Of a stretch of 64,000 nucleotides of DNA, positions 1 to 64,000 are shown piece by piece (positions within the stretch are counted from its first letter, which is position 1; every line of letters starts with the position of its first letter). The stretch is from an uncultured Candidatus Saccharibacteria bacterium. Its GTDB lineage: Bacteria; Patescibacteriota; Minisyncoccia; Phycocordibacterales; UBA9973. Location: NCBI GenBank assembly GCA_964468315.1, contig CAYXTA010000001.1, positions 64,277 to 128,276 of the forward strand. Reading direction: 5' to 3'. Below the pieces are notes generated by a model. That model was given only the letters and a program-made list of their open reading frames with translations. It did not search any database and was not told the origin of the DNA. The translations under genes and the position numbers were made by a program.

Positions 1-1167
1 TATGCAGTTTTAATAACAGTTTTCCAACTGTTTAGACTTTTTGCTGCTATTATTTTCCCAACTATTTTAAGATACACTAGCTATTCAAACAAAGATGCTA
101 TTTTGAATTATTGGCCAGTAGTCACTATTGTTGTTCCTTGTATGAACGAGGAAGATGCTATTTTCCATACTTTAGAAAAATGCTTCCAAGCAGAATATCC
201 AGCTGAAAAATTGGAAGTGATAGTTATAAATGATGGAAGTACTGATAATACTATTGTTGAAATAAATAAAGCTAAAAAGAAATATCCAAAACTTGTTGTT
301 ATTGATTGGAAGGTAAATAAAGGAAAAAGAGAAGGTATGGCTGCTGGTTTTAGAATTGCACAAGGAGAAGTTGTTGTGCAATTAGATAGCGATAGTTATA
401 TAGAACCAAAAACTTTTAGAAACATGATACTTCCTTTTTACCACAAAGAAGTCGGAGCTGTTTGTGGTCATGCTGATGTTGCTAATGCAAATGTAAATTT
501 TATAACTAAAATGCAAGCAGGTTATTATTTTATTGCTTTTAGAATTTTAAAAGCAGCAGAATCAGTATTTGCTTCAGTTTTTTGTTGTAGTGGTTGTTCT
601 TCAGCCTATCGTAAGGATTTGGTATTACCAGTACTTGAACCATGGCTCAATGAGCGTTTTATGGGTGTTCAAGTAAAACACGGAGATGATAGATCTTTAA
701 CTGGTTGGGTTTTAAAATTAGGTTATAAAACAATTTATTCACACAAAGTACAGGCTTATACAATAGCACCCTCAACAGTAAAACAATTAATGAAACAACA
801 AGTTCGCTGGAAGAAATCTTGGGTTTCTAATGCTTTTTTTACATTTAAATATATTTTTAAAACAGATCCATTGGTAGGTATTTTTTATTTTACTCCACTT
901 ATTTTTATATCTTTTCTGACTCCAATAATAGCTTTTTATAATTTATATTACCTTTCTTTTTTTAGTAATACATTACCATTTAAATATCTTTTAGGTGGTT
1001 GTATAATCACAATACTTTACATGTTATATGCGTGGCGTTATGCAAAAAATAAAAAAAGATACATACAGTATTTTTTTATTTGGCAATTATTAACTTTAAC
1101 TGTTTTTAGTTATGTTTTATATTATTCATTTTTTAGATTTAGAGATCAACGTTGGGGTACTAGATAA
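1..1167 (+). CDS. Family-2 glycosyltransferase, processive synthase type (PgaC/IcaA/NodC/cellulose-synthase-like). 5' end lies outside the window.
   Basis: The reading frame is open from nt 1; the ORF track only starts at the internal Met at 103. Motifs seen: VVPCMNEE, INDGSTD, QLDSDS (DxD), QVRWKKSW (QxxRW), plus C-terminal TM helices. The upstream translation (AVLITVFQLFRLFAAIIFPTIL) looks like an N-terminal TM segment. Confidence 0.8.
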   Translation, partial: YAVLITVFQLFRLFAAIIFPTILRYTSYSNKDAILNYWPVVTIVVPCMNEEDAIFHTLEKCFQAEYPAEKLEVIVINDGSTDNTIVEINKAKKKYPKLVVIDWKVNKGKREGMAAGFRIAQGEVVVQLDSDSYIEPKTFRNMILPFYHKEVGAVCGHADVANANVNFITKMQAGYYFIAFRILKAAESVFASVFCCSGCSSAYRKDLVLPVLEPWLNERFMGVQVKHGDDRSLTGWVLKLGYKTIYSHKVQAYTIAPSTVKQLMKQQVRWKKSWVSNAFFTFKYIFKTDPLVGIFYFTPLIFISFLTPIIAFYNLYYLSFFSNTLPFKYLLGGCIITILYMLYAWRYAKNKKRYIQYFFIWQLLTLTVFSYVLYYSFFRFRDQRWGTR

Positions 1168-1169
1168 TT

Positions 1170-3971
1170 ATGCATAAAAAAAATATTACTACAAACAAAA
1201 AACATTTTATTTCTAGATCAATGCTTTTTATTTGCATGATCTTTATTTTTATTAGTGTTGTTTTTATTTTTAGTTCTAATTATTCTAAATTAAAATTAAT
1301 AAATATTAAATATCATTTAATAACCTCCTCCGGTATTTTGGTTGAAAAGTTTCTTTCTTTTAATAAAGATTTTTACTTAGATGATAAAATTGATGTTTCA
1401 AAATATACGAATACTCTACCAGTACTTCTGTATCACGGAATAAGTGAAGATAATAGTGATTATACTATTTCTAAAAAAGAATTTAGAGATCAAATGGTCA
1501 TGCTCAAAAAAGCAGGTTTCAATACTATTGATGTCGATACTTTTGTTCTTTTTATGAATGGTAAAATAAAATTACCTAAAAAATCATTTTTACTTACTTT
1601 TGATGATGGACGTAAAGATAGTTTCTATGGGGCTGATCCTATACTCTCTGAGCTTGGTTTTAAGGCTTTGATTTTTATTGCCCCTGGTCAATCATTAACA
1701 AAGTCTTCTTTTGATTCTAAATATTATTTAAATATTCAAGAAATTAAAAACATGGTTGAAACCAATAGGTGGGAAATAGGATCACACGCTATGCAAAATT
1801 TTGGTGGTTTTATTGATATTAATAAAAATGGTGAAAAAGGTAACTTTTTAAGTAATCGTATGTGGCTTTATGACTTTAATAGATTAGAAACAAAAGGTGA
1901 ATATATAAAAAGATTACAATATGAATTTTCTGAATCAAAAAAAGAAATATCTAATATAACACACAAAGAAAATATACTTTTTTCTTATCCTTTCGGTGAT
2001 GATGGTTATCAAAGTATAAACGAAAAATCCGCTATTCCTACTATTAGAAACATGATTTCAAAATATTATCCTTATGCTTTTAAGCAAGTACTTAGACCTA
2101 ATAATGGATTTGCTGCAAATAGCCCATATGATAATTCATATCTTTTAAAGCGTATAGAAATTAAGAAAAATACATTAAAAGAAAAATTATTAGAAGATTT
2201 AGAAAATAGTACAGATTTAATATTAAAAGAAGAAATTTTTGATTCAAAAAAAATGTTTAATTTGTTTACTCGTTGGCATACTATTTGGGGTAAAGATCCG
2301 GTCTATGAGAAAAAAGAAATGGTAATGAGATTAAGTAAAGAAAAACCAAGTAGCATGATAATGCTTGATGGAACTAGAAGTTGGTCTAATTATCAATTCA
2401 ACGTTTTAGTAAATAATGCACAAAAAGACGATATAATGCTTTACGCAAGACTTACTGATTCTAGAACTTACGGTGTTAGATGTTTATGGTCTAATAAATT
2501 TGTAACAATAGAAGAATTGTCCAATGTTTCAAATGAAGAAAAAAATAAATTTCCTAGAGTAAATAATTTGGATAATAATATTGATTTAAATTTAGGCATA
2601 GCAGTAAAAGACAATATTGCTGGTTGTTATGAAAATGGAAATTTAGTTGCAGCTATGGAATTAGTTGAAACTCCTAAAATAGGTGGTATCGGTATGGAAT
2701 TTTGGACAAATAAAAAAGAAAATTCATTTTTGAATATCAAATCATATTCTTTTTCTTTACCTAGAATAAATAAAGATGATGTAATTTTTTTGAATAAATT
2801 TATTACGAAATCTTTAGTTCAAGAAAAAGATCCTTTTTATTTAAAAAGCCTAATGAAGTCTTTTGAGTTACCACCTAGATATGCTACGGGTGAGTCTTTA
2901 ATAAATGATGACCCACAGTTTTTTATTGAACAAAAATATGGTTATATAGATTCTGTTTTCTCAACTTCTTTGGGTGTTTTTACTACTTCAATAAAATTTC
3001 TTTCAAAAGATTCCGGAGCTATAATTCTTTGGCCAACATTACCTGCTAAAAATGGAGAAGAATATATAATTGAATCTAGGTTTGTGTCTAATGTACCTTC
3101 AGTTTTAAAAGTAAAATTTACAAGATTAAACGGAAGTGTTTTTTGGCAAACTCTAAAAAGTTTTCCTATTTCTAATGAAGAAAAATCTTACCAAGTTTCA
3201 TTTAGGGTTCCTGAAACAGCTCATAGTTTTAATGTTTATCATATGATTGAATCTCCTGGTGAAATAACAATATTTTCTCCACGTATTTACCCATTAAGTA
3301 CTGGTGATTTAGACAAACCAATTGTTAGTCTAGTTTTTGATGATGGAAAGAAGACTTTCAAAGAAAATGTATTACCAATCTTATATAAAGAAAAAATACC
3401 AGCGACTGTTGCTATTATTACAAGTCACACAGCTTTTCCTAATTATATGAATCCAAAAGATTTATATGATTTATCGAAATTAGGTTTTGAAATATCAGCA
3501 CACACTAGAACCCATACAGATTTAAAGAGTGGTTTTTCAGAAGAATTTCTTGTAAAAGAAATAATAGGATCTTGGTTTGATTTATATGATTTAGGTTTTA
3601 ATGTAGATACTTTTGTATATCCATATGGAAATTACACAGAACAATCAAAAAAAATTAGTTCTACTCGTTTCTTGGGAGCTCGTGGAGTTGAAAGAGGTTT
3701 CAATGATAGAAATACAGATCTATATGCTTTAAAAGATCAGCTTATAGAAAAAACAACAACTGAAAATGAAATAAAAAATTGGTTGAGTATAGCAAAAAAA
3801 GAAAATTCTTGGCTTATTTTAGAATTTCATGATGTTTTTGCTGATGACAATTTTCTTGATTCTGAGGCAATTACAACTAAACAGTTGTCAATGATTATTA
3901 AAAATATTAAAGATAGCGGTGTGGAGATAGTTACTTTACATGATGGTATTATGAAATTGCGTGAACGTTAA
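1170..3971 (+). CDS. Large membrane-anchored polysaccharide deacetylase with two NodB-homology domains (PgaB/IcaB-like).
   Basis: N-terminal TM helix. Domain 1 has LLYHGISEDN...TFDDGRKDSF...GSHAM. Domain 2 has SLVFDDGKKTF...SAHTRTHTDL...ILEFHDV (DD and HxxxH metal motifs). It starts 3 nt after the GT2 stop, so it is probably in an operon with it. Confidence 0.75.
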   Translation: MHKKNITTNKKHFISRSMLFICMIFIFISVVFIFSSNYSKLKLINIKYHLITSSGILVEKFLSFNKDFYLDDKIDVSKYTNTLPVLLYHGISEDNSDYTISKKEFRDQMVMLKKAGFNTIDVDTFVLFMNGKIKLPKKSFLLTFDDGRKDSFYGADPILSELGFKALIFIAPGQSLTKSSFDSKYYLNIQEIKNMVETNRWEIGSHAMQNFGGFIDINKNGEKGNFLSNRMWLYDFNRLETKGEYIKRLQYEFSESKKEISNITHKENILFSYPFGDDGYQSINEKSAIPTIRNMISKYYPYAFKQVLRPNNGFAANSPYDNSYLLKRIEIKKNTLKEKLLEDLENSTDLILKEEIFDSKKMFNLFTRWHTIWGKDPVYEKKEMVMRLSKEKPSSMIMLDGTRSWSNYQFNVLVNNAQKDDIMLYARLTDSRTYGVRCLWSNKFVTIEELSNVSNEEKNKFPRVNNLDNNIDLNLGIAVKDNIAGCYENGNLVAAMELVETPKIGGIGMEFWTNKKENSFLNIKSYSFSLPRINKDDVIFLNKFITKSLVQEKDPFYLKSLMKSFELPPRYATGESLINDDPQFFIEQKYGYIDSVFSTSLGVFTTSIKFLSKDSGAIILWPTLPAKNGEEYIIESRFVSNVPSVLKVKFTRLNGSVFWQTLKSFPISNEEKSYQVSFRVPETAHSFNVYHMIESPGEITIFSPRIYPLSTGDLDKPIVSLVFDDGKKTFKENVLPILYKEKIPATVAIITSHTAFPNYMNPKDLYDLSKLGFEISAHTRTHTDLKSGFSEEFLVKEIIGSWFDLYDLGFNVDTFVYPYGNYTEQSKKISSTRFLGARGVERGFNDRNTDLYALKDQLIEKTTTENEIKNWLSIAKKENSWLILEFHDVFADDNFLDSEAITTKQLSMIIKNIKDSGVEIVTLHDGIMKLRER

Positions 3972-3990
3972 TTATTGATATAATAAACAT

Positions 3991-5229
3991 ATGAACAAAA
4001 TTAAATTTATTTTCAGCGCGGTATTAGTTTTTTTAATAGTTTTATTGTCTTTTAAAAGCTTTTTTTTGAAAGACAAAATTAAGCCATCTAAAAATATAGT
4101 TTATCGTAGTGTAAATATTTTTGACAACAAGTCATCAAACACCACAGCAAGTGCATTTGTCCCTTTTTCCTCATCTTTTAATGTTGAAGAAGCTGGTAGT
4201 ATGGCAGAGTCTGTTAGTAGTATTTTTTGGGTAAGCTCAGGAGGAAGGCTTAGTGTTAATAATGCTATCGCAGACACAATACAAGGAGATTTACTTCCTA
4301 CTGATAATTGGTATACAGTTTACTTGGCATCAAATGCTATTGATACTGATGCTGGTATTCATCCACAAAACATTTTTCGTTTAGTAACTAAAAATGTTTG
4401 GAAAGACGCCACACAAAGTTTGTATTTTAAAATAAATAAACTAAATTTAAGTAGTAGCCCAAATCGTAATGCATCAAATGGTATTTTTATGATGCAAAGA
4501 TATACTGATTCAAATAATTTATATTACACAGGTTTACGCGTAGATGGTTACGCAGTGATTAAAAAGAAGATTAATGGTAATTATTTTACCATGGCAAGCG
4601 CGAAAGTTTTTGATGGAACGTATGATCATGATAGTGCACCTAATTTATTACCATTAAACACATGGGTTGGCTTTAGAACAGAAACAATAAACAACACAAA
4701 CGGTGGGGTAGATATAAACATTTATGTTGATAAGGCTGGTAACGGAACCTGGGTAAAGGTATTATCATCTATTGATAATAATACTTCATATGGAGGGAAT
4801 TCATTTAGTAATACTGGTTATTCTGGTCTTCGTACTGATTTTATGGATGTTTCTTTTAAATCTTATGAATTGAATGACTTAACTCCTCCACCAACAATTG
4901 AACCATTCCCTACGACTCCACCGGTTGTTGTTAATACTGATTATTCAATACCACCAGTTGTAATTATTTCGAAACCAGCAGATAAAACTTTTATTTCTAA
5001 AAAGAAAGATTTGGTTGTGGGTATTTTAGGTAGTGATGCAAGTGGAATTAGTAAGATCGTTATGTTTATAGATAATAACGAAGTAAAAAATTGCACAAAT
5101 TCAACTTCATGTACTTTTACTGTAAGTATGAGAAATTATTCTATTGGTAAACATATAGTATCTGCAAAAGTTACCGACAAAGAGTCACAATCTACACTCA
5201 GTAATATAACTATAAATATTACAAAATAG
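3991..5229 (+). CDS. Secreted or membrane-anchored protein: possible concanavalin-like lectin/glycosidase-fold domain, a Pro-rich linker and a C-terminal Ig-like domain.
   Basis: N-terminal hydrophobic anchor. Central beta-rich region (YTDSNNLYYTGLRVDGYAVIKKK...NTWVGFRTE). Linker TPPPTIEPFPTTPPVVVNTDYSIPPVV. C-terminal Ig-like beta domain. It sits in the GT2-deacetylase locus. Confidence 0.45.
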   Translation: MNKIKFIFSAVLVFLIVLLSFKSFFLKDKIKPSKNIVYRSVNIFDNKSSNTTASAFVPFSSSFNVEEAGSMAESVSSIFWVSSGGRLSVNNAIADTIQGDLLPTDNWYTVYLASNAIDTDAGIHPQNIFRLVTKNVWKDATQSLYFKINKLNLSSSPNRNASNGIFMMQRYTDSNNLYYTGLRVDGYAVIKKKINGNYFTMASAKVFDGTYDHDSAPNLLPLNTWVGFRTETINNTNGGVDINIYVDKAGNGTWVKVLSSIDNNTSYGGNSFSNTGYSGLRTDFMDVSFKSYELNDLTPPPTIEPFPTTPPVVVNTDYSIPPVVIISKPADKTFISKKKDLVVGILGSDASGISKIVMFIDNNEVKNCTNSTSCTFTVSMRNYSIGKHIVSAKVTDKESQSTLSNITINITK

Positions 5230-5315
5230 TTTTTTTATGTGCTTTACATAGTTTTGAATGAATGCTACTGTCTAGTTAGTAGTAAATATAATTTGAACCT
5301 TAAAAACTAGAAATC

Positions 5316-5597
5316 ATGAAAAAATTAAAATTTATCGACAAGAAAATTTTGATCTCATTTAAAATGCAAGGTGATTTTATTTCACTTAAAAACTTACTTA
5401 AGTTATTAAGTAGAGAGAAAAAACTAGGCATTACGATGATTTCAGGAACTCCCAAAATGTTTCCTAAGGAAAAAAGACAGGATGCATCTATTAGAGAATT
5501 TTTTATAAAGATTGAGTGTATACAAGAAAAGCTTTCGGAAGTTGAAACTTTTATAAAAGATCATTTTCAAACAATCTCTGACGCCTCGTATCCTTGA
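5316..5597 (+). CDS. Small Lys-rich hypothetical protein.
   Basis: 93-aa ORF followed by a hairpin plus T-run terminator around 5620-5665. Confidence 0.3.
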   Translation: MKKLKFIDKKILISFKMQGDFISLKNLLKLLSREKKLGITMISGTPKMFPKEKRQDASIREFFIKIECIQEKLSEVETFIKDHFQTISDASYP

Positions 5598-5711
5598 ACT
5601 TCTTTGTTCTAAGAAAAGTCTATATTCATCGTAGTATGGACTTTTTATTTTTTATTTTGTCACATAATTCTTTATTATTCGTTATAATATCAAGAGTGTA
5701 TTACCCATACT

Positions 5712-6236
5712 ATGAAATTAGACCCAATCCTGATGCATATAGATGATGAAGCTTTATACAATGAGTTCTTTGCTCCGCTTTTTCGGTATTTATTTTTTCG
5801 AACGAAAGATCATAATATAGCAAATGATTTGACCCAAACCAGCTTTTTAAAGTTTCTTAGTCAGGAGAAAAAAGCTCTTGAAAAAGAATACGCAGTGAAA
5901 CTACTATTTACTATTGCGAGAAATACACTTATTGATTATCGACGAGTTGAAACTAAAAGAATTCATGAAAATGTTGATGATATAGAAAATATTCGAAGTG
6001 AGATATTAAATCCGGAAGAAGATGCAATTTTAGAAGAAGATAAGAAATTTGTCCGGGAAATACTGCACCAACTTGATGATCTCGAAGGAGAAGTTTTCTC
6101 AATGAGGTTGTCGGGAGAAATAGATTACACTACAATAGCAGCTACTTTGGGAATTAGTTCTGTAAATGCCCGTACAATATATTCACGGGCATTAAAAAAA
6201 GTCGGAGCAGAACTTAAAAAAAGTAATCGTTTTTAA
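5712..6236 (+). CDS. RNA polymerase sigma-70 factor, ECF subfamily.
   Basis: Region-2-like LTQTSFLKFL...TIARNTLIDYRR and a region-4 HTH (DYTTIAATLGISSVNARTIYSRALKKV). About 174 aa. Confidence 0.8.
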   Translation: MKLDPILMHIDDEALYNEFFAPLFRYLFFRTKDHNIANDLTQTSFLKFLSQEKKALEKEYAVKLLFTIARNTLIDYRRVETKRIHENVDDIENIRSEILNPEEDAILEEDKKFVREILHQLDDLEGEVFSMRLSGEIDYTTIAATLGISSVNARTIYSRALKKVGAELKKSNRF

Positions 6237-6240
6237 ATAT

Positions 6241-6741
6241 ATGGATACACAAGAAAAAAAAATTGAAGAAAAAATAAAGAGTTACTTGTTGCACATCAAG
6301 CCATCACAAGTATTATTTGAAGATACTCTAAAAAAAGCTGTCACAGACGGCAATGTACATCGTTATAGTAGAGAGAAGGCTCCAGGGCTTTCATTTTATC
6401 AATTAATTAATAGTTATATTAACATGAAAAAAAAGCTTTTGATTGGCGTACCTGTCGGGTTGGTTGCCCTTGTTGTGGTATTCTTTTCAATACAATCTAT
6501 TGATCAAGTTATGCCGATTGCAAAAAATTCGATAGTAGTACCACAAATAAATGGCAATATTCTGGATAAGAAAATAGTAAAAGAGGATGATTCTATCGAT
6601 AGTATTATTGCAAGCTTCAATGATGAGGCCGAAGATGATGCAAAAGTAGCATTAAGTGAATCAGAAGAAGCAACATCATTGATGGTTGAATTACAAGATT
6701 ATAATAATATAAAAATATACACATATGAAGACACAATATAA
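6241..6741 (+). CDS. Putative anti-sigma factor (single-pass membrane protein).
   Basis: It lies 4 nt downstream of the ECF sigma gene. About 60 aa of cytoplasmic N-terminus, then one TM helix (LLIGVPVGLVALVVVFFSI), then an acidic extracytoplasmic tail. Confidence 0.4.
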   Translation: MDTQEKKIEEKIKSYLLHIKPSQVLFEDTLKKAVTDGNVHRYSREKAPGLSFYQLINSYINMKKKLLIGVPVGLVALVVVFFSIQSIDQVMPIAKNSIVVPQINGNILDKKIVKEDDSIDSIIASFNDEAEDDAKVALSESEEATSLMVELQDYNNIKIYTYEDTI

Positions 6742-7462
6742 CAAAATAGTTGCTGGCGCATTTGCACTTAGCATTTTAGTTTCCCCGTTTGCTGGTTTTG
6801 CAGCTGAAACAAAAGTAAAAGGAGGATCTTTTTGCAATAAAATAGATGCCGTGACTGAAAAAATAAATACTCGCTTAGTAACCCACTTAGATAAGTTTGC
6901 TGTAAGGAAAAATACAAGAATCGCCAACATATCCAAGAGACGTGTCACTAGAGATGAAAACCGTGCTGACCATAGAGAAATTAAAGATATAAAAGTTGAT
7001 ACACGTATTAGTAATTTGACAGCAAAAGCTGATACAGAAGCTAAAAAATTAGCAGTTGTGTCTTTTGAGCAATCAGTAAATTCTGCTATATCACAAAGAC
7101 GTGCTACTGTGGATGAAGCAGTCCTAAAATTTAGAAATGGGGTAGACAACCTCATTACTACTAAATTTAATTCAATCGACAATAGTGCTGCAGTATTCAA
7201 GCAATCAGTAAATGAAGCGATTGTGGCAGCAAAGAATTCATGTGCAAATGGCACTGATAGCGAAATAGTTCGTACTACCATGAGAAATAGTATCAAAGTT
7301 GCTCAGGATAAGTTTAAAACAAATAGAATCGATACTTCGATAGAAGCAGACATAAATGCTCTTGTAGAAATAAAAAGACAATCGATAGATGGAGCGGTAG
7401 TAAAATTTAAAGCTGATATGGAGAAAGCAAAAGCAGATCTTAAAATTGCATTTGGGGCTTAA
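6725..7462 (+). CDS. Secreted alpha-helical protein with a signal peptide.
   Basis: Signal peptide MKTQYNKIVAGAFALSILVSPFAGFAAE. It overlaps the anti-sigma ORF by 17 nt, so it is probably in the same operon. The antisense ORF 6691..7296 is judged spurious. Confidence 0.5.
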   Translation: MKTQYNKIVAGAFALSILVSPFAGFAAETKVKGGSFCNKIDAVTEKINTRLVTHLDKFAVRKNTRIANISKRRVTRDENRADHREIKDIKVDTRISNLTAKADTEAKKLAVVSFEQSVNSAISQRRATVDEAVLKFRNGVDNLITTKFNSIDNSAAVFKQSVNEAIVAAKNSCANGTDSEIVRTTMRNSIKVAQDKFKTNRIDTSIEADINALVEIKRQSIDGAVVKFKADMEKAKADLKIAFGA

Positions 7463-7575
7463 GCTCAATGTGAGCCTTTAACAGATAGAACTAATTTGAT
7501 TCCTTACCCCACAAGGCGGTTTATTACCTAACTAAAATACCACATCGACCCTTCTCGTGTGTAAGTAAAAACCAA

Positions 7576-8049
7576 TTATTTCTTTAAGAGTTTCAGTTGT
7601 TTAATATCTTCGATATCTACTTCCCGGGATAATTTTGTTTTGTGTGCGATGAGAGCATCCAATTTCTCAATTGGAACTTTCTTTCCATATATTTCAATCA
7701 ATTCATAATCATCCAAATCTGAACCAGTCTTCTCCCAGATCTCTTTTTCTTTGTTGAATATTTTTGCTTCTATACCGGCAATATCAATTTCCTGTCCCTC
7801 GTATTGAAGCGTCATTAGATTCAAATCCCAATTTTCATCTTTATACCCATCAGGGCCATATACAATATACGGCTTAACTTCATTAGAAATTAGAGCTATG
7901 TCATTATCGTTCACTTCAATATCAATGTCAGCCAATTCACGATTTACACCATAGATACGAGCTGCAAAGCCACCTGAAATCTTGTAAGGAATTTTCATTT
8001 TTTCAAGAATTTCCGTTATCCATAAAAAAGCTTTTTCTGTATTTTTCAT
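7576..8049 (-). CDS. Nucleotidyltransferase-fold protein (Pol-beta-like NTase superfamily).
   Basis: SGGFAARIYGVNRELADIDIEV matches the hG[GS]-x(9-13)-DhD NTase signature. Confidence 0.5.
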   Translation of the reverse strand: MKNTEKAFLWITEILEKMKIPYKISGGFAARIYGVNRELADIDIEVNDNDIALISNEVKPYIVYGPDGYKDENWDLNLMTLQYEGQEIDIAGIEAKIFNKEKEIWEKTGSDLDDYELIEIYGKKVPIEKLDALIAHKTKLSREVDIEDIKQLKLLKK

Positions 8050-8210
8050 TTAGAATCCTAATAATATTGTTTAATATTTTTTAGTATACAATTTTAAACT
8101 TTCTTGTGCAATATTTAAATAGTGACAAAAGTGACACAAAATAAGATAAATAGTTACAGTTTTGTGTAATTATTTTTTAAGTTTAATATAATAAATTAAA
8201 TAATTTTTAT

Positions 8211-9116
8211 TTACCCAACTAATACACCACCAATACAGATTAAGATTATTGCAATAATCTTCCGTAATAGATTTTTAGTATCTAAGACCTCATTAAGATT
8301 AATTTTAAGTTTTTGTTGAATAATAAATACAATAAAAATTAGTACAAAAGGATAAAAAGATGACATGGATGATACTTGAGAAACAGAAGCTAAAGATAAA
8401 GCTTTCAAAAAGAAAAAAGAATTCCCGAAATCAGCAACCTTAGCAGGTATTGATATATATGTATATTTTAATAGTGTTGGCATATTTGGTTTTTCTACTT
8501 TTAAACATAAATGACTAAATATAATTACACAAGTTAAAAACAATACAGCCATACTCCAAACACTCACAAGAAAGCTTGTTTCTGATATTTTTAGATTTGT
8601 GTAAGAATTTTGAAAAATATACATTTCAGAACCATATAATATAGCATCAAAAATAAATATTCCGAAAATTAACATTTTTTGTTTTCTGCCACCAAAAATT
8701 CCTTTTTTAGCAAAAAATATAAGACCACCAGCTACTAACAAAAAGATACCTAAAATTGTAGATACATTAAAATTCTTACTAAGAATAAAAATATCGATTG
8801 GTAGAAATAATAAAGGTAAAAAATTACTCATTAAACTTGAAGATGTTACTTCTATCTTCTTAAGAAGATAAGTATAAAAAATAGCGCTTATTCCATAAAA
8901 TATTCCCAAAAAAATAATAGAAAAACTTAATGTTAATGTTGGAATCTTATTTTCTATTAGAATTCCTCCCAAAATACTAATAATTAAAAAAAGTACATTA
9001 CGAATCCATGTAGCGTTTAAATTGCCAATAGTTTTATTTTTAACTATATTTGCTTTATCTATCGTTTCTTCTAATGCTGCACTAAAAAGTGAACCAAAAC
9101 TATATATTTGCCACAT
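8211..9116 (-). CDS. Polytopic membrane protein (about 10 TM; possibly a DMT/EamA-like transporter).
   Basis: Hydrophobicity pattern only. Its first 7 codons (MWQIYSF) are duplicated at 11273-11300. Confidence 0.45.
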   Translation of the reverse strand: MWQIYSFGSLFSAALEETIDKANIVKNKTIGNLNATWIRNVLFLIISILGGILIENKIPTLTLSFSIIFLGIFYGISAIFYTYLLKKIEVTSSSLMSNFLPLLFLPIDIFILSKNFNVSTILGIFLLVAGGLIFFAKKGIFGGRKQKMLIFGIFIFDAILYGSEMYIFQNSYTNLKISETSFLVSVWSMAVLFLTCVIIFSHLCLKVEKPNMPTLLKYTYISIPAKVADFGNSFFFLKALSLASVSQVSSMSSFYPFVLIFIVFIIQQKLKINLNEVLDTKNLLRKIIAIILICIGGVLVG

Positions 9117-9155
9117 TTTATGATTATACCAAATAATTTGTGATATTATTAGTAT

Positions 9156-9719
9156 ATGTTAAGTATAAAAATACCAGATTCAAAAAGAAAAAAAGCACTT
9201 ATATTAATAGATCTCCAGCCCATATTTTTAAACAATAAAAATTCTTATGTTTTGAAAAACATGGAAAATCTTTTTAAAAATGAAGAATATTTTATGTATA
9301 TTAAAGCTACTTTTTCTGCTCCTAAGGGCTCTATTTGGGATAAACAGCTCGGATGGATTGTTGAAGAAAATAAAGATACAGATGTATTTCCAGCGAGGAT
9401 TTTAGAATTATTAAAAGATAAAAACTGCATCAATGTTAAAAAAGAAACAAAATCAATATTCAAAGGAACACCAGATATTTTACCGATCTTGAAAGAAAAT
9501 GGAATAGAAGAGATTAATATTATCGGCGTTGATACTAATGATTGTATTCTTGCTACAGCATATGAATCTTTCGACTATGGATTCTTTACATATATCATCG
9601 AAGAATGTGTACAATCCAGCGAAGGGGAGGAAATACATGAAGCAGGATTAAAAGTTTTAAGGCATGTGAATCTGACCAATAATTCTTGTATCGAGAAGAT
9701 TGGGTTTAAGGAAATATGA
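9156..9719 (+). CDS. Isochorismatase-family cysteine hydrolase (nicotinamidase PncA-like).
   Basis: ALILIDLQPIF (Asp) and IIGVDTNDCILATA (catalytic Cys) are typical of the family. The stop overlaps the next start (ATGA). Confidence 0.7.
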   Translation: MLSIKIPDSKRKKALILIDLQPIFLNNKNSYVLKNMENLFKNEEYFMYIKATFSAPKGSIWDKQLGWIVEENKDTDVFPARILELLKDKNCINVKKETKSIFKGTPDILPILKENGIEEINIIGVDTNDCILATAYESFDYGFFTYIIEECVQSSEGEEIHEAGLKVLRHVNLTNNSCIEKIGFKEI

Positions 9720-10060
9720 ACATGCAAACATATAATTTTTTATTTGTAATAGTTTTATCTACTGTTGTACTTACACGACTTTGGCTTTTATTGAAACCAA
9801 TATCTAGTCCTAGATTAAAAGGATTCAAGCTTCATCATTATATGTATGGTTTGATTATTGTTGGCATTTCTATTTTTCTTTCAAATATTATTTTATATGG
9901 AATTGGTTTTGGTTTAATAGTTGATGAATTACCACTTTTTTTAAGGTATAAAAATAATCATTTTCACTGGAAAGAATATAATTCAATTTATAGTAGATTG
10001 GGTGTTATTATTTGCCTTGTTTTGGTGTATATATTTAGAAAATATCTTATTTTATATTGA
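9716..10060 (+). CDS. Small membrane protein (3 TM).
   Basis: Translationally coupled to the isochorismatase-like gene. Hydrophobic. Confidence 0.4.
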   Translation: MNMQTYNFLFVIVLSTVVLTRLWLLLKPISSPRLKGFKLHHYMYGLIIVGISIFLSNIILYGIGFGLIVDELPLFLRYKNNHFHWKEYNSIYSRLGVIICLVLVYIFRKYLILY

Positions 10061-10101
10061 TTTGCTATAATTAAACCATTATTAATTTATAATAAAAATA
10101 T

Positions 10102-10608
10102 ATGACAATAGAAAATCCAATTGGAACGATAAAGAAGGCAGTACAAGCTTTTGCAGAACAAAAAGCAGAAAATGAATTTTTAGAAAAACCAGAAACTCGA
10201 CACTATGATGCTGTTTTTGAACAATTTCGAGCATTAAAAGAAGCTTCCCCTGAAGCACTTGAAACAGCTGTTAAGTTAGCTTCTAATTCTAAAGAAATAA
10301 AAGATGAATTAGGTTCAGAATTATTTATTCTTTATAAGAAAGTTGCAAATGAATTAGATGTAGAAATGAAAGATAAATGTATGATAGCTTTTAAACAATT
10401 AAAAGATGAAAATTTATCTAAAGATGATTTAGAAATAAAAGTAAAAGAATTATATATCAGAGTATCTAAACAAGTGGTAGATATGTTTAAAAATGATCCA
10501 CGCATTGTTTTGGCTTTTAATGGTAAAGAAGAACTTCTGGAAAAACTTTCAAAATTTATGGAAGAATCAGGAATTTCTTTAATAGATGCTATGTTTAAAT
10601 ATAAGTAA
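10102..10608 (+). CDS. Hypothetical helical protein.
   Basis: 168-aa ORF with a convergent terminator downstream. Confidence 0.45.
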   Translation: MTIENPIGTIKKAVQAFAEQKAENEFLEKPETRHYDAVFEQFRALKEASPEALETAVKLASNSKEIKDELGSELFILYKKVANELDVEMKDKCMIAFKQLKDENLSKDDLEIKVKELYIRVSKQVVDMFKNDPRIVLAFNGKEELLEKLSKFMEESGISLIDAMFKYK

Positions 10609-10792
10609 TTTAGATCAGCAGATTTTTAATATTTATTGGATCAATAATAATATTTAAATATAAAACAAAATTACTTCTGTTTTTTTTCTTGTATTGTTGC
10701 TGTCATTACTGACATGGCTTTCGTTTGGTGTTTGTATTTGTTTAGCATTTGTTGCTTTAATTTTGATTGGGTTGAAATAGATTATATATAAT

Positions 10793-10822
10793 TAAAAAAT
10801 CCCACAATGTGGGATTTTTTAA
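10793..10822. terminator. Bidirectional intrinsic terminator.
   Basis: AAAAAATCCCACAATGTGGGATTTTTT: a GC-containing hairpin flanked by an A-run and a T-run, between convergent genes. Confidence 0.6.
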
Positions 10823-10825
10823 TTA

Positions 10826-11185
10826 TTAAAGTAATTCTTTTAGTTCTTTGACTGCTTTTGAAGCATTGTTATATTTTGAAACTTCTCTATCATTTAAACC
10901 AGCTTCAATTATATCTAACTTGTCTTGAATTAATGATTTGAATTCTACATCACCAATACAATCTATTTGTTTTTTAATCGCCGAAAAGTAGTCATCCAAC
11001 ATACTATAATCATCTTTTATCATTGATTCGTATAAAGATTGTAGATTGACTGTTAGTTGTAATACACCAGACTTTTGCTCTGGTAGGATATGTTGTTTAA
11101 GAACTGTCGACAAATCTAATTTAGCCTTGTCTTCAATATCATGCTTTTCTTGTAAAGCTTTCATTCCATTTTCTATATTATTCAT
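10826..11185 (-). CDS. Hypothetical acidic helical protein.
   Basis: 119-aa ORF. Confidence 0.45.
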   Translation of the reverse strand: MNNIENGMKALQEKHDIEDKAKLDLSTVLKQHILPEQKSGVLQLTVNLQSLYESMIKDDYSMLDDYFSAIKKQIDCIGDVEFKSLIQDKLDIIEAGLNDREVSKYNNASKAVKELKELL

Positions 11186-11315
11186 TTATTTTCTTGTTAT
11201 TGTTTATAATCATTAGAGTTACCTCTAATTTACATATTATACTATAAATAAAAAATAGGGGAAAGTAAGCTTAGAAACTATATATTTGCCACATTTGGTA
11301 ATACTTCAAATGGCT

Positions 11316-11350
11316 CGAGCATTGACTTTTCACTTTTAATATGATATTAC
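11316..11350 (+). promoter_or_regulatory. Repeated promoter/operator-like box (copy 1 of 3): CATTGACTTTTCACTTTTAATATGATATTAC.
   Basis: Near-identical boxes at 12090-12125 and 13762-13797. TTGACT matches a sigma70 -35 hexamer, but the spacing to any -10 is ambiguous. Confidence 0.4.
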
Positions 11351-11385
11351 TTCATTAAGTAATCGCTCTTTTACATTCGTATTTG

Positions 11386-11426
11386 ATTGGTTTTCAGAGG
11401 AGATGCTGTCTCTTGTGGAAACCAAT
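11386..11426 (+). ncRNA. Conserved two-stem hairpin in the 5' leader (copy A) of the NADAR-HTH gene. A cis-regulatory RNA or an operator.
   Basis: ATTGGTTTTC CAGAGGAGATGCTGTCTCTTGTG GAAACCAAT. A 10-bp outer stem and a 6-bp inner stem. It ends 13 nt before the ATG and there is no SD. Confidence 0.5.
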
Positions 11427-11439
11427 TGAAACTAAAATA

Positions 11440-12012
11440 ATGGAAAATAAGAAAATTGACTCATTTAGCGAAGAGAATAGATTTCTCTCCAACTTCTGGC
11501 CCGTAGTCATTTGCTACGAGAATAGAATGTATCCAACAGTTGAACACGCGTATCAGGCTCAAAAGACAACTCAAGAGGAGAAACGACAAAAAGTTGCTGC
11601 TCTTATAACACCAGGCGAGGCTAAAAAATTTGGAGAAAATTTAAAGCGTCTTGGAAAAATACGTCCTGATTGGAGTGATGAATTGCGAATACAGCATATG
11701 ACAGCTTTGGTTGAAAGAAAGTTTTCTTTGAGTAATCTGGAATTGTCTCAAAAACTACTTGCAACTGGGGATATTGAACTTATTGAGGGTAATACCTGGG
11801 ACGATACCTTTTTCGGTGTTTGTAATGGGGAAGGAGAAAACCACTTGGGTAAAATCATTATGGCTACCAGAACAAAATTGAAGGCTGAAGTGCAAAAGAT
11901 AATGGATGCTTTAGTTAAGCATAATGGCAAGAGGCACGATGCTGCAAAGGATCTAAACATTGCGGAAAGGACACTGAGACTGCGCGAACAGGTATTTGGT
12001 ATTTTATATTGA
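11440..12012 (+). CDS. NADAR (YbiA/DUF1768) domain protein with a C-terminal Fis-type HTH.
   Basis: NADAR motifs: FLSNFWP, YPTVEHAYQAQK, LLATGDIELIEGNTWDDTFFGV. C-terminus: GKRHDAAKDLNIAERTLRLREQVFG, which resembles the Fis/NtrC HTH_8. I prefer the ATG at 11440 over the track start at 11383, which lies inside the hairpin. Confidence 0.7.
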   Translation: MENKKIDSFSEENRFLSNFWPVVICYENRMYPTVEHAYQAQKTTQEEKRQKVAALITPGEAKKFGENLKRLGKIRPDWSDELRIQHMTALVERKFSLSNLELSQKLLATGDIELIEGNTWDDTFFGVCNGEGENHLGKIIMATRTKLKAEVQKIMDALVKHNGKRHDAAKDLNIAERTLRLREQVFGILY

Positions 12013-12021
12013 GAAGCAATT

Positions 12022-12058
12022 AGGAGGTTAGAATATAATGTTCTAACCTCCTTTTTAT
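12022..12058 (+). terminator. Intrinsic terminator.
   Basis: Perfect 12-bp stem AGGAGGTTAGAA/TTCTAACCTCCT, followed by TTTTATTT. Confidence 0.6.
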
Positions 12059-12154
12059 TTACCCAAAATAACCATTCGAACATCTTCCCACGTTTAAAGT
12101 ATTGACTTTTAACTTTTAATATAGTACTTTAAGAAAAGTATTTGGTCTTTAACA

Positions 12155-12205
12155 TTGCATGTTTGATTGGTTACCAGAGAAGATTCTGTCTTTTGCGGTA
12201 ACCAA
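12155..12205 (+). ncRNA. Conserved two-stem hairpin (copy B) in the 5' leader of a membrane-protein gene.
   Basis: ATTGGTTACC AGAGAAGATTCTGTCTTTTGC GGTAACCAAT. The same architecture as copy A with compensatory substitutions. Confidence 0.5.
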
Positions 12206-12219
12206 TTAAAACTTAATAT

Positions 12220-12736
12220 TATGCTACAATTTGATTCACTTCTTCTAAAAAAATTCCAATCTTTTTCAGATTGGGTTTCAGTTACTTTTGGATTTAGTAA
12301 CTTCAAGGTTGCTAAATTGTTAATGATTTTATGTGTGATTGATACAGCCTGGGAGATTTATTTAAAAATCACCTACTGTAATATTGACCCAAAATCTTCT
12401 ATACCGGTGTTTAGTATCTTTTTTAGTTTACTATTCATTGTACTCTATGATTACACCATAAGGATTTGTGAGAAATTATCGGTTCTAAACTCAGGTACAA
12501 TCAATCCAGCTTACGTAATGTTACAACCTTGGCGATTCATGAAAATCGTTTTTATTTTCATGGGTATCACCCTATTAACAATAGATTTAACGGCGCATAT
12601 ATTTCTTACTCCATCTCCGTCTTTGAATCATGAGAAGGACCATATACATCACCTTACTGATATTTGTTACTTACTTTGGGATATATATAATCACAGCGTG
12701 TATTGTCTATTTAGTTTCTTGTTATACAAAACCTAA
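12220..12736 (+). CDS. Hypothetical membrane protein (about 4 TM).
   Basis: ATG at 12220, 14 nt after the hairpin. Hydrophobic segments. The track start at 12167 would overlap the structured element. Confidence 0.45.
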
Positions 12737-12842
12737 ACAGGAAAGTAAAATCAAGAAATGGATAAAAAGTATATCTTTTGTTTCCCAAGGTGTTTTGTCT
12801 CTTAAAGCACAAAAAATCTAACTTCTGAAGTCATAATCAATT

Positions 12843-12873
12843 AACCCACTCAATTTTGAGTGGGTTTTTTTAT
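12843..12873 (+). terminator. Intrinsic terminator.
   Basis: AACCCACTCAATTTTGAGTGGGTT followed by TTTTTTT. Confidence 0.6.
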
Positions 12874-12960
12874 TTACCCAAAATCACTATTCGAACATCA
12901 TCCCACGTTCGGAGCAAAATTTTATCATTTTTGAGTCTTTTCTGTTAAAATATATTTATT

Positions 12961-13740
12961 ATGCGAATCGAGAAAAAAGTTTGGCCGGAATATTTCCAAC
13001 AAATTGTAGATAATAAAAAGACCTTTGAATTAAGGTTAAATGATTTTGATATATGTGAGGGAGATACTCTTGTTCTTAATGAGTGGGATCCAGCTACCAA
13101 GGACTTCACAGGAAGAACACTTGAAAAAAAAGTAGGTTATGTTGGTAAGTGGAAAATAGATGATCTTACAAAGTTTTTACCAAGGCAAGACATTGAGGAT
13201 AAAGGCCTTCAAGTTATTTCTATGAAAGACCAAAAATCCCCAATGTCAAAACTAATAATAATCCGTGGAAACTCTGGCTCAGGAAAGAGCACTATCGCAA
13301 AAGAACTGAGAGCAAGATTAGGCAAAGAAAAAACCGCCCTCATTGAGCAGGATTATTTACGTCGCCACGTACTTGGAGAGATAGGCAAAAGTGGCGATGA
13401 TAATGTTGAATTGATAGAATTGACTACAAGATTTGCTTTAGAGAAAAACTATTTAACTATAGTTGATGGCATAATGCCGTCAGAATATTATGGTGCTATG
13501 TTAAAAAGGCTGAATGATATAAATCCTAAAAATACACATATTTTTTACTTAGATATATCCTTAGAAGAAACACTTAAAAGACATACTACCAAACCAAATC
13601 GTAATGATTTTGGTGAACCAGAAATACGAGAATGGTACAGAAATAAAGATACATTAAAACTAGAAAACGAGACTGTAATTGACGAGAAATCAACTTTAGA
13701 AGAAAGTATAAAATTTATATTGGAGGTTATTAAATATTAG
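12961..13740 (+). CDS. Fusion protein: an N-terminal ASCH/PUA-like domain and a C-terminal P-loop kinase (AAA_33/zeta-like).
   Basis: N-terminus KKTFELRLNDFDICEGDTLVLNEWDP...GRTLEKKVGYV (small beta-barrel ASCH/DUF3850-like). C-terminus Walker A IIIRGNSGSGKSTIAKEL and Walker B-like YLTIVDG. Confidence 0.55.
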   Translation: MRIEKKVWPEYFQQIVDNKKTFELRLNDFDICEGDTLVLNEWDPATKDFTGRTLEKKVGYVGKWKIDDLTKFLPRQDIEDKGLQVISMKDQKSPMSKLIIIRGNSGSGKSTIAKELRARLGKEKTALIEQDYLRRHVLGEIGKSGDDNVELIELTTRFALEKNYLTIVDGIMPSEYYGAMLKRLNDINPKNTHIFYLDISLEETLKRHTTKPNRNDFGEPEIREWYRNKDTLKLENETVIDEKSTLEESIKFILEVIKY

Positions 13741-13913
13741 GGAATACTTCAAATAGCTCGAGCATTGACTTTTATATTTTAATATAGTACTTTAAGAAAA
13801 GTATTCGGTCTTTAACATCCTTTGTTTACCTATTGAATTACTCACTTTGCTTTTCAATTTTGGAAGTCAATGTGGGTAATTCAATAATCTATAAACTTTA
13901 AATAATAAAAAAA

Positions 13914-14387
13914 ATGACAAAAGTTGTAAAACTCTTCGGACTTGATGATCCAAGTGTAGATAATAATATTAAAATAATTGCTTTAACAGGAAAATGTATC
14001 GAATGGGCGATGGGTTTTCTGGGAGGGGATGATGATCCACTTACAGGTCTTATTATAGGAGATAAAGATTTCGATGACACGATTCTTCAAAAATTAAACA
14101 TATTTGAGACTGAGGAAGAAAAAATTAAAACAATCCTTCAAGATTTAAATAAACCGGATTCTGAATTTGAAGGAAAACTTATGAGCCTGGGTGAACTTAG
14201 TGGAAGAGAAGAGGATACCCATATTGAGATAATTGCTCTAGCAGCAAAAAATCTGGAATGGGAAATTGGTGTTCTCGCAGGAGAAGATGAACCAATCACA
14301 GGACTTATCCTCGGAGAAAAGGAATTTGTTAAAGCAACTCTTCGAAAATTGAATAAATTTGATTTGCTTTTTAAGGAGCAGAAATAA
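13914..14387 (+). CDS. Hypothetical protein made of two tandem homologous ~65-aa repeats.
   Basis: IKIIALTGKCIEWAMGFLGGDDDPLTGLIIGDKDFDDTILQKLN is repeated as IEIIALAAKNLEWEIGVLAGEDEPITGLILGEKEFVKATLRKLN. Confidence 0.45.
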   Translation: MTKVVKLFGLDDPSVDNNIKIIALTGKCIEWAMGFLGGDDDPLTGLIIGDKDFDDTILQKLNIFETEEEKIKTILQDLNKPDSEFEGKLMSLGELSGREEDTHIEIIALAAKNLEWEIGVLAGEDEPITGLILGEKEFVKATLRKLNKFDLLFKEQK

Positions 14388-14410
14388 GTATAAACCATAA
14401 AAATAAAACA

Positions 14411-14716
14411 ATGTTAGACCTTTCAAAAAAAGAAGAGAAAACTCTTCGAGAAATAACAGAAAAATACGATGCTAAGTTCGAATTATCTTTAGACGAAGAT
14501 GGCAAAAACTTTTTATGTAAGATTGTGGCAGGGGATGGCCAATCTTTTCATTATAAAGATAAAACAAAGAAAAGTAATGGAGTCCTAATGAAAGCAATAA
14601 AATCTCTTAACCCAGAAGAAGCTATGAAAAAAGCAATTGAATTCTTTTCAACCGTTGAGTATTTTACTTGGAACCTTTATGAACCTAATTGTGTAGATAT
14701 GCATGATGATTGTTAA
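14411..14716 (+). CDS. Small hypothetical protein.
   Basis: 101-aa ORF with a terminator immediately downstream. Confidence 0.4.
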   Translation: MLDLSKKEEKTLREITEKYDAKFELSLDEDGKNFLCKIVAGDGQSFHYKDKTKKSNGVLMKAIKSLNPEEAMKKAIEFFSTVEYFTWNLYEPNCVDMHDDC

Positions 14717-14734
14717 TTAATTGATTTTTTATAC

Positions 14735-14768
14735 AAAAAACCGTTTCGTAAAGATACGGTTTTTTTTA
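14735..14768. terminator. Bidirectional intrinsic terminator.
   Basis: AAAAAACCGTTTCGTAAAGATACGGTTTTTTTT between convergent genes. Confidence 0.55.
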
Positions 14769-14847
14769 TTTTCCATCTAAAATGTCCCGTATCAGAGGTT
14801 TCCTAAAATATAAAAACGCACTGATATAATCAATGCGTTTTTGTTTT

Positions 14848-15450
14848 TTAAATTATCTCAACTTTCAAATTATTTAAAACAAAGGCTTCGTTTCGAAAAC
14901 AGACCATCCAGCGGTTATCCTTGTTGTAATACCTTACAAATTTTATCATATTAACATCTGTTATATATAAATTTGTAGGTATACAAAAATTCATGTATTC
15001 AACGAAATCTTCTTCAATTTCAGAAACAACTTTTGTTTTACATGTTCCCAAGATAGGAATAATCAAATTATGTTCTGTAACACACGAGTCGGGACCTTTG
15101 CAGGTAAAAGAAATTTTTAAGCTTTTACCTTTGAAAATAGCAGACTCTTCAATTTTGTTCAGTATAAAATACCAAGTACCAGAACGGTCGTCTTGTGAGC
15201 AGTACCATTTAGCTAACCACCCAGCTTGTCTGTATTTCCTGAGAACTTCATTTACTACTCTTTCATCGAGGCCCGATGAGATTCCTCCTTGCTTGTTACT
15301 ATAAGGGAAAGGTTTAGGCTCAACTTTTAGTTCTTTACCTTTAACATAGTATTTTACTATGTAATTGTCGATTTGTTTTTCATAAAGAGCGATCATACTC
15401 TTTTGATTATCGGTGAAAGTTTCATCAATGGATCCTGTTTTAATGGCCAT
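14848..15450 (-). CDS. Hypothetical Cys-containing protein.
   Basis: 200-aa ORF. The antisense ORF 14993..15304 is judged spurious. Confidence 0.45.
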   Translation of the reverse strand: MAIKTGSIDETFTDNQKSMIALYEKQIDNYIVKYYVKGKELKVEPKPFPYSNKQGGISSGLDERVVNEVLRKYRQAGWLAKWYCSQDDRSGTWYFILNKIEESAIFKGKSLKISFTCKGPDSCVTEHNLIIPILGTCKTKVVSEIEEDFVEYMNFCIPTNLYITDVNMIKFVRYYNKDNRWMVCFRNEAFVLNNLKVEII

Positions 15451-15709
15451 AGTTTCTATAGATTTAAGGGTTTATATTTATTTTTTTTAAAAGGACTTTA
15501 GTTATACGCAATATATCATATTATTATAAATATGTCAAATATACCTCATCTTTATATAGAAATTTTGTTTACCAAAAACGCTATTCCAATATTCTTCTTT
15601 GGTTAAAGTATTATTGACTATTATTTATTTTTGTGTTAAATTAAAACTAAATTTGTTTGGGCGTCTTGCCCGTTAAATAACTTAATTTAACCTTTAAAAA
15701 CTACATATC

Positions 15710-16180
15710 ATGGCAAGTATACTAATTCTTGAAGAGCTTGAACAAGCTTTACAGCTCTGGGAAGACACTAATCTTTGGGCAGAAGCAAAATTCCAATTAT
15801 TCCTACAGGGTAAAATTGAGGAAGATGAAAATTATGGTAAACCGCTCATTGGTACAGAAATCGATGATGCTGGATTCTTACAAAGAGGGATTAAAAATTT
15901 TAACTCTCTTCGTAGTGCTTTGAATAATCATATTGAGCTTGATCCAACTCAATTTCTTCCGAGGGTCACGACTGAAAAAAGACCGACACACACAACTCTA
16001 GATTTCTCTCGTATGTTTGTTGTGCGAGGGATCACTTTTTCCCCATTTTTTCTTTCGAAATGGATGAATTACAAAAAGGTGTTCAGTGTAAAAACCCCAG
16101 ACATTATTCAGCCTGTTTCTATTCTTGAAAAGAATTATCTGAGCAAAGTGCCTTACAGTTCTTTTATTATTAGGTTTTAA
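15710..16180 (+). CDS. Hypothetical protein with locally higher GC.
   Basis: 156-aa ORF whose codon usage is visibly GC-richer than its neighbours. Confidence 0.4.
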   Translation: MASILILEELEQALQLWEDTNLWAEAKFQLFLQGKIEEDENYGKPLIGTEIDDAGFLQRGIKNFNSLRSALNNHIELDPTQFLPRVTTEKRPTHTTLDFSRMFVVRGITFSPFFLSKWMNYKKVFSVKTPDIIQPVSILEKNYLSKVPYSSFIIRF

Positions 16181-16198
16181 GAACCTTTAAAGATTGAT

Positions 16199-17011
16199 TT
16201 GATAGAGGATAAAAATGCTGATCATGTGCATCAAATCGAGGAAAAGTTAGTTATGGTTACTACTGATGGTGTCTATATGGATATTTTCTGTTTAGGGCCA
16301 TCAAAAAGTATAACTGATTTTTCCTTAACATCACAGGTAAGGCATGATTTGGTAGAAAATCTTTCTAAAAAAAGCCAGACCCAAAAGTTTGTAAATCAGG
16401 TAAATTCTGTTAACTTAGGGTTACCTTTTGTCAGTTTAACGATTGAAGTTACTTCGGGCTTGTCAGTAGTTCAAAAATATAATGAAGGTGATGATACTTT
16501 TGTTACAACTTTTGACTCTAACAGAAATCCTGGAATCTTTGATTCTAAAATTAATGGAAAAACTGAACAGTCGCAAGCATATGTACCCGGTGACTATCCT
16601 CATGCGATGTCTGAAATACTCCATCTTCACCGATTTTTTATCGATCTGGTAAATGGTTTTTGCAAAGTGGTTTCTGAATTACCAGCAAGACAAACGGTTA
16701 TTACTGAAAGTCCTGCTTCGCTGCCTGAAACTTTAAGGCAGGGAAAACAAGAAACTAAATCCTGGTTTTCAGTCGAAATTACTGATGTCAGAGATGTGAG
16801 TGGTGAAGAAAATCCCAGTGTTCATTTTGCTTCACATACAGGTGGTGAAAAATCAGCTCATTGGAGAAGGGGACACTGGAGAATTTACATGAACAAAGAT
16901 GGGTCTTTCAAAAAAGAAGTATGGATTTCAGAGGCACTGATTCGGGAAGACAAACTGGAAACTGAAAACCTTCAAGGTAGCGCTACACTGCTAAAAAGTG
17001 AAAAAAGTTGA
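16199..17011 (+). CDS. Hypothetical protein with locally higher GC; TTG start per the ORF track.
   Basis: 270-aa ORF followed by a strong terminator. Confidence 0.4.
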   Translation: MIEDKNADHVHQIEEKLVMVTTDGVYMDIFCLGPSKSITDFSLTSQVRHDLVENLSKKSQTQKFVNQVNSVNLGLPFVSLTIEVTSGLSVVQKYNEGDDTFVTTFDSNRNPGIFDSKINGKTEQSQAYVPGDYPHAMSEILHLHRFFIDLVNGFCKVVSELPARQTVITESPASLPETLRQGKQETKSWFSVEITDVRDVSGEENPSVHFASHTGGEKSAHWRRGHWRIYMNKDGSFKKEVWISEALIREDKLETENLQGSATLLKSEKS

Positions 17012-17053
17012 CATGATTTTGCTAAATACTAAATTACCCAGAGCAATCTGGTA

Positions 17054-17080
17054 CCCCGATCTAACAAGATCGGGGTTTTT
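17054..17080 (+). terminator. Intrinsic terminator.
   Basis: CCCCGATCTAACAAGATCGGGG followed by TTTTT. Confidence 0.65.
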
Positions 17081-17173
17081 ATTTACCAAAAATCGTAATT
17101 TTAACATAATCCTACGTTTGAAGTCTTTAAAATATACCTTAATAGAAGTTCAAACTTGTGATATTATTGGTGT

Positions 17174-17655
17174 ATGAAAAAGTCATTAACTTTGTGTATG
17201 ATTCTTAAAGATAACCAGATACTCCTAGGTATGAAAAAAAGAGGATTTGGTGTTGGTAGATGGAATGGGTTTGGTGGAAAAGTTGATGAAGGTGAAACAA
17301 TAGAACAAGGAGCTATTCGTGAATTAAAAGAGGAGACTGGAATAGATGCTGTAAATATTAAAAAAGTTGGTATTTTGGATTTTTCATTTCAAAATGATAA
17401 TAAAATTTTAGAAGTTAATGTTTTTAAAGTTATAGATTTTATAGGAGAACCTACAGAAAGTGAAGAGATGAAACCACAATGGTTTTTTTTGATAAAATAC
17501 CATTTAGTCAAATGTGGACAGATGATATTCAATGGTTTCCATTTCTATTAAATAATAAATTATTTAGAGGAGAATTTTTATTTGATAGACCTTCTGATTC
17601 TGAATATTCTGCAAAAATAATTACTCAAAAACTAAATGAAGTTTCAAATTTTTAA
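17174..17655 (+). pseudogene. MutT/NUDT1(MTH1)-like Nudix hydrolase interrupted by a frameshift in a T8 homopolymer (17483-17490).
   Basis: Nudix box GGKVDEGETIEQGAIRELKEETGI in frame 1 ending at 17551. The adjacent frame continues DKIPFSQMWTDDIQWFPFLLNNKLFRGEFLF...QKLNEVSNF to 17655. From memory this matches the MTH1 C-terminus ([27 protein letters not shown]). Confidence 0.55.
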
Positions 17656-17691
17656 TATTTCCATTCGAATATTTCCCTAAGTTTTTCTGTC

Positions 17692-18273
17692 TTGATAGAA
17701 TTTCAAATTTTCTGTTATACTTATTTTATGGAAGGTCATTTTAATACAGAAAAAAATAAATCTGAACAATTAGAAATAATAAGAAAAGAGGTTGAAAAAA
17801 TTGTCGATAAACTCGGATTAGGAATCGATCAGGATATAAAAGAAACAGTGGCTATTTTTCGTGCAATGGATTTTCCAACTTCATCATCATGTTCTGGTCA
17901 TACTAACGATATGGGTGATGAAGGGTACGGATTGCCATATGTTGAAGTATACGCTCCTGCTCCCAAAGGATGGATTGAAGATAAAACGAATAAAGAATTA
18001 AGAGAAAAATGGAAACAAGAAAACGTTAAATATAGAAAAAAAATTATACCTCTTTTAGAGGATTTTAATAAAAAAAGAACTTCCGCGAATGACGTTCTTT
18101 TACACATAAGCGATATAGGTTCTTTTAGTGCTTTTAGAATTGAGAGTATTGGGGTAGAGGAGACAAGAAAATTAAAGTCTGAAGAAGAGTTGGTAATTAA
18201 AATAAAACAATTTCAAGAAGAAATGAAGTTTTTTACAGAGTTTTTGAAAGATAAATTCTTAAAAGGAAAATAG
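17692..18273 (+). CDS. Hypothetical protein.
   Basis: 193-aa ORF. The real start may be the Met at about 17725 (MEGHFNTEK). Confidence 0.45.
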   Translation: MIEFQIFCYTYFMEGHFNTEKNKSEQLEIIRKEVEKIVDKLGLGIDQDIKETVAIFRAMDFPTSSSCSGHTNDMGDEGYGLPYVEVYAPAPKGWIEDKTNKELREKWKQENVKYRKKIIPLLEDFNKKRTSANDVLLHISDIGSFSAFRIESIGVEETRKLKSEEELVIKIKQFQEEMKFFTEFLKDKFLKGK

Positions 18274-18316
18274 AATGAACGCTGTTATTTTTATATGATA
18301 AAATACAATATAATAT

Positions 18317-18748
18317 ATGGAAAGATTTAAATTAAATGTAGCTGTTTACTTGTTATTAATAAAAGGTGATAAAATACTTCTTTTGCGAAGATTTAATACT
18401 GGTTGGCAAGATGGAAATTACAGTCTTCCTGCTGGACATTTAGAAATGGGTGAAACTCCGACTTCTGGAATGATGCGAGAAGGTTTAGAGGAAATAGGAA
18501 TTACGTTACACAAAGAAGATTTAGAAATGGTACATACTATGCATAGAATACATGGATATTATATTGATTTATTTTTTACTGCTAAAAAATGGGAAGGAGA
18601 GATCGTAAATAAAGAATTAAATAAATGTGATGATCTAAATTGGTTTCCACTTGAAGATTTACCAATAAATATAGTACCTTCAGTAAAATCTGCCATTGAA
18701 CAATATAAAAAAGGTGTTCATTTTTCAGAGTTTGAAATGGAGGGGTAA
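18317..18748 (+). CDS. Nudix hydrolase.
   Basis: Nudix box GHLEMGETPTSGMMREGLEEIGI (Gx5Ex7REuxEExGu). Confidence 0.75.
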   Translation: MERFKLNVAVYLLLIKGDKILLLRRFNTGWQDGNYSLPAGHLEMGETPTSGMMREGLEEIGITLHKEDLEMVHTMHRIHGYYIDLFFTAKKWEGEIVNKELNKCDDLNWFPLEDLPINIVPSVKSAIEQYKKGVHFSEFEMEG

Positions 18749-18964
18749 TATATGCACATAGAATTCTTGCATTAGAAATATTAATGCAATATACTTTTAG
18801 TGGCGAATATATATATGGAATCAGCCCTAAGGGGACTATACTCTGCAAAAACAATAATTTTTCATTAACCGCTTAAGGTTAATACAACAATAATAAAAGA
18901 CAAAATCTACGGAAGTCAATGAAAGCAGAGCAAAAAGAATATTAGCGAATAAACACGCTTTTTA

Positions 18965-19012
18965 GGCTTTTTGCTCAGTTTGAAGTTAAGACTTCTTCTC
19001 GAGCAAAAAGCC
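18965..19012. repeat. Perfect 12-bp inverted repeat GGCTTTTTGCTC...GAGCAAAAAGCC with a 24-nt loop.
   Basis: Seen directly in the sequence. It lies at the left edge of the phage-like module, about 100 bp upstream of the ParB-MTase gene. It is not followed by a T-run. Confidence 0.5.
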
Positions 19013-19114
19013 AAGTACAAACTTGGTTTTCTTGTTGTATGGGCAACTTTTAAACAAAATATTCTTTCAACAAAATCTCCCAAAATTATTAAGTAATAAA
19101 TAAGGAATTTTAGT

Positions 19115-20398
19115 ATGAATAAAAATACTCAATTAATTTGGCGTACAGAAGTACGTAAAGTAGAAAGTCTTAAAACATGGAGTAAAAATCCTCGTAAATT
19201 AACAAAATCAGCATTTAAAACCTTAGTGGAAAGGATTGAGCAACGCGGTTTTCACGCAGTACTTGTAATTGATACAGATGACACGATTCTTTCAGGTAAT
19301 CAGAGAAAAAATGCACTTATACATTTAGGAATTACTGAAGTAACAGTGTTGGTTCCAAACCGTAAACTTACAGAAGATGAAAGAAAAAAGATTGCTTTAG
19401 AATCTAATTTAAATGATGGGGAATGGGATTTTTCAAAATTAAAATCTTTTAACATGGATCTGCTGAGTGATATAGGTTTCCCTGATTCAGATCTTTCAAA
19501 TATCTGGTCGGAAAATCTTGAAGCTGAAGATGATAACTTTGATGAAAAACTTGAACTGTCAAAAATTAAAGTTCCAAAAACTAAACTTGGAGATCTAATT
19601 ATTATGGGAAATCATAGATTAATTTGTGGAGATTCAACGGATCCTAAAGTTCTTAAAAAGTTATTCGGAAACGAGAAAGCATCTATGATATATTCTGATC
19701 CGATTTACAATATTAAAATAAATTATAGTAAAGGGATTGGAGGTAAACAAAAATATGGTGGAAATGTAAATGACAATCGTAGCTTTGAAGAATACAAAGA
19801 ATTTCTAAATAAAAGTTTAATTAGTGCACTTGCTGTATCAAAAGATGACCTTCATGTTTTTTACTGGAATGATCAGACAGGGATAGGAATTGTACAAGAT
19901 TTATATCGTGAACTTGGTATTGAAAACAAGCGAGTATGTTTGTGGATTAAAAATGGACAGAATCCTGTGCCGAGTGTGGCGTTTAATAAATGCTATGAAC
20001 CATGCATATATGGTGTAAAAGGACGACCATATATTTCTTCAAATTTACAAAACCTCAATGAGGTCATGAATAAAGAAATGACAACTGGTAATAGTCTTAT
20101 GGAAGAAACACTTGATCATCTTGATATTTGGACAGTGAAAAGATTGTCAGGTAAAGATTACGAACATGCTACAAGTAAACCTCCAAAACTTCACGAAAAA
20201 GCTATTCGTCGTTGCACTAAGCCTGGTGATATTATTCTAGATTCATTTTCAGGTTCTTCCAGCACACTTATTAGTGCTGAACAATTAAAACGTCGAGTAT
20301 ATGCTGTCGAGCTAGAAGAAGTATTTTGTGATTTGGCGATTCGCAGGTACGAAAAATTAACAGGTAATAAAGCAAAAATAATCCATGAAAAAAAATAA
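19115..20398 (+). CDS. ParB-like nuclease domain fused to a DNA N6-adenine/N4-cytosine methyltransferase (phage/plasmid type).
   Basis: N-terminal ParB/Srx-like region (GFHAVLVIDTDDTILSGNQRKNA). MTase motif IV SDPIYNI (DPPY-like) lies before motif I ILDSFSGSSST, the beta-class order. Confidence 0.7.
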   Translation: MNKNTQLIWRTEVRKVESLKTWSKNPRKLTKSAFKTLVERIEQRGFHAVLVIDTDDTILSGNQRKNALIHLGITEVTVLVPNRKLTEDERKKIALESNLNDGEWDFSKLKSFNMDLLSDIGFPDSDLSNIWSENLEAEDDNFDEKLELSKIKVPKTKLGDLIIMGNHRLICGDSTDPKVLKKLFGNEKASMIYSDPIYNIKINYSKGIGGKQKYGGNVNDNRSFEEYKEFLNKSLISALAVSKDDLHVFYWNDQTGIGIVQDLYRELGIENKRVCLWIKNGQNPVPSVAFNKCYEPCIYGVKGRPYISSNLQNLNEVMNKEMTTGNSLMEETLDHLDIWTVKRLSGKDYEHATSKPPKLHEKAIRRCTKPGDIILDSFSGSSSTLISAEQLKRRVYAVELEEVFCDLAIRRYEKLTGNKAKIIHEKK

Positions 20399-20792
20399 AA
20401 AGAAAGATGAGTTTTTAGAACAACTCAAAAAAGTTCCAATTGTTTTAGTTGCATGTGAAAAATCTGCACTCTCTCGCAATACTGTATATCGATGGCGAAA
20501 GGAAGATAATGAATTTTCTGTTGCAATGGATCAAGCCCTTAAAGAGGGCGAAGAATTAGTAAATGATATGACTGAAAGTCAGCTCTTAAGTATGATCAAA
20601 GATAAAGAATGGTCAGCTATTTCTTTTTGGCTTCGACATAGGAATCCAAAGTTTAGAGACAAGGTTGAACTCGTCGGAAATATTAACCATACCACTCGTG
20701 AATTAACTTCTGAAGACGAAGAACTACTTAAGGAAAGTCTTCGTCTTGCATTACCAACTAATCATAAACAAAATGATGAACCTAAATCCTAA
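20385..20792 (+). CDS. Putative terminase small subunit / HTH DNA-binding protein.
   Basis: HTH-like ALSRNTVYRWRKEDNEFSVAMDQALKEG. It sits immediately upstream of the terminase large subunit gene and overlaps it. Confidence 0.45.
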   Translation: MKKNKKKDEFLEQLKKVPIVLVACEKSALSRNTVYRWRKEDNEFSVAMDQALKEGEELVNDMTESQLLSMIKDKEWSAISFWLRHRNPKFRDKVELVGNINHTTRELTSEDEELLKESLRLALPTNHKQNDEPKS

Positions 20793-22230
20793 AGAAGAAG
20801 AGATTATCAAACATATGATTAAAGATCGTACCTTTCGATTAGCATTAGTTAAAAAAAGTCACTATTGGTTTTTCTATTATTACTTCGGACAAAAATATGC
20901 AAAGTATCCAACAGCAGATTTTCAACGTGAAATATTTAATATCACAGAAAATCCTGAATTAAAAAATATTGTAATCACAGCATTTCGTGGATCAGCTAAA
21001 TCTACGATTATTACCTTGTCTTATGTGATTTGGTCGATAGTCGGAATTAAACAAAAAAAGTTTCCAATAATTCTTGGTCGAACACAATTAAACACGCAAC
21101 CAAATCTTAATGCTATTAAGAAAGAATTAGAAGAAAACGATTTATTCAGAAAAGATTTTGGTCCATTTAAGGAAGAGGTTGATACTAATGGAACCACACA
21201 ATCTATTATTCTTCCTCAATACAATGCTCAGATATCAACACGTTCAATAGGGCAAAATATTAGAGGTATTAAACATTTGCAATACAGACCGGATTTAATT
21301 ATCGCTGACGACATAGAGGACTCTGATTCAATAAAAAGTCAGAAAAATAGAGATGAGTTATTTGATTGGCTAACTGGTGATGTCATTCCAGCAGGAGATC
21401 GTGATACTCAATTAATATTCATTGGTACACCACTTCATAATGATTCAATTCTAATGCGTTTAAAAGCATTATTTCAAAATGGAGATCCTAAAAATATTTA
21501 CCGTGAATTCCCAATTGTAGATGAAAATAATATTCCTTTATGGCTTGGAAAATTTAAGACACAAGAAGACATCGATAATGAGAGAAAAAAGTGTTTTAGT
21601 GAAATTATGTGGCAACGAGAGTATTTACTCAAGATTTTAGATAGTGAAGATCAAATAATTAAGCGAGAACATATTCATTATTACGAAGAATTACTAACTG
21701 GACATTGTCGTTTTTCTGCTACCGCTATTGATCCAGCACGTTCTCTTAAATCAACTGCTGATTATACTGCTATTGTTTCAGGAAAAATGTTTGAATATGA
21801 AAAGAATAGGAAATTATATATTATGCCTAATCCAATAAATGAACGTCTTACTACAGACCAACAAATACAAAAAGTAAAAAATATTTCGAAAGGATTAAAT
21901 AATAACGAAAGTTATTCCCGTGTATATGTTGAAGATGTTGGATTTCAAGGAGTCATTACTGATTTGTTAAAAAGTGAAGGAATTCCCGCAAAACCATTTC
22001 CTGTCCGAGGTTGGAGCAAAGAAGATCGTCTTATGTCCGTATCTTCACTTATTGAACTTGGGAGAGTGGTCTTTCCAAAGAAAGGAGCTGAAAAATTACT
22101 TGAACAAATTATTGGATTTGGGAAAGAATCACATGATGATCTGGTCGATGCTTGTACAATGTTAATATTTCAAGCTTTTGAAGATTCTAAAAAACCAAGA
22201 CCAAGAATTCAGAATATTTTTATTTATTAA
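20773..22230 (+). CDS. Phage terminase large subunit.
   Basis: Walker A-like FRGSAKSTIIT. Walker B/DE LIIADDIED. C-terminal RNaseH-like nuclease region (IDPARSLKSTADYTAIVSG...VEDVGFQG...HDDLVDA). The ATG at 20773 is preferred over the track start at 20746. Confidence 0.7.
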   Translation: MMNLNPKEEEIIKHMIKDRTFRLALVKKSHYWFFYYYFGQKYAKYPTADFQREIFNITENPELKNIVITAFRGSAKSTIITLSYVIWSIVGIKQKKFPIILGRTQLNTQPNLNAIKKELEENDLFRKDFGPFKEEVDTNGTTQSIILPQYNAQISTRSIGQNIRGIKHLQYRPDLIIADDIEDSDSIKSQKNRDELFDWLTGDVIPAGDRDTQLIFIGTPLHNDSILMRLKALFQNGDPKNIYREFPIVDENNIPLWLGKFKTQEDIDNERKKCFSEIMWQREYLLKILDSEDQIIKREHIHYYEELLTGHCRFSATAIDPARSLKSTADYTAIVSGKMFEYEKNRKLYIMPNPINERLTTDQQIQKVKNISKGLNNNESYSRVYVEDVGFQGVITDLLKSEGIPAKPFPVRGWSKEDRLMSVSSLIELGRVVFPKKGAEKLLEQIIGFGKESHDDLVDACTMLIFQAFEDSKKPRPRIQNIFIY

Positions 22231-22240
22231 TTAACAAATA

Positions 22241-22272
22241 AAAAAGACCTGTAGTTTATACAGATCTTTTTT
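22241..22272. terminator. Bidirectional terminator.
   Basis: AAAAAAGACCTGTAGTTTATACAGATCTTTTTT between convergent genes. Confidence 0.5.
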
Positions 22273-22289
22273 AAGTGCCAATTTAATTA

Positions 22290-22841
22290 TTAGTCTAGAT
22301 CTACTACTATTATTCCTCCTCCAAATAAACTTCCATTGTATTGGAATTGGAGACCTTTTGTGTTATTAGGTATTTCAAATCCAACCCAACCCGTACGCTT
22401 ACTATTTGCAATAACAGCACCATCAAGAGATTTGTTCATATTCTCTATAATTTTATCAGTAACACTTATTTGATAACTATTACCATCTGCGTCTCGTAAA
22501 AACATTTGTCCTAATGTTGTTATATATTGTTGTGTTGATCCGGTATTTTGAATAGTTATATTTAAATTAATATATTTATTACCAGTTGAAGGTTTTGCAA
22601 ATTCTGAACCTTGTGAAAATGAAACATTATTTACTGTGACTATTGAATCACCAAGTTGTATTTTATCTCCAACTTTGTAGGTTTGATTTTGTGATTGGAC
22701 TGTTGTTGTATCAGTGGTATTATTACTTCCAACTTTTTTAGGAGTAGAACTACCAGAACTAGCTATTATTAAAATAATAATTATCACAAGAATCCAAAAC
22801 CAAACTTTTTTATAAAATTTCTTTTTAGGAGTATTCTCCAT
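22290..22841 (-). CDS. Secreted/lipoprotein-like DUF4352-type beta-sandwich protein.
   Basis: N-terminal TM/signal. Ser/Thr-rich linker. A beta-rich domain (GDKIQLGDSIVTVNNVSF...YINLNITIQNTG...WVGFEIP) typical of the DUF4352 family, which is often next to phage genes. Confidence 0.5.
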   Translation of the reverse strand: MENTPKKKFYKKVWFWILVIIIILIIASSGSSTPKKVGSNNTTDTTTVQSQNQTYKVGDKIQLGDSIVTVNNVSFSQGSEFAKPSTGNKYINLNITIQNTGSTQQYITTLGQMFLRDADGNSYQISVTDKIIENMNKSLDGAVIANSKRTGWVGFEIPNNTKGLQFQYNGSLFGGGIIVVDLD

Positions 22842-22891
22842 AATATTTTCTTTTGCGTTTTATTATTTATAAATTCATGAAAATGAGACAC

Positions 22892-22982
22892 AAAAAGCTC
22901 ATCACATGAGTGAGGGTTTAAACCCTCCATATCCGTTTCCAGATACGGCCGTTGAAGACAAACCTCACATGATGAGCTTTTT
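22892..22982. repeat. 91-bp palindromic element with 13-bp terminal inverted repeats AAAAAGCTCATCA / TGATGAGCTTTTT and a nested perfect 16-bp palindrome GAGGGTTTAAACCCTC (22913-22928).
   Basis: Seen directly. It also contains a small CCGT...ACGG hairpin, and lies in the intergenic region upstream of the minus-strand DUF4352 gene. Confidence 0.55.
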
Positions 22983-23259
22983 ATCTTCAACGGACTTTTT
23001 ACCATGCCTTTATTGCTAAAGGTTTAGGCTACTTGTATTTAGTTGTAAATGAATAATACCATTCTCGACCATATTATTCAACGCCTCATTGTATCGCAAA
23101 CTCTTGAAATCACAGAGGATAGTTACCAACATATAAGACTATTCTTTAACATATCTTTTATACATTTACAAAATACCCATATCTTATATAATATGATTAA
23201 GTAAGTATGTCCTTATGGCTGTGTTCGACAGACTCGTTCATTAAAAAACATATAGAAAG

Positions 23260-23916
23260 ATGATAACTGAAAAGATTACATCAGACCAAGAGAAACAATT
23301 AACACGTTTCCTTGAAGACGCTATGCGTAAACTTGACCTATCAAAAGAGCAGGCTCAGGAAATTATTAAAAACGGTGGCAAAATGCAAGCCGAAGTGCGA
23401 GATGTATTGAATAAGTACTCAATAGCAGACAAACGCTTTACATGTGTAAACACCTTTGAAATTGTTGTACCTGCTAACTACAAGCATGAAACACGTTTGG
23501 ATTCATTTTTTAAAGAAAACAAGAAAAAGTTTTATTACTACAATAATGCTATTACTGACAAAAATTTTGCTAAAGCTACAACAAAATTGGAGCCAGGTAG
23601 AAAGTTTAAAGTGAAAGTATTCCAAATCAACAACATAATAACATTAACAGATTGTACAGATTTTTTAAAAAGTCAAAACGCAGTTTTAACTGGTGCCCAA
23701 GGAGCTTCGCTTGTTTACGAACAAAAGAAAGAGGAGTTAGTAAAAGGTAAATGGGCTATTTCTTTTGACGAAAAAGATTCGTTATGGAAAGATTCTAATG
23801 GTTACTTCAGGGTGCCTTATGTGTTCGCTCGCACAGATGGAGACTTCGAGTTCCTCCTTAGTCACTTTGGGATTGCCTGGGTTGAAGGTCGCTGTCTCTT
23901 GTGCTTCTGTGACTAA
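23260..23916 (+). CDS. Hypothetical protein.
   Basis: 218-aa ORF followed by a perfect 32-bp palindromic terminator. Confidence 0.45.
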   Translation: MITEKITSDQEKQLTRFLEDAMRKLDLSKEQAQEIIKNGGKMQAEVRDVLNKYSIADKRFTCVNTFEIVVPANYKHETRLDSFFKENKKKFYYYNNAITDKNFAKATTKLEPGRKFKVKVFQINNIITLTDCTDFLKSQNAVLTGAQGASLVYEQKKEELVKGKWAISFDEKDSLWKDSNGYFRVPYVFARTDGDFEFLLSHFGIAWVEGRCLLCFCD

Positions 23917-23971
23917 AAGTCCTTTGGCACTTTGTATCTTAAATCATCTTTTGCCTTTAATTCTTAAATTT

Positions 23972-24009
23972 GTCCCATTTACTTTATATAAAGTAAATGG
24001 GACTTTTTT
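23972..24009 (+). terminator. Intrinsic terminator built on a perfect 32-bp palindrome.
   Basis: GTCCCATTTACTTTATATAAAGTAAATGGGAC followed by TTTTTT. Confidence 0.7.
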
Positions 24010-24090
24010 GTTTTAATCTAACAAAAGTTACCAACACGTTACCAACGATCAAGCCTTAGCAAAAGGCTTTTTCTCTGTCATTAATTAGAT

Positions 24091-25434
24091 ATGGAGAAGA
24101 ATGCAATAGGGAAGATACACAATTCAATATCTGTATCAGAAGTTCGGATCAAGTACTGCCTATACGCCAGAAAATCGACAGAGCAAGATGAGAAACAAGC
24201 GCTATCAATAGATTCACAGGTAAAAGAAATGCTTCAAATTGCGGAGCGTGAAAATCTTAATGTCGTTGAAGTAAAAAGAGAATCGCATTCAGCAAAAGAT
24301 TCAGGAGAACGGCCAGTCTTTAAGGAAATATTGGAAGATCTACGATCAGAGAAATTCAATGGATTGCTCACATGGGCGCCGGACCGATTAAGTAGAAATG
24401 CAGGTGATCTTGGCTCGCTGGTAGATCTTATGGATCAGAAGAAATTAATCCATATACAAACGTATGGACAGACATTCAAGAATTCACCGAATGAAAAATT
24501 TCTCTTGATGATCTTGTGTTCTCAGGCAAAACTAGAGAATGACAATAAAAGTATTAATGTTAAAAGGGGATTACGGGCAAGAGTAGAGATGGGGTTATGG
24601 CCATGCCGTCCACCAACAGGATACTTCAAAGAGAAAAGAACAGATAGAAAATGTCAGTCAATATTCGATCCAGATCGAGCGCCGATCATAAAGCAGATAT
24701 TTGAAAAAGTAGGATATGATGGCTGGAGCGGAAGAAAGATATATCACTGGCTCAAGCATGAGATTAAATTCAAGACTGAATTTAATATGTTTCTGAGTTT
24801 GGGTAATCTCTATCGCATACTCGAAAATTCTTTCTATTACGGACGCTTTGAATTTCCGAAAGGATCAGGGAACTGGTACAACGGAGTGCATGAACCGATA
24901 ATCTCTAAAGAATTGTTTAATATCGTCCAAACACAGATCAAGAGCCAGATCTTAGAACCACGGTCACAGCAGAAAGAATTTGCCTTTACCAAGATCATGG
25001 CATGCGGATTATGTGGATCAGGAATAACGGCTGATGAAAAGTTCAAGAGATTAAAGAATGGCGGTGTGAATCGCCATGTCTATTACAAATGTACTAGGAT
25101 TAGAGATTCAAAATGTGAGTGCGGATTTATAAATGAAGAAGACCTGATTAAGCAATTACAGATTCTCATTGATGATCTTGAAATGCAGACGGTGCCAATG
25201 AGAGAGAAGATATCGGCTGAAGTGCAGCGATTCAAGAAATTCGAACAGATGCTCTTAGGTACAAAGACACCTATTACTGTAAAAGATATAGATATACGAA
25301 ACTATGCAAAGTTTATATTGCTAGAGGGGACCGTGGATGAGAAGAGGGAATTCTTGAGGTGTTTGAGGAGTGGGATTGTGTTGGAGAATAAGAAAATATC
25401 ACTTATTAAGCCTTCTCAATATATTTTGAAATAA
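24091..25434 (+). CDS. Large serine recombinase (serine integrase).
   Basis: N-terminal resolvase catalytic motif YARKSTEQDEKQALSIDSQ (Ser nucleophile). Recombinase domain. Zn-ribbon Cys cluster (CGLCGSG...YYKCTR...C). C-terminal coiled coil. Confidence 0.8.
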   Translation: MEKNAIGKIHNSISVSEVRIKYCLYARKSTEQDEKQALSIDSQVKEMLQIAERENLNVVEVKRESHSAKDSGERPVFKEILEDLRSEKFNGLLTWAPDRLSRNAGDLGSLVDLMDQKKLIHIQTYGQTFKNSPNEKFLLMILCSQAKLENDNKSINVKRGLRARVEMGLWPCRPPTGYFKEKRTDRKCQSIFDPDRAPIIKQIFEKVGYDGWSGRKIYHWLKHEIKFKTEFNMFLSLGNLYRILENSFYYGRFEFPKGSGNWYNGVHEPIISKELFNIVQTQIKSQILEPRSQQKEFAFTKIMACGLCGSGITADEKFKRLKNGGVNRHVYYKCTRIRDSKCECGFINEEDLIKQLQILIDDLEMQTVPMREKISAEVQRFKKFEQMLLGTKTPITVKDIDIRNYAKFILLEGTVDEKREFLRCLRSGIVLENKKISLIKPSQYILK

Positions 25435-25978
25435 ACCTCTGTTTAGCATCTTCCCACATTTGATCTGTGGTTAAAATCGTATCGTATTTATATATACTTC
25501 CACCAGCACCAAAAGCTTTAAGAAATTGATTAAGATATATCTTAGGATTAATTAATAAGAATTCGTCTTCTATTTTCCATCCCTCAGTCATATCAAAGTC
25601 ATAGCTTAAACTATGGCCCGCAACGTTTATCCAACGATGTGCAATAACATTTCTCCATTCATGAATCCTTTCAGCAACAGTAGAGAATTTAGTGTCTGGT
25701 TTATCACCATCAATAAAATATTCTAAGAAGAGTTTATACCCATCTTCTCCTCCTTTGTTCCAGAAACCATGAGCAATAGTAAGAGCAATTGAATGGGTGC
25801 CGAGAAACATTAATGATGTTTGATAATTTGGAGGATTATAAAAAACGATTCGAAGCTCATTTACTAAATGATTAGCCATTGAATTGGTTATAGTGGCTAC
25901 AACTTCATATGGACCATTATCGTCGAATCTTTTTAGTCTTTGTTCTTTTGTTTCTCCAAGATGTGTATTATTTTTCAT
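25406..25978 (-). CDS. Hypothetical protein with a HEPN-like Rx4H motif (Abi_2/AbiD-like candidate RNase effector).
   Basis: EWRNVIAHRW gives R-N-x-x-x-H, the canonical HEPN Rx4-6H signature with a polar residue after Arg. It is the last gene of a three-gene minus-strand operon. Confidence 0.45.
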   Translation of the reverse strand: MKNNTHLGETKEQRLKRFDDNGPYEVVATITNSMANHLVNELRIVFYNPPNYQTSLMFLGTHSIALTIAHGFWNKGGEDGYKLFLEYFIDGDKPDTKFSTVAERIHEWRNVIAHRWINVAGHSLSYDFDMTEGWKIEDEFLLINPKIYLNQFLKAFGAGGSIYKYDTILTTDQMWEDAKQRFISKYIEKA

Positions 25979-25981
25979 AAA

Positions 25982-28408
25982 TTAGGAATTAGTTTCAAAA
26001 TCAATTCTCCTTTTTTCTTTATCTTGATCAGCTTCTTTCCTTGCTCTTTCGTCTGAAGATTTTAAAGATGGCAGAGATAGTTCTACAAATTTTCTTATAT
26101 TAGGGTTTGTGTCATCTTTGTATTTCTCTAATACCATCCATTGAGATTTATAAAAATCAGCAATACCATACTGCCCAGATACAACCCCTGTGTTGTGAAG
26201 CATGCCTCCTATTTTCTTTAGGATTTTTTCATTATTTGTGTAACTAGCTAGTTTTACTGCTAATTCTATGCCTATACCATTAAAATCATATATAAGACCG
26301 AGAGTACTTTGTATAACCTTGTCGGTAATTTTTTTTCCACCGGTTAATATTTCTAATATAGAATGTGGCGAAATTCCAAAATGTTCATTAAGTTTTGCTA
26401 GGTCGTATTTTCGTTTTGCCCCTTCTTTACTTTTTGATGCTTTTATTATCTCTGGAACAATTTTTAGGTAATCTTTGTGATTAATAACATGCTCTACAAG
26501 ATGATTATTCATATCGAATGGTATTGCATCATACCTATTGTTCCTATCAAAATAATCACTCATTGATTTATTTAATTTTGCTTCTTTTTTTATTCTCTCA
26601 ATAAAAATTCTAATAATGTCTACAGGATTCGAATATAGATTATCTAGTAAAGAATGAATATGCCAATCGATTACTGGAACTTCTATAATTTTACTTGCGA
26701 TAAATTTCTTATTTTTATCTGACCACTCACTAAAATCTATACCGCCTTCTTTACCTGAATAAATAGATAATATATTAAGATAGTTCTCCAAGAAATGTGG
26801 TTCACTTTTTAATTCTGCAACAATTAAATTCTCTATTTTTTTAGGATTAAGATTATAAAGAGCCCTGAGTGCATTTGTTGTGCTGTAATTTATGTTCCAT
26901 GAATGCTTTTTCTTTGCAAGAAAATTGAAATATTTTTTCCTATTGGTTAGGTTTGTAAGTAAAGTTAAATCTTCTTTTCTGAGAACAAGATCGGTAAATA
27001 TATCAGCATATATATGTAGAGATGCAGGAATACTCCCTATAAAATCAGGATCTTTTGTTTTGATTATAGAATCAACTCCTTTATGCCATATTTCATATTT
27101 TCGTGAAAGGCGAATACCTCTTAATAAGAAAGCTAAAAACATTTGATTAGAAAGTGGCTTCTTGTATTTGATTGCATCTTGAAGCACAGTCAATCCAATT
27201 TCTGGTTTATGAGTACCGAGTGTTTCAAGTAATAATTGGAGAGTTCTAAACTTCCATTCTCCAATAACATCGGTTTCTGTTGCAAATAAATTCAATTCAT
27301 CGGTGATCTTATTTATGTTTAAATTTGTAACATTCTTCACGTAATCAATAACATTTTCACGATTCTGTTTTTGCTGTTCACCAGAGCCAATTTCATATTT
27401 TATTGAATCATCGTGAACGAATCTACTGAATTTTTCATAGAGTGGGTCTTTTGTGATTTTGTCATACAACGGTTGAGCAATCTCATTTTGTTGCTTATGG
27501 AAGATAAAATGCCAAAACAGCAAATGCTCTATTTCCAAGCAGAAAGATAGAGATGCTTTGAGTTTTCCTTTTTTGTCGAACATTACCTTATCAAGTTCTG
27601 AGATTATATACTCGCGATTTGCTTGGATAATAAGTCCTATCGGACTAGTTCGTTCACTATTCATAGGAAACTGACATGCATGAGCGAGCAGTTGTACGAC
27701 AAGAGTCTTTGTTACATTCTTTTCGCTTTTCTTATATATTAAAAAAATAAAATCAATGATTTTCTGTCTTAAATCCTTTAAATTATCTGTACCATTAAGA
27801 TCTCCTTTTCTAAGAGTAATAGTGTCGGGTGCAGTTAAAATAGTTGCGTCAGCAGATGTTTCAAGCATTTTCTCAATCGTTATTTTAATTGGATTGAAAT
27901 TAGTTTCAAAATCATCTTTTAAGGCATGTTTTTTAATATATTTAAAGATAATATTTTGAGGATCAAGATTGACATGAGTTATTGCTTGATAGTTATACTC
28001 GGCTATCTCTTCAATTAACTTTAAAGTCGTACTTCTGACCGATAGATCTTTATGGCTAGCAAAATCAAAAGCAATTTTCACAGTCTTTTCTAGTTCGTAG
28101 TATCGAATGTTTTTTAGGAGCTCAAGTGTTTTAACTTGAACTTTTCGCCAATCTTCTCCCTTAAGACCGTGATGAAATTTTTGTGTTTTAATCCCTTTTT
28201 TCCTATAAAGAATTTCTACGCAGATTTCTATGACCACCTTAGGAACTCGGTAGAAAATAGCACTGAGATAATCCAAGGTATCAATAATCTCCTCATTTGT
28301 CTTATATTTAGGTACCTCTACTCTTTTAGATAGAGCAAAATTAAGCAAAAATTTATTTGCCGTATTATTGTTGAGGGAAGCTAATTTTGATAATTTTTGT
28401 TTATCCAT
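25982..28408 (-). CDS. Large (808 aa) alpha-helical hypothetical protein. No P-loop or other recognisable catalytic motif.
   Basis: Long ORF that overlaps the upstream gene by 8 nt and lies 3 nt from the downstream gene. Confidence 0.5.
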   Translation of the reverse strand: MDKQKLSKLASLNNNTANKFLLNFALSKRVEVPKYKTNEEIIDTLDYLSAIFYRVPKVVIEICVEILYRKKGIKTQKFHHGLKGEDWRKVQVKTLELLKNIRYYELEKTVKIAFDFASHKDLSVRSTTLKLIEEIAEYNYQAITHVNLDPQNIIFKYIKKHALKDDFETNFNPIKITIEKMLETSADATILTAPDTITLRKGDLNGTDNLKDLRQKIIDFIFLIYKKSEKNVTKTLVVQLLAHACQFPMNSERTSPIGLIIQANREYIISELDKVMFDKKGKLKASLSFCLEIEHLLFWHFIFHKQQNEIAQPLYDKITKDPLYEKFSRFVHDDSIKYEIGSGEQQKQNRENVIDYVKNVTNLNINKITDELNLFATETDVIGEWKFRTLQLLLETLGTHKPEIGLTVLQDAIKYKKPLSNQMFLAFLLRGIRLSRKYEIWHKGVDSIIKTKDPDFIGSIPASLHIYADIFTDLVLRKEDLTLLTNLTNRKKYFNFLAKKKHSWNINYSTTNALRALYNLNPKKIENLIVAELKSEPHFLENYLNILSIYSGKEGGIDFSEWSDKNKKFIASKIIEVPVIDWHIHSLLDNLYSNPVDIIRIFIERIKKEAKLNKSMSDYFDRNNRYDAIPFDMNNHLVEHVINHKDYLKIVPEIIKASKSKEGAKRKYDLAKLNEHFGISPHSILEILTGGKKITDKVIQSTLGLIYDFNGIGIELAVKLASYTNNEKILKKIGGMLHNTGVVSGQYGIADFYKSQWMVLEKYKDDTNPNIRKFVELSLPSLKSSDERARKEADQDKEKRRIDFETNS

Positions 28409-29264
28409 ATATATATTCTATACCTTTTCTATTAATTAACTCACTAAGCAGTCCTTGAGCAGCCTTACTGTCTGTGACTGACAATACGTCTCCAACTTTT
28501 GTCATAATACCACTTGAAACAAGTTTATTTGTATAAAATTCAAATTCCATAGAACTCAAGCATGACTTAGAAAGTATTGATTGTAATACAGGGTCATTGC
28601 TTACAAGAAAAGGTGAGTAAAAAAATATCAATGCTTCTAAATCTAATATTTTTTCTAGGTCTCCTTGTATGAGCTGAGATAAATTATTCTTGTATTCTAT
28701 AAGATCCTCTTTTTCTATTTTTGTTTCAGAGTTTGGGACTTCTGTTGCCAGAATGGATGGTATTTTTGTAAAAGCATTGAAAAGATCTTCAATGCTTGTA
28801 TCTCTGATAATTTTCTCGTCTTTAAAGTGAACTGTTTTTGATTGTAGATTGGTCGTTTCAATATCTTCTATTTGAAGTACGGTTTTGATGTAATCTAAGT
28901 CAATCATCTCCCAATAACAAATTTTGTTAGGAATATCTACAAAGAAGGCAAACACAGGGTTAGGACATTTTGAATAGTAGCGTAGATCTTCAATAGAGAA
29001 TTTATATTTTTTTTTACCTTTAGTATTTGTGCTTTTTAATTGATAATCTGTTCTTGCAATCTGATGTTCACCATATTTTTTAAAAGTTCTAGGACCAGAA
29101 CCACCTTGGTTAAAAAAATGAACCAATCCATCAGTTGAAGGGTTATTACCACCAATATGTTGTATATTGATTTCTTTTTGACCCAAGAAAAAACTTTTTA
29201 GAATAACCAAAGAATCTTCTTCTTGTGCATGAGTAGGACTCATCTGTTTCATTTTACCAAGCAT
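28401..29264 (-). CDS. Hypothetical protein, possibly a restriction-endonuclease-like (Mrr-cat/PD-(D/E)xK) fold.
   Basis: STDGLVHFF, then about 29 aa, then DYQLKST. This resembles the Mrr-type D...QxK arrangement, tentatively. It is the first gene of the operon, directly downstream of tRNA-Glu on the minus strand. Confidence 0.4.
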   Translation of the reverse strand: MLGKMKQMSPTHAQEEDSLVILKSFFLGQKEINIQHIGGNNPSTDGLVHFFNQGGSGPRTFKKYGEHQIARTDYQLKSTNTKGKKKYKFSIEDLRYYSKCPNPVFAFFVDIPNKICYWEMIDLDYIKTVLQIEDIETTNLQSKTVHFKDEKIIRDTSIEDLFNAFTKIPSILATEVPNSETKIEKEDLIEYKNNLSQLIQGDLEKILDLEALIFFYSPFLVSNDPVLQSILSKSCLSSMEFEFYTNKLVSSGIMTKVGDVLSVTDSKAAQGLLSELINRKGIEYIYG

Positions 29265-29374
29265 TGAACTATTTTAACATTTTTAGAATCATATTTCTTT
29301 CACATAGAATTATGTTAACGCCTTCTCGTGCGCCCGAGAACCATTATTTTGACCCATTTAGTGCTAGCTGTCAA

Positions 29375-29449
29375 TGGTGACTCTACAGGGAATCGAACCC
29401 TGATTTGATCCTTGAGAAGGACCCGTCCTAACCGTTAGACGATAGAGCC
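29375..29449 (-). tRNA. tRNA-Glu (anticodon CUC). CCA is encoded.
   Basis: Hand-folded cloverleaf of the reverse complement: GGCTCTA/TAGAGTC acceptor with one G.U, D arm GTCT..GGAC, anticodon stem GGTCC/GGATC with loop TTCTCAA, T arm CAGGG TTCGATT CCCTG, then ACCA. Confidence 0.7.
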
Positions 29450-29496
29450 ATTTTGTATGACTTTCAAAATATAGCATTTTTAGATAAAAAAATAAA

Positions 29497-29530
29497 CGCG
29501 TCGTCCTATATCGGACTTCGCGTTTATTTA
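29497..29530 (-). terminator. Terminator downstream of the minus-strand greA-like gene.
   Basis: AAATAAACGCG ... CGCGTTTATTT: an 11-bp perfect inverted repeat with A/T runs. Confidence 0.5.
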
Positions 29531-29542
29531 CTTTTGTTTCAA

Positions 29543-30115
29543 CTAAAAACAAATCATTGAATCTGCTTTTTCTGCAACAACAGGAACTTCTTCGGCAACA
29601 ATAGGGGCTTTTTTGAAAATCTTCTTTGCTTCACTAAATGGTTTAATTTCAAATATTTCATAGAAGTATTTTATACCACCACTAGCAAGATAAGTTCCTT
29701 TGTCACCAGCTTTTTTACCAAAAATTTCCTTACCGATTGGGGAATTTAAAGAAATGATCTTTGTGCAAGATCCGGTAGAGATACTTTCCAAAAATACCTC
29801 CTTTGTTTCACGACCATTAATGCTTAGTACGATACTATTTCCAATACTGATTGAATCAGTATCTTCTCCGGGTTCGTAAACTTTTAATTTTGATAAGTTC
29901 TGTTTGATTTGACGTTTTTCATTTTCAAGCTTTTCTTTGGTGGAAGAATGAATTTTTGCAAGTTCTATTGAGTCTTCTTTTGATCCTGTATTTGGATCTC
30001 TGAATATGCTCTCTAGTTCATTTTCAATTTCTGTTAATCTTTTCTGCCAAAATTTTGCTGTGCAAGATGTTACACGCAAAAGACATTCCGTTAATGTTAG
30101 AACATTTTTCTTCAT
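29543..30115 (-). CDS. Transcription elongation factor, GreA/GreB family.
   Basis: N-terminal coiled coil and a C-terminal FKBP-like domain (ISIGNSIVLSINGRETKEVFLESIS...SPIGKEIFGKKAGDKGTY). Confidence 0.6.
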   Translation of the reverse strand: MKKNVLTLTECLLRVTSCTAKFWQKRLTEIENELESIFRDPNTGSKEDSIELAKIHSSTKEKLENEKRQIKQNLSKLKVYEPGEDTDSISIGNSIVLSINGRETKEVFLESISTGSCTKIISLNSPIGKEIFGKKAGDKGTYLASGGIKYFYEIFEIKPFSEAKKIFKKAPIVAEEVPVVAEKADSMICF

Positions 30116-30196
30116 AAAGTTTGTTTTTTAGTTTTTTTATTTAAAGAATATTTCAAAAGTATTATATAGAATTAGACGATATTTGTCAATTTTATT

Positions 30197-31261
30197 TTAT
30201 TCTTCAGTATTTAGTTTTGGCTTATCTATTTCTAGAGTAGAAAGTTCTGGAGAAGATCCAGAAATACGCATTACGTCTTTGTCGATTTTTTTTAGTTCTT
30301 TATTTGATGAATTGTAATGATTTATAACAGTTGAAAGGGAATTGCCTAGCTTCATGTGATAGTCTTCATATGATTTTAAATGTGTACCAAGTTCTCCAAC
30401 TCTTTTTCTTATTTCTACAGCATCCTTTTCTATTTTGAGAGCATTTAAACCTTGGAGAACTGTCTGTAAATATGCGAGAAATGAAGTAGGAGAAACTATA
30501 ATAACTTTATATTTATTTGCAGCACGTTGTATAAGATTTTCATCTTCTCCTTTACCAACCCTTCCTATTAAAAGATCATAATAAATTGCTTCATGTGGTA
30601 TAAACATAAATGCAAATTCCATTGTATTTAACTCAGGGTGTATGTATTTTGAAGTTTCAACAATTCTATTTTTTAAATCATTTTCAAAAATTTTCTCTAA
30701 TCGATCTTTTTCTATTGGATTACGTTCATCGATGATACGATTATAATTTTCTAATGAGAATTTTGAATCAATAGGAATAATTTTTTCTTTTACGAATACA
30801 ACTGCATCTGGTATAAGTTCATCACCATTGTCATTTTTTCCTAATCTATATTGCATTTCAAAACTTCCTGGTGGCATAACATTTTTTAATAGTGTTTCTA
30901 GATAATATTCACCTAAAATCCCACGTTGTTTAGGGTTTTTTAAAATATTCTGTAAGCTTTCAAGTTGATCGGTAAAAGATATAACTTGTTTGTTTGTCTC
31001 ATCCAGACGAGTGAGTTTTTCTGTAACATCACGAATTATTTCATTTGATTGTGTGGAATGGAATTTCAAAGACTCGTTCATTTGTTTATGACTATCTCCG
31101 ATTTTCGCATCTACTGTGCGTGAAAGTTCGTTTATTTGAGTGAGCACTAGTTGCAAACCAACATCATTTTTCTCTGTGTTTTGATTTTTCCTACCAAATA
31201 TCAAATAAGCTATAAGTCCTCCACCAAATATTCCTATAAGTATCCAAATTAAATTTTGCAT
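30197..31261 (-). CDS. rmuC: DNA recombination protein RmuC.
   Basis: N-terminal TM and coiled coil. Conserved core IPDAVVFVKEKIIPIDSKFSLENY...FAFMFIPHEAIY. Confidence 0.75.
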   Translation of the reverse strand: MQNLIWILIGIFGGGLIAYLIFGRKNQNTEKNDVGLQLVLTQINELSRTVDAKIGDSHKQMNESLKFHSTQSNEIIRDVTEKLTRLDETNKQVISFTDQLESLQNILKNPKQRGILGEYYLETLLKNVMPPGSFEMQYRLGKNDNGDELIPDAVVFVKEKIIPIDSKFSLENYNRIIDERNPIEKDRLEKIFENDLKNRIVETSKYIHPELNTMEFAFMFIPHEAIYYDLLIGRVGKGEDENLIQRAANKYKVIIVSPTSFLAYLQTVLQGLNALKIEKDAVEIRKRVGELGTHLKSYEDYHMKLGNSLSTVINHYNSSNKELKKIDKDVMRISGSSPELSTLEIDKPKLNTEE

Positions 31262-31262
31262 A

Positions 31263-31988
31263 TTATTTTCCTAAAAAATGTTCTAATGTATAAATCCAAT
31301 CTTCTTCCATATTTTCACTCATTTTCTTTTGATTATAAAGCCATTCCAAATAACCTCGATCATTTTTGACTATATCTTCGATATTTTGTCCTGCATATTT
31401 ACCGAAATTTATTTTCCTTAAAATACTTGGATGAGAAGATATTTCAATCATTTTATTTATAGCTTCTTCTTTTGTACATTTATCTTCTTCTGTTATTTTG
31501 TTTTGTAATCTTTCAAAAAGTTTTTCTAGTACGAGTACATCACCCAATGCATCATGTGCTTGAGCTTCTATCTCTATTTCAAGTAAATATCTTAAATATT
31601 GTAAATTGTATTTTTCTATTTTTCCTTCAGGATCTAAATGTCTAGCTACACGAAGGGTACATATGAATTTCGTAGGTATTATGTCTTCTTTTGCAAGCAT
31701 AGTCATATCAAAAACTGCATTATGTGCTACAGCTACAGAATTTTGATCTTCAAAAAGAGATTTTAATTTTTCATAATTTTCACTTTCTTTAAAAGGTTTT
31801 TTATCAGCAACCATTTTGTTGCTTATGTGATGCACAGCAGAAGCTTCCGGAGGAATTTTTACATTAGGTTTGTATAATTCATTGAAAGTTTCATTTTCAG
31901 TTTTGTAAGCAATCTGACAAATTAAATCCTTGTCTGTATTTCCAGTTGTTTCTGTGTCGAAAAATATAATTTTATTTGTAGTATTCAT
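31263..31988 (-). CDS. DEDDh 3'-5' exonuclease (DnaQ/epsilon-like).
   Basis: Exo I FFDTETTG, Exo II AHNAVFDMTML, Exo III HDALGDV. Confidence 0.75.
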   Translation of the reverse strand: MNTTNKIIFFDTETTGNTDKDLICQIAYKTENETFNELYKPNVKIPPEASAVHHISNKMVADKKPFKESENYEKLKSLFEDQNSVAVAHNAVFDMTMLAKEDIIPTKFICTLRVARHLDPEGKIEKYNLQYLRYLLEIEIEAQAHDALGDVLVLEKLFERLQNKITEEDKCTKEEAINKMIEISSHPSILRKINFGKYAGQNIEDIVKNDRGYLEWLYNQKKMSENMEEDWIYTLEHFLGK

Positions 31989-32024
31989 AGTGGTATTTTA
32001 GCATATTTTTGCTATAATAAATAA

Positions 32025-32474
32025 ATGCTTCAAGCAAATATAAAAAATAGTATAAAAGACGCAATGATGGCTAAAGACGCTGTTCGTTTGGAAACATTAC
32101 GAGCTATGTCTTCAGCTTTTACTAATGAATTAGTTGCTAAAGGTAAGAAACCTCAAGATATCTTGTCTGATGAAGAAGTTATCGCCGTTATTACTCGTCT
32201 TGCGAAGCAAAGAAAAGATTCTATTGAACAATTTAAAAAAGGTGGAAGGGAAGATCTTGTTGCCGAAGAAGGAGCCCAGCTCGCTATATTGGAAACATAT
32301 TTACCACAACTTATGTCTCGTGAAGAAATAGAAACTATTGTAAAAACAAAAATCGCAGAAGCAGGAGAAATTGATAAAACAAAAAAAGGTATGTTTATGG
32401 CAGGAATTATGAAAGATTTGAAAGGTAAAGCCGACGGAGCCTTGGTCAAAGAAATAGTAGATGCATTATTTTAA
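32025..32474 (+). CDS. yqeY: GatB/YqeY-domain protein.
   Basis: 149 aa. IKDAMMAKDAVRLETLRAM...YLPQLMSREEIE is typical of YqeY. Confidence 0.7.
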   Translation: MLQANIKNSIKDAMMAKDAVRLETLRAMSSAFTNELVAKGKKPQDILSDEEVIAVITRLAKQRKDSIEQFKKGGREDLVAEEGAQLAILETYLPQLMSREEIETIVKTKIAEAGEIDKTKKGMFMAGIMKDLKGKADGALVKEIVDALF

Positions 32475-32477
32475 TAT

Positions 32478-33083
32478 ATGCATACCGTTAATTTTCTAAC
32501 GAAATTAGTCGAACATCATCAAGTATTTGCTTATGCAGTTATTTTTTTTGGTTTAATTATTGAAGGAGAATTCACTTTGATAGCAACAGGTGTACTCGCT
32601 CATCTAGGAGCTATAAATTTCTGGTTCGCATTATTTTTTGTTTTTTGTGGAGGAATTTGTAAAACATTTTTAGGATATTACATAGGGCGTGCTTTAAGTA
32701 ATAAATGGAAACATACAAAATTTTTAAAACATATAGAGAAAAAAGTTTTGACTATTATGCCTCGTTTTAATCACAAACCTTTTTGGTCAATATTTGTTTC
32801 TAAATTTATTATGGGAGTGAATCATATTGTGATAATTTTTGCTGGTTATGAAAAGATACCACTTAAGAGATATCTAAAAGCAGAAATTTCCTCTACAATT
32901 ATCTGGGCACCACTTTTACTTTCTTTAGGATTTTTCTTTAGTTATACTGCTCTTGGTGTTAGTAATGAAATATGGAGATTCTTACTTACTGTTTTGCTTT
33001 TGATTATCGGATTTATTATTTTTGATAGATTTATCGCTTTTATTTATGGTATTTTTGAAGAATTTTATGACAATGGAAAATAA
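32478..33083 (+). CDS. DedA/VTT-family membrane protein.
   Basis: About 200 aa, polytopic, with FGLIIEGEFTLIATGVL. Confidence 0.5.
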   Translation: MHTVNFLTKLVEHHQVFAYAVIFFGLIIEGEFTLIATGVLAHLGAINFWFALFFVFCGGICKTFLGYYIGRALSNKWKHTKFLKHIEKKVLTIMPRFNHKPFWSIFVSKFIMGVNHIVIIFAGYEKIPLKRYLKAEISSTIIWAPLLLSLGFFFSYTALGVSNEIWRFLLTVLLLIIGFIIFDRFIAFIYGIFEEFYDNGK

Positions 33084-33978
33084 AGAAAAGAAAATTTTAG
33101 CTACACATAATGGCACTTTTCATAGTGATGATATTTTTGCATGTGCAACATTATCGCTTTTTCTTGAAAAGAATAATCAGGAATTTGAAATAATTCGTAC
33201 TCGTGATGAAAACATAATAAATAGAGCTGATTATGTTTTTGATGTTGGTGGTGTATATGATAAAGAAAAAAATAGATTTGATCATCATCAAATAGGTGGA
33301 GCTGGTAAACATGATGATGGTATAGAATATGCTTCTTTTGGTTTAGTTTGGAATAAATTTGGTAGTGAAGTTTGTAATTCAGAAAAAATAGCCCAAAAAA
33401 TAAATTTGAAATTAGTAGAAGCTATTGACGCTCATGATAATGGTATAAGTTTAACAAAAAATAATTACGATATTTCATCTTACACGATACAAGATGTTTT
33501 TAACTCTATGCGTAAGACATGGAAAGAAGATGCAGATTTCAACAATGAAATGTTTTTTAAATGTGTATCTTTTGCAAAAGAAATTTTAAAAAGAGAAATA
33601 AAACAAATACAAGATTATTTATTGGCAGAAGAAAAAGTAAAAGAAATTTATGAAAAAACAAATGACAAAAGAATTATTGTTTTAGATGATAATTATCCTT
33701 TTGGTGAAGTTCTTTTTGATTTTCCAGAACCTATATATGTAGTAAGACCAAGAGATAATGATGATACTTGGGGTATAGATTGTATGAGAAAAGAAAAAAA
33801 GAGTTTTATGAACAGAAAAGATTTACCATTTTCTTGGTCTGGCCTTCGTGACGAAGAATTTCAAAAAGTTACAGGAGTTAGTGATGCTGTTTTTTGTCAT
33901 CGTGCACTTTTCTTAGCTGTTGCGAAGTCAAAAGAGGGGGCAATCAAGCTTGCACGATTAGCATTAGAGAATAACTAA
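33067..33978 (+). CDS. MYG1/UPF0160-family metal-dependent hydrolase.
   Basis: ILATHNGTFHSDDIFACATL near the N-terminus. ATG at 33067/33073 is preferred, since the track start at 33022 overlaps the dedA-like gene. Confidence 0.7.
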   Translation: MTMENKEKKILATHNGTFHSDDIFACATLSLFLEKNNQEFEIIRTRDENIINRADYVFDVGGVYDKEKNRFDHHQIGGAGKHDDGIEYASFGLVWNKFGSEVCNSEKIAQKINLKLVEAIDAHDNGISLTKNNYDISSYTIQDVFNSMRKTWKEDADFNNEMFFKCVSFAKEILKREIKQIQDYLLAEEKVKEIYEKTNDKRIIVLDDNYPFGEVLFDFPEPIYVVRPRDNDDTWGIDCMRKEKKSFMNRKDLPFSWSGLRDEEFQKVTGVSDAVFCHRALFLAVAKSKEGAIKLARLALENN

Positions 33979-34001
33979 ATTTTAGCGTATACTACACTTA
34001 T

Positions 34002-34991
34002 ATGGCATTTATAGACGAAATCAGAATACATGCGAAATCAGGCCAAGGGGGAAATGGCGTTGTACGTTGGCGTCAGGAGAAATTTATAGCAAAAGGAGGC
34101 CCTGCAGGAGGCGACGGTGGCCGTGGTGGTGATTTTTTTATACAAGCAGTTCGTGATGTACACATACTTGCGAAATACAAAGCAAAAAAACATTTCGAAG
34201 CTGAAAAAGGAGAAGATGGAGGAAGTAAAAGTCTACATGGAAAAAATGGTGAAGATTTTGTTTTAGATCTACCTATTGGTTCTGTTGTGACAAATGTTTT
34301 CACCGGTCAGAAATGGACTCTTCTTGAAGAAGGACAAAAAGAAATGTTACTTCATGGTGGACGTGGTGGTTATGGTAATGAACATTTTAAAAGTTCTACA
34401 AACACAACACCGAAAGATTGGCGCCCAGGACAAGAATGTGAAGAAGGGGAATTTACTATTGAACTCGAACTCTTTGCAGATATAGGTCTTGTTGGTTTAC
34501 CAAATGCTGGTAAATCAAGTTTACTTAATTCAATTACAAATGCTGATGCAAAAGTAGGTGATTATGCTTTTACCACACTCGATCCAAACCTGGGAGAATT
34601 TTATGGTTATATTATTGCTGATATTCCAGGAATTATTGAAGGTGCTTCAGAAGGGAAAGGACTCGGTGTTAAATTTTTGAAACATATAAAACGTACAAAA
34701 ATGATAGCTCATCTTGTGTCTTTTGAAAATGAAAACATGATGAAGACTTATAAAGAAATTCGTAAAGAATTGGAAAATTATGATAAGAAAAGTGGTCTTG
34801 AAGACGGACTCTCTTCAAAAAAAGAAATAATTATTCTTACAAAGACAGATGTTGTAGAAGATCAAAAACAAATAAATAAAATTTTGAAAGAATTTGAAAA
34901 ATTAGACAAAAAAGTTTTTGTCCTATCACTTTTCAACGACGAATCTGTAAAAGGATTTCGTGATGCACTTGTAAAGATTTTGAAGAAATAA
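34002..34991 (+). CDS. obg: GTPase Obg/CgtA.
   Basis: Gly-rich Obg fold (GGDGGRGGD, GGRGGYGN). G-motifs GLVGLPNAGKSS, DIPG, TKTD. Confidence 0.9.
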   Translation: MAFIDEIRIHAKSGQGGNGVVRWRQEKFIAKGGPAGGDGGRGGDFFIQAVRDVHILAKYKAKKHFEAEKGEDGGSKSLHGKNGEDFVLDLPIGSVVTNVFTGQKWTLLEEGQKEMLLHGGRGGYGNEHFKSSTNTTPKDWRPGQECEEGEFTIELELFADIGLVGLPNAGKSSLLNSITNADAKVGDYAFTTLDPNLGEFYGYIIADIPGIIEGASEGKGLGVKFLKHIKRTKMIAHLVSFENENMMKTYKEIRKELENYDKKSGLEDGLSSKKEIIILTKTDVVEDQKQINKILKEFEKLDKKVFVLSLFNDESVKGFRDALVKILKK

Positions 34992-35289
34992 AAAAGCCTA
35001 CTTTTTAGCAGGCTTTTTGTTTACTTTTTTAAATCTTTGTACGTTTTTGTTTCCTTGAAAGGTTTCATTTCTCCTTCTTCTCCTTTAGCTACTCTCATTA
35101 AAAGAATCGCCCAGATTATTGCTACAATCCCAATCAAGGTTTGATACATGATTGTTTTTTCTGATAAAAGCAAGAAACAACCAAAAAGTAAACAAAGTAA
35201 AATTCCGAAGTGTCTTCTTATATTTTCCATATATTTTGTAAATGTATATTTTGTATATAATACTCATTAAAATATATTTTGTCAATACT

Positions 35290-35318
35290 TTGTGAATAAA
35301 CCCTTATTTTGTTATAAT
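35290..35318 (+). promoter_or_regulatory. Sigma70-type promoter of gatB: TTGTGA, 17-nt spacer, TATAAT. The leader is very short (about 5 nt), so the mRNA is near-leaderless.
   Basis: -35 at 35290-35295 and -10 at 35313-35318; ATG at 35330. Three direct repeats of TATATTTTGT lie just upstream. Confidence 0.4.
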
Positions 35319-35329
35319 TTATAAACTTT

Positions 35330-36766
35330 ATGGAGAAAAAATATTATACAACCATTGGACTTGAAATACATGCGGAGTTAAAGACAGCTACCAAGATGTT
35401 TTGCTCTTGTAAAAATGATCCTGATGAAGAAAAACCAAATGTAAACATTTGTCCTGTATGCATGGCACATCCAGGGACTTTGCCTGTTGCAAATAAAAAG
35501 GCGATTGAGAATGTGATAAAAGTCGGTCTCGCTATTGATGCAAATATTGCAGACTTCTCAGAATTCGACAGAAAGAATTATTTTTACCCAGATATTCCAA
35601 AAGGCTATCAGATTTCACAATACAAATACCCGATAGTCTCTGGAGGACATCTCGCAGGTCTTGATATTACACGTATTCATTTAGAGGAAGACACGGCAAC
35701 TTCAAAGCATGATAAGGGTGATTATTCTCTCGTTGATTACAATCGTGCTGGTGTACCACTTATGGAACTCGTCACCGAAGCACATACTTTCGAGAACCCA
35801 GAAGATGCAGCCAAAGCAGCAAGTGTTTTTGCAAAAGAATATCAACTATTACTTTGGTATCTCGGTGTTTCCGAAGCGAATATGGAAAAAGGTGAAATGC
35901 GTGTGGAAGCCAATGTTTCTATTTCTCCAGATAAAGATAAAAAATGGACTGCATATGTTGAAGTGAAAAATTTGAACTCTTTCAAGAGTGTTGAGAAAGC
36001 TATCAAATATGAAGTAGAAAGAATGATAGAACTTTTTGAAGAAGGGAAGGAAAGTGAGATAGTTAAGGAGACTCGTGGTTGGGATGAAATGAAACAGAAA
36101 ACAGTTTCTCAAAGAAAAAAGGAATCAAGCCAAGATTACCGCTATTTCCCAGATCCTGATCTGCCAAAAATGAAACTTCACGAAGCTTTTGATTTAGAAG
36201 AAATGAAGAAAAATTTATCTGAGACTCCAGCACAAAAGCGCGCAAGATATAAAAATGATTATGGAATAAAAGATGAAGATATAGAAGTATATATTAATGA
36301 TTTAGAACTTGGAAAGTTTTTTGAAAATGTTTCAACAGAGCTTTCAGAAAATAAAGATATTATAAAAATCGCTTCAAACTACATTACTTCTGATTTTATT
36401 GGATTAAAGAAAAATAATTCTGAAATAAAACTTCCTTCAGCAATTAATTTTGCTGAACTTGCAACACTTATTTTTGAAAATAAAATTTCTTCACGTGCTG
36501 GTAAAGATATATTAGCTATGATTGTTATAAACGATGAAAGCCCACTTAAGATAGCTACGGAAAAAGACCTACTTCAGAAAAATGACACAGGTGCACTTAC
36601 AGAAATTGCACAGAAAATAATCGATGCAAATGAAAAAGTCGTTTCTGACTACAAAGCAGGTAAAGAAGCTGCTTTAATGTCTCTAGTTGGTCAAATGATG
36701 AAAGAGACAAAAGGCTCTGCGAATCCTCAAATAGCTAAAAACCTCCTTATTGACTTATTAAAATAA
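35330..36766 (+). CDS. gatB: Asp-tRNA(Asn)/Glu-tRNA(Gln) amidotransferase subunit B.
   Basis: YTTIGLEIHAELKT..., C-terminal YqeY-like domain, 478 aa. Confidence 0.9.
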   Translation: MEKKYYTTIGLEIHAELKTATKMFCSCKNDPDEEKPNVNICPVCMAHPGTLPVANKKAIENVIKVGLAIDANIADFSEFDRKNYFYPDIPKGYQISQYKYPIVSGGHLAGLDITRIHLEEDTATSKHDKGDYSLVDYNRAGVPLMELVTEAHTFENPEDAAKAASVFAKEYQLLLWYLGVSEANMEKGEMRVEANVSISPDKDKKWTAYVEVKNLNSFKSVEKAIKYEVERMIELFEEGKESEIVKETRGWDEMKQKTVSQRKKESSQDYRYFPDPDLPKMKLHEAFDLEEMKKNLSETPAQKRARYKNDYGIKDEDIEVYINDLELGKFFENVSTELSENKDIIKIASNYITSDFIGLKKNNSEIKLPSAINFAELATLIFENKISSRAGKDILAMIVINDESPLKIATEKDLLQKNDTGALTEIAQKIIDANEKVVSDYKAGKEAALMSLVGQMMKETKGSANPQIAKNLLIDLLK

Positions 36767-36821
36767 GTTTCGTATAGTAAGAGAAAATAAATTTATATAA
36801 AAATTTTAAATTCTCTGACAT

Positions 36822-37406
36822 ATGAAAAAAATAATTATTACTGTTGTGAAACTCAACGGACGACTTTACTTTTTATTCGAATATGGAGGTAAAAAGATTT
36901 ACTTTTTTGAACTGAGTGCTTTGGCTAACTATTTTAATGGCTATAGTGCAAATACGATTTTAGTATTAAGAAATAAAAAAGATTTTGATAAAGGAAATGT
37001 TCGTTATGCTGGGACACACGCAGGACAGGAATGGTTTTATGGATTCGAAAAAATTATCCCAAAAAATGATCAAGTGAAGTATTTGAGCTCATCACCTCCA
37101 ACAACGGATACTCTTAAAGTTTCTTATTTTAAAGAAGGTGATATTTTAGAAATAGAAAGTGAAATAATGGAAATTCAATTCTTTGTTGCTTTATCAGCCC
37201 TAACTTGGCTCAAAAAAGATACTGATGAATCTGAACAACTTGAAAAACTTGAAAAAGAGAAAGAAGAAGAAATTGAAAGTAAACACGGAAAAAATGAAAA
37301 AGTTCGGACAATGCTATTGCGTAGGTTATGGAACAAAAATGCAAAGATTCGTTCTGAAAGAATTGAAAAAAGAAAAGAAATGTTAGTGGTTATTGAAAAT
37401 GGTTAA
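36822..37406 (+). CDS. Hypothetical protein with a Lys/Glu-rich tail.
   Basis: 194-aa ORF. Confidence 0.4.
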   Translation: MKKIIITVVKLNGRLYFLFEYGGKKIYFFELSALANYFNGYSANTILVLRNKKDFDKGNVRYAGTHAGQEWFYGFEKIIPKNDQVKYLSSSPPTTDTLKVSYFKEGDILEIESEIMEIQFFVALSALTWLKKDTDESEQLEKLEKEKEEEIESKHGKNEKVRTMLLRRLWNKNAKIRSERIEKRKEMLVVIENG

Positions 37407-37471
37407 TTAACCAAAAAGCTACGACTTAATTGTTGTGGCTTTTTTTATTTTCAATATGGTAAAATATAGAT

Positions 37472-38338
37472 ATGAAATTATTACGTGAATACATAAAAGA
37501 AGCAGAAGAGAAACATGTGGCTATTGGGCATTTTAATATTTCAAATTTAGAAGCTTTGCATGGTATTTATAATGCAGCGAAGAAATTAAATTTACCAGTC
37601 ATTATCGGAGTCTCAGAAGGGGAAGAAAAGTTCGCAGGCTTAGAAGAAGTTTATGCATTAGTCAGTGAAATTCGTACTCGTGATAATTACCCTATATTTT
37701 TAAATGCAGATCATCATGCAAGTTTTGAATCAGTAAAAAAATGTATTGATGTTGGTTTTGATATGGTTATTATTGATGCTGCGAAATTACCATTTGAAGA
37801 AAATGTAGCAATTACGAAGCAATGCGTAGATTATGCTCGTGAAGTTTCAAAAAATACTGGAAGAGATATCCTTGTGGAAGCAGAACTTGGATTCATAGGT
37901 TCTGGTTCTGTTATACGTGATACTGTTCCAGAAGGTGCGGGAGTACTCACTACACCAGAAGATGCACAGAAGTTTGTAGAGATGACGGGTATTGATTTAT
38001 TTGCTCCATCAGTCGGCAGTATTCATGGACTTATAAAAACTGGTAAGCCACACATTAACTCAGAGCTTGTATCAGAAATAAAAAATATCACAGGAATCCC
38101 ACTCGTACTTCATGGAGGTTCAGGATTACGGGATGAAGATTTTACCAATGCGATCAAAGCTGGTATCTCAATCGTGCATATAAATAGTGAGATCCGTTTG
38201 GCATTTAAAGAAGCAGTTGAGAAAACAATTTCAGAAAATCCTACAGAAATAACTCCTGCAAAAATTCTCCAGCCCGCCGTCGATGCTATAGAAGCAGTAG
38301 TGGAGGCACGATTAAAATTATTTAACGGGATTCAATAA
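37472..38338 (+). CDS. fba: Class II fructose/tagatose-bisphosphate aldolase.
   Basis: HFNISNLE, DHHASFE, LHGGSG. Confidence 0.8.
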   Translation: MKLLREYIKEAEEKHVAIGHFNISNLEALHGIYNAAKKLNLPVIIGVSEGEEKFAGLEEVYALVSEIRTRDNYPIFLNADHHASFESVKKCIDVGFDMVIIDAAKLPFEENVAITKQCVDYAREVSKNTGRDILVEAELGFIGSGSVIRDTVPEGAGVLTTPEDAQKFVEMTGIDLFAPSVGSIHGLIKTGKPHINSELVSEIKNITGIPLVLHGGSGLRDEDFTNAIKAGISIVHINSEIRLAFKEAVEKTISENPTEITPAKILQPAVDAIEAVVEARLKLFNGIQ

Positions 38339-38340
38339 TT

Positions 38341-38658
38341 ATGAACTGGATCATTTTTATTCCTTTTTTAATACTCTGTGAGCTCATCGCAGATATTTTA
38401 GCAAAAGAATATTCTCTGAAAGGGAACTGGTATTTCTGGGTGGGTGCAGCTGTGGCATATTTTGTTGGTACGCTTTTCTGGCTTTTAACCATAAAGCACG
38501 GTTCAGGACTTGCTCGTGGAGCTATTATTTTTTCTGTCACCACAGCTATAGCTGCAACTGTAATAGGAGTCTTTTTTTATAGCGAAACAGCTACTAAGAT
38601 ACAGATTGTTGGAATGGTTCTAGGGGCTTTATCACTCGGATTAATTTTTTGGGAATAA
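38341..38658 (+). CDS. Small 4-TM membrane protein (SMR/EamA-like).
   Basis: 105 aa with four hydrophobic helices. Confidence 0.4.
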   Translation: MNWIIFIPFLILCELIADILAKEYSLKGNWYFWVGAAVAYFVGTLFWLLTIKHGSGLARGAIIFSVTTAIAATVIGVFFYSETATKIQIVGMVLGALSLGLIFWE

Positions 38659-38659
38659 T

Positions 38660-40330
38660 ATGAAAGAAGAAATAAAAAAAATAATAAAAGGGGAAGTGGA
38701 AGATGGTGATGAAATACTTTCAAAGTATTCACACGATGCTAGTATTTTCGAAGTGCGACCAAAGTTTGTGATTTTCCCTAAAGACAGTGAAGACGTACAA
38801 AATTTAGTTAAATGGGTAAATGAAAATAAAGAAAAACATCCCGAACTTTCTATTACTGCTCGCTGTGCTGGTACATGTATGTCGGGTGGAGCGATAGGTG
38901 AATCTATAATTTTGGATTTCACTAAATACATGAACAAATTAATATCTTTTGATGAGAATTTTATTACAGTGCAACCCGGAATGTTTTATAGAGATTTTGA
39001 AAAATTAACTTTAGAAAAAGGTCTGATTTTTCCTTGTTATACTGCATCAAAAGGTTTGAACGCTATGGGTGGAATGTTTGGTAATAATTCTGCGGGAGAA
39101 AAAACATTAAAATATGGAAAAACAGAAGACTGTGTACTAGGATCAAAAATTGTATTTGCTGATGGAGTAGAAAGAAATATCACAAAGACACTTTTGAGTG
39201 ATATACCACAGCAAGATGAATATACAAAAAAAATATTTGAATTAATAAAAGATAATGAAGAAATAATACAAAAAGCAAAACCAAAAGTTAGTAAAAACTC
39301 TGCTGGATATTATCTTTGGAATGTAGTTCGCCCAGCAAACAAAATTCCAAATCTCCCATCTATTTTGCCTCCTGTTTTTGATTTAAATAAATTATTTGTC
39401 GGTTCTCAAGGAACATTGGGTATAGCAACAGAAATAACTTTCAAACTCGTGCCTGTGCAAAAATATTCTAAACTTGTAGCTGTCTTTATGAAAGATTTGA
39501 GTATTTTAGGAGATTTAGTAGCAGAGATTGTAAAATTAAATCCTGAAACTTTAGAAACTTACGATGACAAAACAATGAAACTCGCTGTAAAATTCTTCCC
39601 AGATTTTTTGAAAAATAAAGGAGTATTTGGAATGATAAAATTTATGTGGTCTTTCTTACCAGAACTTGGGATGATGATAACAGGAGGTTTCCCAAAATTA
39701 ATTCTGCTTGTAGAGTTTGCTGGTGTAGATGATGCTGATGTTGAAAGACAATGTATAGAATTAAAAAATAAAATTTCTAATTTTAATATAAAAACCCATA
39801 TTACTAAATCAGAATCTGAAGCAAATAAATACTGGGATATACGAAGAGAAAGTTTCAATCTTCTTCGTAAGCATGTCTCCGGTAAACGAACTGCACCATT
39901 CATTGATGACATTATCGTTCGCCCGGAATTCTTGCCAAAATTTATTCCAGAATTAAATAAAATACTAGATACTTATGATATTACTTATACGATAGCGGGA
40001 CATGCAGGAGATGGAAATTTCCATATCATTCCTCTTATGGATTTTTCTAAAAAAGACATATCTAAAATAATTCTTGAATTAGGAGAGAAAGTTTACACTT
40101 TAGTTTTGAGTTATGGTGGATCAATCACGGCTGAACATAATGATGGTATTATCCGTACCCCTTATGTAGAACAAATGTATGGAGAAAAAATGTATAGTAT
40201 TTTCAAACAAGTAAAAAATATTTTTGATCCAAAAAACATCTTAAATCCTGGTAAAAAAGTCGGTGGTACGAAGGAATATTTGGTCAGTCATATCGCATTA
40301 GAACATCCAAAACCTGAACACAGCATCTAA
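38660..40330 (+). CDS. FAD-linked oxidoreductase (PCMH-type FAD-binding; GlcD/D-lactate dehydrogenase-like).
   Basis: FAD-binding N-terminal domain (VIFPKDSEDVQNLVKW...ARCAGTCMSGGAIG) and an FAD-oxidase C-terminal domain. Confidence 0.7.
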   Translation: MKEEIKKIIKGEVEDGDEILSKYSHDASIFEVRPKFVIFPKDSEDVQNLVKWVNENKEKHPELSITARCAGTCMSGGAIGESIILDFTKYMNKLISFDENFITVQPGMFYRDFEKLTLEKGLIFPCYTASKGLNAMGGMFGNNSAGEKTLKYGKTEDCVLGSKIVFADGVERNITKTLLSDIPQQDEYTKKIFELIKDNEEIIQKAKPKVSKNSAGYYLWNVVRPANKIPNLPSILPPVFDLNKLFVGSQGTLGIATEITFKLVPVQKYSKLVAVFMKDLSILGDLVAEIVKLNPETLETYDDKTMKLAVKFFPDFLKNKGVFGMIKFMWSFLPELGMMITGGFPKLILLVEFAGVDDADVERQCIELKNKISNFNIKTHITKSESEANKYWDIRRESFNLLRKHVSGKRTAPFIDDIIVRPEFLPKFIPELNKILDTYDITYTIAGHAGDGNFHIIPLMDFSKKDISKIILELGEKVYTLVLSYGGSITAEHNDGIIRTPYVEQMYGEKMYSIFKQVKNIFDPKNILNPGKKVGGTKEYLVSHIALEHPKPEHSI

Positions 40331-40369
40331 AATCCATAAAGGGTTGCAATTTATATATTTTTATATATA

Positions 40370-41014
40370 ATGGTACTTATGTTTACAATAAAAGCTAAAA
40401 AGAGAGATATTAGTGCAAACTTAGAAATGCTTAGAAAAGCAGGTGAAATGCCATCTGTTTTTTATGGTATGGGCAAGGAATCAACCCCTGTTTCTGTATC
40501 AATTATTGATTTCAAAAAAATCTGGCGTGATGCTGGAGAATCTTCAACAGTCACTGTCTCTACTCCAGAAGGAGATTTAAATACTCTTATCCATGACGTA
40601 CAAGTAAACCCTATTACAGATGAACCAATACATGCTGATTTTCTTGTTATCGACGTTAACAAAGCTATCCAAGTCAATGTTCCTATTGAATTCGAAGGTG
40701 TTTCAAGTGCTGTAAAAGGTGGTCTTGGAACATTGGTAAAAGTTCTTCATGAAGTTGAAATCGAAGCTCTTCCAAAAGATTTACCACACAATTTAGTTGT
40801 AGATATTTCAAAATTAGAAACAGTTGATGATCAAATTCTTGTTTCAGATATTGTCCTTCCAAAAGGTGTTATCATGGTAACACCCGCAGAAGAAGTTGTT
40901 GCAAGTATAGCTCTACAAAAAGAAGAAGTAGAAGATTCGACTCCTATTGATCTATCTGCTATTGAAGTAGAAAAGAAAGGAAAGAAAGAAGAAGAAACTC
41001 CAGCATCTGAATAA
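40370..41014 (+). CDS. rplY: 50S ribosomal protein L25 / general stress protein Ctc.
   Basis: FTIKAKKRD...GEMPSVFYG...VHDVQVNPITDEPIHADFL, with an acidic C-terminal tail. Confidence 0.75.
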   Translation: MVLMFTIKAKKRDISANLEMLRKAGEMPSVFYGMGKESTPVSVSIIDFKKIWRDAGESSTVTVSTPEGDLNTLIHDVQVNPITDEPIHADFLVIDVNKAIQVNVPIEFEGVSSAVKGGLGTLVKVLHEVEIEALPKDLPHNLVVDISKLETVDDQILVSDIVLPKGVIMVTPAEEVVASIALQKEEVEDSTPIDLSAIEVEKKGKKEEETPASE

Positions 41015-41046
41015 TAAATTTATTTAAATATGTTATAATAAAAAGT

Positions 41047-42414
41047 ATGGTAAAGAAATTTTCCATACTTTTTTTTGTATTATTTTTCTTAAGCGGCGCA
41101 CAAAATGCGTCCGCGGTTGTTGATTGTTCCGTATCTGGAAATATCATTACTCAAGCAGATAAAGATTTTTGTTATAACGAACTTACACAAACAGAAGCTC
41201 AACTTGCAGATCTTTTAAATCAACAAAAAGAACAACAAAAAAGAACAGGTACTTTAAAGGGAGATATCACTTATCTAACAACACAGATAAATGCTTTAAA
41301 AACAAAAATAAAAGCACGTAGTCTTGCTATTGCCCAGCTTAAAATTTCTATTACTAGTAAAGTAAATAAAATAGAAACATTATCTGAAAAAATAAAAAAA
41401 GAACATCAGTCTTTGGCGCAATTACTTCGTAATACAAATGAAATAGATAATGAAAATATGGTTCATCTTATTTTTTCAAATAGTAGCGTTTCAGATTTTT
41501 ATAGTGATTTTTATACTTATGCTTCAATAAAACAATCTATTAAAACTTCAGTTGAACAAATAAATGGTATAAAAACTCAAACCGAAGCAGAGAAAAAAGA
41601 TCTTGAGAAAAAACAAAATGCAGAGCTTGACACAAAATCAGAATTAGAAAATGCGCAAAAGAAAGTTGTACAAACAGAATCAAATAAAAAAGAGCTTTTA
41701 GCTATTAGTAAGAAAAAAGAAAGTGATTATCAAAAGCTTGCAGATGAAAAGAAAGCTCGTGCAAATAAAATCCGTGGCGCTTTGTTCTCTCTTGCTGGTA
41801 TTTCTCAGAAAATAGATTTCGGTACAGCTTTGCAATATGCAACTGAAGCAAAATCAAAGACAGGTATAGACCCAGCATTTTTGCTCGCAATTCTTACTCA
41901 AGAAAGTAATTTAGGTTCGAACGTTGGTAAGTGTTATCTTACAAATATCGATGGTCCACAAGCGGGTTATGGAGTAAATATTAGTACAGGGAAAACATGG
42001 AATAATTTAATGAAGCCTACTCGTGATATTGCTCCTTTTCTTGAAATTACAGGAAAACTTGGTTTTGATCCTCTTAAGACAGTTGTATCTTGTCCTATTG
42101 CTGGTGTAAAGGGTTATGGTGGTGCTATGGGACCTGCACAATTCATTGCTTCTACTTGGAAACTTATAGAAAAAAGAATTGCAAGTAGTTTAGGAATTTC
42201 TACACCAAATCCTTGGAATCCTCGTGATGCGTTTATGGCTTCAGCAATATATCTTACTGATCTAGGGGCTTCTGGTACTAGTTATTCTTCTCAAATCAAA
42301 GCCGCTTGTAAATATTATGGTACCGGAGGTAGTAATTGTTCCTATGGTAAAAGTGTTATGAATTTTGCTAAAAAGATACAGATAAATCAGATCGATCCAT
42401 TGCAAGGTATATAA
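41047..42414 (+). CDS. Secreted coiled-coil protein with a C-terminal lysozyme-like/SLT (lytic transglycosylase) domain.
   Basis: Signal peptide, long coiled coil, then DPAFLLAILTQESNLG (SLT E-S motif). Confidence 0.6.
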   Translation: MVKKFSILFFVLFFLSGAQNASAVVDCSVSGNIITQADKDFCYNELTQTEAQLADLLNQQKEQQKRTGTLKGDITYLTTQINALKTKIKARSLAIAQLKISITSKVNKIETLSEKIKKEHQSLAQLLRNTNEIDNENMVHLIFSNSSVSDFYSDFYTYASIKQSIKTSVEQINGIKTQTEAEKKDLEKKQNAELDTKSELENAQKKVVQTESNKKELLAISKKKESDYQKLADEKKARANKIRGALFSLAGISQKIDFGTALQYATEAKSKTGIDPAFLLAILTQESNLGSNVGKCYLTNIDGPQAGYGVNISTGKTWNNLMKPTRDIAPFLEITGKLGFDPLKTVVSCPIAGVKGYGGAMGPAQFIASTWKLIEKRIASSLGISTPNPWNPRDAFMASAIYLTDLGASGTSYSSQIKAACKYYGTGGSNCSYGKSVMNFAKKIQINQIDPLQGI

Positions 42415-42451
42415 ATTTGCATAAATACGACTTTTGTGATAAATTAAAACT

Positions 42452-42682
42452 ATGAAAAAAGATATACACCCAAAATACGATATCAAAGCAAAAGCTACTT
42501 GCGCCTGCGGAGCTGTTTTTGAAGTTGGTTCTACTATGCCTGAAATAAGTGTTGAAATATGTAGTAATTGTCATCCTTTTTATACTGGTAATGATAAAGT
42601 TCTAGATACTGCTGGACGTGTTGATCGTTTCAAGAAACGCGTTACTGCTTCAACTGCTGTTAAAGCAAAAGCTAAGAAATAA
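42452..42682 (+). CDS. rpmE: 50S ribosomal protein L31.
   Basis: MKKDIHPKY...CACG...[10 protein letters not shown]. Confidence 0.9.
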
Positions 42683-42684
42683 AT

Positions 42685-42798
42685 AAAAAAAGCCTGTTTA
42701 TGCCTTTTAGGGAACGAAATTTTCTTTTTAGAAAATTTCTCAAGTTCAAGCACTAGTCGTGCTTGAAAGTCCCTAAAAAACATAAATAGGCTTTTTTT
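42685..42798 (+). other. Highly structured ~114-nt element: an 18-bp A-run/T-run closing stem enclosing a second 9-bp stem and two perfect 9-bp hairpins. A complex terminator or a small structured RNA.
   Basis: Outer AAAAAAAGCCTGTTTATG / CATAAATAGGCTTTTTTT (one G.U). Inner TTTTAGGGA/TCCCTAAAA. Hairpins GAAATTTTC-TTTTTA-GAAAATTTC and TTCAAGCAC-TAGTC-GTGCTTGAA. Confidence 0.5.
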
Positions 42799-42815
42799 GA
42801 TATAATAATTTACAT

Positions 42816-43787
42816 ATGGAAATAAATCTTGAAGAATTAAAAAAGAACCACAACACTAGTTATCTTGCTAGTGTTTTAGAACGTTTAAATAGAGAAGAGG
42901 GCGAAGTTCGAGAAATGCTTGATAGTGACGAGAGTTTACATGAAATGGCAACTGCAGAATTAAAAAATATTCAAGAACAACGCGAAATTACAGAGAAACA
43001 AATTCAAGATATTTTAGATAAAGATAAAGAAGAGGAAGAATTTCCAAATGAAGTTGTACTTGAAGTTCGTGCTGGTGCTGGAGGTGATGAAGCATCACTC
43101 TTTGCGTGGCAACTTGCACATATGTATGAAAGATTTGCAGAAATGCAAGGTTGGACTTGGAAAGTGAACTATGAATCAAAAAGTGATCTTGATGGTTACA
43201 AAGAAGCCAGTTTTGAAATTTTAGGTAAAGATGTTTACAAAAAATTACAATATGAAATGGGAGCACACCGCGTACAAAGAATTCCTGCAACAGAAAAAAA
43301 TGGCCGTGTTCACACTTCCACTGCATCTGTTGCTATTTTACCAATACGTAAAAAAGTAAAATTTGAAATAAATCCCGCTGACCTAGAAATGGAATATTCT
43401 CGTTCTGGTGGAAAGGGAGGGCAGAATGTTAACAAAGTTGAAACAGCTGTCCGTCTTATTCATATTCCTACTGGTCTCGATGTTCGTTGTACTTCTGAGC
43501 GTTCTCAATTAAAAAATCGTGAAAAAGCATTATCTATTCTTTCTGCAAAATTACAACAACTCAAAGAAGAAGAAGAAGCAAAAAAATATTCAGGTGAAAG
43601 AAAAGCTCAAATCGGTACAGGCGATAGATCTGAAAAAATCCGCACGTATAACTTTCCACAAGACCGTATTACTGATCACCGTATCAAGAAATCTTGGCAT
43701 AATTTACCTAAAATAATGGAAGGAGATATCGCTCCTATAATAAACTCTCTAGAATCTGGTGAGACAGGGGACGAAGACGAAGATTAA
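42816..43787 (+). CDS. prfA: Peptide chain release factor 1.
   Basis: GGQ motif SGGKGGQNVNKVETAVRLIH; RF-1-type domain 2 with PAT (RIPATEKNGRVHTS). Confidence 0.9.
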   Translation: MEINLEELKKNHNTSYLASVLERLNREEGEVREMLDSDESLHEMATAELKNIQEQREITEKQIQDILDKDKEEEEFPNEVVLEVRAGAGGDEASLFAWQLAHMYERFAEMQGWTWKVNYESKSDLDGYKEASFEILGKDVYKKLQYEMGAHRVQRIPATEKNGRVHTSTASVAILPIRKKVKFEINPADLEMEYSRSGGKGGQNVNKVETAVRLIHIPTGLDVRCTSERSQLKNREKALSILSAKLQQLKEEEEAKKYSGERKAQIGTGDRSEKIRTYNFPQDRITDHRIKKSWHNLPKIMEGDIAPIINSLESGETGDEDED

Positions 43788-43991
43788 GATAAAACCCTTA
43801 TAAAAAGGCTCTGTGGATAACATTGCTTTTTTTGTATTTGTATGCTATACTTTCTTAGTAGTTTCTCAAAGCTTTTTTGTGTAAATTGTGAGTCGTGAAT
43901 TTTTTGCATCAACGAAAGAAAACAGCGGTCAGGGTATCTACGTATTATAAATAGTTTTTGCCCGATTTTTAAAAAACGGGAGAAAAATAAT

Positions 43992-44318
43992 ATGGCAACA
44001 AAGCTATATGTTGGTGGTCTACCTTACAGTACTACTAACGATGAACTTTCTGCACACTTTAGTGCTGCAGGATCTGTATCATCAGCAACTATTATCATGG
44101 ACAAGATGTCTGGTCGTTCAAAAGGTTTCGGTTTCGTTGAAATGTCATCTGACGCAGAAGCGCAAGCAGCTGTTGAGATGTTCAATGGTAAAGATTTCGG
44201 AGGACGTAATCTTACTGTGAACGAAGCTCGTCCTATGGAAGCTCGTCCACCAAGAACTGGCGGATCTTTCGGAGGAGGAAATGGAGGTGGCTACGGAGGT
44301 GGTCGCCGTGAATACTAA
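43992..44318 (+). CDS. RRM-type glycine-rich RNA-binding protein.
   Basis: RNP2 KLYVGGL, RNP1 KGFGFVEM, Gly-rich tail. Confidence 0.8.
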   Translation: MATKLYVGGLPYSTTNDELSAHFSAAGSVSSATIIMDKMSGRSKGFGFVEMSSDAEAQAAVEMFNGKDFGGRNLTVNEARPMEARPPRTGGSFGGGNGGGYGGGRREY

Positions 44319-44368
44319 TCTTAATTAGTTTTCTATTAAAAACATTCTAGAAATAGGGTGTTTTTAAT

Positions 44369-44623
44369 TTGCTAATTTTAATAATGTGTGATATTATTTA
44401 TTTGGAATTCATAAACATTTTAAATTTAAATCATATGAAAAGATTAGTTCTATTTTTGTCACTTCTTATAGTGATTGTTTTTTGTGAAATACACTGGCCT
44501 TCAAAAAATTGGCGACTTGTTTTCTGGATATTTTTTGCTCCTGGAGCTTTTTATTTTTGGAATCAAGACATAAAAGAAATTGATAAAGCTAGAGTAGTAA
44601 AAAAGAAGCCTTGTTGTAAATAA
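44369..44623 (+). CDS. Small hypothetical membrane protein.
   Basis: 84 aa, hydrophobic. Confidence 0.3.
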   Translation: MLILIMCDIIYLEFINILNLNHMKRLVLFLSLLIVIVFCEIHWPSKNWRLVFWIFFAPGAFYFWNQDIKEIDKARVVKKKPCCK

Positions 44624-44702
44624 CAATGGGGCTTTTTTATTTGCCCTTTTTTGGTATATTTGTTATATTTTATACGCCTCTTTTCGTAGGGGATTTTGAT
44701 TT

Positions 44703-44774
44703 GAGCGTGTAGTTCAGTGGTAGAACGCTGTCCTGATAAGACAGAGGTCGATGGTCCGATTCCATCCACGCTCA
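44703..44774 (+). tRNA. tRNA-Ile (anticodon GAU). CCA is not encoded.
   Basis: Hand fold: acceptor GAGCGTG/CACGCTC, D arm GTTC AGTGGTA GAAC, anticodon arm CTGTC CTGATAA GACAG, T arm GATGG TCCGATT CCATC, discriminator A. Confidence 0.75.
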
Positions 44775-44775
44775 C

Positions 44776-45000
44776 ATGGAAGATAATAAAGAAAAAATAT
44801 GGTGGCACCCCGCAATGTTCTTCTTTGGAAAGACAACCGGTTGGATCATCTCACCACTTATTATTATTTTTTTAATTAAAAATTTTTTTGTTTTAAATAA
44901 CATTATTTTTTATCTTCTCTTTGGTCTCGGCTTCATTATGACTTGTTTTGGTATTTACAGAGAAATAAAAAAATATAAGAAAGATATACATCAAGAATAA
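44776..45000 (+). CDS. Small 2-TM protein, possibly ATP synthase protein I/AtpZ-like.
   Basis: The position directly 5' of atpB and its size and topology support this. The ATG begins 2 nt after the tRNA-Ile 3' end. Confidence 0.35.
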   Translation: MEDNKEKIWWHPAMFFFGKTTGWIISPLIIIFLIKNFFVLNNIIFYLLFGLGFIMTCFGIYREIKKYKKDIHQE

Positions 45001-45003
45001 ATT

Positions 45004-45921
45004 ATGGCAAATATAACAACAGAACAGCATAATACAGAGCACGTAAATCACGAAGTAACTATATACGCAGAACCTATTTTTTCTGTAGGTAATTTTCAAA
45101 TCACAAATTCACTTATCACTTCTTGGCTCGCACTTATAATCATTTTCGCACTGGCTCTCACTATCAGAAGAAAAATGAAAAAAATACCAGGTAAACTTCA
45201 GCATTTTTTTGAAATAATTATGAATGGTGCGATTTCTCTTTGCGATCAAGTTACTAATGACAGGAAGATATCGGTAAAGATATTTCCGCTTATCTTTTCA
45301 CTTTTTCTTTTTATTCTCATATCCAACTGGCTCGGGCTAGTACCAGGCTTAGGTGCCCTTGGTTTTACTCTATATGAGGCAGGTCATGCTTCTTTTGTTC
45401 CTCTTTTCCGTTCGGGTACGGCTGACATCAACACAACCCTTGCTTTCGGCCTCATGGTTGTCATCGCTTCCAATTTCTTTGGCGTCATCACGGTTGGTGC
45501 ATGGAAAACTTTCAATAAATATGTTAATCTAAAAGCGCTCGGTTCTATGGTCACCAAGGTGCGCAAAGATCCGGGTGTGATCATTGTTGCCCCCATTACA
45601 TTCTTTGTAGGGCTTCTCGAGCTCATTGGGGAAATGGCAAAAGTCGCTTCGCTCTCGTTCCGTCTTTTTGGAAACGTTTTTGCAGGAGAGGTGCTTTTAG
45701 TGTCGATGTCTGCACTTTTTGCGTATCTCGTACCTGCACCGTTCCTCTTTTTAGAGGTGTTCGTCGGCTTGATACAGGCACTTATCTTCAGTCTTCTTGC
45801 GGCAGTCTATTTCACTATAGCAGCACAAGACCATGATGAACATGAACCTGCCCACCCTCACGATGTGTCGGGAACAGGAGGGGAGCATGAGCATCACGAC
45901 AAAGAAGTGGCGCATGCATAA
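45004..45921 (+). CDS. atpB: F-type ATP synthase Fo subunit a, with a His/acidic-rich C-terminal extension.
   Basis: Conserved Arg-containing helix (LSFRLFGNVFAGEVLL). Tail AQDHDEHEPAHPHDVSGTGGEHEHHDKEVAHA. Confidence 0.85.
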   Translation: MANITTEQHNTEHVNHEVTIYAEPIFSVGNFQITNSLITSWLALIIIFALALTIRRKMKKIPGKLQHFFEIIMNGAISLCDQVTNDRKISVKIFPLIFSLFLFILISNWLGLVPGLGALGFTLYEAGHASFVPLFRSGTADINTTLAFGLMVVIASNFFGVITVGAWKTFNKYVNLKALGSMVTKVRKDPGVIIVAPITFFVGLLELIGEMAKVASLSFRLFGNVFAGEVLLVSMSALFAYLVPAPFLFLEVFVGLIQALIFSLLAAVYFTIAAQDHDEHEPAHPHDVSGTGGEHEHHDKEVAHA

Positions 45922-45981
45922 ATTATTAAAAAGTAGTCGAAAAATTATTAGTAATCCGTCCCGCACAGCGGGATCAATTAA

Positions 45982-46230
<249 letters not shown>

Positions 46231-46255
46231 TGTTTGAAGCCTCAATGTTCAATTT

Positions 46256-46750
46256 TTGAACATTGTGCTTTGGATAGTATTAAAAATTAAAATAAATAAA
46301 ATTATGGATTCATTAATATCAACATTTCATATAGATTTCAAATTGATGATTGCTCAGCTCTTTAACTTTGCACTCGTCTTCATATGTTTGTATTTCATTG
46401 CAGCGAAGCCACTCCGCAAGCTCATCGATGACCGCGATGAAGAGATAAAGAAAGGCCTCGCTGATGCTAAAGCCAATGCTGAAATTCTTGAAAACACAGC
46501 AAAAGAATCAGAAGCAGCTATGCGTAAAGCTCGCACTGAAGCAAATGAAATCTTTGATAAAGCAAAAAAGGAAGTAGAAAAGAAAAAGACTGAAATGCTA
46601 GAGAATGCAAAAAAAGAAGTCTCTGATATGTTAGCTCAAGGAAAGAAAATGCTTGATTCAGAAAGAGAAAAGATGATAGCTGAAGCAAAGAATGAAGTAG
46701 TAGGTTTGGTTGTCTCTGCAACAGAGAAAATTCTTGCAGAAAAAAAATAA
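46256..46750 (+). CDS. atpF: F-type ATP synthase Fo subunit b.
   Basis: N-terminal TM plus a long charged helix. The true start is possibly the Met at 46304. Confidence 0.75.
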   Translation: MNIVLWIVLKIKINKIMDSLISTFHIDFKLMIAQLFNFALVFICLYFIAAKPLRKLIDDRDEEIKKGLADAKANAEILENTAKESEAAMRKARTEANEIFDKAKKEVEKKKTEMLENAKKEVSDMLAQGKKMLDSEREKMIAEAKNEVVGLVVSATEKILAEKK

Positions 46751-46761
46751 ATAATAAAAAT

Positions 46762-47169
46762 ATGGCAAAAATTTCAGTACAAAACATAGCTCAAGCGATA
46801 TCGGATTTTACTAAAGGTAAATCCGGCAGTGACTTGGATATTGCTTGTAAAGAAACACTGAAATTTTTAAATAAAAAGAAATTGTTAAATAGATCGAATG
46901 AAATACTAGATTCAGTTGGAAAAATAATAGACAAAGAAGATGGAGTGGTGAGAATAAAAGTTTTATCTGCTAAAAACTTAGATGGGCATCAGAAAAAAGA
47001 AATCGAAGAAAATATAAAACAAAAATACGGAGCGAAAGAAATAGTAAGTGAATATATGGAAGACAAAGAATTACTAGGAGGGATGAAAATAATAATCGGT
47101 GAAGAAATACTAGACACGACATACAGAAATAAATTGAATCAATTAGCAACACACTTAATCAATAAATAA
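46762..47169 (+). CDS. atpH: F-type ATP synthase subunit delta (OSCP), short form.
   Basis: Position between atpF and atpA. C-terminal [24 protein letters not shown] is OSCP-like. Only 135 aa. Confidence 0.65.
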
Positions 47170-47170
47170 T

Positions 47171-48673
47171 ATGACAAAAAATAACATTGTAGAAAATTTA
47201 AGAAAAGAAATAGAAAATTTCAAAGCTGATACAAAAGCTGAAAAGATCGGCCACGTTGTCGAAGTTTTCGATGGTATTGCAAAAGTCTCAGGTCTTTCAG
47301 ATATCAAAGCTTCTGAAATGGTTACTTTCTCAAATGGTGTTGAAGGTGTTGCTCTTAATCTAGAAGATGATTCTGTGGGTGTTATCGTTCTTGGCGATTT
47401 CTCAAAGATTCGTGAAGGGGATGAAGTGAAAGCTACTGGTAGAATTCTCGAAGTTCCTGTTTCAGATCTACAAATCGGTCGCGTATTAAACGCTCTCGGT
47501 CAACCTATCGATGGTAAGGGTGTTGTAAAAACAGATAAGACAAATCCTGTGGAGCGTGTTGCTTCTGGGGTTATGAGTCGTCAATCAGTCGATCAACCAG
47601 TACAAACAGGTATCAAAGCTATCGATGCACTTATTCCTATTGGTCGTGGACAACGTGAGCTCATAATCGGTGACCGTCAAACTGGTAAGACTGCTATTGC
47701 TATCGATGCTATCTTGAACCAAAAAGGTCAGAATATGATCTGTGTTTATGTTTCAATCGGTCAAAAAGATTCTAAACTTCGTAAGATAGAAACTCGTCTC
47801 GCCGAAGGTGGCGCGATGGATTACACCATCATCGTCTCTGCTGGTTCATCAGAACCTGCAGCTATGTCTTACATTGCTCCTTATACTGGTGTCGCTATCG
47901 CTGAACACTTTATGGATGCAGGAAAAGATGTTTTGATTATTTACGACGATCTTTCAAAGCACGCTGTTGCGTATCGTGAAATCTCACTTTTGCTCCGCCG
48001 TCCACCAGGCCGTGAAGCGTATCCTGGAGATGTGTTCTATTTGCACTCACGTTTGCTCGAACGTGCTTGTCGAAAAAATAAAGATTACGGAGGTGGATCT
48101 ATCACAGCTCTTCCTATCATCGAAACTCAAGCTGGAGATATTTCTGCGTACATTCCTACAAACGTTATTTCTATCACTGATGGACAAATCTTCCTCGAAA
48201 CGGATCTCTTCTATAAAGGCGTGCGCCCTGCTGTGAACGTCGGCTTCTCTGTGTCTCGCGTGGGAGGATCTGCACAAATCAAGGGTATGAAGAAAGTTGC
48301 TGGAACTTTGAAACTCGACCTCGCACAATTCCGTGAACTCGAAGCCTTTTCACAATTCGGTTCTGATCTCGATGACGCTACAAAGAGACAACTAGAAAGA
48401 GGAAAGAGAGCAGTGGAAATGCTTAAACAACCACAATATTCTCCGATCGTCGTCGAACATCAGATCATTACTTTGTTTGCTTTGGTCAAAGGCCTTCTCG
48501 ATGAAGTGCCAGTAGAAAAGATTAAAGAATTTGAAGCAGGACTTATTTCTTATGCGGAAAATAATGCAAAAACTTTCCTCAAAGAAATCCGCGAAGCAAA
48601 AATGTGGACTGATGCTGGTGAAGCAGAATTAAAACAAGCGATAGGGGATTTTAAAGCAGGATTTTTGAGTTAA
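47171..48673 (+). CDS. atpA: F-type ATP synthase subunit alpha.
   Basis: P-loop GDRQTGKT, plus ...[28 protein letters not shown]. Confidence 0.95.
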
Positions 48674-48679
48674 AAAATT

Positions 48680-48982
48680 ATGAAAAATACGCGTTTAATT
48701 TTTAATATAGATTGCCTCTTAATTATCCTATGGGTCATTGAGGTAGTTTTTCTATTTAGAAGTGAGAATTTCATAGTTATAGCGTACAATATTATTTTTC
48801 TACTTTGCTTAAGTGTCATATCTTTTGTTTTGGGTATTTGGGGAATTAAAATGACACAAGGCATAACATTAATTACTGATATTAATGAACTAAGATTATA
48901 TAAAAAATTGTATTATATCTCTTTGCTCTTAATTTTAGTAACGATCATAACTTTTTTTATTAAATTCAATGGCATCAACTAA
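48680..48982 (+). CDS. Small 3-TM hypothetical protein inserted between atpA and atpG.
   Basis: 100-aa hydrophobic ORF, co-directional, 6 nt after atpA and overlapping atpG by 14 nt. Confidence 0.4.
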   Translation: MKNTRLIFNIDCLLIILWVIEVVFLFRSENFIVIAYNIIFLLCLSVISFVLGIWGIKMTQGITLITDINELRLYKKLYYISLLLILVTIITFFIKFNGIN

Positions 48983-49874
48983 AGAAATTAAAAATCGAAT
49001 AAAGAGTATCAAGAATACGAAAAAGATCACGAAGGCGATGGAGCTCGTGGCAGCTTCGAAGATGCGACGTGCGGTGGCAACTACGCTCGCTTCACGTTCA
49101 TATGCGGGATACTCTTGGGAACTTTTAACTTCTTTGAGTGGTAAACTCGATGATGTGAAGCATGTATTTTTTGATGAAATGAAAGAAGGTAAGACTTTGA
49201 TCGTCCTCATTACTTCCAATGGATCATTGTGCGGAGGTTACAATGCCCAAGCCATAAAGAAAGCATTACAAATTTTAAAACAAGATACTACAAAAGAAAT
49301 AGACTTTATTTCAATCGGTAAAAAGGGTGACAATGCAATGCGAAAAATCGGTCAAAATATCATTGCATCTTTTACAGACTTGCCAGTAAATATTTCAATA
49401 AATAATGTAAACTCTATTTCAGCTCTAATTTTAAATGAATATAAAAAGGGAATATATAAAGAAGTCTTTGTTGTTTATACCGACTTCATCTCTGCACTTA
49501 CACAGAAACCAAATGCCAGAAAACTTTTACCTATATCTAAAGAAGAATTGAAAGATTTCCTGGAGATCGAGAAAGAAAATATTATAAAACAAGATCTTAA
49601 GGCAGTTACGAACGAAATTCCATATTTGATAGAAGGCGATGCAAATAAATTGATAGAAATGTTGGCCGAGAAATTGGTTAGAATGCAGGTATACCAAATG
49701 TTGCTCGAGTCGGGAGCAAGTGAGCAGTCAGCTAGAATGGTAGCCATGAAGAATGCGAGTGAAGCTGCCGGAGAAATGATAGACAACCTAACCCTCGTAT
49801 TCAACAAAGCCCGCCAAGCTGGTATCACTCAAGAAATTTCCGAGATCAGTGCAGGTATGGCAAGTGTGTCGTAA
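48969..49874 (+). CDS. atpG: F-type ATP synthase subunit gamma.
   Basis: MASTKEIKNRIKSIKNTKKITKAMELVAASKMRRA...; conserved C-terminal helix. Confidence 0.9.
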   Translation: MASTKEIKNRIKSIKNTKKITKAMELVAASKMRRAVATTLASRSYAGYSWELLTSLSGKLDDVKHVFFDEMKEGKTLIVLITSNGSLCGGYNAQAIKKALQILKQDTTKEIDFISIGKKGDNAMRKIGQNIIASFTDLPVNISINNVNSISALILNEYKKGIYKEVFVVYTDFISALTQKPNARKLLPISKEELKDFLEIEKENIIKQDLKAVTNEIPYLIEGDANKLIEMLAEKLVRMQVYQMLLESGASEQSARMVAMKNASEAAGEMIDNLTLVFNKARQAGITQEISEISAGMASVS

Positions 49875-49882
49875 TAATTTAT

Positions 49883-50371
49883 ATGGAAGGATATAAAAAT
49901 TCACAAGAAAATATTGAAAATCTTAGAAAAATTGCTAAAAAAGTCAATGATTATTTGGATCCTATAGTTAAAAAAATTTTTGATATAAAGTCACGATTAA
50001 ACTACATTGAAACAAATATAATAGATTTTTCAGAAGCCAAATCAAAATTGGAAGATCGAGCAGATAAATCAGAAAAGCTTGGTTTACCTGATGAAACTAT
50101 TGAAAAGGATTGGAAAGAAGTTTGGGATGAATACGAAAAAACAAATCAAATCATTAAAGAAACCAGACCAGAAAAAAACTTAGACATTAAAGACGTGGTA
50201 AAAAATATAAAGCAAATAGATGTAAATGGAGAACTTGAGAAAAATATAAATGAAATATATGGAGAGCGGGATATTAAAAGTTGGGAAGAATTTATTGAAG
50301 GGTTAAACATTGCTTTAAAAATTTCTCCATCACATTGGGAAAATTTAAGAAGAAGGTCAGAAACAAATTAA
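49883..50371 (+). CDS. Hypothetical soluble protein inserted between atpG and atpD.
   Basis: 162-aa charged, helical ORF, co-directional. Confidence 0.4.
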   Translation: MEGYKNSQENIENLRKIAKKVNDYLDPIVKKIFDIKSRLNYIETNIIDFSEAKSKLEDRADKSEKLGLPDETIEKDWKEVWDEYEKTNQIIKETRPEKNLDIKDVVKNIKQIDVNGELEKNINEIYGERDIKSWEEFIEGLNIALKISPSHWENLRRRSETN

Positions 50372-50393
50372 AAATTATTATAAACATTATTAA

Positions 50394-51752
<1,359 letters not shown>

Positions 51753-51763
51753 AAAGTTAAAAC

Positions 51764-52282
51764 ATGGTCAATGAAATACCAAAATTAAACATCACACCAA
51801 GAGAGCAACCTGAATTTAGACCAAAAAGTTCTAAGCAAGAGCTTTTAAATCTACGTATACAGATTGTTAATGACACTGTAAACAATAACCTTCCTTCTTT
51901 TAAGGAAGTGCATCTAATGCATGGAGATGAACAAATTGGTGGTTTAGATTTTGAGCAATATCCTGAAGATAAATTTATTAAAATAAATAAAGCTACGCTT
52001 GACAACAAGTACAAAGGAAACGATCTTGGTATGAAGTTATATGAAACACTTATATCTTTTGCTAAAGAAAATAATTTTGAAAAGATAAAGAGTGATAATA
52101 TTGTTCAAGGAGGAGCTATTGCAGTATGGATAAAATTGTCTGATAAATATAAAGTTTTAGTAAATCCAAGTATCCAGGAAAAATATACTGAATTTGTAAA
52201 AATTTATAAAGATAACAAGTTTTTTAAGGATTACTTATCAGTCTCTCCAGGTGAAAGTGTTTTTGAATTAGATTTAAAATAA
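51764..52282 (+). CDS. Possible GNAT-fold acetyltransferase-like protein inserted between atpD and atpC.
   Basis: YKGNDLGMKLYETLISFAKENNFEKI resembles GNAT motif A. This is a weak call. Confidence 0.35.
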   Translation: MVNEIPKLNITPREQPEFRPKSSKQELLNLRIQIVNDTVNNNLPSFKEVHLMHGDEQIGGLDFEQYPEDKFIKINKATLDNKYKGNDLGMKLYETLISFAKENNFEKIKSDNIVQGGAIAVWIKLSDKYKVLVNPSIQEKYTEFVKIYKDNKFFKDYLSVSPGESVFELDLK

Positions 52283-52289
52283 AAATAAT

Positions 52290-52733
52290 ATGGCAAAACA
52301 ATTAAAACTAAAAATAGTCACCCCAGAAAAGCTCGTATTGGAAGAGCTTGTTGAAAGTGTGACATTGCCGACATTGGAAGGGGATATCACAATCTTGCCT
52401 GAACATGTGCCAATCATCGCTGGGCTCAAATCTGGGGATGTCGTTGCGTTTGTAAATGGTGAGCATGTACCGATGGCTGTCGTCGGTGGTTTTGTCGAAG
52501 TTAAGAAAGAAGATGGAATTACAACTGTCGCAGTGCTTGCCGACTTCGCAGAACATATTGCAGATATTACTGACGAAGCAATAGAGAAAGCAAAAGCTCG
52601 TGCAGAAGAACTCCGAAAGCTCGCAGAAAACAAAGAACATGTCGACTACGAACATTTTGCAACTGAACTCGAACGCTCTCTCACTCGCGTCAAAATCGCA
52701 GATAAATGGAAGACAAGAAAATATAGAAAATAA
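52290..52733 (+). CDS. atpC: F-type ATP synthase subunit epsilon.
   Basis: KLKIVTPEKLVLEELVESVTLPTLEGDITILPEHVP, with a C-terminal helical hairpin. Confidence 0.85.
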   Translation: MAKQLKLKIVTPEKLVLEELVESVTLPTLEGDITILPEHVPIIAGLKSGDVVAFVNGEHVPMAVVGGFVEVKKEDGITTVAVLADFAEHIADITDEAIEKAKARAEELRKLAENKEHVDYEHFATELERSLTRVKIADKWKTRKYRK

Positions 52734-52737
52734 AAAT

Positions 52738-52768
52738 TAAAAACTCCCTAGTGTGGGAGTTTTTAATT
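52738..52768 (+). terminator. Intrinsic terminator of the atp operon.
   Basis: AAAAACTCCCTAGTGTGGGAGTTTTTAATTTTTT. Confidence 0.65.
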
Positions 52769-52785
52769 TTTTGTTATAATAAACT

Positions 52786-53254
52786 TATGCAAAATATTGA
52801 AGAAAAAATTGAAAGTGTAGATATGAAGATAATTCACTTTATAAAAAAGCATTCTTTGCCAATGGCTCGTTGGGCTATTTTTATCGTGTACTTTTGGTTT
52901 GGAATTTTGAAAGTTTTTTCTTTGAGCCCTGCGAATCCAATAGTGGCAGATTTATTAAGTCATACTTTACCTTTTATTTCTTTCGATACTTTTATTTTAT
53001 CTCTTGGAATCTTCGAAATGATTATAGCTTTTGTTTTTATTATCAAAGGTTTTGAACGTTTGGCATTTCTTTTATTAATAGTTCATCTCATTACAACAAT
53101 AATGCCATTATTTATCTTGCCTACAGTGGCTTGGCAATCATTCCTTGTGCCTACAATAGAAGGTCAATATATTTTAAAAAATGTTTTAATCGTCGCTTGT
53201 GCTATGGGCATAGTCGCACATTTACATCCTTTAAATTATAAAAATAATGTCTAA
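52786..53254 (+). CDS. Hypothetical 4-5 TM membrane protein.
   Basis: Hydrophobic ORF. The Met at 52786 is preferred because the track start at 52751 overlaps the terminator. Confidence 0.4.
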
Positions 53255-53921
53255 TTTTTACGTTATAGCGACGCCAATAGGAAATATGGAAGATATTACA
53301 CTTCGAGCAATTCGTATTTTAGGTGAGGTTGATTTGATATTGTGCGAAGATACTCGTATGACACAGAAAATTTTAAATAAATACGAAATAAAAAAAGCTA
53401 CAATGAGCTATCATGCTCAAAGTAAGATTGGCAAGATAGACAAAATTTTTGAATTACTAGAAGAAGGAAAAAATATTGCACTTGTATCAGATGCTGGTAC
53501 ACCGGGGATTTCCGATCCAGGTGCATTACTTGTGTCACAAATAAAAGAAAGGTTTAATGATGGAGTAAAAATAATACCAATACCAGGAGCAACAGCACTC
53601 ATAAGTGCACTTTCTGCTTGCGGACTTCCAATACACGAATTCACTTTCCTTGGTTTCCTTCCTCACAAGAAGGGAAGAGAGACTTTATTTAAAGAGATAG
53701 CTGAAGCAAAACGTACTATGGTTTTTTATGAATCTACACATCGTATATTAAAAACACTTGAATCTTTAGATAAATTTGCACCAAATAAGAAAGTTTGTGT
53801 AGCTAGAGAAATAACAAAAATATATGAAGATTTCAAAACAGACTCTCCAAAAGATATATTAGAATTCTTCAAAAAAAACCCAACAAAGGTAAAAGGGGAG
53901 TTCGTGGTCATTGTTGCATAG
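53247..53921 (+). CDS. rsmI: 16S rRNA (cytidine1402-2'-O)-methyltransferase RsmI (tetrapyrrole-methylase fold).
   Basis: FYVIATPIGNMEDITLRAIRILGEVDLILCEDTR...SDAGTPGISDPG. Confidence 0.8.
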   Translation: MSNFYVIATPIGNMEDITLRAIRILGEVDLILCEDTRMTQKILNKYEIKKATMSYHAQSKIGKIDKIFELLEEGKNIALVSDAGTPGISDPGALLVSQIKERFNDGVKIIPIPGATALISALSACGLPIHEFTFLGFLPHKKGRETLFKEIAEAKRTMVFYESTHRILKTLESLDKFAPNKKVCVAREITKIYEDFKTDSPKDILEFFKKNPTKVKGEFVVIVA

Positions 53922-53948
53922 ACTTTTTTCTCAGAGTATAATGTTTGT

Positions 53949-54185
53949 ATGAAAACAGCACGAACACTTTTGATTTTAGGTATTTGGATAGCAATATTGC
54001 CATACTTAGGATTCCCTTATTCTTGGAAAAAAATACTATTGACATTGTCTGGTCTTGGTGTTGCTTATGTGGCTTATATTTTATACAAAAAAGAAAAGAT
54101 AGATACTAAAAATATTGGTTCTATGAAGTTTGATAATTTCTCTCAAAATAGTGGTTTTAGAAACAACCCTCATGAACAGATTTAG
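53949..54185 (+). CDS. Small 2-TM hypothetical protein.
   Basis: 78 aa. Overlaps the ctpA start by 14 nt. Confidence 0.3.
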   Translation: MKTARTLLILGIWIAILPYLGFPYSWKKILLTLSGLGVAYVAYILYKKEKIDTKNIGSMKFDNFSQNSGFRNNPHEQI

Positions 54186-55404
54186 AGATTTTTTTTATAG
54201 AACAAAATATATTTTTTTAGCTACTTTTTTAGTTGTAGGTTTTTTCTTTTTTGGTATTTATGTTGGCCAAGGTAAAGTTCCAGAAATAGAAAAAGTTCTT
54301 GCACTAAGTAATAAAGATCCCCAAGTATCTACAACAGCTGATTTCGCTCCTTTTTGGAAAGTTTGGAATACAATAAATGAAAAATATCCAAATGCAAAAA
54401 ATGTTTCTGATCAAGACAGAGTTTATGGTGCAATAAAAGGTCTTACAAATTCTTTAAATGATCCATACAGTACATTTTTCTCTCCTGATGAAACAAAAAT
54501 GTTTGAGAGTGATATAAGTGGAGAATTCACTGGTGTTGGTATGGAAGTCGGTATAAAAGATAAAATTCTCACAGTTATTGCACCTCTTAAAGGTACTCCA
54601 GCATATAATGCAGGAATAAAATCTGGAGATAAGATTTTAAAAATCGACAAAACAGTCACCTCTGATTTAAATATTGAACAAGCTATAAAACTTATTCGTG
54701 GTGAAAAAGGTACTGAAGTAGTTCTTACAATATACAGAGATGGAGCAAAAAAACCATTAGAAATAAAAATTGTTCGCGATGTCATAAATACTCCTACTAT
54801 TGAAGCAGAATTAAATAAAGATGGAATTTTTGTTGTTAGTTTGTATAGTTTTTCTGCAAACTCAGCTTCTTTGTTTAGAGATGCAATGAAAAAATTTGTT
54901 GATTCTGGTTCTGATAAATTACTTTTAGATCTACGTGGTAATCCTGGTGGATACTTAGAAGCTTCTATAGATATGGCTAGTTGGTTCTTATCACCAGGTA
55001 AAACTGTCGTTATAGAAGATTATGGAAATAATATAAAACAAAAAATTTTTAGAAGTCATGGTTATGATATTTTTAATAATAATTTAAAATTTGTAATCCT
55101 TATGGATAGCGGTTCAGCATCAGCTTCAGAGATATTTGCTGGTGCAATGCAAGATCATAAGATTGCAAAATTAGTCGGTACAAAGAGTTATGGTAAAGGT
55201 TCTGTGCAAGAAGTCATAGATGTAACACCTGATACAATTTTTAAAATAACAGTAGCAAAATGGCTTACACCACTTGGAAGATCTATATCAGAAAAAGGTC
55301 TTGATCCAGATTACAAAGTAGAAATTACAGAAAAAGATCTTGAAAATAAAAAAGATGCTCAAATGGAGAAAGCTATAGAATTATTAAAGAATTGGTCTAA
55401 ATAA
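54172..55404 (+). CDS. Carboxyl-terminal processing protease (S41 family, CtpA/Prc-like) with a PDZ domain.
   Basis: N-terminal TM. PDZ (GVGMEVGIKD...GDKILKID). Catalytic region LRGNPGGYL...DSGSASASEIFAGA. ATG at 54172 is preferred over the TTG track start. Confidence 0.8.
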   Translation: MNRFRDFFYRTKYIFLATFLVVGFFFFGIYVGQGKVPEIEKVLALSNKDPQVSTTADFAPFWKVWNTINEKYPNAKNVSDQDRVYGAIKGLTNSLNDPYSTFFSPDETKMFESDISGEFTGVGMEVGIKDKILTVIAPLKGTPAYNAGIKSGDKILKIDKTVTSDLNIEQAIKLIRGEKGTEVVLTIYRDGAKKPLEIKIVRDVINTPTIEAELNKDGIFVVSLYSFSANSASLFRDAMKKFVDSGSDKLLLDLRGNPGGYLEASIDMASWFLSPGKTVVIEDYGNNIKQKIFRSHGYDIFNNNLKFVILMDSGSASASEIFAGAMQDHKIAKLVGTKSYGKGSVQEVIDVTPDTIFKITVAKWLTPLGRSISEKGLDPDYKVEITEKDLENKKDAQMEKAIELLKNWSK

Positions 55405-55430
55405 ATTTATAAAAATAAAAAACAAAAAAT

Positions 55431-55874
55431 ATGAAAGTAATTTTCCTAAAAGATGTTCCAAGAGTTGGTAAAAGAAATGATGTAAAAGAAGTAAATGATG
55501 GATATGCAATGAATTTTCTTATTCCTAAGAAATTTGCTGAACTTGCAACTACAAAAGCTATAAATGCTTTAGAGCAACAAAAAAAAGAAATGATATTAGA
55601 GAGGACTATGGCAGAACAAGCTCTAATAAAAATAATGAATGAGATAAAAGATAAAGAAGTTACTATAAAAGGTAAAGCAAATGAAATAGGACATTTATTT
55701 TCCGCTATTCATAAAAAAGAAATTGTTGAAGCATTAAAAAGGGAACACAGGATAGATATAAATGAAGATTTCTTAGACTTAGAAAAACCACTTAAAAAAA
55801 CAGGTGAGTTTGAAATCTTTGTAAAAGTAAAAGATAAAAAAACTACATTCAAAGTTATAGTTAGCAAAATTTAA
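55431..55874 (+). CDS. rplI: 50S ribosomal protein L9.
   Basis: MKVIFLKDVPRVGKRNDVKEVNDGYAMNFLIP. Confidence 0.85.
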   Translation: MKVIFLKDVPRVGKRNDVKEVNDGYAMNFLIPKKFAELATTKAINALEQQKKEMILERTMAEQALIKIMNEIKDKEVTIKGKANEIGHLFSAIHKKEIVEALKREHRIDINEDFLDLEKPLKKTGEFEIFVKVKDKKTTFKVIVSKI

Positions 55875-55876
55875 CA

Positions 55877-55907
55877 AATTAAAAACCCAGATCATCCGGG
55901 TTTTTAA
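55877..55907. terminator. Bidirectional terminator between rplI (+) and rpmA (-).
   Basis: AAAAACCCAGATCATCCGGGTTTTTAATTTTT. Confidence 0.6.
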
Positions 55908-55910
55908 TTT

Positions 55911-56183
55911 TTATATTACGTTTACAGTTTTCTTTACAGAAGTTTTTCCATTGAAAGAAGTTTTACGTTTTGATCCAAATTTAACTTTCCCATCTCTGAG
56001 AGCGAATAGGGTATGATCTTTTCCCATTCCTACGTTTGTACCAGCCAATATAACTGTACCACGTTGACGAATGATAATAGAACCACTTTGAGCTTTTTGG
56101 CCATCATAAAGCTTCGTACCGAGGTATTGTGGGTTTGAGTCTCTTAAGTTTTTGGCGGTTCCGCCGGCTTTTCTATGTGCCAT
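55911..56183 (-). CDS. rpmA: 50S ribosomal protein L27.
   Basis: [29 protein letters not shown]... Confidence 0.9.
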
Positions 56184-56202
56184 TGCTTTATATTAAAATT
56201 AA

Positions 56203-56661
56203 ATGATAAAATATCTATGTAAAAAGAGTATAAACTATTCTATGGAAAAAATCAAGTCTTTTATAGAAAGTGAAAAAGGGAAGGATATACTGATTATTTT
56301 AATCATAATTTTAGTCGGCATTGCTTCATTTTTACTAGGAAGACTATCTAAAAAAGGCCAAAATGGCCAATTTAAGGTCATTTATCCTAATGGCCAAGCA
56401 AATGCCATTTCAGGGCTAAATGAGGCTCAAAATGGCTTAAATTTGCAAAAAAATGCTAATTTAAGCCAAAATACTGTATTGGATAAAAATTCAGATATTT
56501 CAATTCCTAAAGGAAATTTTTTCGCATCAAAAAGAGGGAAGAAATATTATGCACTTGGATGTTCTGCTGGTAAAACAATAAAAGATTCTAACAAAGTTTG
56601 GTTCAATACAGGGGAAGAGGCTGTTTTAGCTGGTTATGAGCTTTCTAGCTCCTGTAATTAA
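56203..56661 (+). CDS. Membrane-anchored hypothetical protein with a Gln/Asn-rich repeat region and a C-terminal Cys-containing motif.
   Basis: TM near the N-terminus. Repeats NGQ.../QNGLN. C-terminus KKYYALGCSAGKTIKDSNKVWFNTGEEAVLAGYELSSSC. Confidence 0.4.
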   Translation: MIKYLCKKSINYSMEKIKSFIESEKGKDILIILIIILVGIASFLLGRLSKKGQNGQFKVIYPNGQANAISGLNEAQNGLNLQKNANLSQNTVLDKNSDISIPKGNFFASKRGKKYYALGCSAGKTIKDSNKVWFNTGEEAVLAGYELSSSCN

Positions 56662-56738
56662 AATATAATAGAGTGTCGCACAATATATCTTTTACGACAC
56701 TATATATAAAAATAAAGCTTTTAAAATTAATACATAAA

Positions 56739-57359
56739 TTAGTTATGTATTACAAAAAAGCCGTGTAGTACTGCTACGAAGTTCAATACAGAATGAGTTA
56801 AAGATATTAGAAACAAATTAGGATATTTCATATAGATCACAGAAAATGCCAGTCCCCCGATAAATGCCAATGGAAGCATTAATTGAGGTATTGGATAGAT
56901 TATATGTAAAAGAGTAAAAAGGAGTGCGTTTATGATTACAACCCCCAATCTGTCATCAAAAATTTGTTTTAATTTAGGAATAAGAAAACTTCTATAAGCG
57001 AATTCTTGTAAAAAAGAAACTATTAAAAATAAAAACAAAAAATGAGGTTGAGTCCACCAATTTGGCTGTGGTTCCATTTCTAATTTTTCTGCATAAGCAA
57101 CAATAGATAAAACACTCAAAGTCATTAAGGATAAATAAGGTATTAAATATTTTTTAAATGTGTGTACAGATATACCTAATTCTTGTAGAGAATATTTTTC
57201 TTTTTTTATAATTCCGTATATAACAAGACATACGAGGATTAATATGAATACCCTTGCTTCTTTTGGTAAAATATTAAAATAGATCGACATTATAGGGACG
57301 ACGAATATAAAAAATATTTGTAGAAATACAATTTGTTTTTTATGAGTAGAAATTTCCAT
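56739..57359 (-). CDS. CPBP-family (CAAX protease / Abi, PF02517-like) intramembrane metalloprotease.
   Basis: Polytopic. LQEFAYRSFL (EExxxR-like) and FTLLHI (FxxxH) motifs. Confidence 0.55.
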   Translation of the reverse strand: MEISTHKKQIVFLQIFFIFVVPIMSIYFNILPKEARVFILILVCLVIYGIIKKEKYSLQELGISVHTFKKYLIPYLSLMTLSVLSIVAYAEKLEMEPQPNWWTQPHFLFLFLIVSFLQEFAYRSFLIPKLKQIFDDRLGVVIINALLFTLLHIIYPIPQLMLPLAFIGGLAFSVIYMKYPNLFLISLTHSVLNFVAVLHGFFVIHN

Positions 57360-57530
57360 TTTTATTTAGATAACATTTTTTATTGTATTAATTATCCAAT
57401 GAATTATTCCAGTAAATGTAATATGAAAATAAGACATTATAAGAAGTAAGATAACTATTATAAAAATAATTCTAAGAAAACCTCCCTCTTTATTTTGTAT
57501 ATTTTTATTCATATTTTTATTTTAACATAT

Positions 57531-58817
57531 TTATTTATAAGCAGGTAAATAAAACATTGGATCAAGATAAGCATTTATGGGAGAAATTGGCATAGTATAT
57601 GTTTTACCATTACAAGTTTTACTTGCTCTAGATTCCATTTTTACAGCATCTGAAGCATATAATGATACATGTAGATGTGGACCTGTTGAATATCCTGTAT
57701 TTCCACTATAACCAACAATTTCTCCTCTTGAAACTTTTTGTCCTTCACTAACTTTTATAAGTGAAAAATGTCCATAAGTACTGGAAAGTCCATTATCATA
57801 TTTTATAAAAACAAATTTACCAAAAGATGCTCCTGGACAAGTTATATCTGTATCACCGGTACCTAAAACAATACCATTTGCCATAGATTTGACTGGTGTG
57901 CCCACAGAAGCACGAAAATCTATTCCATTATGTGTTCCGTTTACATAAAGCCTCTTCCCTGCTTCAGTTTTACCAAAAAATTGAGTTATATAAACATTAT
58001 CAAGTGGCCAAGAAAGTACACCTTTGTTTGGTAATTTTGAAGTATCTAGAATAAATTTTAATTGTGATTCAAAATTTCTAACTTCATTTTCGAAAGCTTC
58101 TTTTTTTGCTAAATTAGCTTTTAGTAATTTTTGATAATTTGTTTCATTATTTTTCGTTTCTTTTAAGAGTTTGTTTTTTTCTTTAGAATTTTGATCGATA
58201 ATTTTTTTCTGATCAGCCAATTCCGTTTTTAAAGACACTAGTTCATTCCTAGCTTTTTCTGTAGTACTTTTACTTTTTTCTAAAGATTTCTTTTCATCTT
58301 TTAATTCAACTATTTTATTTTTTACAGTTCCTTGAAGAGAGATTAAATTATCAATGTCATTCCAAACAGTAGAAATATCGTCTTTTGAAAGAAGTTTTTC
58401 TACCATTGAATCTATTTCAAATTCATTTATTTGTTTTATACTTAAAATTATCGTGTCTGTACTATTTTTTATTACATCTTTTGTATCATCTATTTTTCCG
58501 CTTAATTTTTGTATTTCAGTATTTTTATTTGATATTTTATTTTGTGTTACTGCTATATCTGCTGTAAGTTTCTTTTTTGTTAAATCTAATTGTTTAAGTA
58601 AAACACTTAAAGAAGAAGCTTGTTTACCTAGGCTATTGAGTTGTTGTTGATAAGCTGATATTTCTTTTTCTAAATTTTGTATATCAGTATTTCGAGAATT
58701 TATTTTTTGGTTTAATTCTTGAGCCGTTTGTGCATATGCAAAAAAAGCTGGAATTATTAATAATAAGAATACAACAAATAAATTAAATTGCTTTTTGTAG
58801 TCTTGAAATTGTTTCAT
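57531..58817 (-). CDS. Coiled-coil M23 (LytM-type) murein endopeptidase, EnvC-like.
   Basis: Signal/TM, about 250 aa of coiled coil, then M23 motifs HNGIDF...GNTGYSTGPHLHVSL. Confidence 0.8.
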   Translation of the reverse strand: MKQFQDYKKQFNLFVVFLLLIIPAFFAYAQTAQELNQKINSRNTDIQNLEKEISAYQQQLNSLGKQASSLSVLLKQLDLTKKKLTADIAVTQNKISNKNTEIQKLSGKIDDTKDVIKNSTDTIILSIKQINEFEIDSMVEKLLSKDDISTVWNDIDNLISLQGTVKNKIVELKDEKKSLEKSKSTTEKARNELVSLKTELADQKKIIDQNSKEKNKLLKETKNNETNYQKLLKANLAKKEAFENEVRNFESQLKFILDTSKLPNKGVLSWPLDNVYITQFFGKTEAGKRLYVNGTHNGIDFRASVGTPVKSMANGIVLGTGDTDITCPGASFGKFVFIKYDNGLSSTYGHFSLIKVSEGQKVSRGEIVGYSGNTGYSTGPHLHVSLYASDAVKMESRASKTCNGKTYTMPISPINAYLDPMFYLPAYK

Positions 58818-60087
58818 TTTTTCCTAAGATTTCTGCTATTGTAAAAGGGTCTGGTGATTTATCGATTCCTGATAAGGCAAATCGTAATGGGTGTAGTACT
58901 TCTCCCCTACTTGGCAAAGTATTAGCATATTCCATAACTTTATTTTTTATATTTTCAATATTAAATTCTGAAATAGATTCAAAAATAGAAATTACTTTTT
59001 CTAAATTTTCCTTAGTTTTTTCTTTTGGTGTATCTTTATAATTTAATTTACTTTTATCTATTTTTGGAGAATTAACAAAAAAATCCAATTCTTTATTTTT
59101 TAACATATCTGAAATGTCATTAAATTTTACAATTCTTTCTGAAATAACTGGAATTAATTTATCTATATGTAATTCATTCGGTAAAAATTTAAAAATTTCA
59201 TTTTTTAATAATTCTGGTTCTATTTTTTTTATATATTCTTTGTTAATCCAATTTAATTTTTCTTGATTAAATATTGCTGGAGATTTTTGTACTTTAGCTA
59301 AATCAAACTCTTTTATTAATTCTTCTTTAGAAAAAAGTTCTTGATTTGTACCAGAATTCCATCCTACCATTGAAACCATATTTAAAATTGCTTCAGGTAG
59401 ATATCCTTGATCTCTGTATTCTGTCATTGCCAAAGCACCTTTTCTTTTAGAAAGTTTTTGTTTATCTTCACCTAAAACAAGTGGTAAATGAGCATATGTT
59501 GGTGTAGGAGCTCCTATTGCTCTTTGTATAAGTATTTGTCTTGGTGTGTTTGAGACATGATCTTCTCCTCGTATTATGTGAGTTACTCCTTCATCGAAAT
59601 CATCTACAACAACAGCCAAATGGAAAAGTGGTTCATTTATATTTTTTGCGATAACAAAATCACCAAGATCAGCTGTATGCATAGTAACAGTCCCTTTTAT
59701 TTCGTCTATAAAAGATACATCTTCATTTGGATTTTTAAAACGTACTATTTCTTTTATAACTCCAGATCCATCTTTAGATTCTTCTTTTGATATATATGCG
59801 TGACCATCTTTTATCATTTTTTCTAAAACTTCTTTGTGACGGTTTACATGTTCAGATTGCCTGAAGAAATTATCATATTCTAAACCAAGCCATTTTAAAC
59901 TTTCTAAAATGTTATCTTCATTTTCTTTTGTAGAACGATCTTTGTCTGTGTCTTCGATACGTAATATAAATTCACCATTATTTTTACGAGCAAAAAGATA
60001 AGCAAAAATAGCTGTTCTGTAAGCACCAGAATGTAATTTTCCTGTTGGACTTGGGGCGAATCTTGTAACTACTTTCTTTTGTTCCAT
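58783..60087 (-). CDS. gltX: Glutamyl-tRNA synthetase (short form, 434 aa).
   Basis: HIGH-like FAPSPTGKLHSGAYRTAIF and KMSKS-like KLSKR. Confidence 0.85.
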   Translation of the reverse strand: MEQKKVVTRFAPSPTGKLHSGAYRTAIFAYLFARKNNGEFILRIEDTDKDRSTKENEDNILESLKWLGLEYDNFFRQSEHVNRHKEVLEKMIKDGHAYISKEESKDGSGVIKEIVRFKNPNEDVSFIDEIKGTVTMHTADLGDFVIAKNINEPLFHLAVVVDDFDEGVTHIIRGEDHVSNTPRQILIQRAIGAPTPTYAHLPLVLGEDKQKLSKRKGALAMTEYRDQGYLPEAILNMVSMVGWNSGTNQELFSKEELIKEFDLAKVQKSPAIFNQEKLNWINKEYIKKIEPELLKNEIFKFLPNELHIDKLIPVISERIVKFNDISDMLKNKELDFFVNSPKIDKSKLNYKDTPKEKTKENLEKVISIFESISEFNIENIKNKVMEYANTLPSRGEVLHPLRFALSGIDKSPDPFTIAEILGKNETISRLQKAI

Positions 60088-60126
60088 TGGAACATTTTAA
60101 CATTTTTTGTAACTTTTTAAAAGTTT

Positions 60127-61257
60127 TTATTTTTCGTGACCAAGAGCTATGTCTACAAGAACTTGAGCAATTTTATTAGCAGCATCTTTTTTACCAAAAT
60201 TTTTAGCATTTGAAGACATGCGTTCATGTGTTACAGGATCATTTGTAATTCTTTCTATTTCGGAAATTAAAATATTTGAAGTCATATTCATTTCTTCTAT
60301 TACGCTACAAGCACCAGCTCTGGCGTAGTTGAAAGCATTTTTCCTTGCATGGTCTTCATTAGAAGATGTAAATGGTATAAGTATTGAAGGAACACCCCAA
60401 CAAGCTATTTCAAAAAGTGCTGAACCAGCGCGAGATATTATAATATTTGCACAACTAGCAGCTGTTTTCATTTGAATATTATTTAAATAATCTATTGATT
60501 TGTATCTTGATTTATTTGGATTATTTGCGAGTACAACTTCTGATCTTTTTTGTACTGTTTTGTAATTCCTTACTCCTGTCTGGTGTATTACTTGAAAATT
60601 TTCTACAAGTTTCGGTAATGCATCTATTAGAACATTATTTATTAATTCAGCACCCTGAGAACCTCCCAATATAACAATAACAGGTATGCTTGATTCTAGG
60701 TTCCAATATTTTAAAGCTTCATCTTTTGAAATTAAATTAGATATTTCAGCTCTTATGGGTTGCCCTGTCCAAGCCGTTTTTTCTTTTGGGAAATAAGGTG
60801 ATACTTCTGGAAAAGATATTGCAATTTTTTTAGCAAATTTTCCTGCCCATTTATTTACTCTTCCTGGTGCACTGTCTGATTCATGGATTACTACAGGGAT
60901 TCTTAATATTCTTCCAGCTAAAAGTGTCGGAAATGATGCATAACCTCCTTTTCCAAAAATTACATCAGGATATATAGAGTACACTTTGAACATTGCAGAA
61001 AATATACCAGCAAGAGTTTTGAAAAAATCAAAGAAATTTTTTATTGAAAAATAAATTCTTAATTTACCGGCATTTACTTGTTCGTAAACTAAACCATTTT
61101 CAAAAACCATTTCTTTGTCGTAGGGTGAATCTGAAAAATAATACAATTTTGCTTGCAGTATATTTTCTTTATCTATTATTTGATTAACTTTTTGAGTTAC
61201 AGCGATAATTGGATAAAAATGGCCACCTGTTCCTCCTCCTGTAAAAATTATTTTCAT
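60127..61257 (-). CDS. murG: UDP-GlcNAc:undecaprenyl-PP-MurNAc-pentapeptide GlcNAc transferase.
   Basis: FTGGGTGGHFYP at the N-terminus; GT28 architecture. Confidence 0.85.
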   Translation of the reverse strand: MKIIFTGGGTGGHFYPIIAVTQKVNQIIDKENILQAKLYYFSDSPYDKEMVFENGLVYEQVNAGKLRIYFSIKNFFDFFKTLAGIFSAMFKVYSIYPDVIFGKGGYASFPTLLAGRILRIPVVIHESDSAPGRVNKWAGKFAKKIAISFPEVSPYFPKEKTAWTGQPIRAEISNLISKDEALKYWNLESSIPVIVILGGSQGAELINNVLIDALPKLVENFQVIHQTGVRNYKTVQKRSEVVLANNPNKSRYKSIDYLNNIQMKTAASCANIIISRAGSALFEIACWGVPSILIPFTSSNEDHARKNAFNYARAGACSVIEEMNMTSNILISEIERITNDPVTHERMSSNAKNFGKKDAANKIAQVLVDIALGHEK

Positions 61258-61260
61258 ATT

Positions 61261-62364
61261 TTATATATTTTTTATTTGATATTTTGATATTTGAAATACA
61301 ATACCTATTGCCATCAGATCTATCATAAGCGAAGTTCCTCCATGACTCATAAAAACAAGAGGTACACCAGTAAGTGGAAAAACTCCAATAATTGAAGCTA
61401 TGTTCATGAAAGATTGAGCTGTAAGAAGTATAACAATTCCAGATACTAAAAGTCTACTAAACAAATCCGGGCTTCTGTTCGCAATTCTAAGTCCTCTTAG
61501 TGCAAATAAAACATAGAAAAAAATTATAGTTACACAACCTATAAAACCAAGTTCCTCACCTATTACTGCAAAAATAGAATCTCCTTGAGGTTCTGGTAAA
61601 TAACTAAATTTTTGTATACTTTGACCAAAACCTCTACCAAAAATTCCTCCTGAGCCTATCGCTATCAAAGATTGTTGAAGTTGATACGAAGAACCTTGTG
61701 CATTTTCTGATGGATGTATAAAAGTATTTATTCTAGCTTTTAAATATGGTGTAAAAGCAACTAAACTTCCTAAAACTAAAAGTGCAGCCAAACCTATACC
61801 TACAATATATTTCCAGGAAACTCCTGATATAAAAAGCATACATATACCTGTCATTGCTATCAAAATAAAACTTTTAGTATCTGGTTGTTTAAACAATACA
61901 GCAGCTATAACCGTAAGCATTATACCTAATGGTAAAATGCTAAATTTGAAATCTTTTGCCCTATTTTTCGCCCAAGAAAGCCAAGCGGAAAAATATATAA
62001 TAAAAGAAAATTTTAATATCTCACTTGGTTGAAATGATATTGGGCCAAGCTCTATCCATCTTCTCGCTCCTCCATGACTAAAACCTAAATGAGGTATAAA
62101 AACTGAAGCTGTAAGTATTATAGATGAAAGAAAAATATAAAAAGAATATTTACGCCAAAATTTGTAAGGTATTTTTAAACAAAGATACATTCCAGTAAAA
62201 CCAAAACCGAGTCCTAATACAAGCTGACTTACAAGTACAGAATAAAAAGTTTTTTCATTTTTAGCTAAAATTCCTAAAGAAGCAGATACAAACATAGCCA
62301 CACCAGTTAAAACTAGAGTCATTATGATTACAAGAAAAAATTTATCTATTTTATTTTTATTCAT
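61261..62364 (-). CDS. ftsW: SEDS-family peptidoglycan glycosyltransferase FtsW/RodA.
   Basis: 10-TM SEDS protein with conserved ...PEPQGDSIFAVIGEELGFIG... The ftsW versus rodA assignment comes from its position in the mur cluster. Confidence 0.8.
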   Translation of the reverse strand: MNKNKIDKFFLVIIMTLVLTGVAMFVSASLGILAKNEKTFYSVLVSQLVLGLGFGFTGMYLCLKIPYKFWRKYSFYIFLSSIILTASVFIPHLGFSHGGARRWIELGPISFQPSEILKFSFIIYFSAWLSWAKNRAKDFKFSILPLGIMLTVIAAVLFKQPDTKSFILIAMTGICMLFISGVSWKYIVGIGLAALLVLGSLVAFTPYLKARINTFIHPSENAQGSSYQLQQSLIAIGSGGIFGRGFGQSIQKFSYLPEPQGDSIFAVIGEELGFIGCVTIIFFYVLFALRGLRIANRSPDLFSRLLVSGIVILLTAQSFMNIASIIGVFPLTGVPLVFMSHGGTSLMIDLMAIGIVFQISKYQIKNI

Positions 62365-63437
62365 TAATTTAAAACAAAAAGAATGATACCTATAACAGCA
62401 AACATAACACTCAGTACCCAGTATCGCATAGTAATTTTATACCTAGACCAACCAATAGCTTCAAAATGATGATGAAGTGGTGCTATACGAAAAACTCTTT
62501 TGTTAAAATATTTTTTAGAAAGTATCTGTATACTAGAAGAAAGAGAAGTTGCAACTAATGGAAATGCAATTATTGGTAAAAGTAAAACAGAATTTGTAAG
62601 GAAAGCTATGGTTGCAAGTACTATAGTTAAAGGCATCATACCTGTTTCCCCCATATAAAATCTTGCTGGAGGAATGTTGAACCAAAGAAATGCAAGCGTT
62701 GCACCAGTAATAACACCACAAAAAGCAGCTAGGTCTATTTGATTGTTAGCAAAAGCTATAAATGAATATGAAGCAAAAATAGAAGCAAGAACTCCTCCAG
62801 AAAGGCCATCTATACCGTCTATTACTCCACCAGAAAAAGTTCCGAGCATGACTATTACAACAAAAAGAATAAATAAAATACCTAATTGCCAAGATCCATC
62901 AAATGGTATGTGTATTGAATGCATTCCTAATTTATAAAAAAACCAAGAACCAGCTATAAGTCCACAAACTACAATCATGAAAACTTTTGCTTTTGTGTAC
63001 CAACTAGATTTTCTTGTTATGTTTGATTTACCTTTTATCTCTAATAAATCATCGATAAGACCGAGCAACGATCCTAGAATAAATATTGAGATAGGTATAA
63101 AAGTTTGAGATCTACTAAAGAAATTTAATTTTGTAAGAAAATCATTTTGAAAAAACAAAGATAGTATAAAAAATAAAAACGTTGTTATTAAAACAGAAGA
63201 CCAAATAATTATTCCACCAACACAAGGAACAGAAATCTCTTCTTTTGCTTTTTCCTCATGAATTTTTTTAAATTCTTCTGAAGAAGTGTCTTCGGTTCGC
63301 ACCTTCTTCTTCCACATTTTATGTTTATAGAAAAAATGTGTAGCTATAGGAGTAATTAAAATCCCTAATGTAAAAGAAACGATAGTCGGTAGAAATATTT
63401 TAATAAAATTTAAATACATATAAGTATTATAATACAT
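62364..63437 (-). CDS. mraY: Phospho-N-acetylmuramoyl-pentapeptide transferase (MraY/WecA family).
   Basis: Polytopic. NIPPARFYMGETG (the PAxxFMGDTGS region). Sits next to ftsW-murG. Confidence 0.75.
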   Translation of the reverse strand: MYYNTYMYLNFIKIFLPTIVSFTLGILITPIATHFFYKHKMWKKKVRTEDTSSEEFKKIHEEKAKEEISVPCVGGIIIWSSVLITTFLFFILSLFFQNDFLTKLNFFSRSQTFIPISIFILGSLLGLIDDLLEIKGKSNITRKSSWYTKAKVFMIVVCGLIAGSWFFYKLGMHSIHIPFDGSWQLGILFILFVVIVMLGTFSGGVIDGIDGLSGGVLASIFASYSFIAFANNQIDLAAFCGVITGATLAFLWFNIPPARFYMGETGMMPLTIVLATIAFLTNSVLLLPIIAFPLVATSLSSSIQILSKKYFNKRVFRIAPLHHHFEAIGWSRYKITMRYWVLSVMFAVIGIILFVLN

Positions 63438-64000
63438 TTAATATTTTTTCCATATCTGAAAAACGACCTTCTTTACTAGAACCCATCACAGTTATCGCGT
63501 ATTTTTTATTTGAATTATTTTTCCAAATAAGTGTAAGGTTACCGCCTGCAAGCTCTGTATAACCTGTTTTAGAAAAAAATATATTGGAAACCTTTCCAAG
63601 TAAAATATCAGTATTTTTCACATTATCAACCTCGAGATCTGTTGTTCTTATAAAAAAATTAGTTAAATTAAAAGCGTATAAAGCTAATATATTTGCATCT
63701 TGAGCACTACCATACGCGCCAGCATTACTTTCGTTTATATCTAAACCTGTAGGATTATAAAAAACTGTATTCTTCATTCCTATTTTTTTTGCTTTCTCGT
63801 TCATTTTTAAAATGAAATTATCTACACCAAGTGATAATTTGTCAGCCCCTTCGTTTGAAGAAGAAACCAATGTGAACCTAGCTAAATTCAATAAATCTAT
63901 AGAATTTTCTTTTTCTTCAAGAGCTATTAGAACAGTCATGGTTTTTGTTAAAGATGCAAAAGGTAAGGAAAGAGTATCATTTTTACCGTAAATAAATTCT
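63427..64000 (-). CDS. D-alanyl-D-alanine carboxypeptidase (S11, PBP5-like). The N-terminal part lies outside the window.
   Basis: SxN (VSSSNEG) and KTG (FSKTGYT) motifs, plus AKKIGMKNTVFYNPTGLD. The frame is open to the window edge: the upstream translation is ...EFIYGKNDTLSLPFASLTKT before the track Met. Confidence 0.6.
   Translation of the reverse strand, partial: EFIYGKNDTLSLPFASLTKTMTVLIALEEKENSIDLLNLARFTLVSSSNEGADKLSLGVDNFILKMNEKAKKIGMKNTVFYNPTGLDINESNAGAYGSAQDANILALYAFNLTNFFIRTTDLEVDNVKNTDILLGKVSNIFFSKTGYTELAGGNLTLIWKNNSNKKYAITVMGSSKEGRFSDMEKILNVL

Follow-up and report, generated by a model that had tools for sequence, protein, structure and literature searches.

Between positions 7576 and 18748 of the window, the 64-kb stretch of DNA that was analysed, lie the six enzyme genes that the first-pass annotation had singled out, each at the position and in the superfamily given there. 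They are a nucleotidyltransferase, an isochorismatase-superfamily hydrolase, a NADAR-HTH protein, an ASCH-kinase and two Nudix proteins.

Genes of the left block and of the cassette array

The left block (7.6–11.2 kb) begins with a small LnuA / ANT(2'') / TM1012-like nucleotidyltransferase (7576–8049, minus strand), recognized by weak profile and PDB matches: Pfam Aminoglyc_resit at E = 7e-4 (20.2 bits, just below the cut-off of 21), NCBIfam LnuA at 2e-4, and the LnuA and TM1012 structures at 0.015 and 0.025, respectively. The annotation of this gene as a Pol-beta-type nucleotidyltransferase holds for the reading frame and the superfamily, with a match that is weak, and a 44% identical homologue forms a motif-flanked cassette in a related array (L166). 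The next genes encode an EamA-family transporter (8211–9116, minus strand; Pfam EamA, 5e-8) and an isochorismatase-superfamily cysteine hydrolase (9156–9719, plus strand; Pfam Isochorismatase, E = 4.8e-16) of a ~183-aa CPR/DPANN subfamily, with 87 homologues that are 40–59% identical and occur in Nomurabacteria, Paceibacterota, Nanoarchaeota and Micrarchaeota. When aligned to PncA, the hydrolase retains D19, K96 and C130, whereas the PncA metal-binding segment (D49, H51, H57, H71) is deleted. A canonical nicotinamidase was rejected on the loss of this metal site and on an NCBIfam PncA score of 18 bits against a cut-off of 174. The third member of the module is a small membrane protein of 112–114 aa (9722–10060, plus strand), homologues of which (43–44% identity) share loci with the isochorismatase in L163 and L164, where EamA adjoins the hydrolase homologue too; in L169 an MFS transporter takes the place of EamA. 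These conserved partners had been missed in the first-pass annotation. The block ends with orf168 (plus strand) and orf119 (minus strand; together 10102–11185), which have no assigned family and no match in Pfam or PHROG, and in L106 a fragment homologue of orf168 is found close to a relative of the 433-aa gene described below.

The cassette array opens with a NADAR protein fused to a C-terminal Fis-type HTH (11440–12012, plus strand; Pfam NADAR, 2.5e-20), the HTH_8 tail of which reaches 5e-4, just under the Pfam gathering score. It matches phrog_1017 at 5.8e-38 and the YbiA structure at 4.8e-13, and it was assigned to the YbiA type by a published family rule (PMC11125620); Glu116 lies in the last NADAR strand, with LIE aligned to LVE of YbiA. 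The fusion is rare (about 12 of 5484 homologues), and its neighbours differ among L166, L167 and L168. It is followed by a predicted membrane protein of 171 aa (12221–12736, plus strand; called as a gene in L001), which has no match in Pfam or PHROG, and by a fusion of an ASCH-like (DUF3850) domain and a PRK06762-type P-loop kinase (12961–13740, plus strand). Pfam detects DUF3850/ASCH at 4e-17 and the AAA_33 kinase at 6e-7, and the kinase passes NCBIfam PRK06762.2-2 with 142 bits against a cut-off of 140. Phage records match one half or the other, never the fusion, and no relative was found in IMG/VR. The substrate of this protein is probably a nucleic acid or a nucleotide.

The internally duplicated orf157, orf101, and orf200 on the minus strand, together at 13914–15450, travel with the 433-aa gene; their counterparts in L101 keep this order, with identities of 92%, 92% and 66%, and the three have no family matches in the scans, which included Pfam. 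The 433-aa gene itself (15710–17011, plus strand) is interrupted by a TAA at 16178–16180 that is CAA in L008, and it is intact in other samples. That 15710–17011 is a single interrupted gene had been overlooked before. It has eight homologues, and in L102–L105 a distant homologue is flanked by a UDG gene on one side and a Nudix gene on the other; the AF2 model of the 433-aa protein (pLDDT 67) gave no fold match. The label 'AcrVA2-like' was only a precomputed weak Pfam flag that our own scan did not reproduce.

The first Nudix gene (17174–17655, plus strand) is of the MTH1/NUDT1 type, an oxidised purine dNTPase (PDB MTH1, 1.3e-34; Pfam NUDIX, 2.7e-14 over 17174–17551), and has no match in the phage collection. 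The frameshift already annotated in it was confirmed: the frame shifts at a T8 run (17483–17490), the C-terminal third, with the segment MWTDDIQWF, continues in another frame up to 17655, and the shift is identical in the independent assembly L008. Judged from the reading frames, this gene and the 433-aa gene appear to be inactivated or slippage-dependent in the present strain, as is expected of dispensable cargo. Downstream lie orf181 (17728–18273, plus strand; called as a gene in L008), without a family match in Pfam and the other profile scans, and a second, small MutT-like Nudix of the NUDIX_4 type (18317–18748, plus strand; Pfam NUDIX, 4.5e-18). The best NCBIfam profile of the latter is MutT (48 bits against a cut-off of 148; NudE, 28 against 169), its best PDB matches (1e-9 to 1e-10) are of mixed specificity, PADLOC PDC-S07 is matched at 1.4e-11, and no ADPRase signature was found.

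Junction repeats and exchange of cassettes

Repeat families D1–D4 occur in the intergenic regions; the first-pass annotation had not recorded them. A conserved junction motif of ~28 nt, or a degenerate copy of it, is present at the readable boundaries (11293, 12052, 12867, 13736, ~15562, 17076 and 17656). The first copy of the regulatory module (11293–11439, plus strand), which ends at the NADAR start codon and contains repeats D2 and D4, consists of a junction-motif variant (..TTCAAATGGCTCGAGCA), a promoter-like box CATTGACTTTT-N-TTTTAATAT and the inverted repeat ATTACTTCATTAAGTAAT, with a leader hairpin at 11387–11425. Behind the NADAR gene (12022–12220, plus strand) a terminator (12022–12052) is followed by a D1 junction motif (12052–12099; nhmmer E = 3.6e-5) and by a second promoter and leader (12100–12216), and the same leader precedes both the 171-aa membrane protein and NADAR. 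A further terminator (12843–12866) and D1 copy (12867–12916; E = 1.9e-9) make up 12843–12916 (plus strand), where short-read assemblies break: contigs L001 and L004 stop at 12916, and contig L008 begins at 12892. The segment 13736–13913 (plus strand; repeats D2, D3 and I7) combines a junction-motif variant and promoter copy 3 with a different hairpin (13831–13886), and 17053–17118 (plus strand) holds a terminator and a degenerate junction motif (a 77% copy of D1).

The promoter box is common to three cassettes and the structured leader to two. The leader hairpin has nine copies in four loci, and five of its 22 predicted pairs show compensatory changes. The promoter pattern is present four times (0.07 expected), the junction motif twice (0 expected), and terminator-like sites number 18 against 4.4 ± 2.1 expected. 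The genes at 11.3–18.8 kb are self-contained cassettes, most of them with a promoter-like box and/or a terminator of their own.

Comparison of strains shows that cassettes are exchanged through recombination inside the repeated junction/promoter segment. Among near-identical strains the order of the same cassettes varies and the breakpoints fall in the repeats, and in related strains the orf157-to-433-aa block and the NADAR cassette each have other neighbours. L101 shares 88% DNA identity over 13760–17032 only and has copies of the motif at its junctions; on the left, the shared block breaks off within 13736–13913, and homology starts at 13760. L166 is 94% identical over 11317–12112 only and then continues with different cassettes. 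In L108, L127 and L138 the shared sequence is confined to one side of the motif. The motif was matched in 55 metagenome contigs, ~50 of them low in GC and with unrelated flanks; its arrays contain 2–8 copies each, on the same strand, ahead of diverse small enzyme genes. No match at E < 1 was found in 1.2 Mb of core CPR loci. NUDIX is the commonest neighbour (6 of 150 genes), followed by P-loop kinases, glyoxalase, GNAT, methyltransferases, NYN and HAD. The repeats at cassette boundaries may represent a new gene-shuffling signal.

The phage-like flank and the origin of the region

To the right of the array, a ParB-N6/N4 DNA methylase and the small and large terminases (Mu-like type) are encoded at 19115–22230 (plus strand; phrog_498, 3.9e-81; phrog_38, 1e-77), and the large terminase is 24–28% identical to annotated TerL genes of phages, one of them a Mannheimia phage. 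The adjoining 22290–25434 contains a DUF4352 protein (minus strand), which also matches Sie-like superinfection-exclusion families, more weakly, a LOOT RNA (22912–23030, minus strand), orf218 and a large serine integrase (24091–25434, plus strand). The prophage that had been proposed beside the segment was not confirmed as such: it amounts to no more than these genes, and portal, capsid and tail genes are found nowhere in the 64 kb. The orf190 gene next to the integrase is complete and thus gives no split-gene evidence. Serine integrases do not leave long repeats at their att sites, and an empty integration site was not recovered.

In a synteny comparison, the core synteny of 80 relatives stops at RmuC/tRNA-Glu, and the order RmuC-ExoX-YqeY-VTT-MYG1-Obg-GatB is kept in relatives. 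Conserved core synteny was looked for across 7.5–29.3 kb and was not seen; this stretch has no counterpart at the tRNA-Glu of the relatives, and none of the island proteins was found at their core loci. The remainder of the window consists of core genes (ATP synthase, GluRS, FtsW, MurG), and the GC content of the region is not distinct from its surroundings. The locus is 100% identical across several samples, and is therefore stable over short timescales. Absence beside the relatives' tRNA-Glu, shuffled neighbours and flanking integrase and terminase genes agree with the earlier proposal of an accessory, horizontally assembled region rather than core metabolism. The region is a mosaic accessory island, a patchwork of swappable genes next to what is left of an integrated phage-like element.

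Two relatives point to a mobile context: L164 has the isochorismatase/EamA/small-membrane-protein module together with an integrase 55% identical to the present one, and in L167 a NADAR-HTH array adjoins a serine recombinase and a LOOT RNA. The left block may be a separate acquisition, since no clear junction motif was found in it. The cassette array may be a hypervariable region of the chromosome that happens to border on the phage remnant, since in L101 the orf157-to-433-aa block lies beside ordinary host genes (FUR, YibE_F, peptidase M3).

The NAD/ADP-ribose question

The first-pass annotation had also interpreted the six enzymes as a NAD/ADP-ribose toolkit. After subfamily classification this holds for NADAR-HTH, which by sequence appears to be a true ADPr-processing enzyme and the only one in the island with an ADP-ribose link; the other five fall away. 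The nucleotidyltransferase and the ASCH-kinase show no NAD link by subfamily, the MTH1-like Nudix belongs to an unrelated subfamily of dNTP sanitisers, and the isochorismatase departs in part, as it is not PncA-like. ART, Sir2, TIR, macro, PncB, NadD/E, Nampt and PnuC domains were not found in the window ORFs scanned against Pfam, and NADAR is an orphan without an ART partner. Orphan NADARs are used by phages against DarT1 (PMC11257639). A survey of viral NAD-ADPr systems does not mention ASCH, isochorismatase, nicotinamidase or MutT, and reports that NADAR and Nudix are found together in DNA viruses more often than by chance (PMC9503650). By their family assignments the six enzymes are not a NAD/ADP-ribose toolkit, and they do not appear to form one NAD/ADP-ribose pathway.

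The explanation that we consider quite probable as a whole is a mosaic island of three parts, with shuffled self-contained cassettes instead of such a pathway. The segment would be the cargo of a horizontally acquired region of ~7.5–25.4 kb, perhaps reaching the tRNA-Glu at 29.4 kb, in the genome of this CPR bacterium, a member of Nomurabacteria/Paceibacterota. The first part (7.6–11.2 kb) would comprise the metal-site-less hydrolase, EamA permease and small membrane protein, a module that in a relative seems to be carried by an element whose serine integrase is related, plus the LnuA-like nucleotidyltransferase. The second (11.3–18.8 kb) would hold NADAR-HTH, the membrane protein, ASCH-kinase, the orf157-to-433-aa block, the MTH1-like Nudix and orf181/Nudix 2, and the third (19.1–25.4 kb) would be a stump left by a temperate phage or a phage-like element, with virion genes lost or never present. 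Each cassette would act alone, with likely roles in cleaning up or modifying nucleotides, nucleic acids or small molecules: NADAR-HTH may strip ADP-ribose from guanine in DNA, the MTH1-like Nudix may hydrolyse oxidised dNTPs, and the nucleotidyltransferase and kinase may modify either a small molecule or the end of a nucleic acid. Some functional coupling among the island enzymes is possible, as NADAR, the nucleotidyltransferase homologue and a Nudix occur together again in the related array L166.

Transcription units and repeated junctions between 11.3 and 18.8 kb

In this part of the window the genes are organized as transcription units that are bounded by terminators, promoter-like boxes and a repeated junction segment. 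Eighteen terminator-like sites were found between 7.4 and 19.2 kb, where 4.4 +/- 2.1 would be expected, and strong terminators follow the NADAR-HTH gene (11440-12012), the gene of a 171-aa membrane protein (12221-12736) and the gene of a 433-aa protein (15710-17011), each of them succeeded by TTTTTATTTACC and the junction motif. Copies of this motif, which belong to the repeat family D1, lie at 12052-12099 and 12867-12916, degenerate copies at 17076-17118, approximately 15562-15605 and 17656-17683, and a variant form (..TTCAAAT.GCTCGAGCA) at 11293-11322 and 13736-13765. A promoter-like box, CATTGACTTTT-N-TTTTAATAT, is present at 11320, 12100 and 13763 (four occurrences in the window versus 0.07 expected), and an operator-like inverted repeat, ATTACTT..AAGTAAT, lies directly past it. 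Cassettes of this kind would act independently of one another.

A leader hairpin of the form TTGGTTnnCAGAGnAG-loop-CTnTTGnGnnAACCAA precedes several unrelated genes and ends 11-20 nt before start codons that have no Shine-Dalgarno sequence. In the window it is found at 11364-11439 and 12144-12220, ending 14-15 nt ahead of the ATG of the NADAR-HTH and 171-aa genes, and further copies occur at three loci used for comparison, namely L119 (5086-5167, 10276-10357 and 11133-11212), L166 (203-285 and 2446-2524) and L167 (7440-7522 and 7924-8003). RNAalifold analysis of these nine copies from four loci predicted 22 pairs, five of them compensatory, and the compensatory changes, together with several conserved G-U pairs, favour a leader that acts as an RNA structure. 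Neither the motif nor the leader corresponds to an Rfam family, as 13 loci gave no match at E<=1; the only sub-threshold Rfam match in the window, RF02278 (26.6 bits versus 50), is probably due to chance.

Comparison with other loci has shown that related strains differ by exchanges with breakpoints in the repeated junction segment. The locus L101 is 88% identical to the window at the DNA level, a match that is limited to 13760-17032 and covers orf157, orf101, orf200 and the 433-aa gene, while different genes lie on either side of it and copies of the motif are found at the junctions. Similarly, L166, whose NADAR-HTH is 96% identical, matches the window only over 11317-12112, and beyond this segment it carries a 168-aa gene, a homologue of the nucleotidyltransferase (NTase) gene (44%), a different Nudix gene and a 177-aa gene. 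In both loci homology starts at the boundary between GAGCA and TTGACTTTT; in L166 it ends inside the next copy of the junction/-35 segment, and in L101 about 20 nt past the stop codon of the 433-aa gene, before the terminator and the motif. Three further loci (L108, L127 and L138) have sequence in common on one side of the motif only, and a systematic search for such one-sided flanks yielded a single clean pair, most of the contigs being short. In addition, when the window's own strain is assembled from short reads, the contigs break at 12892-12916. The genomes of CPR bacteria are tiny and little mobile DNA is known from them, and these observations are direct evidence that their accessory genes are packaged as autonomous cassettes and that conserved junctions are where near-identical strains have had them reshuffled.

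The junction motif and the exchange of cassettes

The junction motif is about 28 nt long, with the consensus (T)TYCGAACATCnTCCCAMGTTCGGAGCA. An exact-pattern scan of JGI metagenomes returned 55 contigs, approximately 50 of which are low in GC and combine the invariant core ttCGAACATCnTCCCACGTTCGGAGc with unrelated flanks, and a profile made from motif contigs detected arrays of 2-8 copies, one per gene and all on the same strand as the genes. In the array L147, eight copies are packed into 4 kb, six of them at E<1e-3 and the other two weaker, each pair enclosing one ORF, while L122 contains eight copies, L166 four, and L167 and L139 three each. The signature that recurs in these roughly 50 unrelated contigs is missing from core DNA, with no copy at E<1 in 1.2 Mb of core-centred CPR loci; none was detected in IMG/VR either, and the motif sequence was not found in the literature searched. 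The genes next to the motif encode diverse small enzymes and toxin-antitoxin proteins, and among 150 array neighbours the NUDIX family was counted six times, AAA_18/33 kinases three times, and IMS, peptidase S51, NYN, glyoxalase, methyltransferases and GNAT twice each.

Some arrays are headed by a tRNA-Asn(GTT) gene, located at 3612-3687 in L119, 206-280 in L158 and 7325-7397 in L167, and in L119 the 3' end of the tRNA is followed by the same downstream flank as the motif in L108, L127 and L138. The motif resembles the part of tRNA-Asn that extends from the T-loop to the 3' end in a block-wise manner only (TTCGAA/TCCT/CCC/GGAGC), and this likeness is suggestive of a true tRNA fragment. An RNA hairpin as the nature of the motif is not supported, as the variant copies disrupt the stem without compensation, and upon inspection the AAC-N10-GTT spacing did not agree with an ECF-sigma promoter or a LexA (Cheo) box, which need 16-17 or 4, respectively. 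The motif may serve for recombination, or it may bind a regulator beside the -35 box, and the exchange would be either site-specific or homologous. Should the junction prove to be a recombination site, integron-like gene capture would operate in a major uncultivated lineage; if it is the binding site of a regulator, the arrays would represent a widespread accessory-gene regulon.

An integron-like site-specific system, in which the motif is the recombination site of a recombinase that is supplied in trans and captures and shuffles single cassettes, and tRNA-Asn is the primary insertion site, offers a tentative explanation that would refine the mechanism of the best explanation and leaves the cassette anatomy uncontradicted. 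It agrees with the presence of same-strand motifs at essentially every gene boundary of L147 and L122, with the invariance of the motif in contigs of 31-43% GC that have unrelated flanks, with its absence from core DNA, with the tRNA-Asn genes and the flank shared by L119, L108, L127 and L138, and with strain breakpoints that fall within the motif/-35 segment. Chromosomal integrons typically carry toxin-antitoxin, GNAT, glyoxalase, Nudix and isochorismatase-type genes, a repertoire that the cargo of the arrays recalls. However, no recurrent recombinase was found among the 150 neighbours or, by eye, near the array heads, the window ORFs scanned contain neither an IntI-type tyrosine recombinase nor any other match to the Phage_integrase family, and this family is also absent from the top families of the 150 neighbours. 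Moreover, the motif is far shorter than attC (50-150 nt) and shares with it only the AAC...GTT cores, not the R''-L''...L'-R' layout, and the variant copies break a potential 7-bp stem without compensation. The frequent position of the motif directly upstream of a -35 box would fit a transcription-factor site equally well, homologous recombination between repeats of 40-150 nt would give the same breakpoints, and circular intermediates are not known. It is conceivable but doubtful that Paceibacteria (CPR) are the hosts of an undescribed cassette-array system, an integron analogue with an almost invariant, tRNA-Asn-like site of about 28 nt at the cassette boundaries and a trans recombinase, that its cassettes are mostly single genes in one orientation, many of them with their own promoter and structured 5' leader, and that the 11.3-18.8 kb run is one such array captured beside a serine-integrase element.

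Arrays of single-ORF cassettes in the same orientation with a conserved site (L147, L122, L119, L166, L167 and the 11.3-18.8 kb run) are reminiscent of sedentary chromosomal integrons, with which they also share a site-like repeat, a cargo of small enzymes and toxin-antitoxin genes, and a variable order. In contrast to integrons, IntI and attI were not seen here, the repeat is about 28 nt instead of a 50-150-nt attC, many cassettes are equipped with a promoter, a leader and a terminator of their own, the arrays belong to a CPR bacterium, and some of them begin with tRNA-Asn. Because neither IntI nor an attC layout was found, the junction-motif arrays fail the features that define integrons, and a literature search returned nothing that connects integrons with cassette arrays of Patescibacteria. 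The PeSL elements, which Arbiol et al. (2010) reportedly called 'mobile regulatory cassettes' of the hyperplastic regions in T4-type phages, are similar in that intergenic repeats made of an early-type promoter and a stem-loop or terminator flank small ORFs with auxiliary or unassigned functions and provide patches of homology for modular shuffling among related genomes, whereas the arrays described here reside in a bacterial chromosome or phage remnant and not in a T4-type virion genome, and possess an extra non-palindromic motif of about 28 nt that is conserved across many taxa, in addition to the structured leader.

The cargo genes and their predicted activities

The first-pass annotation had singled out six genes as a set of NAD/ADP-ribose-handling enzymes, and all six are present, encoding a Pol-beta-type NTase (7576-8049), an isochorismatase-like hydrolase (9156-9719), the NADAR-HTH protein, an ASCH-kinase fusion (12961-13740) and two Nudix proteins (17174-17655 and 18317-18748). 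Pfam agrees with the superfamily labels of the isochorismatase, NADAR, ASCH/kinase and both Nudix proteins, and returned only a weak match for the NTase. After classification into subfamilies, an ADP-ribose link was retained by one gene of the six, which encodes the NADAR protein.

The NADAR domain was identified in Pfam at 2.5e-20 (73.8 bits, gathering threshold 35.1), and it is followed by a C-terminal Fis-type HTH_8 domain at 5e-4, slightly below the gathering score, which is also recorded for several homologues. The protein is of the YbiA type, aligning with E. coli YbiA at 4.8e-13 (PDB), and E116 in its ELIEGN sequence matches the last-strand Glu in LVE of YbiA. At this position Glu is characteristic of the YbiA family, Asp of the DarT1-linked family (BC4488) and His of the T4 gp30.3-type NADARs, and every NADAR tested strips ADP-ribose from guanine in vitro (PMC11125620). 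The TIGR02464 equivalog of riboflavin-intermediate N-glycosidases was not reached (60.9 bits, cut-off 73.7). A search of the neighbours, which differ at every homologous locus, identified no DarT1 or ART partner, and the diagnostic residue is Glu, not Asp; we know of no DarT in the host. Fusion of NADAR with an HTH domain is rare, being found in about 12 of 5484 homologues. The protein would take ADP-ribose off guanine in DNA, with the HTH either tethering it to DNA or serving autoregulation, and its role would be counter-defence for the element or repair. It is the best-supported candidate in the island for an ADP-ribose-related function, and the fusion makes it a natural candidate for a DNA-targeted guanine de-ADP-ribosylase. 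Like the orphan NADARs that phages use as anti-DarT1 factors and like YbiA NADARs (PMC11257639, PMC11125620, PMC11543638), it is a stand-alone protein with a YbiA-type Glu, encoded in a mobile element in which the toxin partner is absent. The likeness to the phage proteins extends to a strong match to phrog_1017 (5.8e-38) and to relatives on ten IMG/VR contigs, matched over the NADAR domain only, whereas the C-terminal Fis-type HTH and the Glu in place of the His of T4 gp30.3-type NADARs set the protein apart from them.

Both Nudix proteins contain the GX5EX7REUXEEXGU box (G40-I62 in the second one), and the Pfam NUDIX domain spans 17174-17551 and 18317-18748, respectively. Nudix 1 matches the structures of vertebrate MTH1 at E 1.3e-34 (PDB) and retains the pocket residues N33 (in RWNGFGG) and W117, D119 and D120 (in MWTDD, part of MWTDDIQWF in the shifted frame). 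Because of the MTH1 match and the conserved RWNGFGG and MWTDDIQWF segments, it is predicted to be an MTH1/NUDT1 orthologue-like sanitizer of oxidized purine dNTPs and not an ADP-ribose enzyme. Its frameshift, already reported in the first-pass annotation, is real: it is caused by a T8 homopolymer at 17483-17490 that is also present in the independent assembly L008, and the C-terminus runs on in another frame to 17655. A full-length MTH1-like protein requires a -1 shift or one extra T/U, added by slippage, at this run. Frameshifting or polymerase slippage would thus restore the product, and otherwise the gene would be a pseudogene; slippage is known to rescue homopolymer frameshifts in AT-rich endosymbionts. 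No match to Nudix 1 was found in 50,697 phage records. Nudix 2 matched best the MutT model of NCBIfam, at 48 bits against a cut-off of 148, and scored 28 bits with NudE (cut-off 169) and 31 bits with NAD+ diphosphatase (158), while its PDB matches, at 1e-9 to 1e-10, have mixed specificities. According to rules said to come from Dunn et al. (1999), ADPRases carry a Pro approximately 16 residues past the Nudix box, and NADH pyrophosphatases an SQPWPFPxS sequence. Inspection of Nudix 2 revealed no Pro within 20 residues after the box and no SQPWPFPxS, and the protein is best described as a putative small MutT-like protein.

The isochorismatase-like hydrolase (Pfam Isochorismatase, 4.8e-16) belongs to a compact subfamily of about 183 aa, with 87 homologues that are 40-59% identical and come from Nomurabacteria, Paceibacterota, Nanoarchaeota and Micrarchaeota; the subfamily itself is common to CPR and DPANN organisms. 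The catalytic triad D19, K96 and C130 is retained and corresponds to D8, K96 and C138 of M. tuberculosis PncA, both in the PDB alignment to 1ILW and in the isochorismatase/PncA alignment A2. In alignment A2 the segment with the metal ligands of this PncA (Asp49, His51, His57 and His71) is deleted across the whole subfamily; some members retain a lone His, in place of which the window protein has Ser, and both of its own His residues fall within the C-terminal ~30 residues. In nicotinamidases the metal site coordinates the pyridine nitrogen. With the PncA equivalog NF008623 the score was 18 bits (cut-off 174), no other NCBIfam equivalog was reached, and the solved nicotinamidases in PDB align only to the C-terminal half of the protein.

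The hydrolase lies in a module (8211-10060) that recurs in CPR genomes (L163, L164, L169 and L170), where this metal-site-less enzyme is joined by a transporter of the EamA or MFS family and by a small membrane protein. The window, L163 and L164 have EamA as the transporter and L169 has MFS, and the small membrane protein is again present in L163 and L164. Linkage to pncB, nadD/E or pnuC was not found, the neighbours of the homologues being EamA/MFS, the small membrane protein, GNAT, NT5C and methyltransferases, and there is no NAD salvage gene among the window ORFs scanned. An NNMT-like methyltransferase beside the L170 homologue was considered as a link to nicotinamide, and the PDB search returned generic methyltransferases only. 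PncA and the NAD salvage clusters share with this module the isochorismatase fold and the Asp-Lys-Cys triad, but the Asp/His/His metal site and the PncB/NadD/NadE neighbours are missing here and transporters take their place. The module may be a unit for metabolite uptake and hydrolysis in episymbionts, and it is a candidate metabolite-scavenging unit in host-dependent organisms.

For the NTase, the score with aminoglycoside-2''-adenylyltransferase was 20.2 bits, the cut-off being 21, and its matches to LnuA and TM1012 are similarly weak. The ASCH-kinase combines DUF3850/ASCH with an AAA_33 kinase in Pfam, and its kinase half passes the 'hypothetical protein' equivalog PRK06762 (142 versus 140); the fusion never occurs in phage records, though each half matches some, and no IMG/VR relatives were found for it or for the 433-aa protein. 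The 433-aa gene is split by a TAA codon at 16178-16180, which is CAA in L008 (SRR25018341), the sole difference in 7195 nt. Its family has eight homologues, and the protein has no sequence match in PDB; an AF2 model (pLDDT 67) did not match any fold in PDB or BFVD. An AcrVA2-like identity (PF26125), precomputed in Pfam as 'weak' or unmarked flags for the proteins P0001-P0003 and P0008, is doubtful, with an empty result of our own hmmscan at E<=1 and negative PADLOC and PHROGs searches. The product of orf157 (13914-14387) is an internal tandem duplication of a unit of about 70 aa (IKIIALTGKCIEWAMGFLGGDDDPLTGLIIGDKDF / IEIIALAAKNLEWEIGVLAGEDEPITGLILGEKEF), with no family match.

It has also been considered whether the cargo is a coherent set of DNA and nucleotide damage-sanitation genes that protects the DNA of the element or the host, with the Nudix proteins cleaning dNTPs, NADAR-HTH de-ADP-ribosylating guanine, the ASCH-kinase processing nucleic-acid ends and the 433-aa protein aiding a glycosylase or Nudix enzyme. 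The preserved MTH1-like substrate-binding residues and the HTH fusion, which directs NADAR to DNA, are in line with such a set, as are the position of a distant 433-aa homologue between a UDG gene and a Nudix gene (L102-L105), a Ham1/ITPase in the NADAR-HTH array of L167, DinB/IMS genes near motif arrays, and the rank of Nudix as the most frequent family in arrays. As a whole, however, the set is unlikely, since the same arrays hold glyoxalase, GNAT, SDR, HAD, GATase, toxin-antitoxin and membrane proteins with no link to DNA, two of the presumed sanitation genes are broken in this strain, the neighbours of the cassettes vary, and the parts assigned to the ASCH-kinase and the 433-aa protein are putative.

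Even less probable is the horizontally assembled toolkit for NAD+ salvage, ADP-ribose processing or counter-defence proposed in the first-pass annotation, whose enzymes would share a pool of NAD-derived molecules. NADAR is a true ADP-ribose hydrolase family that phages use against DarT1 (PMC11257639, PMC11125620), NADAR and Nudix occur together in DNA viruses above chance (PMC9503650), and L166 again carries NADAR-HTH with an NTase homologue and a Nudix gene. The JGI label of the isochorismatase, 'nicotinamidase-related amidase', is a generic COG name, and next to its L170 homologue lie the genes of an NT5C nucleotidase and of a methyltransferase with an NNMT-family flag, a flag that was unconfirmed in the PDB search. 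On the other side, the subfamily check upheld only NADAR, which is YbiA-type: the isochorismatase is not PncA-like, lacking the nicotinamidase-defining metal site and failing the PncA model, and its conserved partners are transporters instead of PncB or NadD/E; Nudix 1 is a frameshifted dNTPase of the MTH1 type, Nudix 2 is MutT-like with no ADPRase or NADH-pyrophosphatase signature, and nothing links the NTase or the ASCH-kinase to NAD. Each gene has different neighbours in different strains, and a Pfam scan of the window ORFs found no ART, Sir2, TIR, macro or other NAD-consuming or NAD-salvage domain. A survey of viral NAD and ADP-ribose genes mentions the co-occurrence of NADAR and Nudix, and does not mention ASCH, isochorismatase, nicotinamidase or MutT (PMC9503650). 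On the terms set by the first-pass annotation itself the toolkit is largely refuted, and the locus should not be cited in support of NAD-centred conflict systems among CPR bacteria.

Genomic setting and the phage-derived block

RmuC (30197-31261) is 84-87% identical to its counterparts in Candidatus Nomurabacteria MAGs, and the RmuC-ExoX-YqeY-VTT-MYG1-Obg-GatB block is syntenic in dozens of Paceibacterota genomes, while the 36.8-64 kb region contains ATP synthase, GluRS, FBA, RF, FtsW, MurG and MraY genes. Synteny ends at tRNA-Glu(CUC), and in L011, the closest relative, FtsI, FtsL, RsmH and MraZ come after this tRNA. With the exception of two isolated weak matches, the flanks of relatives yielded none of the proteins encoded between 0.1 and 29.3 kb, and the order of the cassettes varies by strain, so the earlier description of the region as accessory and mosaic, not core metabolism, is borne out. 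A conserved core region of the lineage with no island is scarcely credible, for although the GC content is uniform and the locus is identical across several samples, the island proteins are absent beside RmuC/tRNA-Glu in 80 related genomes, the closest isochorismatase homologue is only 59% identical, compared with 84-87% for RmuC, strains differ in cassette order, and integrase and terminase genes adjoin the region.

The best explanation is that the island is the cargo of a decayed integrative phage-like element of an ordinary kind. The phage-derived block (19.1-25.4 kb) encodes a ParB-N6/N4 methylase (phrog_498, 3.9e-81), TerS, the small terminase, TerL (phrog_38, 1e-77; 24-28% identity with annotated TerL genes of phage records), a DUF4352 protein that also matches Sie-like superinfection-exclusion families, though more weakly, and, in its right part, an ORF with no assigned function and a large serine integrase. 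Of the prophage that the first-pass annotation placed beside the cargo, only integrase, TerS, TerL and ParB-methylase are present; portal, capsid, tail and lysis genes were found neither in Pfam nor in PHROGs anywhere in the window, and the block represents either a remnant or an element similar to a satellite. In IMG/VR, a single distant relative of TerL was found. Degraded prophages or integrative islands with moron cargo are likewise composed of a serine integrase, terminases, a ParB-methylase and a DUF4352 protein with the weaker Sie-like matches beside autonomous promoter-gene-terminator units, and pseudogenes are present here as well. In contrast to such prophages, the structural/lysis module is wholly absent, the cargo is as large as the phage part, and the repeats also occur in non-phage contexts (L101, L119 and L147). 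Two further loci tie the cargo to integrase-type elements, as L164 encodes a serine integrase 55% identical to that of the window together with the isochorismatase, EamA and the small membrane protein, and the NADAR-HTH array of L167 adjoins a serine recombinase and a LOOT RNA.

The LOOT RNA (RF03000) of the window lies at 22912-23030 on the reverse strand (90.5 bits), and LOOT RNA is found divergently upstream of a large serine recombinase at two independent loci, the window and L167 (3413-3532, 82 bits), which suggests that this orphan RNA family is linked to serine-integrase elements. The literature searched contains no text on the 'LOOT motif'. As a trace of the att site of the integrase, a split gene was considered in orf190, which overlaps the 3' end of the integrase gene, and was rejected, orf190 being complete (homologues of 175-225 aa).

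Between the integrase and tRNA-Glu, a co-directional set of three genes on the reverse strand (25406-29264) encodes proteins of 190 aa and 808 aa, the latter with no family match, and a DUF4365 restriction-endonuclease-like protein, for which PADLOC gave only a weak match to an Argonaute-associated REase; the set may be a defence-type module. Directly to the left of the island, the 5712-7462 region encodes an ECF-type sigma factor, a putative anti-sigma membrane protein and a secreted coiled-coil protein, and a possible degenerate junction motif is located past the last of these genes, at approximately 7535-7567.

Finally, the 5288-20086 segment is 99.96-100% identical to the same locus in other samples (L001-L009), which belong to five or more sequencing projects with no relation to one another (SRR25018341-3, ERR4405440, GCA_020050275.1, SRR11088444 and SRR35185575). 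Such an identity across unrelated projects implies a single widespread clone.

Follow-up and report, generated by a model that had tools for sequence, protein, structure and literature searches.

The window, the whole 64-kb stretch of DNA analysed here, contains between 11.27 and 18.75 kb a series of small genes separated by recurring intergenic modules (Table 1). Each unit, or cassette, typically holds one gene and rarely two. The expression unit of a cassette comprises a predicted sigma-70-type promoter, a short leader, a stable 5'-UTR hairpin close to the start codon, the gene and an intrinsic terminator, and cassettes are joined by a further repeat, termed element E. An earlier note on this DNA had described three repeat families; all are present, far above chance, although the positions it gave were off by up to about 15 nt. 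Its three strong terminators are indeed hairpins followed by T-runs.

Table 1. Genes, expression signals and E-type repeats of the cassette region (window coordinates)
Feature	Position	Strand	Details
Degenerate E-type junction repeat, array left edge	11270-11321	+	..CTTAGAAACT..GGTAATACTTCAAATGGCTCGAGCA
Promoter module P1	11322-11376	+	-35 TTGACT (11322-11327), 17-nt spacer, TG-extended -10 TATTAC (11345-11350); exact TTGACTTTTNNNTTTTAATAT at 11322-11342
P1 inverted repeat ATTACTT/AAGTAAT	11346-11363		overlaps -10; conserved GCTCTTTTACAT comes next
5'-UTR hairpin, copy 1	11382-11432	+	ends ~8 nt upstream of ATG
Cassette 1 gene	11440-12012	+	NADAR domain (Pfam 2.5e-20), C-terminal Fis-type HTH
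Intrinsic terminator, cassette 1	12022-12052	+	hairpin and T-run
E copy 1	12054-12101 (aligned repeat 12052-12094)	-	reads TWEDVRMVILGK, then stop; right end replaced by TAAAGTA
Promoter module P2	12102-12156	+	TTGACT, 17-nt spacer, TACTTT; also GGTCTTTAACAT; exact TTGACTTTTNNNTTTTAATAT at 12102-12122
P2 palindrome AGTACTTT-AAGA-AAAGTATT	12123-12142		exact AGTACTTTAAGAAAAGTATT
5'-UTR hairpin, copy 2	12162-12212	+	
Cassette 2 gene	12221-12736	+	171-aa predicted membrane protein; no family match
Intrinsic terminator, cassette 2	12843-12866	+	hairpin and T-run
E copy 2, best preserved	12869-12916 (aligned repeat 12867-12909)	-	reads LLRTWDDVRIVILGK, then stop; profile match E-value 1.2e-11
Promoter-like site, cassette 3	12922-12951	+	TTATCA, 18-nt spacer, TAAAAT, TG-extended
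Cassette 3 gene	12961-13740	+	DUF3850/ASCH domain fused to P-loop kinase
Short degenerate E-type repeat	13741-13764	+	GGAATACTTCAAATAGCTCGAGCA; abuts stop codon; 88% identical to 11293-11342
Promoter module P3	13765-13819	+	architecture and palindrome (13786-13805, exact AGTACTTTAAGAAAAGTATT) as P2; repeat 88% over 67 nt; exact TTGACTTTTNNNTTTTAATAT at 13765-13785
Different 5'-UTR hairpin	13831-13886	+	27-nt arms, 81% complementary
Cassette 4 genes	13914-14716	+	157-aa protein (internal duplication) and 101-aa protein; no family match for either
Partial E-type remnant	14763-14800	+	TTTTTTTTATTTTCCATCTAAAATGTCCCG..; read by eye
Terminator, inverted cassette	14842-14812	-	
Inverted cassette	14812-15538	-	200-aa gene at 14848-15450; own promoter and terminator
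Promoter, inverted cassette	15538-15510	-	TTGACA, 17-nt spacer, TATATT
Degenerate E-type repeat	15567-15613	+	no preceding terminator; read by eye
Promoter, cassette 6	15614-15642	+	TTGACT, 17-nt spacer, TAAATT, TG-extended
Cassette 6 gene	15710-17011	+	433 aa if intact; C-to-T nonsense change at 16178
Intrinsic terminator, cassette 6	17053-17076	+	hairpin and T-run
E copy 3 region	17078-17168	+	E at 17078-17127, then inverted partial E, TG-extended -10
Cassette 7 gene	17174-17551	+	NUDIX hydrolase
E copy 4, degenerate	17641-17683	+	63%
Last unit(s)	17692-18748	+	181/193-aa function-unassigned protein and second NUDIX hydrolase

The TTGACTTTT box, listed in the earlier note as a promoter/operator box, is each cassette's own predicted promoter, of sigma-70 type. 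Its exact form occurs three times, and no other match in the window has fewer than two mismatches. With up to three mismatches allowed, eight matches are found where 1.59 are expected, a number reached in 0 of 100 shuffles. The palindromic box is likewise exact in the two copies claimed for it (0.04 expected). The predicted cassette promoters (n=15) share one architecture, TTGAC[TA], 16-17 nt, TAnnn[TC], mostly TG-extended, with a conserved leader motif, TCTTTnACAT; in 10 of them inverted repeats lie over the -10 and the predicted start. P1 is 96.5% identical over 87 nt to positions 9393-9478 of L014, one of the metagenome contigs (L numbers) compared below. The possibility that the repeated elements of the region are generic promoter sequences, ubiquitous in the genome, can be ruled out because none occurs in the other 57 kb or so of the window.

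A fourth shared module, absent from the earlier note, is the 5'-UTR hairpin, whose first two window copies are 84% identical. Covariation supports its consensus structure, which has 21 pairs, 5 of them compensatory, with 99% of cells paired, and the observed score was reached in 0 of 500 shuffles. The hairpin contains invariant G-U pairs, workable on the plus strand only.

Element E corresponds to the "~45-bp post-terminator element" of the earlier note. The three copies are there (12052-12094, 12867-12909 and 17076-17118), but further copies exist, and the label post-terminator does not hold in general, the copy at 15567-15613 having no terminator before it. In the alignment, the repeat is 93% identical at 12867-12909, 77% at 17076-17118 and 63% at the weak fourth copy, 17641-17683. 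The E core ATTCGAACATCWTCCCACGTT occurs twice in the window against 0.00 expected. Further degenerate E-type copies, at about 11270-11321, 13741-13764, 14763-14800 and 15567-15613, were found by eye. Only two of about eight copies are well preserved; the degeneracy of the remainder and the nonsense mutation in one cargo gene are signs of decay. In copy 3 the minus-strand frame contains an in-frame stop, and the inverted partial E that follows carries TAGAAGTTCAAAC at 17143-17155 (compared with long E variants).

Read on the minus strand, E is the conserved 3'-terminal part (15-35 codons) of a gene for a large serine recombinase (LSR). In about 24 loci this reading is ..LLRTW[DE]DVR[MI]xI[LIM].. 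followed by a stop, the variable bases being wobble positions. Among the long E variants, differences number 130 at third codon positions versus 73 at first and 49 at second positions. A profile search with the E peptide recovered 78 proteins, and most of them, including all the best-scoring ones, matched at or near the C-terminus (within a few residues). Longer profile matches are C-terminal LSR fragments: P0299 aligns with residues 328-530 of the LSR of L034 at an E-value of 4e-29. The latter (L034, 2015-3631) is an intact enzyme (Resolvase, Recombinase and Zn_ribbon_recom), and E encodes its end, ..LLRTWDDVRMEIMRKNY and stop. L029 carries an LSR remnant (88-506) with E at its end. No full-length LSR is found among the 78 matches to the long-variant tail, and the L034 gene is the only intact LSR found fused to E. 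In the window itself there is no LSR with an E-type tail. The sole LSR there (24091-25434) differs in its tail, shares 25-29% identity with the enzymes of L034 and L038, and forms part of a separate conserved module.

The right-hand half of E also resembles the 3' end of tRNA-Asn(GUU). The likeness is partial, about 12/17 nt plus TTCGA, and the tRNA covariance model gives no match to E-type elements. In two other arrays the tRNA-Asn 3' end precedes cassette starts that elsewhere follow E. In L014 the P1 module comes directly after tRNA-Asn (9325-9397), and in L027 tRNA-Asn (3612-3687) is followed by the module found after E in L017 and L032. Homology between the window and L014 begins at window 11316 (L014 9393), at the end of the tRNA, and the left-edge repeat at 11270-11321 occupies the position of the tRNA-Asn 3' end in the alignment. 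No tRNA-Asn lies in the 64-kb window. Because the sequence on the right of the seam shows no conservation, no canonical two-armed LSR att site can be discerned.

The E core matches 29 metagenome contigs, about 24 of which have a GC content of 31-42% and the extended motif in common. Same-orientation arrays of the modules, with different cargo genes, occur in at least 12 low-GC metagenome contigs. In the E profile search the spacing is 0.7-2.5 kb, and the copies per array number seven in L029, four in L027 and L044, and three in L018, L012 and L014. Within a genome E is homogeneous, all copies having C in L029 and L044 and G in L027. The modules have no match in 2.9 million viral contigs.

The same modules thus carry other cargo elsewhere, and strains differ by whole cassettes, in agreement with the original description of a cassette-array-like island built from standard parts. 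The window and L054 have in common only 11317-12112 (94% nucleotide identity), a promoter-UTR-NADAR-terminator-E unit, with different neighbours on both sides; the two NADAR proteins are 96% identical. The NADAR protein of L014 is only 58-59% identical to that of the window, despite the near-identity of the P1 module. L055 and L056 are 99.9% identical apart from a three-gene block of 2.6-2.8 kb. On the left this block breaks off exactly after the ..GGGAGC of an E-type element, and on the right at the next such element. That left breakpoint is the right-hand edge of E, as are the left breakpoint between the window and L054 and the junction of the LSR element in L034; in L038 the junction stops 2 nt before this edge. 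All these breakpoints are equally compatible with homologous recombination inside conserved junctions.

We consider it probable, though well short of certain, that the region from 11.27 to 18.75 kb is a set of about eight small gene cassettes on a Patescibacteria (Paceibacterota-like) chromosome, joined by E copies that are att-type repeats from tRNA-Asn-targeting LSR elements. The locus is best read as a partly decayed orphan array whose cassettes bring their own promoters. We infer that E served as an att-type repeat on which a recombinase acted. In the mechanism proposed, LSR-bearing elements would insert at the 3' end of tRNA-Asn, crossing over at or close to the end of ..GGAGC(A), and every such event would deposit one more copy of E. 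E-bounded cassettes lacking a recombinase would then build up, and recombination at E could swap, replace or invert them. Either an LSR working in trans or homologous recombination in the conserved junctions could bring this about.

A less probable account, although the most serious competitor, dispenses with site-specific recombination on the array. DNA uptake and RecA would move cassettes by means of the 30-90-bp junctions, which would act as portable homology arms and be kept as good expression parts, E being the inert scars of old LSR-element insertions. Consistent with this, neither in the window nor in L055 does a cognate recombinase adjoin the array (in L055 no recombinase lies within 10 kb on either side), the E copies of the window are decaying, and the modules are mosaic: the P1 promoter-hairpin unit drives different genes in the window and in L014, while L027 has the hairpin module with other promoters. 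Natural competence has been described in Saccharibacteria, another Patescibacteria lineage (PMC10187176). However, at least two strain breakpoints and the L034 junction coincide at the right-hand edge of E, and E is homogeneous within each genome. The inert-scar reading is also hard to hold because E is near-identical over 27 nt or more in genomes with about 59% identity between orthologous proteins.

It is improbable that E and the palindromic boxes merely bind one or more transcription factors, for instance the NADAR-HTH protein, and co-regulate stress or nucleotide-housekeeping genes with no mobility involved. In favour of a regulon, E is often immediately 5' of a -35 box, inverted repeats lie over the -10 and predicted start in 10 of 15 promoters, the cargo is rich in NUDIX, NADAR and kinase enzymes, and one cassette protein has an HTH_8-like tail (the cassette 1 match, 5e-4, is under the Pfam cut-off). 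Yet anything from 0 to more than 200 nt separates E from the next promoter, a terminator may intervene, and in several loci the gene 3' of E is on the opposite strand. No single factor fits, since the arms of the -10 inverted repeats differ between promoter classes. The codon-periodic substitutions of E, its identity with an LSR gene tail and the differences in cassette content between near-identical strains also argue against a regulon.

Slightly less credible still is the notion that the array belongs, as accessory or early genes, to the phage-like element next to it (19.1-25.4 kb: methylase, small and large terminase subunits, LOOT RNA and LSR), with the repeated promoters as its early promoters. 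The terminase subunits and LSR do lie directly to the right, and several of the cargo genes (NADAR, ASCH, NUDIX) match phage families; however, relatives of that element in L010 and L011 (large terminase 73-79% identical) match window 19224-25157 only, without the array, arrays elsewhere contain no phage genes, and the viral contigs lack the modules. Least plausible of all, E, especially its long form, which ends in an inverted partial copy, would be a REP- or MITE-like non-autonomous element that has invaded intergenic sequence and brings promoter and terminator activity, like the Correia elements of Neisseria, a view to which the ~17-19-nt inverted ends of the long form (TTCGAACATCNTCCCAC ... 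GTAGGTAGAAGTTCGAA, window 17099-17155), within-genome homogeneity and the start of contig L005 inside E copy 2 (window position 12892), expected if the repeat breaks assemblies, lend some colour, but which is contradicted by the confinement of E to arrays in one orientation and its absence from the window's remaining 57 kb, by its nature as a recombinase gene 3' end standing in for a tRNA 3' end, and by the fact that no target-site duplications were seen.

Among known systems, the array comes closest to integrons, composite islands of the staphylococcal cassette chromosome (SCC) and elements without an integrase that accrete at tRNA genes. Integron arrays rely on the IntI tyrosine recombinase, the bipartite attC hairpin and one common promoter. 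As in integrons and CALINs (integrase-less attC clusters, the recombinase of which need not be nearby), the cassettes are mostly single-gene and similarly oriented, each gene has a conserved repeat after it, copies of which are uniform within an array and clade-specific, and close strains differ in cassettes with breakpoints at the repeat. Unlike integrons, the present arrays have no IntI, each cassette has its own predicted promoter and terminator, E is about 30-45 nt, coding on the other strand and devoid of the attC bipartite hairpin, and the sole recombinase tied to the repeat is a serine enzyme. The cross-genome comparison agrees with the earlier remark that integron integrase and attC are lacking.

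SCC composite islands insert at rlmH by means of Ccr large serine recombinases; their units span many kilobases, and many of these units lack a recombinase and presumably depend on one supplied in trans. They share with the present arrays the link to an LSR and the tandem units between direct repeats of a short integration sequence overlapping a gene 3' end. Here, in contrast, the units are single genes of ~0.6-1.5 kb, the hosts are Patescibacteria, and the repeat, which is tRNA-Asn-like, consists of the 3' end of the LSR gene itself. Tandem integrase-less accretions at tRNA genes include the cis-mobilizable elements beside streptococcal ICEs and the satellite and cargo arrays of tycheposons. 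Arrays that begin at a tRNA gene (tRNA-Asn in L014 and L027), and units mostly without recombinase, separated by direct repeats in place of the tRNA 3' end, recall these. However, E has drifted from the tRNA 3' sequence (it has an extra ACATCA and matches at ~12/17 nt) and could not restore the tRNA, the one-gene units have standardised promoter and leader parts, and the tRNA is gone from the window. The pdif modules of Acinetobacter are Xer-dependent, with an XerC-6 bp-XerD layout and sites that alternate in orientation. They too are small gene modules flanked by short recombination sites, and their arrays likewise hold no dedicated recombinase, but all copies of E are in direct orientation and the present analysis found no Xer-like gene.

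The arrays look like a little-known route by which small-genome bacteria of the candidate phyla radiation collect and swap accessory genes. Their cargo is enriched in NUDIX, NADAR and kinase enzymes. Homologues of cassette 1 are also present in other arrays, and relatives of the cassette 3 gene encode the kinase alone. A 63-aa ORF (12630-12821) overlaps the cassette 2 gene, which suggests a possible frameshift.

The junction repeat of about 45 bp (E) is present in the island at 11.27-18.75 kb in three copies of 43 nt, as the earlier note had described, and in a weak fourth copy. Further degenerate copies of E type are recognizable by eye. The core of E occurs twice in the window, where no occurrence is expected by chance. 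The earlier note also reported a box, TTGACTTTTNNNTTTTAATAT, and a palindromic box, AGTACTTTAAGAAAAGTATT, which have three and two exact copies, respectively, as well as three terminators, which are real. Indeed, allowing up to three mismatches, TTGACTTTTNNNTTTTAATAT has 8 matches in the window against 1.59 expected, and none of the shuffles reached 8. The position of E behind a terminator holds for these three copies, but not for the last of the degenerate ones, which no terminator precedes. A hairpin in the 5'-UTR, common to two cassettes, had been overlooked. None of these modules (box, palindrome, E, hairpin) is found elsewhere in the 64-kb window.

Coordinates of the features in the window and in the comparison loci (L numbers, contigs from other genomes or samples)
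Feature	Sequence	Position	Remark
TTGACTTTTNNNTTTTAATAT, exact copies	window	11322, 12102, 13765	promoter modules P1, P2, P3
AGTACTTTAAGAAAAGTATT, exact copies	window	12123, 13786	
Inverted repeats at -10	window	11345-11363, 12125-12140, 13788-13803	also in L014, L027, L054
5'-UTR hairpin	window	11382-11432, 12162-12212	
E, copy 1	window	12052-12094	
E, copy 2	window	12867-12909	93% identical
E, copy 3	window	17076-17118	77% identical
E, copy 4	window	17641-17683	weak
E-type, degenerate (by eye)	window	~11270-11321, 13741-13764, 14763-14800, 15567-15613	
Stretch shared with L054	window	11317-12112	
ASCH-kinase gene	window	12961-13740	
157-aa protein gene	window	13914-14387	
Halves of its duplication	window	13959-14107, 14214-14362	149 nt each
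433-aa protein gene	window	15710-17011	split at 16178
Short overlapping ORFs	window	12630-12821, 17479-17655	
Terminase/LSR module	window	19115-25434	
LOOT RNA	window	22912-23030 (-)	
LOOT RNA	L010	12047-12165	
LOOT RNA	L011	12977-13098	
LOOT RNA	L014	5413-5532	
Intact LSR gene	L034	2015-3631	
Group I intron	L034	5372-5644 (-)	
~180-nt segment	L027	5810-5995, 10060-10240, 10915-11095	

The minus strand of E reads, in about 24 loci, ..LLRTW[DE]DVR[MI]xI[LIM].. with a stop a few codons on, and the bases that vary among copies of E coincide with the wobble positions of this frame. A longer variant, E2, has a tail of about 60 nt and encodes LPLVDEFRTLNWVKIKSDLEFSKIFEVFPSLVV followed by a stop; the differences among E2 copies number 130 at the third codon position, 73 at the first and 49 at the second. 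A profile of the peptide gave 78 matches among 1.84 billion proteins, and most of them, including all the best-scoring, lie at the C-terminus or no more than a few residues from it. The longer peptide matches are C-terminal fragments of large serine recombinases (LSRs). P0299, one of these database proteins, aligns with residues 328-530 of the recombinase of L034 (E-value 4e-29). The L034 enzyme, an intact LSR, comprises Resolvase, Recombinase and zinc-ribbon domains, and the last 17 codons of its gene are E. In L029, a recombinase remnant likewise ends in E. Since the tails of the LSR fragments, the intact LSR and the remnant all carry it, E is the 3' terminus of an LSR gene. Within the element as first described, the T-rich 'pre-E' motif corresponds to the last codons of the LSR gene and its stop codon. 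No LSR with a matching tail was found in the window, nor any recombinase within 10 kb of the L055 array. That E is the 5' end of an RNA or a hairpin can be dismissed, as the stem is not kept in variants and the substitutions are codon-periodic on the opposite strand. A free-standing small gene is unlikely too: start codons are inconsistent, several copies contain in-frame stops, and the same peptide also ends LSR fragments.

A long E pattern found no match in 185,579 species genomes and JGI metagenomes, because it was too specific to the window's copies. The shorter core, ATTCGAACATCNTCCCAYGTT, matches in 29 metagenome contigs, about 24 of which have a GC content of 31-42% and the extended motif ..ATTCGAACATCNTCCCAYGTTCGGAGC in common. 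Viral contigs matched neither E nor the promoter with its palindrome; their eight matches to GAGCATTGACTTTT are attributed to chance, neither E nor the hairpin being nearby. A profile of E reveals same-orientation arrays with a spacing of 0.7-2.5 kb: seven copies in L029, four each in L027 and L044, and three each in L018, L012 and L014. The single freely variable base of E is nearly uniform inside a genome and differs between genomes. Genes flanking E are mutually unrelated. The upstream gene is co-directional in about 20 of 27 cases, and the downstream gene is sometimes on the opposite strand. The arrays carry different cargo, the only gene common to the window and other loci being that for the NADAR protein, the first cassette of the window. 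In L014, the NADAR homologue is only 58-59% identical in protein sequence, and the P1 promoter-leader module is 96.5% identical over 87 nt and present in a second copy; these modules and the three E copies of L014 are all accompanied by unrelated cargo genes.

The NADAR protein of L054 is 96% identical to that of the window. The stretch shared by the two (94% nucleotide identity) comprises only promoter, leader, gene, terminator and E, up to the next -35 box, with different genes on both sides. L055 and L056 are 99.9% identical over 15 kb, but one has a three-gene block of 2.6 kb where the other has a three-gene block of 2.8 kb. Their left breakpoint falls exactly after the ..GGGAGC of an E-type element, and identity is back at the next such element. 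In L034 the LSR element abuts E at this same edge, and in L038 similarity stops 2 nt before it, after ..GGAG. The sequence to the right of this seam is not conserved. Strains therefore differ by whole cassettes with breakpoints at E, which bears out the reading of the island as a cassette array.

A second left-hand partner of the cassettes is a tRNA gene. The arrays of L014 and L027 begin at tRNA-Asn(GTT). In L014, the end of this gene is the exact start of the P1 module, while in L027 it is followed by the module of 40+ nt that lies 3' of E in L017 and L032. As cassette starts that follow E elsewhere follow tRNA-Asn in these two loci, E and the 3' end of tRNA-Asn appear to be interchangeable partners. 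The right half of E (TCCCACGTTCGGAGCC) bears a partial likeness to the tRNA end (TCCCTACCCGGGGAGCC), and a tRNA model did not match the E-type elements of L027. No tRNA-Asn gene is present in the window. Another LSR gene, in L014, runs into tRNA-Ala in like manner. This is the pattern usually seen with integrative elements that target the 3' end of a tRNA gene and leave att repeats behind. The unusual feature here would be that the recombinase gene itself overlaps the putative att site.

The best-supported reading of these sequences is a cassette array with att-type repeats that would derive from an LSR. It assumes that self-expressing cassettes are joined by repeats left by LSR elements targeting tRNA-Asn, and that cassettes would be gained, lost and replaced via recombination at E. 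Homologous recombination within the conserved junctions, in place of a site-specific enzyme, is compatible with the data, since every breakpoint fits it as well. A more ambitious version of the LSR-based reading, which we regard as rather unlikely, is a gene-capture platform of Patescibacteria resembling integrons but driven by an LSR instead of a tyrosine recombinase: an LSR with its own 3' end as docking site would act in trans on the ~40-bp E and excise, capture or reshuffle single-gene, promoter-bearing cassettes.

In its working the E array appears comparable to integron arrays, to SCC composite islands and to elements lacking an integrase that have accreted at a tRNA gene. Among SCC-like elements, the LSR is physically tied to the repeat; this holds here for L034 (intact LSR) and L029 (remnant), not for the window or L055. 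Direct repeats bound every SCC-like unit, and E indeed lies in the same orientation between units in the window and in L012, L014, L018, L027, L029 and L044. Tandem elements targeting a tRNA start at that gene and their repeats copy its 3' end; the arrays of L014 and L027 have such a start, the likeness of E is partial, and the window has no tRNA-Asn. As for integrons, the absence of an integrase asserted in the earlier note agrees with tblastn (E-value < 0.01), which detected no tyrosine recombinase in the window or any locus with an approximate E. coli XerD query, weak for distant integrases. It also agrees with Pfam searches that covered about 28 of the window's ORFs, among them every ORF between 8.2 and 29.3 kb, and in which a serine recombinase was the only recombinase. 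Integron attC sites measure 55-140 nt and form an imperfect bipartite hairpin with R''/L''-L'/R' boxes. E spans only some 30-45 nt, the E3 variant does not retain the short hairpin (TTCGAAC/GTTCGGA), and E matched no Rfam family even at E-values up to 5, so that no attC-like core is present, as had been stated. Integron cassettes are promoterless and served by one common promoter; here each has its own promoter-like site (TTGAC-17-TAnnnT) and terminator. With no IntI, no attC and cassettes bearing predicted promoters, the array fails the definition of an integron. REP and MITE sequences are dispersed between genes genome-wide, whereas E is confined to 11.3-17.7 kb of the 64-kb window, with no copy outside. 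The pdif sites are 28 nt long (two 11-nt arms and a 6-nt centre), alternate in orientation and depend on Xer; copies of E are all direct. A dif/Xer site was rejected: E has a 10-6-10 imperfect palindrome, yet no Xer-like gene turned up, E3 lacks the palindrome, and the GC-skew turning point near 57 kb is about 40 kb away. Full-text literature searches returned no description of this arrangement.

The cassettes also share their expression signals. Fifteen predicted cassette promoters from five genomes have one layout, TTGAC[TA], 16-17 nt, TAnnn[TC]. Most are TG-extended, with TCTTTnACAT about 15 nt downstream, and TTTAATAT of the earlier note falls inside the spacer. The predicted -10 element is TATTAC in P1 and TACTTT in P2 and P3, with transcription predicted to start about 7 nt beyond it. 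In 10 of the 15, the predicted -10 hexamer forms the left arm of an inverted repeat, with the right arm following after a few bases, and the arms covary with the -10 across promoter classes (ATTACTT/AAGTAAT, TACTTT/AAAGTA, GCTATCA/TGATAGC, ATACTA/TAGTAT). The palindromic box is one case of this wider pattern. The 5'-UTR hairpin has 21 pairs, with compensatory changes in 5; 99% of cells are paired, and none of 500 shuffles attains the observed score. Its invariant G-U pairs work on the plus strand only. The hairpin is an RNA-level element, probably with a role in translation or in the stability of the mRNA. The genes that carry it have no visible Shine-Dalgarno sequence upstream. None of the island's modules belongs to an Rfam family at the gathering threshold or at E-values up to 5. 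In some cassettes of other genomes, L027 among them, E and the promoter are separated by a conserved segment of about 180 nt, with a perfect hairpin of 22 bp and additional GC-rich stems. The segment is without Rfam match and is absent from the window.

In Patescibacteria, whose genomes are tiny, few mobile elements are known, and it is poorly understood how accessory functions are gained. If real, a system of cassettes with standard junctions would account for part of their strain-level gene turnover and would stand beside integrons and SCC elements as a serine-recombinase counterpart. In practical terms, the conserved promoter and leader modules are candidates for portable expression parts in organisms now becoming genetically tractable, and an LSR whose att site is defined to about 40 bp would be a candidate tool enzyme.

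The window, of about 30% GC, is cellular (GatB, F1 ATP synthase, two tRNA genes). Because its terminase gene has relatives in a Candidatus Paceibacterota genome bin and the close relatives of the kinase carry the names Paceibacterota or Patescibacteria, the host is most likely a candidate-phyla-radiation bacterium. The island encodes a NADAR-HTH protein, a membrane protein, an ASCH-kinase fusion, several proteins without family match, a 433-aa protein and two NUDIX hydrolases. The 433-aa gene is split by a single C-to-T change (CAA to TAA). It is intact in L005, a contig from another sample that is otherwise 99.99% identical. A precomputed 'AcrVA2-like' label for its product was not reproduced at E-values up to 0.01. 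The window's array looks like an orphan in decay: good preservation is limited to E copies 1 and 2, in-frame stops (by eye) occur in copies 3 and 4, and one cargo gene is broken. The 171-aa membrane-protein gene and the first NUDIX gene each have a short ORF overlapping their 3' end; these ORFs may be frameshift marks, which would fit decay of the cargo. The fusion joins a DUF3850/ASCH domain to a PRK06762-like P-loop kinase and looks lineage-specific, since the proteins closest to it (61-73% identical) consist of just the kinase, at 164-170 aa. A 157-aa protein without family match contains an internal tandem duplication, its halves 72% identical.

To the right of the island lies a module with a ParB-like N6/N4 DNA methylase, small and large terminase subunits, a DUF4352 protein, a LOOT RNA, a 218-aa protein and an LSR. 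L010 and L011 contain this module too (large terminase 73-79% identical) but lack the island. No capsid, portal or tail gene was recognised among its scanned ORFs, and no att repeats between 18.6-19.2 kb and 25.3-26.1 kb. The module is separate from the island and could be a satellite-like or remnant element. The LOOT RNA (Rfam RF03000, 82-90 bits) adjoins an LSR gene in four of four loci, upstream and on the opposite strand in the three with clear gene orientation. It may be functionally linked to the recombinase gene with which it pairs. A few kb from the E-linked recombinase of L034 there is a group I intron (Rfam RF00028, 66 bits). Finally, the cumulative GC skew of the window peaks at about 56-58 kb, where genes turn from the plus to the minus strand, which together suggests that a replication terminus lies inside it.

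Follow-up and report, generated by a model that had tools for sequence, protein, structure and literature searches.

The genomic island and its repeated unit

The window, that is, the whole stretch of 64,000 nucleotides analysed here, contains an ATP synthase operon, GatB and Obg, genes that point to a bacterial chromosome, and the proteins clustering with its ATP synthase beta subunit carry the name Candidatus Nomurabacteria (Patescibacteria). Judged from the sequence, two hairpins of this DNA, A and B, are the 3′ part of a repeated unit of about 120 nt, made up of a putative promoter and a leader hairpin, which is placed before unrelated accessory genes in a genomic island. The features of the units in the window, with their cargo genes, are listed below.

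11293-11321, + strand: upstream box D1 (..AATACTTCAAATGGCTCGAGCA), of a repeat family, common to unit C
11322-11350, + strand: predicted sigma70-type promoter of unit A (−35 TTGACT 11322-11327, 17-nt spacer, TGa plus TATTAC 11342-11350)
11346-11363, + strand: small palindrome ATTACTT-catt-AAGTAAT, overlapping the −10 hexamer and the predicted start
near 11357, + strand: predicted transcription start of unit A, read from the promoter sequence
11365-11376, + strand: early-leader motif GCTCTTTTACAT, from alignments; family consensus YTCTTTnAnAT
11382-11430, + strand: leader hairpin A (core 11386-11426; stem extended by U-A, G.U and U.G pairs)
11440-12012, + strand: NADAR gene with a C-terminal Fis-type HTH tail, cargo of cassette A (Pfam NADAR 2.5e-20, HTH_8 5e-4; PHROG 1017)
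12022-12052, + strand: predicted intrinsic terminator of cassette A (14-bp stem, then a T run)
12052-12101, + strand: post-terminator box D2 (TTTTTATTTACCCAAAAT..ATTCGAACATCTTCCCACGTT), reaching the next promoter
12102-12130, + strand: predicted promoter of unit B (−35 TTGACT 12102-12107, 17-nt spacer, −10 TACTTT 12125-12130)
12162-12211, + strand: leader hairpin B, from folding (core 12166-12206)
12221-12736, + strand: hydrophobic 171-aa ORF, cargo of cassette B (no Pfam or PHROG match)
13736-13793, + strand: box D1 and predicted promoter of unit C (−35 TTGACT 13765-13770, −10 TACTTT 13788-13793)
13832-13885, + strand: leader hairpin C (ATTGAATTACTCAC...GTGGGTAATTCAAT), with position and AUUG...CAAU base as in A and B
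13914-14387, + strand: 157-aa ORF, cargo of cassette C (no Pfam or PHROG family match)

A sequence-only reading of this region had described a structured leader element in two copies. Its hairpins are real, while their extent, copy number, coordinates and the count of compensatory changes had to be amended. Copy A was correctly placed at 11386-11426 (41 nt, ATTGGTTTTCAGAGGAGATGCTGTCTCTTGTGGAAACCAAT), with one C too many in the letters first written for it, and copy B lies at 12166-12206 rather than at 12155-12205. Folding yields in both copies an outer stem of 10-11 bp, a small internal loop and an inner stem of 7 bp; the cores reach −21.6 kcal/mol in A (z −6.7) and −18.8 kcal/mol in B (z −7.0), and none of 200 shuffles folded as well. 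The reported gap to the start codon is also right, hairpin A ending 13 nt before ATG 11440 and hairpin B 14 nt before ATG 12221. The similarity of A and B, however, is not restricted to a 41-nt element in two copies, but spans about 120 nt including a promoter-like box (BLAST E 2.6e-21), and a third unit is found at 13765-13913. The promoter region of this unit C is 93% identical to that of unit B over 58 nt (BLAST) and its leader is as in A and B, whereas its hairpin is unrelated to theirs in sequence and ends 28 nt before ATG 13914; it folds at −23.3 kcal/mol (13832-13886; z −7.9). The promoter box ATTGACTTTTnACTTTTAATAT occurs three times in the window against 0.04 expected.

The order of elements in the units is a putatively strong sigma70-like promoter, the TCTTTnAnAT motif, a hairpin closed by AUUG...(C/U)AAU, an A-rich spacer of 10-32 nt devoid of a Shine-Dalgarno sequence, and the ATG. 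The predicted promoters follow the consensus TTGAC[T/A], 16-17 nt, (TGn)TAnnnT in 12-13 units, all of those with a readable promoter region; TTGACT with a 17-nt spacer is typical and the TGn extension of the −10 element is often present. In most family members the final bases of D1, GAGCA, sit before the −35 hexamer. About 28 nt of leader separate the predicted start from the hairpin, whose stems of 17-23 bp are very stable. The early-leader motif accompanies other hairpin types as well and is also present in the related contigs L165 and L180. Small palindromes such as that over the −10 hexamer of unit A come in four sequence types in the units of the window, L128 and L131, and are absent or unclear in those of L165 and L180; a link to the perfect palindrome at 23972-24003, with which they share a TACTTT..AAAGTA core, was rejected since the latter is a terminator followed by a T run. 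The D2 repeat occurs in the window at 12052, 12867 and 17076, and also in L128, L131 and L129, with a variant in L180. It was considered as an ECF-sigma promoter (GAAC...CGTT), for which its 9-nt spacing is wrong, and as the remnant of a tRNA 3′ end; it resembles tRNA-Asn (TTCGA..TCCC..GAGCA) only weakly, with no T-stem pairing and no match to a tRNA model.

As to the genes that follow the hairpins, the assignment of NADAR to the first is borne out, but its Fis-type HTH tail is weak, the HTH_8 match falling below the Pfam cut-off; the second, called a membrane-protein gene, is a hydrophobic ORF that has no Pfam match. The lack of a Shine-Dalgarno sequence at both had been correctly noted, but it is not special to them, as it holds genome-wide: GGAG or GAGG occurs at −18 to −4 in only 2 of the 73 genes of the window, and the 20 nt before gene starts are 47% A and 83% A+T. 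When the 73 gene starts are ranked by upstream folding energy, the regions of genes A, B and C take places 1, 2 and 4, and the hairpins before these three genes exceed what chance would give. Places 3 and 5 of the same ranking are terminators of preceding genes, and place 6 is a further upstream hairpin.

Several other readings of the leader were discarded. A leader peptide or N-terminal extension would require the TTG ORFs (11383, 12167) or the short ATG ORF in hairpin A, which are unconserved between the copies. The AGGAG of the 5′ inner arm would be a poor Shine-Dalgarno sequence, lying about 35 nt from the AUG, missing from copy B as well as from other hairpin types, and belonging to a genome that does without them. 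A second promoter with TnAnAT as its −10 element, which would start transcription at the hairpin base, is unlikely in view of the lack of an acceptable −35 element or TG extension. AAACT is only 1.8-fold enriched in the spacers that precede start codons and was not retained as a motif.

Family members, pairing and strand bias

Relatives of the units came to light only when NADAR-HTH and kinase homologues were looked up by exact protein in Logan, ENA and JGI assemblies. In total 14 leader hairpins were collected from six contig sets (the window, L128, L131/L132, L165, L169 and L180), and the shared layout is readable for 13 of them; the hairpin of L169 lies at a contig end and its promoter falls outside the contig. 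Seven hairpins are of the A/B type, an eighth, from L180, matches the A/B type weakly and has a new inner stem, and the other six are each of a different type. Contigs encoding an identical NADAR protein (L001-L007) carry elements that are 100% identical and hence uninformative. The covariance-model search for more copies that the sequence-only reading had proposed was of limited yield: over about 278 kb of related loci it returned one extra match, the weak one in L180, and no further strong copies. Promoter box, hairpin pattern and D2 box were also run as exact patterns against metagenome and viral contig collections and, up to a cap, against genome contigs; all the matches obtained were judged to be due to chance, since none extends past the searched pattern. 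Many of them are ordinary TTGAC...TGnTAnnnT promoters or coding sequence.

That pairing is preserved by covariation is upheld by the seven A/B-type copies (effective number 3.3), in which four pairs are changed on both sides. Pairing holds in 94.8% of the cells of their alignment (89.2% in shuffles), with a covariation score of 0.238 where shuffles give 0.133; no shuffle out of 500 reaches either value, and the slid controls all stay at or below 54.5% pairing. Between A and B themselves three compensatory pairs had been claimed. Two of them are double-sided changes, T:A versus A:T at outer position 8 and G:C versus A:T at inner-stem pair 3, whereas the third, T.G versus C:G at outer position 9, is a change on one side from a wobble to a Watson-Crick pair; copy B has, in addition, lost the A-U pair at position 11. 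Because outer position 8 is unpaired (T/T or C/A) in five of the seven A/B-type copies, its T:A and A:T pairs look like two separate mismatch repairs. Moreover, some apparent compensatory changes are hairpin alleles swapped between units, the hairpin of L128_1 being almost identical to that of L131_1, and such changes are therefore not independent events.

The hairpins are not equivalent on the two strands. In sense versus antisense folding, ten of twelve family hairpins are clearly better as sense, by 2.7-12.9 kcal/mol, while one is tied and one reversed (the two without a sense-strand advantage being L165_1 and L180_1). For the hairpins of the window with short flanks, the sense and antisense values are −23.9 and −11.1 kcal/mol in A, −22.1 and −15.3 in B, and −24.9 and −17.3 in C; the covariance model scores A at 81.7 bits and B at 76.7 bits. 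G.U pairs account for 44 of the 252 base pairs of the family hairpins, one of them (alignment columns 21-39) is invariant in all seven A/B copies, and at two alignment positions G-C, G.U and A-U alternate. This bias, driven by G.U pairs that stabilise the sense strand, favours RNA over a double-stranded DNA operator, in agreement with what had been argued from the T.G pair of copy A.

The palindrome could nevertheless act as double-stranded DNA, either as an operator, bound by the Fis-type HTH of the neighbouring NADAR protein or by some other regulator, or as an att-like site, about 41 bp long, of the island's large serine recombinase. Three of the seven A/B copies do precede NADAR-HTH genes (copy A of the window, L128 and L131_2), and the outer half-sites ATTGGTT/AACCAAT do not vary among the seven A/B copies save for one broken pair in L165. 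The att sites of serine recombinases have a size like that of the 41-bp imperfect dyad, and the gene for the large serine recombinase lies at 24091-25434. A duplex, however, gives no reason for the asymmetry between strands or for the 24 G.U as against 8 other non-Watson-Crick oppositions in the A/B alignment. Half-sites 34 bp apart centre to centre would be unusual for an operator, as would a location at about +29 to +69 from the predicted start, and the homology between cassettes breaks at the promoter box and not at the hairpin. An operator for the NADAR-HTH protein, as formerly proposed, is further contradicted by the orthologues, five of the eight groups looked up (L129, L164, L165, L168 and L169) having plain promoters without the palindrome, and by the presence of the hairpin before at least four other genes. 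We therefore hold a role as a double-stranded site to be very unlikely.

Cassette boundaries and apparent exchange

Comparison of the window with L128, from a sister strain, delimits the segments that appear to be exchanged. Positions 11317-12112 of the window match L128 2399-3197 with 94.4% identity over 799 nt; the match begins at the GAGCA/TTGAC junction of unit A and stops within the −35 box of the unit that follows, and the rest of L128 does not match the window except in other units and D2 boxes. As the homology is bounded exactly by promoter boxes, whole cassettes appear to have been exchanged there. Identity of unit A with L131 is higher for a non-orthologous unit (86.8%) than for the orthologous one (75.2%), where the coding sequences share 65%. 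Read together, these sequence comparisons make it appear that whole cassettes, comprising promoter, hairpin, gene, terminator and D2 box, are traded between genomes by recombination at promoter boxes. In L131 the GAGCA before the promoter is the 3′ end of a tRNA-Asn, with which the GAGCA/TTGAC junction thus coincides.

A bolder view would be that the cassettes constitute an undescribed class of mobile expression units of Patescibacteria, inserted and exchanged site-specifically at GAGCA/TTGAC, with the hairpin bound by a dedicated RNA-binding or processing factor. The serine recombinase gene mentioned above is the sole recombinase gene found. This view is speculative and in our judgement unlikely; if true, ultra-small bacteria would have in these cassettes a counterpart to those of integrons, but one that carries promoters.

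The hairpin might also be a functionless hitch-hiker of a recombination-prone promoter module, its pairing kept not by selection on RNA but by mutation that copies one arm onto the other (intra-strand template switching, or gene conversion between units). The spread of hairpin variants is indeed a mosaic, in which L128_1 is close to L131_1 and the hairpin of L128_0 resembles that of window A. Patch replacement would also fit the closest strain pair, where the coding sequences are 97.4% identical and the units 86.4%, and 8 of the 16 unit differences are concentrated in the 41-nt hairpin. Template switching, however, yields arms with perfect Watson-Crick pairing and leaves over both the sense-strand excess of G.U pairs and the invariant G.U pair, and at least seven unrelated inner sequences all retain a long stable hairpin at one and the same leader position. 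Hence, we regard the absence of any function as quite unlikely.

Possible role of the leader hairpin and known counterparts

The reading that we put forward, and to which we give about an even chance, is that of a portable expression cassette in which the hairpin, predicted to be transcribed as part of the 5′ untranslated region, stabilises or insulates the mRNA. The hairpin would work as RNA, through its structure and not as a sensor. On the one hand it would block 5′-to-3′ or 5′-end-dependent decay, either directly or once the AU-rich leader has been trimmed. On the other hand, it would lock the upstream leader into a self-contained fold, so that the A-rich initiation region would stay single-stranded regardless of the downstream gene; one promoter-leader unit could thus drive unrelated cargo genes in an organism that dispenses with Shine-Dalgarno sequences. 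Against a stabiliser stands the predicted start some 28 nt upstream of the hairpin, a distance at which it would not be a classical 5′-terminal stabiliser unless the leader is trimmed. The TCTTTnAnAT motif and the palindromes at the −10 box are not accounted for by a structural role.

The hairpins contain, in addition, hints of a sequence-specific recognition that would go beyond a purely structural role, namely an invariant outer stem and the presence of AUUG...CAAU in hairpins that are otherwise unrelated. They could be recognition or processing sites for a trans-acting RNA-binding factor. This might be RNase III cutting a helix of roughly two turns, as at the intercistronic sites of phage T7, or a regulator encoded by the island that binds the AUUGG/CCAAU helix base and co-regulates the island genes. 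The base AUUG...(C/U)AAU is common to all 14 hairpins despite their differing inner parts, and the 7-bp outer stem AUUGGUU/AACCAAU is invariant in seven of the eight ATTGGT-type copies, with one outer pair broken (C/A) in L165. The stems, with their conserved small internal loop, have a length compatible with that of RNase III substrates, and the invariant G.U pair could itself be a feature for recognition. Yet loops and inner stems vary freely, a common helix base could equally reflect the shared descent of the units, and no candidate protein was identified in the window. Recognition by such a factor is possible, though we doubt it.

A ligand riboswitch, an RNA thermometer or a transcription attenuator, the first two of which had been suggested from the sequence, would agree with a covariation-conserved element of the 5′ leader near the start codon. 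A riboswitch, however, is hard to reconcile with a single hairpin that has no conserved unpaired pocket or junction, whose loop varies (UGCUG, UUCUG, UUUUG or a 9-nt loop), and which is replaced by unrelated hairpins in sister units with a like promoter and leader. A thermometer should melt at physiological temperatures, which structures of −18 to −35 kcal/mol are too stable to do; moreover, the AUG lies uncovered 10-32 nt outside the stem, and the Shine-Dalgarno sequence to be masked is absent. A terminator or attenuator should be followed by a U tract, but none follows the stem, the 3′ flanks being A-rich (UGAAACUAAAAUA and similar), and the terminator scan did not flag the hairpins. The Rfam scan gave no match either, neither at gathering thresholds over the whole window nor at E<=10 over 11250-13950. 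Regulation of any of these three kinds is thus scarcely tenable. What stands of the earlier interpretation is a conserved structure at the RNA level, whereas the two-copy element, the riboswitch and the operator do not; the hairpin is a further candidate among structured RNA motifs, one not represented in Rfam.

Few bacteria of the Candidate Phyla Radiation (CPR), to which Nomurabacteria belong, have been grown in culture, and how they control expression is barely known. A conserved and portable module of promoter and 5′ leader supplies parts (promoter, leader and terminator) and testable rules for expression independent of Shine-Dalgarno sequences in this group. It would represent a new regulatory principle only if a binding factor specific to it, or a mechanism that inserts it at specific sites, exists.

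The closest analogues of the units are the PeSL cassettes of phages and the ESAS of Cluster K mycobacteriophages. The PeSLs of T4-type phages are repeated intergenic modules formed by a strong sigma70-like promoter and a stem-loop; they precede small accessory or ORFan genes in plastic regions, where recombination of the modules shuffles single-gene cassettes (Arbiol et al. 2010, PMC2839356; Comeau et al. 2014, PMC4122927). Their stem-loop, often of the polyG/polyC kind, overlaps the −10 box or lies just downstream and serves as a terminator or attenuator of upstream transcription (PMC2839356, PMC4122927). The units described here share with PeSLs the repeated intergenic promoter of sigma70 consensus and the location of breakpoints within the motif, as the homology block with L128 starts and stops in promoter boxes. 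In contrast, the host is an island of a Patescibacteria chromosome and not a T4-like phage, and only the small palindrome over the −10 box has PeSL geometry. The large hairpin is placed at about +29 to +69 in the 5′ untranslated region, with neither G/C tract nor U run, and it is not a terminator or attenuator, a separate canonical terminator preceding each promoter. The 3′ end of the module lacks a Shine-Dalgarno sequence, and the two kinds of module have no sequence similarity. The cassette-shuffling logic of T4 PeSLs may, this likeness suggests, also shape the genomic islands of ultra-small bacteria.

The ESAS are imperfect 17-bp inverted repeats with a spacer of 4-13 bp (about 40 bp in all) that directly precede some start codons; they are conserved among related genomes with a lineage-dependent consensus, and a role in translation initiation is suspected (Pope et al. 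2011, PMC3203893). The hairpins of the A/B type have a similar geometry, with 18-nt arms, a 5-nt loop and 13-14 nt to the ATG, a likeness that is one of analogy only. The ESAS are tied to a 13-bp SAS beside the start codon, whereas no fixed motif was found in the A-rich spacers here; they have not been described within a promoter unit, and both sequences and hosts differ.

Structural hairpins in the 5′ part of mRNAs, as in the leaders of E. coli ompA and B. subtilis aprE or at the RNase III sites of T7, function before any coding sequence, either guarding the transcript against 5′-dependent decay or being cut by RNase III. Classical stabilisers lie within a few nucleotides of the 5′ end, and it is in the leader between predicted start and hairpin that the present units differ from them. 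With integron attC sites the units have in common that single-gene cassettes are bounded by imperfect palindromes able to fold as single strands. Integron cassettes differ in that the cassettes described here have their own promoter and terminator and a hairpin located 5′ of the gene; the R″/R′ cores (RYYYAAC...GTTRRRY) are not in the order required of attC, the breakpoints of homology are at the promoter box, and no integron integrase was found among the window ORFs scanned with Pfam. Finally, REP and BIME elements occur as many dispersed copies, mostly 3′ of genes, whereas the leader hairpins number three in 64 kb, all of them 5′ of genes and linked to a promoter.

Probable leader hairpins within a repeated promoter-like unit

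Copy A, the hairpin ahead of the NADAR gene, lies where the sequence-only reading had placed it, but its sequence had been written one C too long; copy B, ahead of a hydrophobic ORF, had been assigned to 12155-12205 and lies at 12166-12206. Both hairpins fold into an outer stem of 10-11 bp, a small internal loop and an inner stem of 7 bp, with one pair fewer in B. The folding energies are −21.6 kcal/mol for A (z −6.7) and −18.8 kcal/mol for B (z −7.0), and none of 200 shuffles folded as well as either. When the 77 nt upstream of the 73 gene starts in the window were ranked by folding energy, the three genes preceded by units took places 1, 2 and 4, ranks 3 and 5 being terminators of preceding genes and rank 6 another upstream hairpin. 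The spacing to the start codon is 13 nt from A to ATG 11440, which opens a NADAR protein whose tail matches a Fis-type HTH weakly, and 14 nt from B to ATG 12221, which opens a hydrophobic protein of 171 aa, as had been described. The lack of a Shine-Dalgarno sequence at both genes is true but unremarkable, since GGAG or GAGG occurs at −18 to −4 in 2 of the 73 genes of the window. Use of such sequences is essentially absent in this organism, and the 20 nt ahead of start codons are 47% A and 83% A+T.

The element had been taken for a hairpin-sized repeat in two copies. The similarity between A and B spans instead about 120 nt (BLAST E 2.6e-21), and a third unit is present: a box inside this similarity has three occurrences in the window, where 0.04 would be expected. 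Unit C, placed upstream of ORF 13914-14387, has the upstream box, promoter and early leader in common with A and B, and at the same place in the unit carries a hairpin unlike theirs. The predicted promoter of each unit consists of TTGACT, 17 nt and then TATTAC (preceded by TG) or TACTTT, a reading that fits the lineage, since related organisms have ordinary promoters of the form TTGACA-17-TAnnnT at other genes. Transcription is predicted to start near 11357, about 28 nt ahead of hairpin A. The −10 hexamer of each unit is overlapped by a small palindrome, with a conserved motif, YTCTTTnAnAT, downstream of it. A terminator scan found canonical terminators closing the cassettes, and a repeat search of the window revealed, directly past terminators and ahead of promoters, a box termed D2, with the consensus ATTCGAACATCATCCCACGTTCGGAGCA and an internal inverted repeat CGAAC-N10-GTTCG.

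Features of the units in the window
11386-11426, plus strand: hairpin of copy A, ATTGGTTTTCAGAGGAGATGCTGTCTCTTGTGGAAACCAAT
12022-12052: terminator
12052-12094: D2 box
12843-12866: terminator
12867-12909: D2 box
13764: third copy of the box ATTGACTTTTnACTTTTAATAT, heading unit C
13832-13885: hairpin C, ATTGAATTACTCAC...GTGGGTAATTCAAT, −23.3 kcal/mol, z −7.9
17076-17118 (also about 17650-17680): D2 box

D2 bears a loose resemblance to the 3′ end of tRNA-Asn (TTCGA..TCCC..GAGCA); its reading as a promoter for an ECF sigma factor was discarded because the 9-nt spacing does not fit. ORF 23260-23916 is terminated by a perfect palindrome of 32 nt at 23972-24003 with a T run behind it; the core TACTTT..AAAGTA that this palindrome has in common with the −10 palindromes of units B and C is probably a coincidence.

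Related loci and probable exchange of cassettes

Pattern scans of genome, metagenome and viral collections gave only matches judged to be chance on inspection, and contigs with an identical NADAR protein carry elements that are 100% identical. The informative loci were reached through homologues of the NADAR-HTH protein and of the kinase.

Hairpins and D2 boxes in related loci (A/B-type, resembling copies A and B)
L128 (NADAR 96% identical): A/B-type hairpins 225-265 and 2468-2508; other type 3263-3302; D2 about 2360-2400, 3134-3186 and 3874-3925
L131/L132 (NADAR 59% identical): A/B-type hairpins 9462-9502 and 9946-9990; other type 11530-11573; D2 (L131) about 10610, 11398-11452 and 12081-12134
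L165 (NADAR 49% identical): A/B-like hairpin 7345-7386; second hairpin of other type, 73 nt, 9005-8933, minus strand
L169: other type 5-56, at the contig end, the promoter therefore out of view
L180: ATTGGTT...AACCAAT with a new inner stem, near 5808-5852; variant form of D2
L129: D2 about 2790-2830

The same layout was found for 13 of 14 hairpins: a sigma70-like promoter, TCTTTnAnAT, a hairpin with the base AUUG...(C/U)AAU, an A-rich spacer of 10-32 nt and the ATG. Plain promoters without a hairpin precede NADAR-HTH orthologues in five loci (L129, L164, L165, L168 and L169), hence the element is not tied to the NADAR gene. Most units have GAGCA ahead of TTGAC; in L131 (9325-9400) the first unit directly adjoins the 3′ end of tRNA-Asn(GTT), and the same GAGCA is the end of the tRNA. 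A tRNA 3′ end could thus be the origin from which units spread, or a site of their insertion.

Compared with the window by BLAST, L128 gave one long block (window 11317-12112, L128 2399-3197; 94.4% over 799 nt), beyond which the only matches are other units and D2 boxes. The block runs from the GAGCA/TTGAC junction of unit A to a point within the −35 box of the unit that follows. It comprises the complete NADAR cassette (promoter, hairpin, gene, terminator and D2), the gene being 97% identical and the neighbouring genes different. The alignment suggests exchange of a single-gene cassette. Unit A is 86.8% identical to the first unit of L131, ahead of a different gene, and 75.2% identical to the second, ahead of the NADAR orthologue, where identity between the coding sequences is 65%. 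Against the closest strain, identity is 86.4% for the unit and 97.4% for the coding sequence; half of the 16 unit differences fall within the hairpin, which in that strain is nearly the allele of the first L131 unit. These mosaic identities indicate that units and hairpin alleles have been exchanged between positions and genomes.

Base pairing and strand bias

Three compensatory pairs had been claimed between A and B. In two of them, at outer position 8 and inner pair 3, both partners differ, whereas the third, position 9, is a single change from wobble to Watson-Crick pair. Five of the seven A/B-type copies have no pair at position 8, which makes T:A in A and A:T in B look as if a mismatch had been repaired on two separate occasions. 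Moreover, given the exchange of hairpin alleles, some of the compensatory differences are allele swaps and not independent substitutions.

Covariation was analyzed on the alignment of the seven A/B-type copies. Standard pairs occupy 94.8% of cells against 89.2% in shuffles, and covariation scores 0.238 where shuffles give 0.133, neither value being reached by any of 500 shuffles; slid controls paired at 54.5% or less. Four pairs are changed on both sides. One pair alternates between G-C, G.U and A-U and another between C-G, U.G and U-A, the loop is closed by A-U or C-G, and one G.U pair is the same in every one of the seven copies. Of the non-Watson-Crick oppositions, 24 are G.U and 8 are of any other kind, and over 12 hairpins G.U accounts for 44 of 252 pairs. 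The sense RNA is clearly more stable than the antisense in 10 of these 12, by 2.7-12.9 kcal/mol, with one tied and one reversed. Such a bias is expected of a single-stranded structure of the sense strand and not of a double-stranded operator or recombination site. The RNA-level structure therefore stands on covariation, G.U pairs and sense-strand stability; single-stranded DNA of the same strand is formally possible as its carrier. A DNA-level site, either an operator for the Fis-type HTH of the NADAR protein, as had been suggested, or an att-like site for the serine recombinase, is very unlikely, because the breakpoint positions and the orthologues lacking the site oppose it together with the strand bias. 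A non-functional palindrome kept by template switching or gene conversion is quite unlikely, as it leaves the G.U excess unexplained.

Proposed role, known analogues and genomic setting

With about even confidence, we propose that the hairpin is a transcribed 5′-UTR structure of a portable promoter-leader cassette and acts structurally, considering that: (i) the inner stem and loop vary freely; (ii) unrelated hairpins replace one another at the same place; (iii) unrelated genes follow the module, and (iv) the cassette boundaries fall at promoter boxes. The hairpin would be a barrier against 5′-dependent decay, possibly once the AU-rich early leader is trimmed, and a self-contained fold insulating the leader, so that the A-rich initiation region would be kept single-stranded whatever the cargo gene. 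The AUUG...CAAU base, invariant across types, the TCTTTnAnAT motif and the −10 palindromes are left unexplained by this structural role, and keep alive the more doubtful reading that the helix is recognized by a specific factor that binds or processes RNA (RNase III or a regulator of the island). A riboswitch, thermometer or attenuator is exceedingly improbable, since the anatomy opposes it and an Rfam search of the leader hairpins gave no match. Of the sequence-only reading, the hairpins are real, with corrections, and the interpretation is partly right in that a structure at the RNA level holds; the functions proposed for them are unlikely.

The element is a promoter/stem-loop regulatory cassette, a known kind, in this case from a CPR bacterium and with no entry in Rfam. 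The closest functional analogue would be the PeSL cassettes of T4-type phages, repeated modules of a sigma70-like promoter and a stem-loop before ORFans, in which the stem-loop may overlap the −10 box and which mediate modular shuffling (PMC2839356; PMC4122927). By this analogy the units appear PeSL-like in genome plasticity but do not belong to that family: their host is not a phage, their large hairpin is placed in the predicted 5′ UTR and is distinct from the terminator, a separate element, and they lack a Shine-Dalgarno sequence. In geometry the hairpins seem closest to the ESAS found in Cluster K mycobacteriophages, which are imperfect inverted repeats of 17 bp, separated by 4-13 bp and placed just ahead of start codons, with no known function (PMC3203893). 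Integron attC sites and REP elements were also weighed as analogues and rejected. Should a specific factor or a site-specific mechanism of cassette insertion exist, the units would gain in significance.

The window is bacterial chromosome of about 30% G+C, encoding the ATP synthase operon, GatB and Obg, and proteins clustering with its ATP synthase beta subunit carry the name Candidatus Nomurabacteria. The units sit in a region, at roughly 5-25 kb, made up of small accessory genes, among them an ECF-type sigma factor, isochorismatase, NADAR, a DUF3850-kinase, a NUDIX protein, a DNA methylase, a terminase-like gene and a large serine recombinase. The sigma factor gene (5712-6236, plus strand; Sigma70 regions 2 and 4), at the edge of the region, is followed by two ORFs without family matches that could be an anti-sigma pair. 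The methylase (19115-20398), the terminase large-subunit-like gene (20746-22230; PHROG 38, 1e-77) and the recombinase (24091-25434) lie together without recognizable phage structural genes, and 19115-25434 may be a decayed prophage or other integrative element. Near the terminase-like gene and the recombinase, between a DUF4352 gene (22290-22841) and ORF 23260-23916, a LOOT RNA (Rfam RF03000) matches in full length at 22912-23030 on the minus strand (90.5 bits, gathering score 46.4). The NUDIX-domain ORF in 17174-17655 stops at 17551 after 125 aa, soon after a T run at about 17483, and matches its profile incompletely (positions 8-102 of 134); it may be a frameshift or a pseudogene. The fusion of NADAR with a Fis-type HTH tail (11440-12012) recurs in related Patescibacteria at 184-190 aa, with longer forms of 271-282 aa in L180-L183 (L180 11019-11834; L182 5330-6178), and its HTH may serve to bring the enzyme to DNA, not to control transcription.
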